Below are positions 1 through 32,000 of a stretch of DNA of 32,000 nucleotides, piece by piece. The stretch comes from Tannockella kyphosi. GTDB taxonomy: Bacteria; Bacillota_I; Bacilli_A; Erysipelotrichales; Coprobacillaceae. The translations under genes were made by a program, and so were the position numbers. Where the stretch lies: assembly GCF_021054785.1 (NCBI RefSeq), contig NZ_CP088239.1, positions 930,001 to 962,000 on the forward strand, in the 5' to 3' direction. Below the pieces are notes generated by a model, which was given only the letters and a program-made list of their open reading frames with translations, was not told the origin of the DNA and did no database searches. Positions within the stretch are counted from its first letter, which is position 1, and each line of letters begins with the position of its first letter.

Positions 1-25
1 CAAAAAACTTTTTGAAAGAAATCAT
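1..25 (-). CDS. 5' end (first 8 codons, MISFKKFL) of an unidentified gene that runs off the left edge
   Basis: ATG at 23-25 (minus) with AAGGAGA (rc of 32-38) 6-7 nt upstream. Only 25 nt lie in the window, so the product is unknowable. Confidence 0.3.
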
Positions 26-90
26 AGTTGGTCTCCTTTCTTTTATAAACTGCTTTATCATTATAACTCACTGTTGTATAGATGTAAAGA

Positions 91-121
91 AGACAAAAAC
101 CTCTTTATCAAAAGAGGTTTA
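91..121 (-). terminator. Rho-independent terminator after the ABC ATPase gene
   Basis: Perfect 10-bp stem aaacctcttt (97-106) / aaagaggttt (111-120) with loop atca. On the minus strand it is followed by TTGTCTTC. It overlaps the stop codon at 119-121. Confidence 0.7.
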
Positions 122-889
122 ATTATCGAATAAATCTTGTGTTTCACTAGAAGTTAACTGGATTATTTCATAAAAATATTCTTTTTGTGTTTTATTCCCT
201 CTTTCCAATTGAGCTGCAATTTTCCCATCTTTTATAAACAATAACTTAGATGAATAAGAAGCAATTTGAGCATCATGACTAACCATTACAATCGCTAGAT
301 TATTTTCATTATTCATTGTCTTTAACATAGACAGAAGATCGTGAGAATTTTTGCTATCTAAATTACCTGTTGGTTCATCTGCGATAATAATTTTAGGATT
401 GGTAACTAAAGATCTACAAATGGCTGCTCTTTGTTTTTGACCACCAGAACATTCATTAGGGAATTTATGAAGCAAATCACTAATCATTAATTTATCCGTA
501 TATTCTTTTACTAATGTTTCAATATTATTGATTGATTTCTTTTGTAATGATAAAGGAGTAGCAATATTTTCGTAAATAGTTAATGACTCAATTAAATTAT
601 AATTTTGAAATATAAAACCTAATTTCTCATATCTAAACTTCCCTATTTCTCTTTCACTCATTAACTTTATTTCTTTACCATCAATCTTTAAAATACCTTT
701 ACTAGGTTCATCAATCGTAGAAATATTATTTAATAAAGTAGATTTACCAGAACCAGAAGGACCCATAATACATAAAAAATCACCCTCATATACAATCAAA
801 CTAACATCACTAAGTGCTTCTAAAGCATGATCTGTATTTTCATTATATATTTTTGTAATATTCTTAGCATCAATTAATATTTTATTCAT
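119..889 (-). CDS. ABC transporter ATP-binding protein (MacB/LolD/FtsE-like)
   Basis: Walker A GPSGSGKST, ABC signature SGGQKQR, Walker B IIIADEPTGNLD, H-loop VSHD. AAGGAG SD before the ATG. 8-nt overlap with the upstream permease gene. Confidence 0.9.
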   Translation of the reverse strand: MNKILIDAKNITKIYNENTDHALEALSDVSLIVYEGDFLCIMGPSGSGKSTLLNNISTIDEPSKGILKIDGKEIKLMSEREIGKFRYEKLGFIFQNYNLIESLTIYENIATPLSLQKKSINNIETLVKEYTDKLMISDLLHKFPNECSGGQKQRAAICRSLVTNPKIIIADEPTGNLDSKNSHDLLSMLKTMNNENNLAIVMVSHDAQIASYSSKLLFIKDGKIAAQLERGNKTQKEYFYEIIQLTSSETQDLFDN

Positions 890-2183
890 AAACTTCTCCT
901 TTTACTTTGATATTAACAGTTCGATTATATAAGTACATTGTAACAATCATGGATAAAAGTGATGGAAATACATAAAATAGGATTAAAGAAAATAACATCT
1001 TTGTACTTAATCCACCTGCTATCACAAATTTTAAACCTATTATTAAAATATAAGGTAATGGCATTACTAAAATAGTTCCATAAAATATCATAACTTCTTT
1101 TATAATCATATTTTTACGCTCTTGATAAATATAACCAATCTTTGCCATCGCAATAAACTCACCTTTTCGTAAAACAACAAGATCACAAAACTTACATACA
1201 AGCCCAACAATAATAAGAATAACAATGGATATGTAACTTAAAATAGCAGTGAAGTATTCATTTGATGAAGGATCTTGACCTATTAAAATAGGTACTAATA
1301 AAGTAATCAAACAAAGCATTAACATACTCATAATAATAGTCCCTTGCATTGAAACACAATAATTACTAAAAGGGATAAAAGAAAATGGTTTTTCAAGAAG
1401 TTTCTTCAAATTTAACTGACGAACCACCTTAGGAATAACTTGTTTAATAATCCCATACATTGCAAAAGAACCAAGAAAAGTAGGAACAACATATGCTACA
1501 GCATAATGTTCTTGGAAAACAATACTAATCAAAGCTGCAAAGTATATAAAAATATAAACTGGTGTTTTTATTTTAGTATCTTTTATTATTGTACCACTTG
1601 CTTTTTCTGTTCTTCCTAACAATACTTGAATTGTGTTTCGATGTGAAAACCCGGCAATTGATATCATAATAGTCATTATAATAGGAATAATAGTGAAACT
1701 ACATCCAAAATAAGTAGAAAAAGGAACATGATAGACAATATTAATATTAAGATATTGATACATAATGGTATATAACTGATTTAATGCGATAGTTCCTAAT
1801 AAAAAGGATAAAGGTATTGTAATAATTAAGATAACAGTAATTTGACAAGCTACATATAAAACAACATCAATAAAAGTCCCCCCACTAATATAGATTAGTG
1901 CAAACTCTTTGACTTTTTTATTCAAATAATAATCACTAGCATATAATATCATCACCCAACAAATACAAATAATTAAAAAAGGTAAACCAATTGACAATGG
2001 TACGGATACCTGATTCCAAGAAGCACCACCTGATACTGTATCACCTTGTACTAAATATGGATTATCAATAATATCGATAAATATAAAACTGATAAATAAC
2101 GAAAATAATAAAATAAAACTATAACTAATTGATTTTATGTATTCTCTTTTTAACATCTGTAACGCAAATTTAATAGTACCCAT
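882..2183 (-). CDS. Polytopic ABC transporter permease (about 10 hydrophobic segments; family not assigned)
   Basis: 433-aa ORF that is almost entirely hydrophobic helices. GGAGGG SD 7 nt before the ATG. Translationally coupled to the ATPase gene downstream. Confidence 0.6.
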   Translation of the reverse strand: MGTIKFALQMLKREYIKSISYSFILLFSLFISFIFIDIIDNPYLVQGDTVSGGASWNQVSVPLSIGLPFLIICICWVMILYASDYYLNKKVKEFALIYISGGTFIDVVLYVACQITVILIITIPLSFLLGTIALNQLYTIMYQYLNINIVYHVPFSTYFGCSFTIIPIIMTIMISIAGFSHRNTIQVLLGRTEKASGTIIKDTKIKTPVYIFIYFAALISIVFQEHYAVAYVVPTFLGSFAMYGIIKQVIPKVVRQLNLKKLLEKPFSFIPFSNYCVSMQGTIIMSMLMLCLITLLVPILIGQDPSSNEYFTAILSYISIVILIIVGLVCKFCDLVVLRKGEFIAMAKIGYIYQERKNMIIKEVMIFYGTILVMPLPYILIIGLKFVIAGGLSTKMLFSLILFYVFPSLLSMIVTMYLYNRTVNIKVKGEVYE

Positions 2184-2265
2184 GATTAGCCCTCCTATCT
2201 ATTATAGTAAATGAATCAAATATAATTATATTACTTTTACAGTATTTGAAAAACATAACTCATTG

Positions 2266-2296
2266 ATATTAAAAAGAAATACCGAAGTATTTCTTT
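2266..2296 (-). terminator. Rho-independent terminator closing the XrtG-type operon
   Basis: Perfect 10-bp stem aaagaaatac (2273-2282) / gtatttcttt (2287-2296) with loop cgaa. On the minus strand it sits immediately after the stop at 2297-2299 and is followed by TTTTTAATAT. Confidence 0.7.
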
Positions 2297-2656
2297 TTAA
2301 TATCTAGTAATATAACTTCTTGAAGGCGTTTCACTTATTGTAAAACTTCGCAGTGACCATTTTCTTTTTAACATTTCTTCATCAATTAGTTCTGTAAAAT
2401 AATCACCAATCACTTCTAAGGTTGGAAATCTTTTATCAAAAGGAGCTAAATCATTTAATAAACTATTTTGATAAATAGATAAAAGATCTTTAATAACTGC
2501 TTCAATTTGACTAAAAGGAATTACTTTTTCACCCTGTACTTCAACCATAACAGTAATTTCCCATGTATGTGGATGAACTTGTCCTAAGCGATTTTCAATT
2601 AATACATAGTGATTTGCATCTAAATAGAACTTATATTGATACATTCTCTTTAACAT
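2297..2656 (-). CDS. 6-pyruvoyl-tetrahydropterin synthase/QueD-related small protein (paralog 2)
   Basis: 119 aa. It aligns by eye with E. coli QueD: F-x-x-D-A-N-H, then H-P-H-T-W (HGHSF-type His pair), L-L-N-D (YLND block) and S-E-T-P (KETC block). It contains no Cys at all. AGGAGG SD; the ATG directly abuts the GT2 stop. Confidence 0.65.
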   Translation of the reverse strand: MLKRMYQYKFYLDANHYVLIENRLGQVHPHTWEITVMVEVQGEKVIPFSQIEAVIKDLLSIYQNSLLNDLAPFDKRFPTLEVIGDYFTELIDEEMLKRKWSLRSFTISETPSRSYITRY

Positions 2657-3955
2657 TTATTTCTCCTCCTTTTTGAGCCATGAAAAAGTAATATCTTTCC
2701 ACACATAGCAAAAAAACATACTTATTTCATCTTTAATAGTATAGGAACTGTTATTTTTATAGCGTAAATGACTAGTTTTTTTAGTCAAGATAAACTGATA
2801 TGGATATGTCAAAACCTTATAAATAGGATGTAATAATAAGAAAATAAAGGAATGTAAATAATACTTTTTATCATCACAAAATAAAGATAGGTAAGATAAA
2901 ATATTGAAACTATAGAATAGTGTACTAATAAGATAGATTCCATAAATACAAGCAAATGATATACCTAATTGATAGAAACCAAATATTGAATAGGTATAGA
3001 TAGTCATGGAAACAAACCAAATAGCCTTTATCATGTATCCTAAATACATAACTAAGGAAGATAGAATTGATTTTTTAATTAATTGAAATGAAAATATTTT
3101 CAATTGATCCATATTCCATTGTCTTTTATTATAAACACATTGACGTATAGAATGAGTTGGTGGAATATAAAAAATAGCGTTCTCACATAAACTTACCTTA
3201 AAATTCTTAGCTGATAATTGAGCAGTTATATGACTATCTTCTACTAATGTATTAGTATCATATAAAAAAGTTGATAATATTGATGATTTTTTAAATACTG
3301 TATAAGGGGCAGAAACAGTCATTTGATTTTTTATGTTTGATTTATAATTTTTACCTGTAAAAAATGTTTTACAGAAATCCAAAAATTCAAAACGACGAAT
3401 AAATCGTAAAACAATCGAACTTTTCTTTTTTATTTGTTTTTTATCAGTTAAAACAACTCCTGTTAAACAATCAATAGAACGATCGTTTTCAAAACGTGTA
3501 ACTATATTACACAAAGAATCAACATGAAAATATCCAATTGTATCTACATTCACAATATATTTTCCTTCACTATTAAATAATCCCTTATTCAAAGCTTTCG
3601 CCTTCCCTAAATTAGACGAAATCCAACGCATATTAATATCATATTTTAATTGGCATAACTGAAAAACATCAAACGTATCATCCGTACATCCTGTATCTAA
3701 CAACAAAATACTGATTAAATAATTTTCATAAGAACAATCATTTATGGAAGCAATACATCTTTCTAACGTTTCTTGACAATTATATACAGGAATTAAGATC
3801 GTTATTTCTGGGAACATTTTAGGAGGAATATCAATTTTAGGTTTCTTATTTTTATTTAAAAACAAATAACATAAAATGGCAGGTAGTAACTCAAATAAAA
3901 ATGGAACAATAAGCCATAAACCAAAACAAAAGAAATAATGATAGAATAATTCCAT
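2657..3955 (-). CDS. Family-2 glycosyltransferase, membrane-embedded processive-synthase type
   Basis: N-terminal TM, then a GT-A core (ILIPVYN..., DTGCTDDT, VNVDT, LVEDSHIT). NKRQW sits where processive GT2s carry QxxRW. At least 4 C-terminal TM segments. The ATG overlaps the stop of the upstream gene (TAATG). Confidence 0.8.
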   Translation of the reverse strand: MELFYHYFFCFGLWLIVPFLFELLPAILCYLFLNKNKKPKIDIPPKMFPEITILIPVYNCQETLERCIASINDCSYENYLISILLLDTGCTDDTFDVFQLCQLKYDINMRWISSNLGKAKALNKGLFNSEGKYIVNVDTIGYFHVDSLCNIVTRFENDRSIDCLTGVVLTDKKQIKKKSSIVLRFIRRFEFLDFCKTFFTGKNYKSNIKNQMTVSAPYTVFKKSSILSTFLYDTNTLVEDSHITAQLSAKNFKVSLCENAIFYIPPTHSIRQCVYNKRQWNMDQLKIFSFQLIKKSILSSLVMYLGYMIKAIWFVSMTIYTYSIFGFYQLGISFACIYGIYLISTLFYSFNILSYLSLFCDDKKYYLHSFIFLLLHPIYKVLTYPYQFILTKKTSHLRYKNNSSYTIKDEISMFFCYVWKDITFSWLKKEEK

Positions 3956-4530
3956 TATAATTCCCTCCTATTTTTCCATTTTAACATCCTTTTCTTATTG
4001 AAAAAGATATATTTAAAAAATAAAAACAGTAATAAACAATAAATAATTGTAATAAAAATAGAAAAGTAAAAATATAATATATCCCCTACAAAAGATATGT
4101 ATAAAGATAGAATAATAATTTTAATAATATTAAAATATATTATTACAAAAAAACCGATTAATAGATATTTGACTTTTTCTAGAATCTTGTATAAAGGAGA
4201 AACAACTAATAATGAAAAATAGAAAGAAATTTCTAACAATCCTGAAGTAAATAAAGTAATTAGATAACTATATACTTGATTTTGGTTTTGAAACACTAAT
4301 AAGCCATAAACTGGATCCCCTTGAAACAAGTTTAACACTTCCCCTAATGGGCTTAAAAATAACGTGAACATATAAATAAACTCATACTTAAAATAAGGCA
4401 TAAGCATATATATTCCGCAAAATAATCCAATAGCTATAAAAACGGAACCTAGTGTCGCTAATTTAGCACGATAACAAACAAAAATGCAATAAAGCCATAT
4501 TACTAGAGCAATAATAATACTTATATTCAT
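3955..4530 (-). CDS. xrtG: Small polytopic membrane protein; candidate XrtG-type (Gram-positive exosortase-family) protein
   Basis: 191 aa with about 6 hydrophobic segments. The call rests mainly on context: a GT2 plus two QueD-related genes, the neighbourhood I recall as defining XrtG. Internal LFTSGLLE string. Not verified by alignment. Confidence 0.45.
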   Translation of the reverse strand: MNISIIIALVIWLYCIFVCYRAKLATLGSVFIAIGLFCGIYMLMPYFKYEFIYMFTLFLSPLGEVLNLFQGDPVYGLLVFQNQNQVYSYLITLFTSGLLEISFYFSLLVVSPLYKILEKVKYLLIGFFVIIYFNIIKIIILSLYISFVGDILYFYFSIFITIIYCLLLFLFFKYIFFNKKRMLKWKNRREL

Positions 4531-4532
4531 AT

Positions 4533-4865
4533 TTATTCAACCCTTTCAATGCGATATAGCTGTATAGGTGAATCACTAAGTTCTAATGCGATTAGATTCT
4601 TATTCCCTATCAGACGATCGAAATCTTTAAAGATTTCTTCTGCAATCACTTCAATAGTTGGAATTTCAAAGAAAATATCATTTAAATATTTCCCTTTGTA
4701 TCTCCTTAAATAGGTGATTAATTTTTTTTCCGTAATATCATAAGACATATTTTCTTGATGCTTCAAAAAAGCACTTACCACAAATGAATGAGTATGAACT
4801 TGTGTATTGTCTAATCTATTGCTATGAGCAGCATTAAAACTAAAAGAATATTTATAACATCCCAT
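4533..4865 (-). CDS. 6-pyruvoyl-tetrahydropterin synthase/QueD-related small protein (paralog 1)
   Basis: FSFNAAH...HTHSF...YLND...PTIEVIAEEIF aligns by eye with QueD FEAAH...HGHSF...YLND...PTSEVLAKWIW. Start moved to the ATG at 4863-4865 (MGCYKYSF), which has AGGAGG 6 nt upstream. The track's longer start would overlap the EAL gene. Confidence 0.7.
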   Translation of the reverse strand: MGCYKYSFSFNAAHSNRLDNTQVHTHSFVVSAFLKHQENMSYDITEKKLITYLRRYKGKYLNDIFFEIPTIEVIAEEIFKDFDRLIGNKNLIALELSDSPIQLYRIERVE

Positions 4866-4881
4866 AATCATCCTCCTAAAG

Positions 4882-7398
4882 TTAGTTATTTTTAAATATA
4901 CTATCAAATGGTAAAGGTTTCGCAAAATAATATCCTTGTGAATGCAAAATATGAAACTTTTCTACTTTTTCTTGAATTTCCTTATTCTCAACATATTCAG
5001 CAACTAAATCAATCGATAACTTATCACCTAAAGAACTAATTATATCTAATAAAACTTCACTATCTTTATCTTTATCTAATTCTTTAATAATTTGTCCATC
5101 TATTTTAATAACATCCGGATGTATCTTAATAATTTCATAAAGATTTGAGTATCCAGAACCAAAATCATCGACCGCTATTTTTGCACCATAAGTTCGTATT
5201 TCTTTAATAAAATCATTTAAACTAGACATATCTTCTATATAATCTTCTTCTACAATTTCAAAAGTAATCTGAGAAGGATTTTTATGAGACGCAAGTTTCT
5301 TTATAATAAAAGTTTTCAGTTTTGATGAAGAAATATCATGTGCTGATAAATTAATATTAATACCATAATCTAATCCATTAAAATCATTTAATGCTTGATC
5401 AATCATACGAATATTTAAATCTAAATATAAACGATATTTTTTAGAAATAGGCATAAATGAATAAGGTGTATGGATATTTCCATCCATGTCTTCTAAACGC
5501 ATTAAAGCCTCGTATTTATCAATACATTTTGTTTTATTATTATATAGCCCTTGATAATAAGGAATGATTTTATCATTCGTTAAAGCATATTGAATTAATT
5601 GAATAGCATCTAATTCTGATTTTGAGGCATTACTTTGAACAGGTTGTAGTGAACTAATAATCATCCTGTTTTGTGATAATTTGTTATGTTCTAATTGTAT
5701 ATAAGCTTCTTCTAATAAAGAATCTCCCTTATCAACAACTATAAAACGTAAAAGGAAAGGTGTTGTTAATGTTTTGTTTTGATGATCATTGCATATAAAT
5801 TCCATTTTATGAACAAAATCAATAAAATCATGGGTAGAAAGTATATTTTTACCAGCCAATACAAATGTACTGTTATCAAATATATAAGGGATAATAAAAT
5901 CATTATGATCTTGAAATAAAGGAGAATATTTCATCATTTGAATGAATTGTTGAATGTTTTCAAAATATTCGTTTAAACCTAAATGAGAATGTAAAATATC
6001 AGAATTCTCAATTTTAATTAAACATATCTTATTAAACTTATTATCTTTTACATCCAATTCAAATTGAAACATATTCCCTAATCCATAAGTAGATTCTAAT
6101 AATGTTTGACTGTTATAACCAGATTCTTTATTAATAATTTGATCTAAAATAACATCATTTTCAACAGAAGAAGTACGCCCTTGTTTATTTGTTAAAAACT
6201 CAAGCAAATCCTGACTATCATCTTGAATATCATCTAGATGCTTCAAAACATCCACATCCACATCTAAATAGTTTTCTTTTTCACCGAAACCAGTTAAAAC
6301 ACAAGAACCATTTAAAAGTGTATTCGCTCCATTATCATAACCAAACTCACCTAACAAGAAAACTCCATTAACAGGATTTTTATGAAAAGTAGTTAATTCC
6401 CATTGTGCACAATTTTTTAAATATAACTTTCTAAATAAACAACTGTAACAAAATAATGTTTCCATTGAGCTATTTTTAACTAAATAAGTAGTTTCTTTTA
6501 CTTCTTCAATACATTTAGAAGGTGAAGTATAACTAATTTTAAATTTAGTTCCTTTTTCTAAACGACTAAAATACTGAGATATTTGTTGTGAATCTTCATC
6601 AAAATGGACAAAACGAATTGCACTAGGATGACTTTCTAATGATATTTGAAAGCGGACCAAAGGGTCTAATTTCGCTGTTTCTTCCCATGTTGTATAATGT
6701 TTTGTGCTTAAGAATCCTAGTTTCTCTTCTAACCATTCTCTGGCAGGAACATTTTCTATTGTAGTAATTACACGATCTTTTACACCTGTAATTGTATATG
6801 TTTTTGTAACCGGTGTATGTGAGGTATTAATACGGTGGAACGTACTAAATGTTTCTCCATAAACACCTGCACATATCAAAGCATTTGATTGATAAGTAGT
6901 ATCATCAAAAACAAAAGGAGTTGTTTTACTTTGATATAATTCTCCTGACATTCCTCCAGCAATTTGTGTTTTAATCATTGCTATGTTTAATGTTTCGATA
7001 AGTTGATGAGCGTAATCATAATATGCGCCGACAAACATTCGAAGTAATTTTGGTTGGTTATTACCCCAAAACGAAGATACTTCATTACTAATTTCTTGAT
7101 ATGTTTTATTCTCTAAAGAAATCATGGTTGTATCGAAATTACTAGATTCATACTGTTCTATACATAGTAAAGTATGTTGATCGTATTGTTTATCATGATA
7201 AATAATACCATTTACACTACTCCCTATTATTTTACTATTTGGTAATAATTCTTTTACTTTTTTAGCAAATTCGACAGCATCTGTAGGCTCTAAAGCACAC
7301 GTAAAAATTTGCACTAAGCACTGCTTAGCACTATCAATATCCTGTAAATTTTGTTCCAATAATTCAGTTGATTCAAACAAATGATGTATGACTTTCAT
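4882..7398 (-). CDS. FIST-domain / degenerate GGDEF-like / EAL-domain protein (c-di-GMP phosphodiesterase)
   Basis: C-terminal EAL signatures: YEALMRL, NINLS, FEIVEE, DDFGSGYSNL, KIDGQ, AEYVE, QGYYF. The middle region resembles a GGDEF fold, but the motif slot reads FDNSTF. The N-terminal ~400 aa is FIST-like (IGSSVNGII, AGGMSGE, LGEFGY). AGGGGGG SD. Confidence 0.8.
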   Translation of the reverse strand: MKVIHHLFESTELLEQNLQDIDSAKQCLVQIFTCALEPTDAVEFAKKVKELLPNSKIIGSSVNGIIYHDKQYDQHTLLCIEQYESSNFDTTMISLENKTYQEISNEVSSFWGNNQPKLLRMFVGAYYDYAHQLIETLNIAMIKTQIAGGMSGELYQSKTTPFVFDDTTYQSNALICAGVYGETFSTFHRINTSHTPVTKTYTITGVKDRVITTIENVPAREWLEEKLGFLSTKHYTTWEETAKLDPLVRFQISLESHPSAIRFVHFDEDSQQISQYFSRLEKGTKFKISYTSPSKCIEEVKETTYLVKNSSMETLFCYSCLFRKLYLKNCAQWELTTFHKNPVNGVFLLGEFGYDNGANTLLNGSCVLTGFGEKENYLDVDVDVLKHLDDIQDDSQDLLEFLTNKQGRTSSVENDVILDQIINKESGYNSQTLLESTYGLGNMFQFELDVKDNKFNKICLIKIENSDILHSHLGLNEYFENIQQFIQMMKYSPLFQDHNDFIIPYIFDNSTFVLAGKNILSTHDFIDFVHKMEFICNDHQNKTLTTPFLLRFIVVDKGDSLLEEAYIQLEHNKLSQNRMIISSLQPVQSNASKSELDAIQLIQYALTNDKIIPYYQGLYNNKTKCIDKYEALMRLEDMDGNIHTPYSFMPISKKYRLYLDLNIRMIDQALNDFNGLDYGININLSAHDISSSKLKTFIIKKLASHKNPSQITFEIVEEDYIEDMSSLNDFIKEIRTYGAKIAVDDFGSGYSNLYEIIKIHPDVIKIDGQIIKELDKDKDSEVLLDIISSLGDKLSIDLVAEYVENKEIQEKVEKFHILHSQGYYFAKPLPFDSIFKNN

Positions 7399-7400
7399 TT

Positions 7401-8594
7401 TTACGCCCCCCTACTTAATTTATATTCTTGTTTAAAAAGATACATTTTTTGATCACACTCGTCTAAAATTTTTTCTATACTATTTCCACATCCTGTTTCT
7501 ACTTCTTGTATCCCATAACTAATAGACATTGTATATTCTTTAGGACTAGCAGCTATAATTTCATTAAAGACAGACTGCATCTTCTGTTCCATCTCTAAAT
7601 AAGAAAGCGTAGAAATGACAACAAATTCATCGCCTCCGATTCTACATAAATACTCAGTAGTATGATCAATATGTTGGATAGTACATTTTGTTACATAATT
7701 AATATAGTAATCTCCTTGGTTATGACCAAAATTATCATTTACAATTTTTAAGTCATTAATATCAATCAAGGTTATTGAAAATGAGTCATTAACAGTTAAT
7801 CTTTTTTTAATTTCGTTAAAGCAAAAACGACGGTTATAACAACCAGTTAAAGCATCACTATAAGCAATTTGTGTTAAATTTAGTTGATTTGTTTGTTCTT
7901 TTGTGACATCTGAAACATAATGGACTAAAGCTCTTTTTCCTTCCCATAGAAAATCATAAGAACGTAAAGCATGGTAAGATTTTAAAATTTCATTATAGTA
8001 TATTGTTGTTTCCTCATTTGCTAGTGCAGAATCCATTTTAGTAAAATGGATTTGACGAAGGGAAAAAGTTTCTAGTTGATAAGCTTCCTCTTTATTATTA
8101 TATATAATAACCCCAGATTCTATATCTTCCACAACGATCCAATCACTGTGGGCATCCATGATTACTTTTAATAGATCAGTTGTTTTTTTTAAAGTGATTG
8201 CATTTTCTTTTAGTTTATTTTCTCTTTCTTCTAATTGACGAATCATTTCATTAAAAGACTCAGAAAAATCTCCTAAGAAGATAACTTTTTGAGCATAGTC
8301 CCCATTTGCAACTTGTTGTGTTTGCCAAGTTAAATGCTTCAAAACTCCATGTAATTCTTTTAAGCCACCGGTTAATAAGTTGTGTCGTCCTGGTAAAGGG
8401 GCATCTAAATTACCTTTACAAATATTGCTAGAAAACTCATTAAGTTCTTGGACACAATTCGATAAATAGAGCAATCCTTCTTGAACATTGTTGATTGTTT
8501 TGTCACAAGATACTAAATCATCTTTAGTAAGCTCTACATTTAAAAGTATTTTCTTGAGTTGTTCTAAAAGAAAATCATAATTAAACGAATCCAT
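7401..8594 (-). CDS. Diguanylate cyclase (cytoplasmic HAMP/coiled-coil plus PAS-like N-terminus, GGDEF C-terminus)
   Basis: ALTGCYNRR, DINDLKIVNDNFGHNQGD and RIGGDEFVV are all intact. The RxxD I-site slot reads HTTE. There is a 2-nt gap to the EAL gene. Confidence 0.9.
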   Translation of the reverse strand: MDSFNYDFLLEQLKKILLNVELTKDDLVSCDKTINNVQEGLLYLSNCVQELNEFSSNICKGNLDAPLPGRHNLLTGGLKELHGVLKHLTWQTQQVANGDYAQKVIFLGDFSESFNEMIRQLEERENKLKENAITLKKTTDLLKVIMDAHSDWIVVEDIESGVIIYNNKEEAYQLETFSLRQIHFTKMDSALANEETTIYYNEILKSYHALRSYDFLWEGKRALVHYVSDVTKEQTNQLNLTQIAYSDALTGCYNRRFCFNEIKKRLTVNDSFSITLIDINDLKIVNDNFGHNQGDYYINYVTKCTIQHIDHTTEYLCRIGGDEFVVISTLSYLEMEQKMQSVFNEIIAASPKEYTMSISYGIQEVETGCGNSIEKILDECDQKMYLFKQEYKLSRGA

Positions 8595-8600
8595 CGTATG

Positions 8601-9134
8601 CTATTCTACTACTTTAGCTTCGAAACGACAAACTCTAGCACCGCTTGCCCAACAATCTACTTCTGTCACAACATATTCTTTTTTTGTATATTCTTTTAAA
8701 ACACCTGCTAAAAATCCTTCATCATAGTTGCATACAGTTTCACCTGTAATTGGTAAACCAGAACAATCTAAATCTTCTCCAATTGTTAATACAGCAAATC
8801 CAGTTTCAACATCAAACTTCTCTACACGTAAAACACCAATTTTACTTTCCACCAATGTTTCTTGTAATTGAGAAATAAATTCATTAAAAGGCAAATCTAA
8901 ATTTAACATATGTTTTGCAAACTCACGACCAGCTAAATCCCCTGACTTTCTAAAAACATCAATCGCATTTTCTTTGCCATATTTTTCAATTAAAACATCT
9001 TTAATTGTAAATTGAAATAAGCGATATACATATACCGGCATTGATTCTCCTAAATTAGTACGTCCCTCTTCAATAGAGCCTATTGAATCCCAACTAAAAC
9101 GATTATCTTCTTCACTTTTTAAAAATTCCAACAT
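8601..9134 (-). CDS. V4R (4-vinyl-reductase-type) small-molecule-binding domain protein
   Basis: 177 aa with a Cys-containing C-terminal half (DCSGLP...CNYDEGFLAG...CWASGARVCRF) typical of V4R domains as I recall them. GGGGGAG SD. First gene of the operon. Confidence 0.65.
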   Translation of the reverse strand: MLEFLKSEEDNRFSWDSIGSIEEGRTNLGESMPVYVYRLFQFTIKDVLIEKYGKENAIDVFRKSGDLAGREFAKHMLNLDLPFNEFISQLQETLVESKIGVLRVEKFDVETGFAVLTIGEDLDCSGLPITGETVCNYDEGFLAGVLKEYTKKEYVVTEVDCWASGARVCRFEAKVVE

Positions 9135-9230
9135 ATGATTCTCCCCCTAATTTTAATTTATATTATAATAATTTTATCATAAAACAGCCTATAAATACTA
9201 CTTTATACATCATAAAATATAGAAATTATG

Positions 9231-9260
9231 AAAAAAAGAGAAATTATTTTAACATTTCTC
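9231..9260 (-). terminator. Probable terminator after the cyclase-like gene
   Basis: 7-bp stem gagaaat (9238-9244) / atttctc (9254-9260). On the minus strand it is followed by a T7 run (rc of 9231-9237). The stem overlaps the end of the CDS. Confidence 0.45.
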
Positions 9261-10668
9261 CCCTTTTTACATTTAAATTAATTTTATTAATTATTTGTTC
9301 ATCTAAATTGTCTATATAATCAAATAATCCATCGACATCAATAATCTTTAACAAAGGATTACTAGCAATACTCTGATAATGAACATCATTCACTTCTGCC
9401 AAATATGTATAGCCTTTAATAACATTATGTAAGCATTTTTCTACATGATCATATCGATGTAAACAAACAGGTGTTTGACTATGATAATGGTTATTAATTA
9501 AAAAAGAACAATTTAAGTTATATGTATCATCATAATATTCTTCTATCTCTCTTAAATAACCAAAACTATAATACATCTCTAATCCACCAAAGCCCCATTG
9601 ATCTTCTTGATTATTTTTACATAAAATTATTTTTAATTGTTTCTCATCCATAAAATAACATAAAAAACTACTATGTATCTTTGTAAGAGGTTTTAAATCA
9701 ATAAGCGTATTTTTATAATTTTTATGAATAATTTTTACAATTCTTTCTATTTTTTGTTGATAGCCATGTTCCTTTGTTAAATAATCAATAATATATTCTT
9801 CATAGCTTTTATAGCCTGTTTGAGAGATGTTCATTCTTGATTTCATGGAACATAAGTATTCATCAAAAACATTCTTTTTATCGCTTGTTTCTTCACTTAA
9901 AGAATCAATAAAACTAATTGTATCATCTCCATGATACATAAAGATAGGATATGGTAATTCATCCCAAACACCTTTTAATGCTTTGAAAGTAACTAAGTTT
10001 ACTTTCAAAAACATTTCTTCATAGTTTTTGCTTATAGAGATATTTAATTTTTTTTGAATATTATAATAATTTCTTAACAAAGATGCTAATGCAAATGAAA
10101 TTACTAATCTATTTTTCATACTATAACTAGAAGTTCTAAAACCAGTATCAATATCAGGCCCTATATATTCTACTTGTTTTCGGTTATCATTTATTTGATA
10201 TTCTGTATAGATATTATCTGTATAAAGACAATCATCTGATATTGTAGCAATCCATGCTGTAGCTTTAATGGAAAGCATTTTACCTGATTCAATATCACAA
10301 ATAATACCTTTATCAATTTTTTCATTTAATGTAACCATATTTTTATATACTTCATCTAAAGTATCATATACTTCATCTAGAGTACCAATATTCTTTGTAT
10401 AAATTATTTCATCCCCTAATGTTTTCCAAAATTGAAACCCACGAGAAGGACTATTAGCAAATTCACTAATAATATGACGTAAAATTTCACTAATAGCATA
10501 AGCCCATTTTCCTTTGTTTTTAGTTTTATATTTTGTTGAATTTACAATATCAAATGAAAAAAAGAAAGTTACAACTTCATCATCTTTATTATATTGAAAA
10601 TCATCCATCTCCCCTATTCTAGAAACAAGAGGTTTTAATTCGGTACTTATTTTATTGTCTATCTCCAT
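9244..10668 (-). CDS. Class III nucleotidyl-cyclase-like domain protein with an uncharacterised ~270-aa C-terminal region
   Basis: The N-terminal ~200 aa match the cyclase-homology-domain pattern: VTFFFSFDIVNST (FxDIxGFT-type, metal Asp), WKTLGDEIIY (K-x-GD, second metal Asp), and VEYIGPDIDTGFRTSSYSMKNRLVIS (dyxGxxVNxAaRl...ilvS). Start placed at the ATG at 10666-10668 (MEIDNK), with AGGTG 7 nt upstream. Confidence 0.55.
   Translation of the reverse strand: MEIDNKISTELKPLVSRIGEMDDFQYNKDDEVVTFFFSFDIVNSTKYKTKNKGKWAYAISEILRHIISEFANSPSRGFQFWKTLGDEIIYTKNIGTLDEVYDTLDEVYKNMVTLNEKIDKGIICDIESGKMLSIKATAWIATISDDCLYTDNIYTEYQINDNRKQVEYIGPDIDTGFRTSSYSMKNRLVISFALASLLRNYYNIQKKLNISISKNYEEMFLKVNLVTFKALKGVWDELPYPIFMYHGDDTISFIDSLSEETSDKKNVFDEYLCSMKSRMNISQTGYKSYEEYIIDYLTKEHGYQQKIERIVKIIHKNYKNTLIDLKPLTKIHSSFLCYFMDEKQLKIILCKNNQEDQWGFGGLEMYYSFGYLREIEEYYDDTYNLNCSFLINNHYHSQTPVCLHRYDHVEKCLHNVIKGYTYLAEVNDVHYQSIASNPLLKIIDVDGLFDYIDNLDEQIINKINLNVKRGEMLK
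10345..10386 (-). repeat. In-frame 21-bp tandem duplication inside the cyclase-like gene
   Basis: atatacttcatctaaagtatc (10345-10365) and atatacttcatctagagtacc (10366-10386) match at 19/21 positions. They encode LDEVYDT / LDEVYKN. Confidence 0.85.
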
Positions 10669-11183
10669 TTCATTACACCTAACCATTTCCCACGATTATT
10701 TGCAGCATATCTTGATACGCAAAAATAACGTGATAATTGTACGATATCAATATAATCATTAGTTGAATTCATATAAACATAATCAAGAAAATCTTTTTTT
10801 GGCATTAATAAATTATCAGCAAACTCTTGTGCTTGAAAGCTATATTCTGTAAAGCCTACTAGACTTTGATTTTCTTTGTAGTCGGTCCATTTTTCATTGT
10901 CTGTTAAATAACCCATATGTAAAAAAACATGTCCTAGCAAACAAGCGATTGCGTTATTTAAACGGGCTTGATTTTGTTTATCAGAAATATGTATTTCAAA
11001 TGTATATTCCTTATTTTCAACAACTCGAACATCACCATTCAAAGGATAATCACTTTTTAGTATTACTTTTCCTCCGATTGATTTCACGATTGGAATGATA
11101 TCGATTATTGGTATATTTATTTGATAGTAATCAATAATAATGTTACATACCTTGGTAATATCTTCTCTAGTCATTGGTAACAT
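10659..11183 (-). CDS. ImmA/IrrE (DUF955, M78-like) family protein with a degenerate metal/catalytic motif
   Basis: Family pattern: NNAIACLLGHVFLH (normally xxHELGHxxLH), EYSFQAQEFADNLLMPKKDF (E-x-x-AN-x-FA-x-x-LLMP), and a C-terminal VSRYAANNRGKWLGV. Start placed at the ATG at 11181-11183 (MLPMTRED), with AAGGAG 9 nt upstream. The track start is a TTG. Confidence 0.65.
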   Translation of the reverse strand: MLPMTREDITKVCNIIIDYYQINIPIIDIIPIVKSIGGKVILKSDYPLNGDVRVVENKEYTFEIHISDKQNQARLNNAIACLLGHVFLHMGYLTDNEKWTDYKENQSLVGFTEYSFQAQEFADNLLMPKKDFLDYVYMNSTNDYIDIVQLSRYFCVSRYAANNRGKWLGVMKWR

Positions 11184-11311
11184 AATTTCCCACTCCTTGC
11201 TTTGTTTATACAATAATTATAGCACTAACATTTAAAAAAGGTAAAGAAAATCATGAAATATTCAATGTTTTTAGATTTCTTGTTATTTTTTTAGATAAGA
11301 ATGTTTATATA

Positions 11312-11339
11312 TAAAAGAAAAACCACCAATTAGGTGGTT
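11312..11339 (-). terminator. Rho-independent terminator ending the cysD...nitroreductase transcription unit
   Basis: Stem aaccacc (11321-11327) / ggtggtt (11333-11339). On the minus strand it is followed by TTTCTTTT, directly after the stop at 11343. Confidence 0.7.
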
Positions 11340-11342
11340 AGG

Positions 11343-11849
11343 TTATTCATTAATATAGGTGATTTTATTTTCATTATATCGATCTTCATAATAATTAGCG
11401 TTTGACTTAGAAGGATATCCTATTGCAACAACACTTATTGGTTCTAAATAGTCTGGTAGTTGATACAGTTCACTAACATAAGTCATACGTTCTTTATTTG
11501 GCCACATACCACACCAAAGGGACCCTAACCCTAATGATGTAGCCTCTAGTAAGATGTTTTGAGTAGCTGCTGCTACATCGATAACAGCTGATTCAGGTTT
11601 TGTTAATTTTTGGGTGTTACTAACTAGTAAAATTGCTAGATTAGCTGTCGTTATTGCATTTGCATAAGGGTTGTATTTTGATAATTTTTCTAAGTTTTCT
11701 TTGCCTTTAATGACATAAAATTCCCATGGTTGTTGGTTTCTTGAAGAAGGTGCTTGCATTGCAGCTTTTAATAATAATTCTATTTTTTCATTCTCTACTT
11801 CTTTTTCATTAAATTGTCGTACACTACGACGATTAAAAATAGCATTCAT
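11343..11849 (-). CDS. Nitroreductase family protein
   Basis: The N-terminal FNRRSVRQF, QAPSSRNQQPWEF, and a C-terminal hydrophobic/GYP block are typical of the FMN nitroreductase fold. Confidence 0.85.
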   Translation of the reverse strand: MNAIFNRRSVRQFNEKEVENEKIELLLKAAMQAPSSRNQQPWEFYVIKGKENLEKLSKYNPYANAITTANLAILLVSNTQKLTKPESAVIDVAAATQNILLEATSLGLGSLWCGMWPNKERMTYVSELYQLPDYLEPISVVAIGYPSKSNANYYEDRYNENKITYINE

Positions 11850-11854
11850 TTTAT

Positions 11855-12508
11855 TTAAATCCTTTCTATGATATCCTTTTTATCAAATCTTGATTTAGGT
11901 ACATTTACATTTGGATCATTTGGCGAAGCATAACCTATTGCAACAACAAAACAAGATGTAAATCCTTTTTCATTTAGATTCAATAGGCTGTCTAAGCCAT
12001 ATTTATCGATGCCTTCAATACAAATAGAATCTAGTCCTAACATTGCGACCCCTACTAAAAAAGAGCCTAAATTTAAAAATAACTGATTTTCAGTCCAATG
12101 CTGAAAATCACGTTCTTTATAAATATGCATGTCACTAAACTGACACCTACTTTGATGAGCTAAAGACATTGCTTCATGATTTATAAACCTTCCATCACTA
12201 GCTTCTTTTTGTAATAATTTAACTAAATAATCTTCTTCTAGCCTAGCTTTACATGAAAATACAACCGTAATACAAGAATCTAAAATTTTTGCTACATTCG
12301 TTGGATACTCTTGTTTACATGCAGTAGCAATTTTTTCTTTGCCAATCTGTGTATTAGCAATAACAAAATGCCAAGGTTGTAAATTTGTAGAAGATGGTGC
12401 TAACTGTAATAAACTTTCAACTGCTAACAATTGTTCATTGGTTAATTTTCTATTTGGTTCAAATTGTTTACATGAATAACGATTTTCCATTAAATCAATA
12501 ATATCCAT
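11855..12508 (-). CDS. Oxygen-insensitive NAD(P)H nitroreductase-like protein (NfsB/FRase-like)
   Basis: RYSCKQFEP, LAPSSTNLQPWHF, AIGY. AAGGAG SD. Confidence 0.8.
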   Translation of the reverse strand: MDIIDLMENRYSCKQFEPNRKLTNEQLLAVESLLQLAPSSTNLQPWHFVIANTQIGKEKIATACKQEYPTNVAKILDSCITVVFSCKARLEEDYLVKLLQKEASDGRFINHEAMSLAHQSRCQFSDMHIYKERDFQHWTENQLFLNLGSFLVGVAMLGLDSICIEGIDKYGLDSLLNLNEKGFTSCFVVAIGYASPNDPNVNVPKSRFDKKDIIERI

Positions 12509-12559
12509 AACGTCTCCTTTATAAATCTAACTCTTAATCTTATCTAACAATTCCTGATT

Positions 12560-13303
12560 TTATACTTCTTTTACATCACTAACTGACCAAGTTTTTATAT
12601 TAAGACTCACAATTCCGCTACCACAATACTCACAAAACTTGTCACCTAAGTTTTTAACAGGTGCTCCACAATTAGGACAATTCAAGGCTAAAGCATCACT
12701 ATATTCAAACTCTGCTAAATCGCGATCTTGAATATAGATAACATCTATATTATATCTTGTTTGAAAACAAACAGATTTATTACCAGAAACTATTTCTTTA
12801 TTATTGTCTTCTACATAATGATAATATTGGATAGAAGCTTGAAATGTAATCTTACATTTTCCTTTTTGTTTCGTATAATTATTTAACTGACAATCATGGA
12901 TTAACATATTTGTAAAATGTTCTTTATATTGTTTCGATGAAAGCATTGCTAAATGCAATTCTAATTGATGAATCAAATCACTATTTACATAATCCGGTAA
13001 ATCAATATGATTATTATTGATGGATAATAAATAAGCCGACAATACATGTTCTGCTCTTTCTCTCATTTCATCATAATGAAAATCAGGAAAATCTTCCATA
13101 ATATTTGGTAAATATAATCTTGTAACACCTGCTATTGACTTAGGTGTTGATACATACTCTTGTTCAATTTTTTGAAAACCTTGTAACAAAGATTTTGTCC
13201 CAAAAGCAGTCCTTGAAAACTCTTCTATTTTAGTTTTTATATAAAAAACTAATCCACCTATCAAACAAACTAAAATAATTAATAAAAATAATGTAATTTG
13301 CAT
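12560..13303 (-). CDS. Membrane-anchored protein with a C-terminal zinc ribbon (function unknown)
   Basis: N-terminal TM (ITLFLLIILVCLIGGLVFYI) and a C-terminal CPNCGAPV-x10-CEYCGS. AGAGGTGA SD. Confidence 0.5.
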   Translation of the reverse strand: MQITLFLLIILVCLIGGLVFYIKTKIEEFSRTAFGTKSLLQGFQKIEQEYVSTPKSIAGVTRLYLPNIMEDFPDFHYDEMRERAEHVLSAYLLSINNNHIDLPDYVNSDLIHQLELHLAMLSSKQYKEHFTNMLIHDCQLNNYTKQKGKCKITFQASIQYYHYVEDNNKEIVSGNKSVCFQTRYNIDVIYIQDRDLAEFEYSDALALNCPNCGAPVKNLGDKFCEYCGSGIVSLNIKTWSVSDVKEV

Positions 13304-13391
13304 AATCTCACCTCTTATTAATAAAAATTATAGCATAAAACTTTAAAAAAATAAGCTCTTAATAAAAATTAATTCTATAATATAAAAACTA

Positions 13392-14297
13392 TTATTGATT
13401 TCCAATAATAGTTTTCCATTTTTCTTCATTACCATAACCAAATTGTCTCATTAATTTACCACAGTGCTTTTCCATGATTAAAGCATCTTCTTTATTCCAT
13501 AAGTCCCATGATGTACTTGGTTGTTTGGAATCAATTTTTTTATCAATTAATTCTGGTATAAAAGTAGCAGATATTTTTTGATAAGAAAAATCGGTAGCAA
13601 AGTTTAATAATTCTTCGAAATTTCTTTTTTTATCTTCTGTTAAAAATATATCTTCATATTTAAATACTTGAAAATTATCTTTATTTTTCATTTCTTCTAA
13701 TACGTAAGTATTTAACTTATTATAGAACCAACAATACTTTTCAAACTTAGAAAAGCTTGTCCAATCTTTTAGATAAGGATCCTCTTTAAAACAATTAGGT
13801 TGTAAACTAATATTACGAAAAAAGAACTCAATTGGTCCATACAAGCTATATTCTGTTTTATTTAATGCAGAATAAATCCATGTCCTAGGATCCCGTATAA
13901 TAAAGACAAAACGTGAATCTTGATAAATTTCATCAAGTAACCCTAATAAGCCATAAATATGACCAGAAGAATACACAACAACATTTTCCTTATATAACGC
14001 ATCAACTTGATTATTAATTTTTCGTGCATTTTTGCAAGCTTCCTCTTTTGAAATAGTACCAGCAATATAATCTCTACTTAGTTTATACATAGAATGATTA
14101 TTCATCCCTTGACCAAATGACATATGAAATAAACCATAATCTTTTATTTGTGATAAAAGTTGTTTTGGCTTTGAAAACCAGGGTGTTCCTGGTTCATGTA
14201 AAGAAACTGAATCTTCAATCATCATATTTAAGTATTTAGCAAAGAACTGCGTAGCAGTTCTTCCTGTTGAACATATAAATATTCTTTTTTTAGACAT
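13392..14297 (-). CDS. PAPS-dependent sulfotransferase family protein
   Basis: The N-terminal IFICSTGRTATQFF resembles the 5'-phosphosulfate-binding loop, and IIRDPRTWIYS resembles the 3'-phosphate-binding motif. It lies immediately downstream of cysNC (2-nt gap). AAGGAG SD. Confidence 0.65.
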   Translation of the reverse strand: MSKKRIFICSTGRTATQFFAKYLNMMIEDSVSLHEPGTPWFSKPKQLLSQIKDYGLFHMSFGQGMNNHSMYKLSRDYIAGTISKEEACKNARKINNQVDALYKENVVVYSSGHIYGLLGLLDEIYQDSRFVFIIRDPRTWIYSALNKTEYSLYGPIEFFFRNISLQPNCFKEDPYLKDWTSFSKFEKYCWFYNKLNTYVLEEMKNKDNFQVFKYEDIFLTEDKKRNFEELLNFATDFSYQKISATFIPELIDKKIDSKQPSTSWDLWNKEDALIMEKHCGKLMRQFGYGNEEKWKTIIGNQ

Positions 14298-14299
14298 AA

Positions 14300-16132
14300 T
14301 TACTCCTTCTTTACTATTAGTTTATCGATTATTTCAATAGCAATATCATTTGCACTAATAATTTCTGTATCAAATTCAAATTCTGGATTTGTTGGAATTT
14401 CATATGGATTTTGAATACCTGTAAAATTAGTTATCTCATTTAATCTTGCTTTTTGATATAAGCCTTTGACATCTCTTCTTTCACATTCTTCAATAGAAGT
14501 GGATAAGTAAACTTCATGAAAACAATCACCTATTGCTTTTCTAGCTTTTTGTCTATCTTTTTTATAAGGAGAAATTAAAGAAGTAATTACAATAAGTCCT
14601 GCATCATTCATAAGTTTAGCAACTTCAAAAACTCGCCTTATGTTTTCGACACGATCTGATTCATCAAAAGATAAATCTTTATTTAGACCATGACGTAAAT
14701 TATCTCCATCTAATAAAATAGTATGTTTTCCCATTGCTATTAGATGTTTTTCTAATGCATTAGCAACTGTTGTCTTACCGGCACCACTTAAGCCAGTCAA
14801 CCAAATAGTTAATGGTTCTTGATGTTTTTGATTCGAACGAACTTCCCTGGTAATATCAATATCTTGCCAAATAATATTATCCGTTCTTTTTAATTCTTTT
14901 ATAATAGTCCCGCACGCAGAAGTTTGATGAGAAATACGGTCAATTAGGATAAAACTCCCGATACTTTCTGTTTTTGAGAAAAGGTCTAATGTTATTTGGT
15001 TATTTAACATGATTGTTACTTCTGCAATATCATTCATAAAGACTTTTCTTGCTGATAAGAATTTTCCTGTTTGTAAATCAATACAATGATTAATGCTCAT
15101 TATTGTAGCAGGTATTAATTTAGTTCCACATTTAAATAGATAATTTTGACCAACACCTAATTCATGATGATCCATCCACAATATTTTTGCTTTTAAAAGG
15201 TCAGTAGTTATTAATTTAGTATTATTTGAAATAATATCACCTCTTGCAATATCAATTTCTTTATCCAAACAAACAGTCACACCTTGTCCTTTTAAAGCAC
15301 TATCTACATCTTTACTTCCTATCAAAATACGATTTACTGTAGCATGATTTCGATTTGGATAAATAGTAATATTTTGTCCCACAGTTAAATTACCAGCTTC
15401 TAATTGTCCTTGATAACCCCTAAAAGTATTATCTGGTCTACAAACTCGTTGTACTGGTAATAAGAAAGTATCATTGGCTCCCTGATCATGAATAACAACA
15501 GTTTCTAAATATTCAAAAAGTGTTTTCCCTTTATACCAAATTGTATTTTTAGATCTTTTTGTAATATTATCACCTTTGGTCGCTGATACTGGAATAGCAT
15601 GAATTGTTTCAACTTCAAGATTCGCACAATGTTGTGTAAAATCTCTTACAATCATTTCAAATCTTTCTTGATCATAAGCAATTAAGTCCATTTTGTTTGC
15701 TGCTAATATAAAATGCTTAATACCCATTAAATTACAAATATTAATATGTCGTAAAGTTTGTGGTAAAACTCCCCTAGAAGCATCTATTAGAATAATTGCT
15801 AAATCAGCAAATGATGCACCAACTGCCATATTTCTAGTATATTGTTCGTGTCCTGGACAATCAGCAACAATAAAATTTCTTTTTTCAGTAGCAAAATATC
15901 GATATGCAACATCGATTGTTATTCCTTGTTCTCTTTCTACCATTAATCCATCAAGTAATAAAGAATAATCAATATCTTCATTTTCACTAGATATTTTACT
16001 TGCTAATTCAATTGCTTGTTGTTGATCAGTAAAAATCATTTTTGCATCATAAAGCATATGCCCAATTAATGTAGATTTCCCATCATCAACAGATCCACAT
16101 GTAATAAACTTTAGTATATCTTTTTGTGCCAT
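14300..16132 (-). CDS. cysNC: Bifunctional sulfate adenylyltransferase subunit 1 / adenylylsulfate kinase (CysN-CysC fusion, NodQ-like)
   Basis: GTPase motifs GSVDDGKST, DCPGHEQY and NKMD in the N-terminal ~430 aa. The C-terminal APS-kinase part carries the P-loop LTGLSGAGKTT. The ATG overlaps the cysD stop (TAATG). Confidence 0.9.
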   Translation of the reverse strand: MAQKDILKFITCGSVDDGKSTLIGHMLYDAKMIFTDQQQAIELASKISSENEDIDYSLLLDGLMVEREQGITIDVAYRYFATEKRNFIVADCPGHEQYTRNMAVGASFADLAIILIDASRGVLPQTLRHINICNLMGIKHFILAANKMDLIAYDQERFEMIVRDFTQHCANLEVETIHAIPVSATKGDNITKRSKNTIWYKGKTLFEYLETVVIHDQGANDTFLLPVQRVCRPDNTFRGYQGQLEAGNLTVGQNITIYPNRNHATVNRILIGSKDVDSALKGQGVTVCLDKEIDIARGDIISNNTKLITTDLLKAKILWMDHHELGVGQNYLFKCGTKLIPATIMSINHCIDLQTGKFLSARKVFMNDIAEVTIMLNNQITLDLFSKTESIGSFILIDRISHQTSACGTIIKELKRTDNIIWQDIDITREVRSNQKHQEPLTIWLTGLSGAGKTTVANALEKHLIAMGKHTILLDGDNLRHGLNKDLSFDESDRVENIRRVFEVAKLMNDAGLIVITSLISPYKKDRQKARKAIGDCFHEVYLSTSIEECERRDVKGLYQKARLNEITNFTGIQNPYEIPTNPEFEFDTEIISANDIAIEIIDKLIVKKE

Positions 16133-17031
16133 TAGAAATATCCCTCTCTTTTTCGTCTTTCCATACTTCCAACTTCTTCACTATCAATAACACGTGTCGA
16201 TCTTTCAGAACAAACAGCACCTAAAGTTTCATTAATGATTTCATTAAGTGTTGAAGCATGTGAAACACAACCTCCTGTTAATGGATAGCACCCAAGTGTT
16301 CGAAAGCGAATACTTCCTACCTTTAGTTCTTCGTTAGGTAATAATTTCATTCGGTCATCATCAACACAAATAATATTACCTTCTCTTTCTACATAAGGTC
16401 TTTCTTTAGCAAAGTATAATGGTACAATTTCAATATTTTCTCTAGCAATATATTGCCAAATATCTTTTTCTGTCCAATTGGATAAAGGAAATACCCTCAA
16501 GCTTTCTCCTTGATTTATTTCCATGTTATATAATTTCCACATTTCAGGTCTTTGATTTTGTGGGTTCCACGTATGTTGAGCACTACGATGTGAGATAATA
16601 CGTTCTTTTGCTCTAGATTTTTCTTCATCTCTACGACCACCACATATAGCAGCATCAAAACCATAATGATCTAACCCTTTTTTTAATGCTTCTGTTTTCA
16701 TGATATCTGTATATGACTTACCATGATCAAAGGGATTGATATTTTTAGATACACCTTCTTCGTTACGATACGTATACATTTTGATACCTAATTCATTTGC
16801 TCTTTTATCTTTGAATGAAATCATTTCTTTAAATTTCCACGTTGTGTCAATATGTAAAAAAGGAAATGGTGGTTTTTCAGGATAAAACGCTTTTAATGCC
16901 AAGTGTAACATTACACTACTATCCTTACCTATAGAATATAACATTGCAGGATTTTGACATTCTGACACTACTTCTCTAATAATATAAATCGCTTCTGCTT
17001 CTAATTGATCCAAATATGTTAATTTTTCCAC
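16132..17031 (-). CDS. cysD: Sulfate adenylyltransferase subunit 2
   Basis: PP-loop SIGKDSSV. A strong family-typical C-terminus ([12 protein letters not shown]...SERSTRVID...[12 protein letters not shown]). GTG start at 17029-17031 with AGGGGGA 8 nt upstream. Confidence 0.9.
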
Positions 17032-17213
17032 GGTTCTTGTCCCCCTAAAGTACCATCCAACAAATTTAATAATATTAAATGAATAAGATTTCCTACTATC
17101 AATAGTTAAAAATAATTAAGATTAAGATAACTATTGTAAAGATGGCTATATTCATCTTACTTTATTAAACATTAATTAATTCATTGAAATTTGTTGAAAA
17201 TGTGTACTATTGT

Positions 17214-17249
17214 GTGAAAATAAAAAACATATCTTTAGAATATGTTTTT
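17214..17249 (-). terminator. Weak AT-rich hairpin, possible terminator of the upstream hydrolase-like gene
   Basis: Perfect 10-bp stem aaaaacatat (17223-17232) / atatgttttt (17240-17249) with only one G:C pair. T-rich on both sides. Confidence 0.35.
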
Positions 17250-17357
17250 ATAGTTGATTTTATTTTGATGTTTCATAGGAGAAACTAAGTTATTACTATT
17301 AATTTTATCTTTAAGAGTGGCACTGATCCCTAGTCACTATATCAATTTTATAAAAGT

Positions 17358-18095
17358 CTATGCATTATCTTGTAACCATTCTTGATACATAAGAGGGATC
17401 CTTTCATTAAAATTCCTATATTCAACACAACAATGGTCCGCCATGCCCTGTGCTTGCTTTTGTGTAAGTAACAATTTCTTTAGTATTTTATTTTTTACAT
17501 TCTTTCCAAGCCAAAACCGACTAACAAGTAGTAAACCTTTTTCTGTTTTGAAAAAAACATGAGACATCTCTGTATTTGGAATTAACCCTTTAAATGCACC
17601 AACATGGCCACAGATAATGACCTCCACATCTTGTTTTTCCATAATGTTCTTAGAGAATCCAAATTCATTAGGTTGTACAAATTCAATGCTTAATGGTGCT
17701 AACAATGATCCTACTCTTTCTACTGGATACTGTGTATTAGGTTGAAATTCAGGAGTGGTTTTTTGTTGGAAATATCCTAAATCTTTTTTTGCATAACTGA
17801 TACTTTTATGTTCTCCAGGATACCATGCTTGATATCGTTTACTATTTTGTGGATGCCACCAAAACCACCAGCTTACCATTTCTTTAGTAACATCAGGCAT
17901 CGGTGTATACATTGAAACTAAATAGGATTCATCATCCATTTTGACACAACCACACTCAAGTCGTAATTCTTCTTTTTCCAAAATATCATTCTTATCCTTA
18001 AATTGAGTTTTTGTAATGTTACCATTATATATGTTTTGTTTTATATCCTTTGGTATATCACAGTTTTTCATACTCATGTATTTATCTAAATTCAT
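17358..18095 (-). CDS. Hypothetical hydrolase; possibly DAPG (PhlG)/phloretin-hydrolase-like
   Basis: Clean 245-aa ORF with an AAGGAG SD. The Trp-rich WWFWWHPQ...YPGEH block and the size are reminiscent of the PhlG/phloretin hydrolase family as I remember it. Not verified. Confidence 0.3.
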   Translation of the reverse strand: MNLDKYMSMKNCDIPKDIKQNIYNGNITKTQFKDKNDILEKEELRLECGCVKMDDESYLVSMYTPMPDVTKEMVSWWFWWHPQNSKRYQAWYPGEHKSISYAKKDLGYFQQKTTPEFQPNTQYPVERVGSLLAPLSIEFVQPNEFGFSKNIMEKQDVEVIICGHVGAFKGLIPNTEMSHVFFKTEKGLLLVSRFWLGKNVKNKILKKLLLTQKQAQGMADHCCVEYRNFNERIPLMYQEWLQDNA

Positions 18096-18220
18096 TATTA
18101 TCTCCTTTGTTTAACAAGCTATTTATATTATATCGCTTTCTAATAATTTATACTATTCGAAACAATATAGAATTAGTCTTTTTATTTCTAGAATATCAAA
18201 ATAACCAATAATGCCTTAGT

Positions 18221-18927
18221 TTAGTCTTTATCTTTACGTATTAAATAATTTATTAAATCTCGAAACATCAATCCAAGAGTAAATGTTGTTAGAAAACTTG
18301 GCTTTACTTTCTCTGGTTGTCTTGTGATATTAACTCCAAAAAGTGTTGCAATAGCTTTATCTTCATCAACTAAAAGCTGTATGTTTTCATTTGAAAAAAT
18401 CACTTTTTTATCAATTGCTTTTTTAATAAAGTTATATCTATCTGTATTATTTGATAAGGACATTGCAATATCAATCACTTCATTTTCATCACCAAAATCT
18501 TTTACTTTATTCACAATTAAATTTTGTTGATTCTTATCTAATTGAAAAAACTTATTATAAAAAATAGACCAAGGAAGATCTTCCAAGTTATAATTTAATA
18601 ATTCTAGGATATCTTTTTCAAAAAGCATCGTATAATCTTGTAAATAAATAATTTGTTCCGCTGTGAATTTATCAATACATTGATTTATCAATAAAACAAC
18701 TGTTTCTTTATTAACGTATTCACAAATGTTTATGATTTGTTGAGAATTAAAATAGACTCTTTGATTTAGTGCTTTTCTAATAAGTTTAGATGCTCCTTTG
18801 TCATCGAATTTTCCACAATTTCAATGATTTCATCAACAGATGTAAAATCAGATAGAGAAGATATTCTATTAAGTTGTGTACTTTCTGCCCAACTATAAAA
18901 GTTTTCATAATAATATATCCATTTCAT
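18221..18927 (-). pseudogene. Frameshifted gene of unknown function (about 235 codons if repaired)
   Basis: ATG at 18925-18927 with an AAGGAG SD opens a frame (MKWIYYYENFYSWAE...) that stops at 18766-18768. The track ORF 18221-18691 has no ATG (its start is a TTG). Its frame stays open upstream to 18820 (NCGKFDDKGASKLIRKAL...). A single-nt indel within 18769-18820 would fuse the two frames. Confidence 0.5.
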
Positions 18928-19007
18928 AGAGCTCTCCTTTTATTTACTTTATATCATAATTATACATTATGTTGATAAAAAAATATCATTTTATATTCTT
19001 TGCAATC

Positions 19008-19105
19008 ACCAACATATTCTTGATAAATATTCCATAGACTTACTTGATCACTCACAAATACATGAGTCACTGGTCAATAAGTTTTCTACTTTGGATGATG
19101 GGTAG
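19008..19105 (-). pseudogene. Orphan, degenerate copy of the spoIVB 3' end (remnant B)
   Basis: Alignable to 24846-24941. It reads LPIIQSRKLID, then after a frame break PVTHVFVSDQVSLWNIYQEYV. The intact gene reads [33 protein letters not shown]. 23 of the first 29 nt are identical (hand count). Confidence 0.6.
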
Positions 19106-19134
19106 TCAAGTAAAGAACAACATTTTTATTGCAC

Positions 19135-20058
19135 CTAATCTAAGATCGATAAAAACATATCCAATCGTTCATTAATATACCCTGCAAATAACTTTTCCAT
19201 CTCACGCAAATTATGTTTTCCATGATATTCATCAAATGCATTATAATAACTTAAACGGTCAGTGAATTTAATATCAATAGGAGGAAATCCATGTTTCATT
19301 AGTTCTAAATTTACAAGCAATCGTCCACTTCTTCCATTCCCATCAATAAAAGGATAAATGGCTTCGAATTCAATGTGAAACCGTGCCATTTTTGTTGCGA
19401 TATGTTCTTCGCTCTCTTGATACTCTATCAACAATTTTTCCATTTGTGGAGTAATTAAATATGGTTGCATTGGTTCATGGTTTGCCCCTAAAATCAAAAC
19501 TGGCACTTTGCGATAAACACCTCTATCATCTTTTTTGTCAGATAACACGAGATAGTGAATTTGTTTTATGATACTCTCTGATAATGGCATATCGTCTTTC
19601 ACTAAATCTCTTCCAAAATAGAATGCTTCTCTATGCCCCACTGCTTCCATATGATCTTTTAATGGTTTTTTATCAATCGTCAGCCCGCGAAGAACCATGT
19701 CTGTTTCTCGTAATGTTAGGGTATTCCCTTCAATTGTATTGGAGTTATATGTATACTCTATTGCAAATTGCTCCATTAATCGATGTACTTCTCCTTGTGT
19801 AAGGGGTCTTTTGGCATCTAGTTCTACTTTCTTTCGGTCAATCATAGTTAACAGGCTTTCACTTGTTTTCAATCTAGCATCGATAGGTTTATGGGCTGTT
19901 TGCGGTATTCGCCAACTTCTTCCCTCTTGATATGCTCCAGATATTTTCCCCTCTGCACATAAAGTTCTTACACGTCTATCTGATATATTCCATTTTCTGC
20001 AACTTGTTTTACGTTTAAATACATATTCTTCGCTCCAATCTAATCCTATTATACCCAT
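19135..20058 (-). CDS. Fic/DOC family protein with an N-terminal HTH; active-site His replaced by Tyr
   Basis: YPFIDGNGRSGR, where Fic proteins have HPFxDGNGRxxR (codon TAT at 19354-19356). SNTIEGN block. N-terminal WNISDRRVRTLCAEGKISGAYQEGRSWRIP HTH. There is no SD before the ATG, and a TAA lies immediately upstream. Confidence 0.8.
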   Translation of the reverse strand: MGIIGLDWSEEYVFKRKTSCRKWNISDRRVRTLCAEGKISGAYQEGRSWRIPQTAHKPIDARLKTSESLLTMIDRKKVELDAKRPLTQGEVHRLMEQFAIEYTYNSNTIEGNTLTLRETDMVLRGLTIDKKPLKDHMEAVGHREAFYFGRDLVKDDMPLSESIIKQIHYLVLSDKKDDRGVYRKVPVLILGANHEPMQPYLITPQMEKLLIEYQESEEHIATKMARFHIEFEAIYPFIDGNGRSGRLLVNLELMKHGFPPIDIKFTDRLSYYNAFDEYHGKHNLREMEKLFAGYINERLDMFLSILD

Positions 20059-20059
20059 T

Positions 20060-20088
20060 TATCGGAACGATATCAATGCTATCGGAAC
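20060..20088. repeat. 9-bp direct repeat TATCGGAAC x2, 20 bp apart, abutting the Fic start codon
   Basis: Copies at 20060-20068 and 20080-20088, read directly from the sequence. Confidence 0.6.
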
Positions 20089-20154
20089 AATACAACTTTA
20101 CTCATTTATATCCATGTTAATCCAACAACATTTGTTGTTTTGGCTTATGCTTTA

Positions 20155-20209
20155 CAAAATCTATGGTATGAAATAGAACGAAGCAAAAGGCTCGTCCTAT
20201 TTCATACCA
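20155..20209 (-). terminator. Orphan terminator hairpin behind spoIVB remnant C
   Basis: Perfect 13-bp stem tggtatgaaatag (20164-20176) / ctatttcatacca (20197-20209). On the minus strand it begins 4 nt after the remnant's stop and is followed by TAGATTTTGT. Confidence 0.5.
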
Positions 20210-20212
20210 ATA

Positions 20213-20296
20213 TTAGTTTCCTAGTTTCTGGGAAGTCTTCAACATATTCTCAATAAATATTCCATAGCCTTGACTTGGATCATTCACAAACGACTA
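20213..20296 (-). pseudogene. Orphan copy of the last ~25 codons of spoIVB (remnant C)
   Basis: It reads [26 protein letters not shown]; the intact gene ends [24 protein letters not shown]. 20241-20290 vs 24846-24895 gives 41/50 identical, ungapped (hand count). The frame is closed by a TAG just upstream, at 20294-20296. Confidence 0.7.
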
Positions 20297-20985
20297 TGTC
20301 AAGCAAGGACTAAAAAAAATACCTTTTTTGATTTTCACTATTTTTCTCATTTAAATCCACTAACTTCTTATCTCCATCAAAACATCTTCTGGTATAAATA
20401 ATTCAAATAATAGAATCACTTATACCAAAAGACATAATTACTAATATATCTTTTAGTTTAATCCCCCAGCCGGGTTACATATGCTTGAATAGCTTATTCA
20501 CCACAATATAAAGCAATTCCCATTCGCTTTATATTAGTGCCACCTCTATCCATTTTTTCTCGAAGGATAGGTGCTAGTAATATTTCATTATCTCCTGCTG
20601 CAACGTAGGTAAGTAAATTCTATGGCTCAGTATCTTTAGGGTTGGACAGTAAAAGTGCTACTGCAGAAACTTCAACGCACGATTAGGAATTCACAACCTT
20701 CTATACAAATCATAAAAGGCGAAAACATTATCTAGTCATATGATTGTCCTATTTAATTATCAAGGTTCCGTATCTCTTGTTTGTTTCAAGAGTATATATA
20801 AAGTCTGCCTCATTCTTTTTGTTATTACGATTACCTACGTTTAGAACTTTTAACTCTTCCAATTACATATAGGTAATATTTTCTTCTTTCCAACAATAAA
20901 GAGCCGTTGTTCACTTACCAATTATTTGATAAATGTACAACAGCTCATCATGCTGGAATTATTCTTTAATTTTGTTTTCTCATCA

Positions 20986-21876
20986 TTATATTTTTGCCAC
21001 TATAAGCTTCTCTTTTGCATGATCTTGATACAATGATGGAAGTAATTTATCAAATACATAGCATAACACCAATGTAAGAACTGCTCCAACAATTGTCCAA
21101 AGTACCCTTTGCCCCACAATACTATAGCTTAAATCACCGCTTGCCAAAATATTGGCAGTTGTTGCGTGCATGCCAATGCACGCACTACCCATAATATACT
21201 TATTCGGCATGAAAAATCCAATTCCAATCATTGTGATAATAGCAACCGCAATTAACACCACCATGTTTGCATCCCAAAACACTAATCCACCAAGAACAAT
21301 CATACTAATCAGTGCACCGATAATTCTTCTGTTCCCCCTGGTCCAAATTTTCCCGTATTCTCCATCAATCAACACGGCGCTTGCAGATATAATGAGCCAA
21401 TATCCTCTGTGATCATATACAAGATATCCAACCCAGCAAACAACAAAAATAATCAAGCAGTGTATCCGTGTTCTTTGAATTATCATGCGATTTTCCTTGA
21501 AGAAGGTTTTATATTTGCACATTGCACCTTGAGATATACTATCAGCAGAATGTAATGGTGCACCTTTTTTACGAAGCCTAATAAATGTAAACACAAGTAG
21601 AATTACAGTGAATAGCAATCCCCATTTTACAATATCAGCCACAGCTTGCACTCCGCCAGCTTGATTATTTACGATTAAATAAAGAAGCCCAATGTGAAAG
21701 TAATAAGGGAATTTGTTATTTCTCACACTCCAAAAAATATAGGAACACCCATAAATCAAGGTGAACAAAAAAGGAACAAATATGGTATACTGCGCCGTGA
21801 TTGCGCCCAATACACAAACTAGCATAAGACATAAACATCCCACGAAATTCGATCTCATTTTCGATAAAATTGACAC
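20986..21876 (-). CDS. Integral membrane protein (about 8 TM; possible exporter), divergent from the TetR gene
   Basis: 296-aa hydrophobic ORF. GTG start at 21874-21876 with AGGAGG 8 nt upstream. Visibly higher G+C than the flanking DNA. Confidence 0.55.
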   Translation of the reverse strand: MSILSKMRSNFVGCLCLMLVCVLGAITAQYTIFVPFLFTLIYGCSYIFWSVRNNKFPYYFHIGLLYLIVNNQAGGVQAVADIVKWGLLFTVILLVFTFIRLRKKGAPLHSADSISQGAMCKYKTFFKENRMIIQRTRIHCLIIFVVCWVGYLVYDHRGYWLIISASAVLIDGEYGKIWTRGNRRIIGALISMIVLGGLVFWDANMVVLIAVAIITMIGIGFFMPNKYIMGSACIGMHATTANILASGDLSYSIVGQRVLWTIVGAVLTLVLCYVFDKLLPSLYQDHAKEKLIVAKI

Positions 21877-21890
21877 TAATAATTCCTCCT

Positions 21891-21910
21891 ATTAAATCGT
21901 ATTAAATCGT
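21891..21910. repeat. Perfect 10-bp tandem duplication attaaatcgt x2 in the 5' leader of the membrane-protein gene
   Basis: Read directly: 21891-21900 is identical to 21901-21910. Confidence 0.8.
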
Positions 21911-21956
21911 TGATGTACAGAATCTTTTTCTATACTTGATTAAGTTTATAGTATCT

Positions 21957-21988
21957 GTTATAGTTGTAACACATGTTACAACTATAAC
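21957..21988. promoter_or_regulatory. 32-bp palindrome; candidate TetR operator in the divergent intergenic region
   Basis: gttatagttgtaaca-ca-tgttacaactataac has two perfect 15-bp arms. It lies between the divergently transcribed membrane-protein and TetR genes. Confidence 0.6.
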
Positions 21989-22053
21989 AAATCAGAAATT
22001 TAAATGGAAGATACACAATCTTCTATTTTGTTACAGTTTGGAGGCTCTAACGT

Positions 22054-22572
22054 ATGAAACAATCTGAAAGAAGCAAGCAATGGTTAGCAGATTCATTGCT
22101 TATTCTCATAAAAGACACGCCTTATAACCAGATTACTATCACCGACATAACGGAGAAAGCTGGCGTATCAAGACTTACTTTTTATAGAAATTTTGAAAAC
22201 AAAGAAGATATTTTAAAGTTTCATTTCGACCGTGTATTCTCTGAATATATTTCATCAATTCAAGGAGACGAATTCGATTTAGAACAGGCTTTAGCTCAGT
22301 GTTTCTGTTTTTGGCAGAATTTAACACCTGAAATTAAAGTATGTCTACAAAACGACCTTCATAAGGTTATGTATCGTCCGCTAGAAGAATACTTAAATGT
22401 TGTTTTGTCGAAAGGACAATATAGCGATTCATTTACTCGAGTACAAAAGACATTTATTATTGGAGGTCTTTTTTCTTCTATGGTATCTTTTACAGACGAA
22501 AGCTCTGAAGAAACTCCCGAAGAAATGGCGAAGGCTGTACTAGGGATACTCAATCATAAACGAGCTCTCTAA
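22054..22572 (+). CDS. TetR/AcrR family transcriptional regulator
   Basis: N-terminal HTH YNQITITDITEKAGVSRLTFYRNFENKEDIL. GGAGG SD. The only convincing plus-strand gene in the window. Confidence 0.85.
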   Translation: MKQSERSKQWLADSLLILIKDTPYNQITITDITEKAGVSRLTFYRNFENKEDILKFHFDRVFSEYISSIQGDEFDLEQALAQCFCFWQNLTPEIKVCLQNDLHKVMYRPLEEYLNVVLSKGQYSDSFTRVQKTFIIGGLFSSMVSFTDESSEETPEEMAKAVLGILNHKRAL

Positions 22573-22625
22573 AAATCCAATATTGCAACAGAAGATAATT
22601 ACATTAGGATATTTTTGACACAAGA

Positions 22626-22660
22626 AAACAACCTAGCAGAATTTTCTGTTTAGGTTGTTT
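22626..22660. terminator. Bidirectional terminator hairpin between the convergent TetR and GNAT genes
   Basis: 10-bp stem aaacaaccta (22626-22635) / taggttgttt (22651-22660), plus an inner caga/tctg extension. T-rich 3' flank on the plus strand. Confidence 0.55.
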
Positions 22661-22679
22661 GTTGTTCATTATATATCCT

Positions 22680-23141
22680 TCAGAATATATCATATTTTTT
22701 CTTGTATAAAATTCTATTTCCTCCATCACCATCAATTACACCAGAATTTTCAAAACTCATTTTTTTATAAAAACGATTAGCTATAGGCGATGATACAAAA
22801 CACTCAAGTATTATTTCTTTATTGGTTTTAGATATTTCTCTTGTAGCATAGTCTAAAAGTTTTTGTCCAACGCCCTTGCCCCAATGTTCATTATCCACTG
22901 ATAATCTTTGTATTTCATTTCCCTCTATGAAAACAAATCCAATTACTTTATCATCACATAATGCAACACTTGCATTTTCATATATACTTGATAAATCACT
23001 GTCACAAGCACCACTTTCTATATATCCGTCTGCTAACTCATCTCCAAGATGTGTTCTTTCATATATATTTACATTTTTACGCCCAGGTTCTAATACCGCA
23101 CTTTTATCATTGTCACTTGCTTTTCTAATTTCAACTTCCAT
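22680..23141 (-). CDS. GNAT family N-acetyltransferase
   Basis: Acetyl-CoA motif QRLSVDNEHWGKGVGQKLL, plus ANRFYKKMSF. Start placed at the ATG at 23139-23141 (MEVEIRK), with AGGAGG 6 nt upstream. Confidence 0.8.
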   Translation of the reverse strand: MEVEIRKASDNDKSAVLEPGRKNVNIYERTHLGDELADGYIESGACDSDLSSIYENASVALCDDKVIGFVFIEGNEIQRLSVDNEHWGKGVGQKLLDYATREISKTNKEIILECFVSSPIANRFYKKMSFENSGVIDGDGGNRILYKKKYDIF

Positions 23142-23284
23142 GATTACCTCCTGTCCTTTATAATACCTTAACACAAACTCAATAAATATGTCTATCAGTG
23201 CTAGGAATTATCTTTGACACCATTTTTACACCATCTAAAAATCACTTCTTCAATTTTTGATAAAAGAATTTCTCCAGAACCCTT

Positions 23285-24343
23285 CTATTCTTCCGTGAGC
23301 TTTTTAATTGATTGTTCTATATCTTCTATAGATGGTAGTGCACTTTCAATCTCCGTTGGTAATAGTTTTGATAATTGGTATTCTGATATTCCAATCGGAA
23401 CACTACTTGCTTCGACTGCATATTGTGCCATTACATTATCTTTTGTTTTACAAATAATAAGTCCTATCGTAGGATTATCTACATCCTTTTTTAATTGATG
23501 ATTAATAGCCACCACATAAGTCCCTATCTGACCTAAATGAGATGCATCAAATTCTCCTATTTTTAAATCTATTACAATATAACATCTTAAGTTCATATGA
23601 TAAAATAATAAGTCTACAATTACTTCTTTTTCTCCGATAACTAGTGGCTGCTGACGACCTATATATGCAAATCCTTGTCCAAGTTCTAATAAAAACTTTG
23701 TAATATTACTTGTCAATGCATCTTCTAATTCTTTTTCTCTATATCCTTCTGTCAATGTAATAAAGTCAAAATTATATGGATCTTTTATTGCCTCTTTTGC
23801 TAAATCGCTCTGAATTTCAGGTAAATGCACCTCAAAATTTGTAATTGCTTTTCCTCTTGCTGCATATAAATTTACACTCAAATAATTTAGTAGCATTGAT
23901 CTGCTCCAACCATTTTCAATTGTTTTATTCACATAAAAAATTGCTTCCTGCACATCTTTACACTTTGTCATAATTAAAATATGATGCCCCCAAGGTATCA
24001 TACATATTTGTTTTAAATCGTCAACAAGCTGTTGACGATTTTCTTCCGACAAACAATAAAACTCATAAAAACGCTTCATATATTTTAAATTAGTAACCGA
24101 AAATCCTTTGACATCAGGAAATTCTTTCTTCATTGAAAAACTCATCGTGCGATAAAATCCAATCCCCCATACGGATTCCACCTTCTTTTGAGAAATTTCT
24201 TTACCTATTTCTAAATACATTCTAATCATTTCTGTATTAACTTGAACAGCTGCCTTTAATTGACTTACATGTACTAATCGCTTTATATCGTTTATCCATA
24301 TCTGATATTCTTCATTATTTACAATTTTCAAATCATTATTCAT
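23285..24343 (-). CDS. DUF1016 / YhcG-type PDDEXK nuclease-domain protein
   Basis: 352 aa. Family-typical N-terminal half (WGHHILIM, ENGWSRSML). The C-terminal restriction-endonuclease-like core is VDLLFYH...VIDLKIGEF...GQ. Confidence 0.75.
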   Translation of the reverse strand: MNNDLKIVNNEEYQIWINDIKRLVHVSQLKAAVQVNTEMIRMYLEIGKEISQKKVESVWGIGFYRTMSFSMKKEFPDVKGFSVTNLKYMKRFYEFYCLSEENRQQLVDDLKQICMIPWGHHILIMTKCKDVQEAIFYVNKTIENGWSRSMLLNYLSVNLYAARGKAITNFEVHLPEIQSDLAKEAIKDPYNFDFITLTEGYREKELEDALTSNITKFLLELGQGFAYIGRQQPLVIGEKEVIVDLLFYHMNLRCYIVIDLKIGEFDASHLGQIGTYVVAINHQLKKDVDNPTIGLIICKTKDNVMAQYAVEASSVPIGISEYQLSKLLPTEIESALPSIEDIEQSIKKLTEE

Positions 24344-24761
24344 CTTTATTCCTTTCTCATAATATTCATTTGATCCATCGCTCTATGGTATCCCATGCTC
24401 CTTTATTACGTAGCCTTACTTTTTGTTGCTCTGCTACTGTTAAAACTCTACTTTCTGTTTTGGTCTAATTGTTTTAAATTCTTTCTCTTTTAAGTCTTTA
24501 CCCATTTCTTACCATCCTTTCAATAGAAATGGAGTAAACTAGCATGTTGTAATTATACCACCAGTTTACCCCAGAATCCAGACTTAGGAATTACCGTTTT
24601 TGCGTCTCAAAATTATTTCTTGATTTTCTTCTTTTGTTTTATGTTTCTTCATATGAAACCTCTATCATTTTTATGATATTAGTTTATAGAAATAATGGTT
24701 CTACGCTAGGTGTTTGAATAGACGCTTACATAAAAACCATTCAAAAGCTGCTACAAAAGCT

Positions 24762-24810
24762 AAGTAAAAACAAGCTAGTAGTATTAGCTACTCACTACCA
24801 GCTTGTTTTT
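24762..24810 (-). terminator. Rho-independent terminator of the intact spoIVB
   Basis: 16-bp stem aaaaacaagctagtag (24766-24781) / ctaccagcttgttttt (24795-24810), 15/16 paired, with a 13-nt loop. The 3' arm on the minus strand ends in T5. Confidence 0.7.
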
Positions 24811-24820
24811 ATTCCATAAG

Positions 24821-25828
24821 TTACTCCACACTCTCCGCCGTCTCTAACATATTTTCAATAAATATCCCATATCCCTTTGTCGGATTATTCACAAAAACAT
24901 GTGTAACGGCACCGATAAGCTTTCCATTTTGGATGATGGGTGATCCTGACATTCCTTGAATAATCCCATTTGTAGAATCCAACACAGATTCATCAACTAA
25001 TGTGAAAGTAATTCCTTTGATCCCAGTACTAGAATCACTATCTATTTCTGTAATCTCAATAAGACATTCTTGAATAGTATCATCCTCTAAAACAGTTAAA
25101 AAATATGCTTCCCCTAACTCTATTTCTTCTTTTGATGCACATTCTATAAGATCATTTGTATTGTATTCGATAGTATTAGTAATACCATAAATACCAAGAT
25201 CACTATGATATAAAACTTCTCCTAAAACATCATCTCCAATCGTTGCAAATTTTTGCCCTGCTACACTAAATGTAGCTTTTTGAATCTCTGTAACATAACT
25301 ATTATAAATAGTTCCGTTTTGTAACAAACCTAATGAAGATAAATCATCGAATGCCATTGCATGTCCTAATGCACCAAACATGTTTTCTTCAACATCAATA
25401 TAGGTTAACGTTCCAATACCCAAGACTCGATCTTTTACATACAATCCTGTTTGTAAAAGGTCATCTTGATTGGACACTTTCAACTGATGTGACAATAAGT
25501 CTCCATCCCTTAAAATAGATAGTACAATTCCCTGTGAATCAACATATAACATTTGTAACTGTTCATTAAAATCACTTATTTGCCAAATTGCAACACTATT
25601 AACAGATAAAATAATATCTCCCTCATTTAATCCATTTTCTAAAGGATTATAAGAATTATCATCTATTATAATATTATATCCTCCCGTAATAACTACTCCT
25701 GGACATTCCAATTCAATTGCAATAGATGCACCAGAAGGAATAACTGTTTTTGCATATAATGCAAAAACACTATTGAAAAGCAAAATTAAAACAATAAAAA
25801 TTGATAGAAATGATTTTTTTAAAAGCAT
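24821..25828 (-). CDS. spoIVB: SpoIVB peptidase (S55 family, PDZ plus serine protease)
   Basis: Signal/TM N-terminus, PDZ-like GDIILSVN, catalytic contexts FGALGH and GMSGSPI. Conserved position after recN. Start placed at the ATG at 25826-25828, with AGGAGG 5 nt upstream. Confidence 0.85.
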   Translation of the reverse strand: MLLKKSFLSIFIVLILLFNSVFALYAKTVIPSGASIAIELECPGVVITGGYNIIIDDNSYNPLENGLNEGDIILSVNSVAIWQISDFNEQLQMLYVDSQGIVLSILRDGDLLSHQLKVSNQDDLLQTGLYVKDRVLGIGTLTYIDVEENMFGALGHAMAFDDLSSLGLLQNGTIYNSYVTEIQKATFSVAGQKFATIGDDVLGEVLYHSDLGIYGITNTIEYNTNDLIECASKEEIELGEAYFLTVLEDDTIQECLIEITEIDSDSSTGIKGITFTLVDESVLDSTNGIIQGMSGSPIIQNGKLIGAVTHVFVNNPTKGYGIFIENMLETAESVE

Positions 25829-25883
25829 AGACACCTCCTTTTGTAACCATTGTTACAAAATAGTTTGGCATCTATGCTTTTTA

Positions 25884-27533
25884 TTATGTAAGATTTTTTT
25901 TAATAAAACGAACATGCTCTAATGATTCCTCAGTAATATTTTTTCCTGATATCATTTTTGCTAATTCCTCATTACTTGCTTGTTCATCAAGTAATTCTAC
26001 TTTCACATGTGTTGAAATATCATCACTTTGCTTTGAAATAAAATAATGATAATCTTCATACGCTGCCACTTGGAATAAGTGCGTAATACAAAGTACTTGA
26101 TAATGTTTCGAAATACGTTTCATAACACTTCCAATACTTTGAGCAACTTCTCCACTAACTCCACTATCTGCTTCATCAAAAATAATGGTAGAAGTAGTAC
26201 CATATTTAAGTGTTTGAAGCTTAATTGCTAACATAATACGTGACAATTCACCACCAGAAGCAATTTTATGCAAAGGTTGTAATTTACTCCCAACATTTGT
26301 TTGAATTAAAAAACTAACCGCATCAATACCTTGTTTATTTAAATCAACTAAATCAAAATGAATCATAAAAACAACATTTGGTAGATGTAATTCTTTTAAC
26401 AGTAATTCAATATCACTCTGTAAAATAAGGGCTTTTTGTTTACGTAATGAAGATATGGCTTGGGCTTGATGCATCATTTCCTTTTTAATATCTAAAAACT
26501 GATTTTGAAGTTGGTCTAAAAGAGATTCTCTTTGACTTGCAAATTCAATTTTTTTAACTAAATCATCTCTAGCACTAATAATACTTTCTAAAGAAAAACC
26601 ATATTTTTTCTTTAAACGATTAAGCTTCCTTAATACATCCGATATATTTTCTAAATCAACACTATCATAATCCTGTCCATAATAAATAGTAGTAAAATTA
26701 GAATGGATATCTTTGATTGTATAAAATAAATCATATAATTTGTGATAATCTTCTTGATAATCTACATCCTCTTCTAATGTATCAATTTCACTAAGTGCTT
26801 CTTTTAATCCTGTGAATACTTGATTATCCATCAAGTATTCATAGCGTAAAAAAGATTCTTGAATTTTTAATGTATTTTCCATTTTCTTTTTTAAAGCATG
26901 TAGTTCATCTTCGTTAATATCATCTATATCAATAGCATTAATTTCATCAAGCTGTGCTTGATAAAAATCAATTTGTTCATCACTATATTCTTCTTGTTCT
27001 AAAGTAGCTATTTCTTTTTTTAAAATAGAGAATTTTTTAAATAACATTTGATATTCTCTAATAAGAGGTTCTAAATCATCATGTATGTATTGGTCCAATA
27101 ATCCTAAATGGTTTTTAGGATTAAATAAACTATGTGTTTCGAATTGAGAATGTATATCAACCATTTTAGGCATAAGTTGTTTTAAAAAAGCCAAAGAAAC
27201 TGTACGATAATTCATTTTAATGATACTTTTGCCATCAATAGAAATAGATTTAGAAACAATTAAAGTATCATCTACATCAAAATCATTATCAATTAAAAGT
27301 TGTTTTATATCTTTGTTATTAGAAACATCAAAAACACCTTCTATAAAAGCTTTTTCTTCTCCATTTTTAATCATGGAAACTTGGCTACGATCACCTAATA
27401 GTTGTCCGATTGCATCAATAATAATTGACTTACCTGCCCCTGTTTGGCCAGTTAAAACAGTCATCCCTTGATGAAAATCAATTGAACATGATTCAATGAT
27501 TGCAAAATTTTGTATTATTAAGCTCTGTAACAT
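25884..27533 (-). CDS. recN: DNA repair protein RecN
   Basis: Walker A GQTGAGKS, a long coiled-coil middle, SMC-type signature ASGGELSR, and Walker B IIFDEADSGVSG. Confidence 0.9.
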   Translation of the reverse strand: MLQSLIIQNFAIIESCSIDFHQGMTVLTGQTGAGKSIIIDAIGQLLGDRSQVSMIKNGEEKAFIEGVFDVSNNKDIKQLLIDNDFDVDDTLIVSKSISIDGKSIIKMNYRTVSLAFLKQLMPKMVDIHSQFETHSLFNPKNHLGLLDQYIHDDLEPLIREYQMLFKKFSILKKEIATLEQEEYSDEQIDFYQAQLDEINAIDIDDINEDELHALKKKMENTLKIQESFLRYEYLMDNQVFTGLKEALSEIDTLEEDVDYQEDYHKLYDLFYTIKDIHSNFTTIYYGQDYDSVDLENISDVLRKLNRLKKKYGFSLESIISARDDLVKKIEFASQRESLLDQLQNQFLDIKKEMMHQAQAISSLRKQKALILQSDIELLLKELHLPNVVFMIHFDLVDLNKQGIDAVSFLIQTNVGSKLQPLHKIASGGELSRIMLAIKLQTLKYGTTSTIIFDEADSGVSGEVAQSIGSVMKRISKHYQVLCITHLFQVAAYEDYHYFISKQSDDISTHVKVELLDEQASNEELAKMISGKNITEESLEHVRFIKKNLT

Positions 27534-27541
27534 AGTTTCAC

Positions 27542-28342
27542 CTACCCTTTTAAACTAGCATGTCCTGATTCAACAACTTCTTGAATATCTATATTTGTAG
27601 TTTGTCCATTTTTTATAAAATGTCCAATAAATTCAATATTTCCACTTCCTCCAGTAATAGGAGAAAAATCTAATGCTTGGATTATTAATCCATTATCATT
27701 TGCAAAACCAATTACTTTTTCAATCACTTGATAATGAATTTCAGGATCTTTGACAATCCCTTTTTTACCAACTTCTTCCTTACCTGCTTCAAATTGAGGT
27801 TTAATTAGTGCCATTACACTATCCCCATCTTGAATAATCTTTCCTAAAGGTTGAAAAATATGGTAAAGAGAAATGAAAGATACATCGATTGTTGCAAAAT
27901 TTGGTCTACCTTCCTCGAATAAATCGATTGTGGCATGTCTAAAATTTGTTTTTTCTTTTACAATAACTCTAGGATCATTTCTTAACTTCCAAACTAATTG
28001 ATTTGTGCCAACATCAACAGCATACACTTTCTTTGCTCCATTTTGTAAAGAACAGTCTGTAAAACCACCTGTAGAAGAACCAATATCTAATACGATTTTA
28101 TCTTGCAAACACAAATCAAAAACTTTTATAGCTTTTTCAAGTTTTAGACCACCTCTAGAAACATATGGCATGATTGATCCTTTTACAAATAAATTAGAAT
28201 CAATATCAATTTTAGTGCCAGGTTTATCAATAATATCATAATCATCTCTTACAATACCTGCCATAATGGCACGTTTTGCTTTTTCACGAGAATCAAAAAA
28301 ACCTTGTTCTACTAATAAAACATCTATTCTTTCTTTGGCCAT
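27542..28342 (-). CDS. tlyA: TlyA-family rRNA 2'-O-methyltransferase (S4 plus FtsJ domains)
   Basis: N-terminal S4-like RIDVLLVEQGFFDSREKAKRAIMAG, YVSRGGLKL, and SAM motif VLDIGSSTGGFTD. Conserved position after dxs. Confidence 0.85.
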   Translation of the reverse strand: MAKERIDVLLVEQGFFDSREKAKRAIMAGIVRDDYDIIDKPGTKIDIDSNLFVKGSIMPYVSRGGLKLEKAIKVFDLCLQDKIVLDIGSSTGGFTDCSLQNGAKKVYAVDVGTNQLVWKLRNDPRVIVKEKTNFRHATIDLFEEGRPNFATIDVSFISLYHIFQPLGKIIQDGDSVMALIKPQFEAGKEEVGKKGIVKDPEIHYQVIEKVIGFANDNGLIIQALDFSPITGGSGNIEFIGHFIKNGQTTNIDIQEVVESGHASLKG

Positions 28343-28377
28343 CTAAAAACTCCTTTCAATATAATATACTAACGTAA

Positions 28378-30240
28378 TTAGGATATTACTTCTTTTATCT
28401 TTTCTAATAATGAGTATTTATCAATTTTTTCATCACGATAAATATCATCAACACTTCCTGCAATTGAATAATGATCACCAATAGCAACACTACTAATTGA
28501 AACAGTTTTGTGATTTTGACTATAATAACTTGTTAATTGAGTAAATAACCCACCATTTTGTAAGTCAGTTTCATATACAATGATTGGTAATTTATATTCT
28601 GGAAGATGATTTACTAAATCGGTATCAATAGGTTTTAAAAATCTAGCATTTACTATATATGCTGGAATATGTTCTTGTTCTAAAAGCATTTCAACCACAT
28701 CCACATTATCACCATATGTTATAATAATCACTTTAGGATTATCATTGTTTTTATAGTTTAACCATTTTCCGTATACCATTTCTTGATATTGTTCAGTTGG
28801 TTTCAAAACACTATTTCTGCTGATTCTCATCATATATGGTCGATCAAAATGATCAAAAGCATAATCCATAAAGCTAAGTGCTTCATTTGCATCACGAGGT
28901 GCAAAAATTGTTAAATTTGGTACCGGTAAAAACATACCGATATCAAACACACCATGATGTGTTGGTCCATCACTACCCACTATGCCACAACGATCGATAC
29001 ATATAAAGGAAGGTAAATTCATTCTGGCAATATCATGATTCATTTGATCATATGCCCGTTGTATAAAAGAAGAATAAACAGAAAGAAATGGTTTAGCCCC
29101 TTGAATACTTAAGCCTGCAACAAAAGTTACGGCATGTTCCTCTGCAATTCCTACATCAAAACAACGATCAGGATAATCATGAAATAATTTTGTCATTTTT
29201 GAACCATGAACCATCGCTGGAGTAACAGCGACGATTTGATCATCTTTTGCCATTAATGTATTCATATGATTACTGACTACTTTAGACCAACTTATTTTAT
29301 TTTCATCTACTTTTTCTAATGATTGTCCAGATTCAATATCAAAAGGTCCAATACCATGCCATTTCCCACACTTATCATCAACTGCATGTACATATCCTTT
29401 TCCTTTTTGAGTATGAATATGAACAACAATACTTTCTTTACTTTCTTTCGCAAAATTTAAAGCTCTTTTCAATTCATTAATATCATGTCCATCTATTGGT
29501 CCAATATAACTTAAACCAAAATCATCAAACATAGTATGTTTAATTAAACTTTTTTTAAAGAACTCTTTGATAGATCTTGAAGTAGTAAAAATCTTATTAC
29601 GAACATTACCTCCAGATAATAAATTACGATAATCCTTTTTTAAATGATTATATGTATTTGAAATTCGAATATTCGATAAAAAATGTTCTACATTTCCAAC
29701 ACGACTTCCAATCGACATATGATTATCATTTAATATTAAAATTACTTTATTATTTAAAGATGCGATGTGATTAAGTGCTTCTAAAGAAGGTCCTGATAGC
29801 ATTGCACCATCTCCTACTACGGGAACAACATGAAAATTTTCATTTTTCAAATCCCTTGCAACCGCCATTCCAATAGCACCACTTAGTGCTGTTGAAGAAT
29901 GTCCAGCTTCCCATACATCATGTTTCGATTCTTTGGTTTTTTGAAAACCGGATAAACCATCTGTTTTCCTCAAGGTAGGAAAATATTTTGCTCGACCAGT
30001 TAGTATTTTATGTACATAAGATTGATGTCCAACATCAAAAAATATTTTATCATTTGGAGAATCAAAAACAAGGTGTAAAGCTATTGTTAGTTCCACAATA
30101 CCTAAATTACTAGATAGATGTCCACCCGTCTTTGAAATATTTTCAATTAAGAACGTACGAATAGAATCCGCTAAGTCATTTAGTTGTTTATCATCTAAAG
30201 TTTTTAAAAACTCAGGAGATTCTATTTTTGTAAGATCCAT
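28378..30240 (-). CDS. dxs: 1-deoxy-D-xylulose-5-phosphate synthase
   Basis: GGHLSSNLG, DVGHQSY, the ThDP motif GDGAMLSG...LNDN, and GSDGPTHHG. 620 aa. Confidence 0.95.
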   Translation of the reverse strand: MDLTKIESPEFLKTLDDKQLNDLADSIRTFLIENISKTGGHLSSNLGIVELTIALHLVFDSPNDKIFFDVGHQSYVHKILTGRAKYFPTLRKTDGLSGFQKTKESKHDVWEAGHSSTALSGAIGMAVARDLKNENFHVVPVVGDGAMLSGPSLEALNHIASLNNKVILILNDNHMSIGSRVGNVEHFLSNIRISNTYNHLKKDYRNLLSGGNVRNKIFTTSRSIKEFFKKSLIKHTMFDDFGLSYIGPIDGHDINELKRALNFAKESKESIVVHIHTQKGKGYVHAVDDKCGKWHGIGPFDIESGQSLEKVDENKISWSKVVSNHMNTLMAKDDQIVAVTPAMVHGSKMTKLFHDYPDRCFDVGIAEEHAVTFVAGLSIQGAKPFLSVYSSFIQRAYDQMNHDIARMNLPSFICIDRCGIVGSDGPTHHGVFDIGMFLPVPNLTIFAPRDANEALSFMDYAFDHFDRPYMMRISRNSVLKPTEQYQEMVYGKWLNYKNNDNPKVIIITYGDNVDVVEMLLEQEHIPAYIVNARFLKPIDTDLVNHLPEYKLPIIVYETDLQNGGLFTQLTSYYSQNHKTVSISSVAIGDHYSIAGSVDDIYRDEKIDKYSLLEKIKEVIS

Positions 30241-31080
30241 TTAATTCCCTCTTTTCTTTAATTGTTCAAAAATACCTAAATATATCTCATTATCACATGT
30301 TAGAGAAGATAATAAAGATTGACACTCTTTCAATAATTTTTCAACTTCTTGACAAGAAGCATCCATACCTAATAATTTAACATAGGTTGCTTTTCCATTT
30401 GCAATATCACTACCTGCATTCTTCCCTAATTTATCACTAGTCATTGTTACATCTAAAATATCATCTTGAATTTGGAACGCTAATCCTATCTTCATACCAA
30501 TTTCTTTCCAAGTTGAAACATTATCATTGTCAACAATTGTTGCACCCATTTCTAGTGCAGCACTAATTAAAGCACCTGTTTTATAATAATGAATTTCTTC
30601 TAATTTTGTTAAATCAATTTTTTTCTTTTCAGATTCCATATCTAAATTTTGACCATATATCATGCCTTCCACACCACTAGCATCAAATAGGATTTGTAAA
30701 CTTTTCAACTTTAATTCAGTATCAATATTAGCATTTAATATTACTAACATTGCTTGGTTTAAAAGAGCGTCACCAGCTAAAATAGCTGTTGCTTCTCCAA
30801 ATTTAATATGACAAGTTGGTTTTCCACGACGTAATGAATCATCATCCATCCCTGGTAAATCATCATGAATTAAAGAATACGTATGAATCATTTCAATAGC
30901 ACAAGCAATATCTAAATATTCCTCATAACTTACTCCATAACTACTTAAAACTTCTAAAAAGAAAACTGGACGTAATCTTTTACCACCTGCCATTAAAGAA
31001 TATTGCATAGCATCTCTAACTTTACTAGGTTTGTAACTATCCATTATTTCCTGTAATCTTGTTTCTAATTGTTCTATCAT
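30241..31080 (-). CDS. ispA: (2E,6E)-farnesyl diphosphate synthase / polyprenyl synthetase
   Basis: First Asp-rich motif LIHDDLPGMDDD and second motif FQIQDDILD. Start probably the ATG at 31078-31080 (MIEQLE), 8 nt after GAGGG. The alternative GTG at 31087-31089 is the one used by the track. Confidence 0.9.
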   Translation of the reverse strand: MIEQLETRLQEIMDSYKPSKVRDAMQYSLMAGGKRLRPVFFLEVLSSYGVSYEEYLDIACAIEMIHTYSLIHDDLPGMDDDSLRRGKPTCHIKFGEATAILAGDALLNQAMLVILNANIDTELKLKSLQILFDASGVEGMIYGQNLDMESEKKKIDLTKLEEIHYYKTGALISAALEMGATIVDNDNVSTWKEIGMKIGLAFQIQDDILDVTMTSDKLGKNAGSDIANGKATYVKLLGMDASCQEVEKLLKECQSLLSSLTCDNEIYLGIFEQLKKRGN

Positions 31081-31081
31081 A

Positions 31082-31297
31082 TTATTCACCCTCTTTGAAA
31101 TCTACAAATTCACCATTAATTTGTATTTTTGCAACCTTTCCTTCTATATTTTGTAGTTTTTTATTACAATGATTTGTTAGTAATATTCCTTCTTGATATA
31201 ATTCAACACTTTGTTCTAATGATGTTTGTTGAGATTCTAATAATCTAACTATTTCTTCTATTCTTTTTAATGCTTCTTCAAATGTCATCTTATCCAT
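31082..31297 (-). CDS. xseB: Exodeoxyribonuclease VII small subunit
   Basis: 71 aa. TFEEALKRIEEIVRLLE...LEQSVELYQEG is typical XseB. The start overlaps the xseA stop (TAATG). Confidence 0.85.
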   Translation of the reverse strand: MDKMTFEEALKRIEEIVRLLESQQTSLEQSVELYQEGILLTNHCNKKLQNIEGKVAKIQINGEFVDFKEGE

Positions 31298-32000
31298 TAT
31301 GATTCCTCCCTTTTAGCTAATGCATAAACTATTCCATCATGATATTGTACTTTTAAAAGATCATTGTTATTTATATCTTTACTGCTAGTTATCACTTTAT
31401 CATTAATATAAGTTATTGAATAACCTCTTTGCATTACTTTTAATGGGCTTAATGCATCTAACATAGCAACACTTTTGTTCCAACGATTTTGATTATTTAA
31501 AAGACGTGTATTCATTTGATGATGTAATGATTGTTCTAAACTATTTATATGTTGTGATGTATTTATTAAAAATAGTTTACTTAAGTGATGAAACTGTTGT
31601 GACGTTTTTTCAAAATTCACTTTCGTATTTATTATTTTGTTATCAAAAATATATTTCATATTATCCTGCGTATGTGCTAAACGTAGTTGATAATTTGTTA
31701 CTAACTTTTCTGGATTTTTAAATAAATAAAAATTTGATAATGCATCTAATTTTTGTCTGTTCATTTGCACTTGATGTAATAATATTTCATGTAAACGACG
31801 TTCCAATATATTGGCAGATTGCTTTAATTCCATTAAATCGGGACAAGCAAGTGTAGCTCCAGCAGTTGGCGTTAATCCTCTTGCATCAGCAACATAATCA
31901 CATATCGTAACATCAATTTCATGTCCAACCGCATTTATAATTGGTGTTTTACATGCAAATATTGTTCTAGCTAATTGTTCTTCATTAAAATTCCATAAAT
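31297..32000 (-). CDS. xseA: Exodeoxyribonuclease VII large subunit, 5'-truncated by the window edge
   Basis: The frame stays open upstream of the track's Met at 31833 through to 32000. It reads ...WNFNEEQLARTIFACKTPIINAVGHEIDVTICDYVADARGLTPTAGATLACPDLMEL..., the typical XseA GHExD...AD-x-R-x-TPT core. Confidence 0.85.
   Translation of the reverse strand, partial: LWNFNEEQLARTIFACKTPIINAVGHEIDVTICDYVADARGLTPTAGATLACPDLMELKQSANILERRLHEILLHQVQMNRQKLDALSNFYLFKNPEKLVTNYQLRLAHTQDNMKYIFDNKIINTKVNFEKTSQQFHHLSKLFLINTSQHINSLEQSLHHQMNTRLLNNQNRWNKSVAMLDALSPLKVMQRGYSITYINDKVITSSKDINNNDLLKVQYHDGIVYALAKREES

What the first reader, a model, noticed from the sequence alone, without database searches (positions are those of the whole stretch)
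2297..9134. Seven-gene operon wiring a c-di-GMP make/break module to an XrtG-type exosortase-like / GT2 / QueD-like cassette
Seen in sequence: seven minus-strand genes are packed with gaps of 6, 2, 16, 2, -1 and 0 nt. They are V4R, GGDEF, FIST-EAL, QueD-like, a 191-aa polytopic membrane protein, a membrane GT2 and a second QueD-like gene. A terminator precedes the operon at 9231-9260 and a strong one closes it at 2266-2296. Established knowledge (from memory, not searched): the trio of a small exosortase-family membrane protein, a dedicated GT2 and a '6-pyruvoyl tetrahydropterin synthase-related' protein is the context used to define the Gram-positive XrtG system in TIGRFAMs/NCBIfam. As far as I know that system has no identified substrate, product or phenotype. 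Processive membrane GT2 synthases (cellulose, PNAG, Listeria Pss) are classically switched by c-di-GMP. Inference: this looks like a c-di-GMP-gated surface-polymer or surface-modification machine. The signalling enzymes and the enigmatic XrtG cassette would be co-transcribed, which offers a concrete handle on XrtG function.
Basis: partly seen in the sequence, partly recalled or inferred. Interest (0 to 1): 0.85.

Follow-up and report, generated by a model that had tools for sequence, protein, structure and literature searches.

The report
c-di-GMP module fused to degenerate XrtG cassette
A fish-gut bacterium has joined a self-contained c-di-GMP signalling unit to a stripped-down surface-sugar gene cassette whose protein-sorting enzyme has lost its catalytic residues, so it is a poor model for the normal XrtG system, but the comparison exposed an unannotated signalling-type protein inside most normal cassettes.

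Summary
The organism is Tannockella kyphosi.

- The 191-aa protein is a true XrtG homologue. It lacks the Cys, Arg and His kept in 74 of 74 relatives, contains no histidine, and scores half the curated cutoff.
- No Firmicu-CTERM substrate gene is present, although every intact cassette checked has one adjacent.
- The GT2 has a synthase-type fold, but its DxD reads DTI and its QRQRW reads NKRQW. It is still under purifying selection.
- The two PTPS-like proteins keep all family-invariant residues and are the most constrained part.
- V4R-GGDEF-FIST/EAL is an autonomous module found elsewhere without the cassette, so the fusion is specific to this species.

Independent support for a c-di-GMP-type link comes from the normal cassettes. 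In 47 of 80, an unannotated membrane sensor with a degenerate GGDEF(-like) domain sits directly after the GT2, and one copy is fused to HD-GYP.

Verdict: a new variant of a known kind, of moderate interest. No c-di-GMP receptor or product is identified.

The parts
9222..9266 (-). Hairpin plus U-run overlapping the stop of the upstream 480-aa gene. It is the likely terminator that insulates the operon from upstream transcription.
   Evidence: -10 kcal/mol, z = -2.45. Sequence.
9135..9221 (-). Leader and promoter region, with TATAAT at 9167-9162, a weak -35, and a GGGGGAG ribosome-binding site at 9146-9141. The promoter is inferred, not shown.
   Evidence: Read from the sequence. Promoter-like matches in the region are at chance level. 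Rfam finds no riboswitch.
8601..9134 (-). Stand-alone V4R protein (177 aa) with four Cys in the V4R domain. It is the presumed small-molecule or redox sensor partner of the cyclase.
   Evidence: Pfam V4R 58.9 bits; NCBIfam MsvR V4R region E = 1e-15. It is conserved as the first gene of the trio in L095-L097.
7401..8594 (-). Cytoplasmic diguanylate cyclase (397 aa). It has an intact GGDEF signature (RIGGDEF), no RxxD I-site, and an uncharacterised coiled-coil/PAS-like N-terminal half.
   Evidence: Pfam GGDEF 91 bits, TIGR00254 88 bits. Alignment to the 4urs cyclase.
6340..7317 (-). FIST_N and FIST_C sensor domains of the phosphodiesterase (aa 28-353).
   Evidence: Pfam FIST 68.9 bits and FIST_C 25.7 bits. 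There is a weak NosP-like match at E = 0.0018.
5656..6084 (-). Cryptic degenerate GGDEF domain of the phosphodiesterase (aa ~439-581). FDNST replaces GGDEF and there is no RxxD. No sequence model detects it.
   Evidence: AF2 pLDDT 85-94. Foldseek top hits are LapD GGDEF-EAL, PleD and DgcR. My GGDEF profile gave no hit even with --max.
4915..5595 (-). EAL phosphodiesterase domain with all catalytic signature residues present (EAL, N, ExxE, DDFG, K, E, Q).
   Evidence: Pfam EAL 169 bits. The alignment to Listeria Lmo0131 (4q6j) shows the motifs.
4533..4865 (-). PTPS-related protein #1 (110 aa). It keeps the His triad, the invariant Glu and a C-terminal Asp.
   Evidence: TIGR03112 49 bits (below the 69.35 cutoff), Pfam PTPS 28 bits. 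All family invariants are kept. It is 78% identical to the L004 orthologue, dN/dS 0.07.
3955..4530 (-). XrtG-homologous polytopic membrane protein (191 aa). Its catalytic residues are replaced (E94F, C95T, R137K, H157S) and it contains no His. It is a pseudo-exosortase.
   Evidence: TIGR03110 53 bits against a 102.75 cutoff. My own XrtG profile gives 74.8 bits. Alignments. NCBI names it 'hypothetical protein'.
2657..3955 (-). Membrane GT2 of the XrtG-associated (TIGR03111) lineage with a synthase-type fold. It has DTI for DSD and NKRQW for QRQRW, retains the ED base, and lacks the C-terminal family motifs.
   Evidence: TIGR03111 298 bits against a 363.95 cutoff. Motifs. AF2 model and Foldseek hits to HAS, BcsA, Chs1 and PcManGT. 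dN/dS is 0.24 against L004.
2297..2656 (-). PTPS-related protein #2 (119 aa). It passes the curated model and keeps the His triad, the invariant Glu and the C-terminal Glu.
   Evidence: TIGR03112 129 bits, above the 69.35 cutoff. Invariants. It is 82% identical to the L004 orthologue.
2266..2296 (-). Strong AT-rich hairpin directly after the last stop codon. It is the likely operon terminator.
   Evidence: 14-bp stem, -13.1 kcal/mol, z = -5.54, with 0 of 200 shuffles folding as well.

Best explanation
This is a species-specific operon fusion in Tannockella kyphosi. An autonomous, widely conserved c-di-GMP turnover module has been joined with a 16-nt gap to a reduced derivative of the XrtG cassette. 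The module consists of a V4R sensor protein, an active GGDEF cyclase, and a FIST / degenerate-GGDEF / EAL phosphodiesterase. The cassette reads PTPS-like, XrtG*, GT2*, PTPS-like. It has lost the sorting half of the system: it has no Firmicu-CTERM substrate gene, and its XrtG has lost the Cys/Arg/His catalytic set. It also lacks the GT-C-like PTPS_related protein, GtrA, the small GT2, and the membrane sensor with a degenerate GGDEF domain that canonical cassettes carry. What remains under selection is a synthase-fold GT2 with non-canonical active-site motifs and two strongly conserved Zn-site T-fold (PTPS-like) proteins. The likely working model, which is inferred, runs as follows. All seven genes are transcribed from one promoter upstream of V4R. 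The V4R and FIST inputs, possibly redox, NO or a small ligand, set a local c-di-GMP pool. That pool acts post-translationally on a membrane complex of GT2*, the non-catalytic XrtG* scaffold and the PTPS-like pair, which makes or modifies an envelope glycan or glycolipid. No protein sorting is involved. On this model the complete make/break module stands in for the built-in degenerate-GGDEF sensor of canonical cassettes.
For: Anatomy and families. Loss of the XrtG catalytic residues, against 74 of 74 conservation in relatives. The sequence contains no His. Firmicu-CTERM genes lie beside the intact XrtG in L001, L005 and L008, and below cutoff in L006. My own profile finds them in 76 of 88 loci. 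None occurs in the window. GT2 motif changes. Synthase-type fold. GT2 evolves at the same rate as the neighbouring genes with dN/dS 0.24, while the PTPS pair shows 78-82% identity and dN/dS 0.07-0.16. PTPS invariants are retained. The operon is intact in six metagenome assemblies. The trio is conserved as a unit elsewhere, and FIST-EAL+GGDEF fusion proteins exist. GGDEF and EAL active sites are intact, and a cryptic degenerate GGDEF sits in the phosphodiesterase. Canonical cassettes carry a dedicated TM-sensor-TM-degenerate GGDEF(-like) gene right after the GT2 in 47 of 80 loci, one of them fused to an intact HD-GYP. The precedent is an in-operon degenerate-GGDEF receptor that activates a Gram-positive GT2 EPS synthase, Listeria PssE (PMC4125290).
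Against: No c-di-GMP receptor was identified. There is no PilZ hit, no RxxD I-site in any GGDEF-type domain here, and no riboswitch. The trio occurs without the cassette in L095-L097. The closest relative's cassette (L004) has azlCD upstream rather than signalling genes, so the linkage is not conserved. Counted by raw density, recognisable GGDEF/EAL/HD-GYP genes are no commoner in or next to cassettes than in the distal flanks (12 observed against 11 expected). The GGDEF-likeness of 34 of the 45 sensor-family members rests on an hhalign probability of only 79%. The GT2 motif losses could mean it no longer makes a polymer at all. Co-transcription has not been shown experimentally. The rest of the genome, with its other GGDEF, EAL or PilZ genes, could not be inspected.
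Confidence: 0.45

Rival explanations
1. The juxtaposition is incidental. The trio and the cassette are functionally independent units brought together by a rearrangement. Co-transcription is a by-product, and the c-di-GMP targets lie elsewhere in the genome.
For: The trio is autonomous and has unrelated downstream genes in L095-L097. In the sister organism an IS110 transposase sits directly after it. The sister cassette L004 has its own upstream intergenic region and no signalling genes. No receptor was found in the operon. A raw density test shows no enrichment of signalling genes near cassettes.
Against: The 16-nt junction has a strong ribosome-binding site and no hairpin, so the cassette now depends on upstream transcription. 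The arrangement is stably kept in wild populations. Canonical cassettes independently carry GGDEF-type proteins at a fixed position, which makes a functional connection a priori plausible.
Confidence: 0.33
2. This is a bona fide XrtG sorting system with a processive EPS synthase, switched on by c-di-GMP.
For: There is homology to the XrtG, TIGR03111 and TIGR03112 families. The GT2 has a synthase-type fold. An active cyclase and phosphodiesterase lie in the same operon.
Against: The XrtG homologue lacks Cys, Arg and His and falls below cutoff. No Firmicu-CTERM gene is present. The second Asp of DxD and the Q and R of QxxRW are lost, against 78-79 of 79 conservation. The closest relative has dispensed with XrtG entirely.
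Confidence: 0.07
3. The cassette is a decaying relic. Its ORFs are intact but it is non-functional, and it is carried along behind a functional signalling operon.
For: Several catalytic signatures have been lost in two proteins. Different additional lesions occur in the sister lineage, namely loss of the catalytic Asp in the GT2 and complete loss of XrtG. The substrate gene and accessory genes are also gone.
Against: GT2 has dN/dS 0.24 and the same divergence as the neighbouring housekeeping-type genes. The PTPS pair is far more conserved than the baseline, at 78-82% against 56-58%. All ORFs are full length with tight translational coupling in seven assemblies. All PTPS family invariants are retained.
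Confidence: 0.12

Closest known systems
XrtG (exosortase G) system of Gram-positive bacteria: NCBIfam TIGR03110 XrtG, TIGR03111 GT2, TIGR03112 PTPS-related domain and TIGR04145 Firmicu-CTERM. It is defined by comparative genomics and is experimentally uncharacterised (only transcriptomic mention, PMC12854382).
   Same: There is homology to three of the four signature families. The core gene order XrtG then GT2 is the same, with PTPS-related genes flanking. The closest intact cassette, L001, has exactly the arrangement CTERM-PTPS-XrtG-GT2-PTPS.
   Different: There is no Firmicu-CTERM gene. The XrtG has no catalytic Cys, Arg or His. The GT2 has no canonical DxD or QxxRW. PTPS_related (GT-C-like), GtrA, the small GT2 and the sensor-dGGDEF gene are all absent. 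Two of the three model scores are below cutoff. A c-di-GMP make/break trio is fused upstream.
Listeria monocytogenes pssA-E and Bacillus subtilis ydaJ-N EPS operons. These are GT2 synthases activated by in-operon degenerate-GGDEF c-di-GMP receptors, PssE and YdaK (PMC4125290, PMC5422440).
   Same: All are Gram-positive operons combining a membrane GT2 with GGDEF-type proteins. The closest solved EAL to the Tannockella phosphodiesterase is Listeria Lmo0131. The sensor-dGGDEF gene of canonical XrtG cassettes occupies a PssE-like position.
   Different: PssE binds c-di-GMP through an RxxD I-site, and none of the GGDEF-type domains here or in the XrtG cassettes has it. There are no BcsB-like or glycosidase partners. 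Here the operon encodes the turnover enzymes rather than a receptor.
c-di-GMP-gated synthase-type GT2 machines: BcsA-PilZ for cellulose and PgaCD for PNAG.
   Same: The GT2 model superposes on BcsA, HAS and Chs-type membrane synthases. PgaC/IcaA is the second-best NCBIfam hit at E = 2e-25. A small polytopic partner (XrtG*) sits next to the GT2, which recalls PgaD or IcaD.
   Different: There is no PilZ domain. The QxxRW and DxD signatures are not conserved. The partner protein is an exosortase homologue and not PgaD or IcaD. No binding data exist.
LapD-type and other degenerate GGDEF-EAL proteins, and FIST/NosP sensor proteins.
   Same: The phosphodiesterase has an S-helix, degenerate-GGDEF and EAL core whose best structural match is LapD, with an N-terminal FIST sensor.
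   Different: The EAL here keeps all catalytic residues, so it is predicted to be an enzyme and not a receptor. It is cytoplasmic, with no HAMP or periplasmic domain.

Membership tests
XrtG exosortase (TIGR03110) | Score at or above the curated cutoff of 102.75 bits | tested here: not met
   The score is 53.2 bits, E = 3.4e-14, aligned end to end. NCBI annotates the protein as hypothetical.
XrtG exosortase (TIGR03110) | Full-length homology to the family | tested here: met
   Profile positions 3-178 of 187 are aligned. A profile built from Clostridial XrtG proteins gives 74.8 bits, E = 7.6e-23. An exhaustive phmmer search returns only XrtG-sized relatives.
XrtG exosortase (TIGR03110) | Catalytic Cys in the ECSG motif. 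The exosortase/archaeosortase Cys is essential in ArtA (Cys173; PMC9263693). | tested here: not met
   The window has F94-T95-S-G, while 74 of 74 relatives have E-C.
XrtG exosortase (TIGR03110) | Conserved Arg (N..R motif) and His (AH motif) | tested here: not met
   The window has K137 and S157, while 74 of 74 relatives have R and H. The protein has no His at all.
XrtG exosortase (TIGR03110) | Cognate Firmicu-CTERM (TIGR04145) substrate gene nearby | tested here: not met
   None is found in the 32-kb window. One is present beside XrtG in L001, L005 and L008 above cutoff. The rest of the genome was not searchable.
XrtG-associated GT2 (TIGR03111) | Score at or above the curated cutoff of 363.95 bits | tested here: not met
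   The score is 298.2 bits and this is the best-scoring family by far. NCBI names the protein plain 'glycosyltransferase'.
XrtG-associated GT2 (TIGR03111) | DxD (DSD) and QRQRW motifs of synthase-type GT2 | tested here: not met
   The window has D138-T-I140 and N-K-R-Q-W280. Relatives have D2 in 78 of 79, Q in 78 of 79, and the R before W in 79 of 79.
XrtG-associated GT2 (TIGR03111) | ED catalytic base and a membrane synthase-type fold | tested here: met
   E239-D240 are retained. The AF2 model has pTM 0.71, and its Foldseek hits are HAS, BcsA, Chs1 and PcManGT at E = 1e-10 to 1e-13.
PTPS-related domain (TIGR03112) | Score at or above 69.35 bits, plus the family invariants (three His, the invariant Glu, and the C-terminal Glu/Asp) | tested here: met
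   PTPS#2 scores 129 bits. PTPS#1 scores 49 bits, below cutoff, but both keep every invariant of the 144 family members.
Active diguanylate cyclase (GGDEF) | Intact GG(D/E)EF and metal/substrate residues, with the domain model passed | tested here: met
   The motif RIGGDEF is present. Pfam gives 91 bits and TIGR00254 gives 88 bits, above its 37.4 cutoff. Enzymatic activity was not tested.
Active EAL phosphodiesterase | EAL, N, ExxE, DDFG, K, E and Q catalytic signature | tested here: met
   All are present in the alignment to Lmo0131. Pfam EAL gives 169 bits. Activity was not tested.
c-di-GMP-activated EPS synthase operon (Pss/Yda/Bcs/Pga type) | A c-di-GMP receptor element: PilZ, an RxxD I-site, or a riboswitch | tested here: not met
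   There is no PilZ hit. No RxxD is found in the cyclase or in the cryptic GGDEF. Rfam gives no hit. Binding by the GT2, XrtG* or the PTPS proteins cannot be tested with these tools.
c-di-GMP-activated EPS synthase operon (Pss/Yda/Bcs/Pga type) | A polymer product that depends on c-di-GMP | not testable with these tools
   This needs genetics and biochemistry in T. kyphosi or a heterologous host.

The most novel reading that the evidence does not exclude
XrtG-type glycan machines are in general c-di-GMP or guanine-nucleotide regulated through components nobody has annotated. One is the membrane sensor with a degenerate GGDEF(-like) domain found right after the GT2 in most cassettes. The others may be the invariably present Zn-site T-fold (PTPS-like) proteins, acting as the nucleotide- or pterin-binding subunits. 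On this reading T. kyphosi shows the minimal signalling-competent core (GT2 plus the PTPS pair), with the exosortase reduced to a scaffold and a full make/break module replacing the built-in sensor.
Probability: 0.15. Interest if true: 0.8.

Novelty: new variant of a known kind. Interest (0 to 1): 0.5.

Why it matters
XrtG systems are widespread in Clostridia, lactobacilli and other Firmicutes. At least 464 species-level genomes matched in one scan, yet these systems have no experimental characterisation. This locus shows three things. First, the cassette can persist under selection without the sorting reaction, which separates a glycan/PTPS core from the exosortase/CTERM half. Second, GGDEF-type proteins are a recurrent and so far unannotated component of canonical cassettes, which gives a testable regulatory hypothesis. 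Third, curated cutoffs correctly withheld the XrtG name here. For anyone wanting to study XrtG, the practical message is to work on a canonical cassette that carries the embedded degenerate-GGDEF sensor, and not on T. kyphosi.

Tried and rejected
1. The word-indexed homologue search with the 191-aa protein returned only two hits. The exhaustive phmmer search was needed.
2. Raw-density enrichment of GGDEF/EAL/HD-GYP genes near cassettes gave no enrichment, with 12 observed against 11 expected. I therefore dropped any statistical claim of linkage based on counts. I rely instead on the conserved family and its fixed position.
3. I looked for an RxxD I-site in the embedded degenerate GGDEF proteins, hoping for PssE/YdaK-like receptors. 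It is absent in all ten.
4. Sequence-profile detection of a GGDEF domain in the FIST-EAL linker failed. Structure prediction resolved it.
5. Within-population polymorphism was tried as a selection test. The copies are 99.8-100% identical, so it was uninformative.
6. A PDB sequence search with PTPS#2 gave no hit at E <= 0.01.
7. Two orthologue look-ups (P0052, P0083) were not on record.
8. The genome-collection scan did not retrieve T. kyphosi itself, because the peptide pattern required the DS of DSD, which this GT2 lacks. A whole-genome census of c-di-GMP genes was therefore not possible.
9. PADLOC scans of the V4R and PTPS proteins found nothing meaningful.

Full report
**Observation**

The window comes from Tannockella kyphosi, an Erysipelotrichaceae isolate from the hindgut of the herbivorous fish Kyphosus sydneyanus. 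PTPS-like#1 starts at the ATG at 4865, behind an AGGAGG site. With that start, the gaps are 6, 2, 16, 2, -1 and 0 nt, as reported.

Both flanking hairpins are real. The downstream one (2296-2266) has a 14-bp stem at -13.1 kcal/mol with z = -5.5. The upstream one (9260-9231) folds at -10 kcal/mol with z = -2.45. The consensus terminator scanner missed them because it requires G+C-rich stems. Rfam finds no RNA family in the window at gathering thresholds, so no c-di-GMP riboswitch. The same arrangement is intact, at 99.8-100% identity, in six independent metagenome assemblies.

**Family assignments**

- V4R: Pfam 58.9 bits.
- GGDEF: 91 bits.
- FIST_N, FIST_C and EAL: EAL scores 169 bits.
- Two PTPS/TIGR03112-type proteins: 129 and 49 bits against a cutoff of 69.35.
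- XrtG, TIGR03110: 53.2 bits against a cutoff of 102.75.
- XrtG-associated GT2, TIGR03111: 298 bits against a cutoff of 363.95.

Three of the four cassette scores fall below the curated cutoffs. NCBI accordingly names the proteins 'hypothetical protein' and 'glycosyltransferase'.

**The XrtG homologue is a pseudo-exosortase**

Alignment with 18 relatives, and then with 74 non-redundant relatives, shows four differences.

| Family position | Relatives | This protein |
|---|---|---|
| Glu of ECSG | E in 74 of 74 | F94 |
| Cys of ECSG | C in 74 of 74 | T95 |
| Arg of N..R | R in 74 of 74 | K137 |
| His of AH | H in 74 of 74 | S157 |

The protein contains no histidine at all. In the homologous archaeosortase ArtA, the conserved Cys and two Arg are required for activity (Abdul Halim 2018, cited in PMC9263693).

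Non-catalytic invariants (G35, S96, G97, E100, G126, N134, G149, F177) and the full-length topology are kept. A Clostridial XrtG profile still scores 74.8 bits. The protein is therefore homologous but not a working transpeptidase.

**The sorting substrate is missing**

Current annotation pairs XrtG with Firmicu-CTERM proteins (PMC12854382). I found such a gene directly beside the intact XrtG in L001 (62.6 bits), L005 (97.6 bits) and L008 (142.3 bits). L006 has one below cutoff at 35.3 bits. My own profile finds one in 76 of 88 loci.

A six-frame search of the whole 32-kb window found none. It also found no PTPS_related, GtrA, small GT2 or cassette sensor. In L004, the closest relative, PTPS#1 is followed directly by the GT2, so the XrtG gene is gone entirely.

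**The GT2 is altered but maintained**

| Motif | Family consensus | This GT2 |
|---|---|---|
| DxD | DSD (second Asp in 78 of 79) | D138-T-I140 |
| QxxRW | QRQRW (Q in 78 of 79; R before W in 79 of 79) | N-K-R-Q-W280 |
| Catalytic base | ED | E239-D240, retained |
| C-terminal motifs | DHTFAFPR and RFAGIINS | both absent |

The single exception among the 79 relatives at the DxD and Q positions is L004.

The AF2 model (pLDDT 74, pTM 0.71) superposes best on PcManGT, hyaluronan synthases, BcsA and Chs1, so the fold is that of a membrane synthase.

Against the L004 orthologue, the GT2 is 56% identical with dN/dS 0.24. That matches the two neighbouring nitroreductases, at 56-58% and 0.19-0.21. PTPS#1 and PTPS#2 are 78% and 82% identical, with dN/dS 0.07 and 0.16. 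dS is saturated, so these ratios are rough.

The GT2 is therefore under ordinary purifying selection despite its non-canonical active site. The PTPS pair is the most constrained component. Both PTPS-like proteins retain every invariant of 144 family members: three His forming the Zn site of T-fold PTPS/QueD enzymes, an invariant Glu, and the C-terminal Glu/Asp.

**The signalling trio**

The cyclase has an intact RIGGDEF motif and no RxxD I-site. The EAL domain has all catalytic signature residues, and its closest solved relative is Listeria Lmo0131.

No sequence model matches the ~200 residues between the FIST and EAL domains. They are modelled confidently, and Foldseek matches them to LapD GGDEF-EAL, PleD and other GGDEF domains. 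The domain has FDNST in place of GGDEF. The protein is therefore FIST / degenerate GGDEF / EAL, a phosphodiesterase and not a bifunctional enzyme.

About 40 full-length orthologues exist, and some are fused to an active GGDEF domain. The three genes V4R-GGDEF-FIST/EAL recur as a unit in two other places.
- L097 (48% identity) has unrelated downstream genes.
- L095/L096 (60% identity) have a convergent IS110 transposase downstream. L096 comes from the same sample as the L004 cassette relative.

The L004 cassette itself has divergent azlCD upstream. The trio is therefore autonomous, and its fusion to the cassette is specific to T. kyphosi.

**Is there a general link between XrtG cassettes and c-di-GMP?**

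A scan of species-representative genomes found at least 464 GT2 relatives, and the best 80 loci were analysed. By raw density, recognisable GGDEF/EAL/HD-GYP genes are not enriched near the cassettes: 12 were observed against 11 expected from the distal flanks.

In eleven loci, however, a GGDEF-domain gene lies inside the cassette, between the GT2 and a PTPS gene. All eleven share the architecture TM, ~170-aa extracytoplasmic domain, TM, degenerate GGDEF. Example signatures are GNSEF, NDDEF, RNNEF and GGSEF. None has the I-site Arg. In L005 the same protein carries an added intact HD-GYP domain.

The N-terminal sensor domain defines a family of 51 ORFs, which reduces to 47 of 80 non-redundant loci. 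Every member lies directly after the GT2. The C-terminal domains of the 34 members not recognised as GGDEF align to GGDEF over 132 columns, with hhalign probability 79% and E = 1.6e-5. One member (L060) carries a PTPS domain in that position. Neither Pfam nor NCBIfam has a model for this family.

Canonical XrtG cassettes therefore usually include a dedicated signalling-type membrane protein. It is positioned like PssE or YdaK in Gram-positive EPS operons (PMC4125290) but lacks their c-di-GMP-binding motif. The searchable literature contains no functional study of XrtG and no link to c-di-GMP.

**Synthesis**

T. kyphosi carries a reduced XrtG-derived cassette that has given up protein sorting. 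It keeps a selected GT2 plus PTPS-pair core, now transcriptionally fused behind a complete c-di-GMP make/break module.

The most likely reading (0.45) is local c-di-GMP control of a GT2*/XrtG*/PTPS membrane complex that makes or modifies an envelope glycan. The main rival (0.33) is an incidental, possibly IS-mediated juxtaposition. Pure decay is contradicted by the selection data.

No receptor, product or phenotype is established.

Noticed in passing
window 9244-11213 (-): A CapP/IrrE-like M78 metallopeptidase (10659-11213) overlaps a 480-aa protein (9244-10686). The peptidase hits PADLOC capP at E = 2.9e-12 and Pfam Peptidase_M78. The 480-aa protein has no hit in Pfam, NCBIfam or PADLOC. Its N-terminus (VVTFFFSFDIVNSTKYK) looks nucleotide-cyclase-like by eye. 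This may be a defence or regulatory pair. In metagenome copy L089 the large gene is called as 362 + 117 aa.
   Followed up: partly
L037:11335-12504, L050:12105-13349, L040:1792-2913 and 44 other loci (directly after the GT2): An unannotated family of TM, sensor, TM, degenerate GGDEF(-like) proteins occurs in 47 of 80 canonical XrtG cassettes. No Pfam or NCBIfam model covers it. Eleven members have a recognisable but degenerate GGDEF without the I-site. The rest are GGDEF-like only by hhalign, at 79% probability.
   Followed up: yes
L005:14802-16667 (same as L026); L060:11371-12567: There are two variants of the cassette sensor family. One is fused to an intact HD-GYP phosphodiesterase domain (Anaerovoracaceae MAG). 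The other carries a TIGR03112 PTPS domain (120 bits) in place of the GGDEF-like domain. Together they hint that the GGDEF-like and PTPS-like modules are functionally connected.
   Followed up: partly
window 13392-17031 (-): A putative sulfation cluster lies about 4 kb upstream of the operon. It comprises a weak sulfotransferase-family protein (13392-14297), a 610-aa GTP_EFTU + APS-kinase (CysNC-like) protein (14300-16132), and an untested 299-aa ORF (16132-17031). Any relation to the GT2 cassette is unknown.
   Followed up: no
P0049 (from the exhaustive search; alignment): This is a second XrtG-family member lacking the catalytic Cys and His (DISG for ECSG, TN for AH) while keeping both Arg. 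Pseudo-exosortases may have arisen more than once. Its genomic context could not be looked up.
   Followed up: no
L095:10537-11721 and L096:6926-8110: An IS110-family transposase lies directly downstream of the stand-alone V4R-GGDEF-FIST/EAL trio in the sister organism, in convergent orientation. It offers a plausible route for the rearrangement that fused the trio to the cassette in T. kyphosi.
   Followed up: no
window 7311-7331 (-): A terminator-like hairpin (9-bp stem, -10.6 kcal/mol) lies inside the 5' end of the FIST-EAL coding region. Its z-score is only -1.9, and the number of such sites in the region matches chance (2 against 1.8).
   Followed up: yes
window 19135-20058, 23285-24343, 24821-25834 (-): These are a Fic/DOC-family protein with an HTH domain, a YhcG-type PDDEXK nuclease (DUF1016), and a SpoIVB sporulation peptidase. 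They are ordinary neighbours unrelated to the finding.
   Followed up: no

Follow-up and report, generated by a model that had tools for sequence, protein, structure and literature searches.

Pycsar, taken here as defined in PMC11224242, is among the described systems closest to the locus considered below: a class III cyclase serves as signal generator for a PycTM-family membrane effector. In the Pycsar-2 subclade an N-terminal bihelical domain is followed by the cyclase and a C-terminal AGS-C sensor, and the effector is always a TM protein; the survey that describes this arrangement names no M78 partner for any subclade (bioRxiv 10.64898/2026.08.12.744502). M78 peptidases are known from CapP/CapH, ImmA/ImmR and IrrE/DdrO, protease-repressor pairs that regulate CBASS and other defence systems. 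The CapH/CapP preprint mentions one CapP/CapH-like pair that lies beside a gene cluster for a predicted guanylate cyclase and a cNMP-binding TIR protein.

The gene pair analysed here lies in a 32,000-nucleotide stretch of the Tannockella kyphosi genome (the window), and joins an M78 protein to a class III cyclase that carries a C-terminal Nudix-fold domain. The searchable literature gave no account of such an architecture, and the family of protease, nucleotide cyclase and membrane pore cassettes to which the pair belongs is apparently undescribed.

Layout and boundaries of the gene pair

Genes 1 and 2 (Table 1) constitute a genuine two-gene operon. The preliminary description of this DNA, made from its letters alone, had reported two overlapping reading frames set between two terminators and without an HTH partner, and all of this was borne out. 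ORF calls and the sequence as read agree on the 10 nt shared by the genes, an overlap that implies translational coupling. Shine-Dalgarno-like sequences, AAGGAG and AGGTG, precede both starts, and the length of gene 2 is supported by a 98%-identical metagenome protein that is likewise called at 474 aa. The pairing is not due to chance, because the two genes, overlapping or within ~25 nt of each other, recur in 67 of 79 species-representative genomes.

The terminator of the upstream nitroreductase operon, found by a terminator scan, forms the 5' boundary of the pair; no ORF intervenes between it and gene 1, and the cassette neither contains nor adjoins an HTH gene. The promoter-like site upstream of gene 1 scores best in the region with 10 of 12 matches, which is a match to consensus only. 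One population variant (L135) has two changes, at 11286 and 11296, just 5' of this site. At the other end, an AT-rich hairpin that overlaps the gene 2 stop folds as RNA at -11.5 kcal/mol (z = -3.3; none of 200 shuffles was as stable) and is the probable terminator of the pair; its G-C pairs are too few for the consensus scan, which missed it.

The neighbours of the pair are housekeeping and c-di-GMP genes. The next gene after it encodes a soluble V4R protein, and GGDEF and FIST-EAL genes are also close by. Gene 2 has the lowest GC content of the neighbourhood, 24.8% vs 29%. Repeats and insertion scars were sought on both sides of the cassette, with AT-rich chance matches the only result, and the window contains no Rfam families or tRNAs. 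No ORF in the 32 kb was matched by the PycTM profile, so that the output of this copy is a matter of conjecture.

Table 1. Features of the gene pair, in window coordinates.
Feature	Coordinates	Strand	Details
Upstream terminator (nitroreductase operon)	11321..11339	-	7-bp stem, 4 G-C pairs, T-run; terminator scan
Promoter-like site	11216..11245	-	TTTACC, 18-nt spacer, TATAAT with TG extension; upstream of gene 1
Gene 1	10659..11183	-	ATG 11183 to TAG 10659-10661; 174 aa; M78/ImmA/IrrE-like pseudo-peptidase
Degenerate zinc motif	10929..10943	-	TGT TTG CTA GGA CAT = C-L-L-G-H; sequence read
Gene 1 stop/gene 2 start overlap	10659..10668	-	10 nt, ATGGAGATAG
Gene 2	9244..10668	-	ATG 10666-10668 to TAA 9244-9246; 474 aa; cyclase and Nudix-fold protein
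N-terminal helix, residues 8-26	10591..10647	-	AF2 model, lower pLDDT 54-71
Class III cyclase homology domain, ~residues 30-250	9919..10581	-	D40, K48, K82, D86, E87, D174, R178
Helical linker, ~residues 251-325	9694..9918	-	AF2 helices 253-324
Nudix-fold domain, ~residues 326-474	9247..9693	-	Domain-only AF2 model, pLDDT 91.3
Probable own terminator	9222..9268	-	AT-rich 14-bp hairpin and U-run, overlapping gene 2 stop

A cassette family in bacteria and phages

The gene 2 family is large, with at least 2,190 matching representatives of 50%-identity clusters (E<=1e-3). Gene neighbourhoods were counted in the 79 species-representative genomes: in 67 the gene immediately 5' of the cyclase gene encodes an M78 protein, in 48 the gene immediately 3' of it encodes PycTM, and 46 have both neighbours. 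The M78 and cyclase genes overlap or lie end to end in nearly every related locus, the overlap sizes being taken from longest-ORF calls. Pfam PF18967 and the PADLOC PycTM (4e-26) and 2TM-effector models identified the downstream effector as PycTM, and its recurrence behind the relatives of gene 2 upholds the link to Pycsar-type systems that had been drawn from the cyclase pattern. Pfam, PADLOC and PHROG gave no function for the family. As read from sequence, its canonical members consist of an M78 peptidase, a class III cyclase-Nudix fusion and, usually, PycTM.

Cassettes occur in gut Clostridia, among them many human-gut Lachnospiraceae, in temperate phages of C. difficile and in defence islands. 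They were found on 37 viral contigs, and in phages phiC2, phiCD27, phiCDHM19, CDKM9 and phiCD508 the cassette has the endolysin/holin genes on one side and the integrase on the other. The first three are C. difficile phages, and the temperate carriers include phiC2 and phiCD27. Two-gene forms in Treponema, Ignavibacteriaceae and Polyangiaceae adjoin type I or type IIG restriction genes and RmrA-like genes; these restriction-adjacent forms are outside the Firmicutes and are without PycTM. Homologous pairs thus do recur in prophages and beside restriction systems, the kind of setting in which the preliminary description had proposed to look for them.

No conserved HTH partner is present upstream in related loci. 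A hidden one was sought among the small divergent ORFs upstream of ten main-clade cassettes and the idea was dropped, there being no conserved HTH; one of these ORFs is HicB-like and one is a transposase-type HTH. Longer family members (P0154, P0146 and others) were considered as M78-cyclase fusions, which would bear on interaction, and were set aside since they have no M78 domain.

The cyclase and its C-terminal region

The AlphaFold2 model of the gene 2 protein (pLDDT 89.5) matched cyclases and Nudix proteins separately in Foldseek searches of PDB and BFVD. The protein falls in PHROGs 18024 (1e-42) and 6174 (2.6e-30), both of 'unknown function'. Its N-terminal part had been read as a class III cyclase domain from motifs, and fold comparison concurs: CyaC (1wc5) is matched at E 1.8e-9 and TM 0.73, the top 50 Foldseek matches are all class III adenylyl or guanylyl cyclases, and both metal Asp residues and the Arg are present. 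FDIVNST (D40), LGDE (D86) and DIDTGFR (D174, R178) are invariant across 65 aligned family members. The catalytic residues are invariant in all clades, with position 82 varying between K and R. Pfam Guanylate_cyc did not detect this domain.

The M78 partner may dock at, or cleave, the N-terminal helix. Three clade members that have no M78 gene (L003, L009 and L013) are also without the N-terminal extension, a correlation that represents a single evolutionary event.

The remaining ~270 residues had been offered as an effector or processing domain, an idea that nothing in the analysis bears out: the region comprises a helical linker, which by itself matches no family or fold, and a Nudix fold with a degenerate box. 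The top 50 Foldseek PDB matches of the latter are all Nudix-fold (best 3id9, E 6.5e-6) and include the non-catalytic sensors NrtR, AraR and the MutY C-terminal domain; a profile search of the region against PDB gave weak MutT matches. The canonical box, GX5EX7REUXEEXGU, is absent throughout the family. Main-clade domains have acidic residues at the equivalents of MutT E53 and E57 (41 of 49 sequences each), the other box positions not being acidic. In the window the box is nearly erased, reading G-G-L-E-M-Y-Y-S-F-G-Y-L-R-E-I-E-E-Y-Y-D-D-T-Y-N-L, with Y and T at the two equivalents. In canonical members the domain most likely binds nucleotide as a sensor or regulator, without hydrolysing it. Two other assignments were considered. 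Identity with AGS-C was rejected, AGS-C being Ig-like and the domain here having a Nudix fold and no Pfam AGS-C match. Action as a phosphodiesterase on the cyclase product was kept as a remote option only, the box being degenerate; Nudix enzymes that act on cyclic nucleotides cleave 2',3'-cNMP, not 3',5'-cNMP, according to a preprint.

An M78 protein without its active site

Gene 1 matches Pfam Peptidase_M78 (PF06114) at 26.1 bits, above the cut-off of 22, its best PADLOC match is capP (2.4e-12), and it matches PHROG 87, 'metallo-protease', at 9e-8. It also resembles RmrA and the spr1629 'repressor/antitoxin' family. LFLHMGY and RGKWLG form conserved surfaces of the M78 protein. Its earlier designation as an ImmA/IrrE-type pseudo-protease with a C-L-L-G-H motif is confirmed for the window protein, and the damage extends further than had been noted, to the third zinc ligand (E115S). 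With C81, L82, H85 and S115 at the H-E-x-x-H...E positions, the protein lacks the catalytic Glu and keeps one zinc ligand out of three.

As a trait of the family, however, the broken site does not stand. HELGH or HEIGH occupies the motif columns in 66 of 73 family partners, and column statistics over 62 partners give H81/E82/H85/E115 in 52 of 52 main-clade and 9-10 of 10 outgroup proteins. In the window clade the motif reads CLLGH, SLIGH, QELGF, QEIGH or QSLGI, vs HE[LI]GH elsewhere. By these alignments, loss of the protease site is a derived trait of the small clade to which the window copy belongs, not a family feature.

Divergence and population variation in the window clade

A neighbour-joining, midpoint-rooted tree recovers the window clade as monophyletic, and PycTM is missing from all members of the clade, an absence that fits either loss or an effector that was never present. 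Gene 1 shares 50% of its residues with the L088 orthologue, the alignment being free of indels, and gene 2 shares 51%; despite this ~50% amino-acid divergence both ORFs are intact, of the same length and still overlapping. Gene 1 has a dN/dS ratio of ~0.33, gene 2 one of ~0.35. The pair is under purifying selection and is maintained, not decaying. Nudix residues that are invariant in the main clade and outgroup are replaced in the window (R352N, E359G, C362G, P402C and others); the clade has conserved replacement residues of its own in this domain, which are not random. Across the eight clade members that were aligned, the catalytic residues of the cyclase do not vary.

Near-identical metagenome strains add a view of present-day variation. 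Gene 1 is identical across all nine contigs. Gene 2 is truncated in three independent ways in different strains, by a frameshift (G359), E374* and Q458*, each of which leaves the cyclase domain intact. Disruptive mutations are confined to gene 2 and never strike gene 1. S38T is a further natural allele. The truncations indicate that present-day populations can dispense with gene 2 or pay a cost for it, and they fit an ongoing loss of function.

The pair occupies the same place in 11 of 11 contigs that bear the neighbouring nitroreductase gene. In related taxa its genomic contexts differ: housekeeping genes (PTA, UvrC, RecR, transaldolase) adjoin the window-clade loci, and context changes from locus to locus with no conserved synteny, as expected for a mobile cassette. 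Chakrabartyella has a frameshifted copy (L007), and Chakrabartyella piscis has an M78-less homologue embedded in a partner-switching module, the operon SpoIIE-SpoIIE-cyclase-STAS-HATPase_c_2. A GGDEF gene follows the cassette in L008 as it does in the window, and in L014 the cassette is followed by a gene of equal size. This neighbour was considered as a functional partner and is treated as a coincidence, the window and L008 proteins being 24% identical, mostly in the GGDEF domain.

Proposed mechanism and alternatives

In canonical cassettes an infection or stress cue would activate the M78 peptidase, which would act on the cyclase, probably via its N-terminal helix. The activated cyclase would then make a cyclic mononucleotide, and this product would open the PycTM pore, leading to abortive infection in the Pycsar style. 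The window pair would retain a cyclic-nucleotide synthase and a pseudo-enzyme partner that regulates the cyclase by stoichiometric binding, not cleavage, and the output would pass to a receptor encoded elsewhere, if one exists. The favoured reading, held with slightly better than even confidence, is that the pair is a derived operon of the cassette family in which a cyclase synthase is regulated by its bound, non-catalytic M78 partner. The broader proposal is put forward tentatively, at well short of even confidence: that the family is a three-component branch of cNMP immunity, in which a repressor-less protease senses infection and switches on the cyclase-Nudix protein and the product opens PycTM, the window protease now being a pseudo-enzyme kept by purifying selection as regulatory subunit of a cyclase without an effector. 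The window copy may still act in phage conflict.

The loss of the M78 catalytic residues, the replacement of family-invariant Nudix residues and the absence of PycTM in cis could instead mark a decaying remnant, that is, a three-gene abortive-infection cassette minus its effector, whose protease site and Nudix signature have drifted and whose genes are useless. The gene 2 truncations in near-identical strains, the frameshifted Chakrabartyella copy and the low GC content of gene 2 point the same way. Such decay is nevertheless unlikely given two intact, overlapping ORFs of equal length at ~50% divergence from L088, dN/dS near 0.33 in both genes, and gene 1 identical in every sampled strain; moreover, the cyclase residues have been kept and the replacement residues are conserved within the clade. 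The restriction of disruptions to gene 2 would also suit a self-contained defence or toxin-antitoxin-like module, wherein the cyclase-Nudix protein is toxic, for example by draining NTPs or another nucleotide, and the M78-like protein is its antidote. A small first gene overlapping a larger one is an antitoxin-toxin-like order, gene 1 is akin to RmrA and the spr1629 family, pairs without PycTM lie beside restriction systems in defence islands, and the main clade keeps acidic residues at the E53 and E57 equivalents. This module is nonetheless rather improbable: the Nudix box is non-canonical family-wide and almost erased in the window, all three truncations spare the cyclase domain, and an essential antidote is hard to reconcile with the intact M78-less members, though these are helix-less as well.

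Domestication of the clade's cyclase as a housekeeping signalling enzyme, serving ordinary regulation with no link to phage conflict left, would account for the homologue in the partner-switching operon of C. piscis, the flanking housekeeping genes, the V4R, GGDEF and FIST-EAL neighbours, and the constant location next to the nitroreductase gene. It is very unlikely, since contexts vary among loci without conserved synteny, the GGDEF neighbours of the window and L008 share only 24% identity, and recurrent truncation of gene 2 is unexpected for a housekeeping regulator.

If the proposal of a cassette in which the peptidase controls the cyclase is true, a protease-gated layer is added to Pycsar-type signalling, and ImmA/IrrE peptidases gain a target besides the HTH repressor. 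A likely role would then follow for genes that bear the labels 'hypothetical' or 'putative Nudix hydrolase', both in well-studied phages of C. difficile and in thousands of gut Clostridia, and that PADLOC 2.0 models place in no system. The window clade offers a natural experiment on the fate of a defence module without its suicide effector, in which the protease appears to have become a conserved pseudo-enzyme and the sensor-like domain to have been remodelled, with cyclase chemistry apparently preserved.

Comparison with known systems

Window gene 2 shares with Pycsar a class III cyclase with the metal-binding Asp pair and the Arg, most of its relatives share the order of signal generator and PycTM-family membrane effector, and the family is likewise carried on prophages and in defence islands. 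Unlike Pycsar, the window copy has no adjacent PycTM effector (present in 48 of 79 relatives), the family cyclase is extended by an N-terminal helix and by a Nudix-fold domain at its C-terminal end, and in 85% of family loci an M78 peptidase gene precedes it in translational coupling. A PADLOC run, which had been suggested as a check, recognised capP and, in the relatives, PycTM, but the cyclase was not matched: its PycC models hit neither the window protein (E<=1) nor five relatives (E<=0.1). The cyclase is best described as Pycsar-like in organisation and not as a demonstrated member of the PycC family, the suggested relationship to PycC deriving from modelled fold and neighbourhood.

Pycsar-2 offers the same plan of N-terminal helical extension, cyclase and C-terminal accessory domain, with exclusive pairing to the TM effector, whereas its C-terminal domain is the Ig-like AGS-C in place of a Nudix fold. 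With CapP/CapH, ImmA/ImmR and IrrE/DdrO the locus shares an M78 protein, best matched in PADLOC by capP. It differs from CapP/CapH in that a CapH-like HTH gene is absent from the window, with none conserved in the family, and in that the active site of gene 1 is destroyed. The overlap of the peptidase gene with the cyclase gene points to the cyclase, and not a repressor, as the peptidase target. NrtR, AraR and the MutY C-terminal domain provide precedent for a Nudix fold without a catalytic box fused to an unrelated domain, although the fusion there is to DNA-binding or glycosylase domains and not to a cyclase. The PADLOC candidate PDC-S07, whose profile is matched by the main-clade Nudix-like domain (1e-9 to 3e-8) but not by the window protein, is a stand-alone single-gene candidate of ~135 aa with no cyclase.

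Organization of the gene pair

The pair comprises an M78/ImmA/IrrE-like protein gene (gene 1) and a cyclase-Nudix fusion gene (gene 2), and the two overlapping ORFs of the preliminary description are confirmed at 174 and 474 aa, with an overlap of 10 nt. The flanking terminators and the codons for a C-L-L-G-H motif reported there were likewise recovered, and no HTH gene is present among the ORFs examined at the pair. The longest-ORF listing extends both genes upstream, gene 1 to TTG 11213 and gene 2 to ATG 10686. The evidence favours the shorter starts: each is preceded by a Shine-Dalgarno-like sequence at suitable spacing, gene 1 homologues are 170-176 aa long, and a metagenome protein 98% identical to the gene 2 product was called at 474 aa. 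Of the genes in the neighbourhood, gene 2 is the poorest in GC (24.8%; whole window, 29.0%; flanking genes, 27-32%).

Downstream on the same strand (4882-9134, minus) lie genes for a stand-alone V4R-domain protein, a GGDEF protein and a FIST-EAL protein, which look like a c-di-GMP module; a related cassette (L008) is also trailed by a GGDEF gene, whose product is only 24% identical to that of the window. Upstream (11343-16132, minus) are two tandem nitroreductase genes and genes for a zinc-ribbon protein, a weakly sulfotransferase-like protein and a CysN/CysC fusion, and a homologous contig runs on from this region into a PAPS reductase gene. This upstream region is a context of sulfate assimilation and no defence island.

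Features of the gene pair and of related loci (L-numbered loci in their own coordinates)
Feature	Position	Strand	Basis or remark
Gene 1	ATG 11183 to TAG 10659-10661	minus	ORF, 174 aa
Gene 2	ATG 10668 to TAA 9244-9246	minus	ORF, 474 aa
Terminator of upstream operon	11339-11321	minus	terminator scan, clear
Promoter-like site, TG-extended -10	11245-11216	minus	best in region
AT-rich hairpin and U-run ending pair	9222-9268	minus	RNA fold -11.5 kcal/mol, z = -3.3
C-L-L-G-H codons TGT TTG CTA GGA CAT	10943-10929	minus	sequence read directly
Gene 2 variants, loci L130, L132, L134, L135: 1-bp deletion; E374*; Q458*	9593; 9549; 9297		deletion: frameshift at G359
Gene 2 variant S38T, same four loci	10557		family-invariant Ser changed
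M78 + cyclase-Nudix without PycTM, L069	7600-13073		two-gene form
M78 + cyclase-Nudix without PycTM, L076	8114-12988		two-gene form
M78 + cyclase-Nudix without PycTM, L081	1638-5171		two-gene form

A pseudo-peptidase and a cyclase-Nudix fusion

The gene 1 product scores above the Pfam Peptidase_M78 cut-off (26.1 bits vs 22) and matches the PADLOC models capP (2.4e-12) and RmrA as well as PHROG 87 ('metallo-protease'). In an alignment with 62 partner proteins of related loci, the family invariants are F77, T78, H81, E82, G84, H85, L86-G91, W99, R108, E115, F121, A122 and an LMP motif, with N119 and E120 nearly invariant. At these columns the window carries N77, A78, C81, L82, L108, S115 and Q119. 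The HExxH that had been described as broken is indeed so: the catalytic Glu has been lost along with two of the three zinc ligands (now C81, L82 and S115), which establishes a dead protease site, and the product, judged from its sequence, therefore cannot be a metallopeptidase. Many of the family's non-catalytic positions survive (H89-M-G-Y92, W99, F121-A122, L126-M-P128, R164-G-K166, W173).

The gene 2 product is matched by no Pfam, NCBIfam or PADLOC model. An AlphaFold2 model built on a 74-sequence alignment has a mean pLDDT of 89.5; the best structural match of residues ~30-250 is the class III cyclase CyaC (1wc5; E 1.8e-9, TM 0.73), and the top 50 are all adenylyl or guanylyl cyclases. All 65 full-length members, the window included, share D40 (FSFDIVNS), K48, K/R82-x-L-G85-D86-E87, W139 and G170-x-D-I-D174-x-G-F-R178, so that the conserved cyclase residues are established; D174 occupies the place of the transition-state Asn of canonical cyclases. 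The C-terminal part, modelled separately (pLDDT 91.3), is a Nudix fold: its top 50 PDB matches are all Nudix proteins (3id9, E 6.5e-6), among them sensor domains that are not catalytic, those of NrtR, AraR and MutY. Among viral proteins, the full-length model matched Nudix proteins and cyclases as separate hits, and the family profile gave weak MutT matches in the PDB. These folds, and the degeneracy of the Nudix box, are established; the main-clade box (W-E-F-G-C-A-K...E-E-Y-x-x-D-F-G-I) is non-canonical and acidic only at the equivalents of MutT E53 and E57, neither of which the window keeps. The domain is probably not a hydrolase. The cyclase-like N-terminus of the preliminary description thus stands, and the 270 residues left unassigned there are, given the model, the PDB matches and the degenerate box, a helical linker followed by a Nudix-fold domain.

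Family and genomic neighbourhood

A profile search over 1.84 billion cluster representatives returned 2,190 family members at E<=1e-3, of which 545 reach E<=1e-30. None of the members examined bears an informative name; PHROG families containing the cyclase are labelled 'unknown function'. Gene coupling and effector association are established among the relatives: of 79 species-representative genomes, 67 have an M78 gene immediately 5' of the cyclase gene, usually overlapping it, 48 have a PycTM-like gene immediately 3', and 46 have both. The downstream protein carries Pfam PycTM and matches PADLOC PycTM (4e-26) and CBASS 2TM-effector models (2.5e-35). No conserved HTH gene was found upstream of related cassettes.

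Prophage and defence-island carriage is also established. The cassette occurs on 37 viral contigs. It is also carried by the C. difficile temperate phages phiC2, phiCD27, phiCDHM19, CDKM9 and phiCD508, where the integrase flanks it on one side and the holin/endolysin genes on the other, a usual spot for accessory genes of temperate phages. In phiCDHM19 they are annotated 'metallo-protease', 'putative Nudix hydrolase' and 'DUF5706' (NC_028996.1; cassette 4504-7169); the 'putative Nudix hydrolase' is of 528 aa, the DUF5706 gene encodes a convergently oriented PycTM-family protein, and a HicB-like gene is nearby. Members from Treponema, Ignavibacteriaceae and Polyangiaceae are without PycTM; their neighbours are restriction enzymes of type I or type IIG, a gene resembling RmrA and further defence candidates. 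Beside the two-gene forms of Ignavibacteriaceae (L069), Treponema bryantii (L076) and Polyangiaceae (L081), these neighbours comprise the type IIG or type I enzymes, a PDC-S70-like protein and an HTH-M78 protein similar to RmrA.

The window clade

A neighbour-joining tree groups the window with L088, L005, L008, L012, L003, L009 and L013, from fish-gut-type Eubacteriales MAGs and Chakrabartyella; no member of this clade has a PycTM. Within it the protease motif has decayed repeatedly (CLLGH, SLIGH, QELGF, QEIGH, QSLGI), HEIGH being retained only by L007 and L014; outside it the motif is HE[LI]GH, with L080 the sole exception. The Nudix-domain invariants of the main clade and outgroup (R352, E359, C362, K364, D382, R395, P402) are N, G, G, E, T, Y and C in the window, several of these replacements being common to its clade. 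Three members (L003, L009, L013) have wholly lost the M78 gene, and their cyclases also lack the ~20-residue N-terminal helix (compare window residues 1-35) that every M78-associated member has ahead of its cyclase domain. One M78-less homologue (L003/L011; Chakrabartyella piscis CP092441.1, 3050-8090) lies in a tightly spaced SpoIIE-SpoIIE-cyclase-STAS-HATPase_c_2 operon of partner-switching genes. At a second C. piscis locus (L007) the M78 gene is intact, with HEIGH, and the cyclase next to it is frameshifted. Flanking genes within the clade vary by locus (PTA, UvrC, EamA, GGDEF+SBP, RecR), so the pair travels as a unit, without inheritance in conserved synteny.

Selection and population variation

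Identity to the L088 orthologues is 50% for gene 1, which has no indels, and 51% for gene 2. Purifying selection is established by Nei-Gojobori dN/dS values of 0.33 (gene 1) and 0.35 (gene 2), which are, if anything, overestimates, since dS is near saturation. Nine metagenome contigs match the window at 99.1-99.96% identity. Among them gene 1 is invariant and the 5-8 kb of flanking genes show no private mutations; in a single contig the intergenic region upstream has changed at two positions. In four different samples gene 2 is altered by a 1-bp deletion, E374*, Q458* and S38T, changes that arose independently; the window has a private change of its own, A142T (10245). Each of the three truncations cuts into the Nudix-fold domain and spares the cyclase domain. 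Random substitutions seldom yield stops, yet three disruptive changes are found among few, which points to loss of the Nudix-fold domain being selected for, or at the least tolerated.

A second haplotype (L085-L087, L130, L131, L133) differs from the window at 20-24 positions, all within 8667-10245, a 1.6-kb tract spanning gene 2 residues 142-472 and most of the V4R gene. Because the haplotype is identical to the window at 6341-8666 and 10246-16849, the tract looks like a segment imported by recombination.

Possible mechanism and alternatives

In canonical members the M78 peptidase would be the trigger, since its characterized relatives (ImmA, IrrE, CapP) are all stress-activated site-specific proteases. 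Its target would most likely be the co-translated cyclase, no repressor being available, and probably the N-terminal helix. Once released, the cyclase would gate PycTM through the cNMP it makes, as happens in Pycsar (PMC11224242). By analogy with NrtR or AraR, the Nudix-fold domain would most likely be a nucleotide-binding sensor or regulatory domain.

For the window, the reading leaned towards is that the pseudo-peptidase is kept as the binding partner of the cyclase, whose signal would go to an element encoded elsewhere, or to nothing. Long-term evidence, read from the sequences, indicates that the pair is alive, and short-term evidence on this point is mixed. Retention of the pseudo-peptidase as a binding partner is set against three lesser alternatives. 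That the pair is a decaying remnant is unlikely, a self-contained, toxin-antidote-like defence pair is somewhat less probable still, and full domestication as a housekeeping regulator is the most doubtful reading.

Comparison with known systems

By itself the window copy is a modest curiosity; it opens the way to a family that is large, unannotated and experimentally tractable. A search of the accessible literature found no paper tying M78 or Nudix to Pycsar or to the phage genes of the cassette. The organization of the family is Pycsar-like, but the family is not demonstrated as PycC because sequence models, the PADLOC PycC models among them, do not detect the cyclase. Compared by their descriptions with Pycsar-1, -2 (AGS-C), -3, -like-4 (E2/JAB) and Pucsar, the family differs in its Nudix-fold C-terminus and in its coupled M78 peptidase, and from CapH/CapP-regulated systems it is set apart by having no HTH partner.
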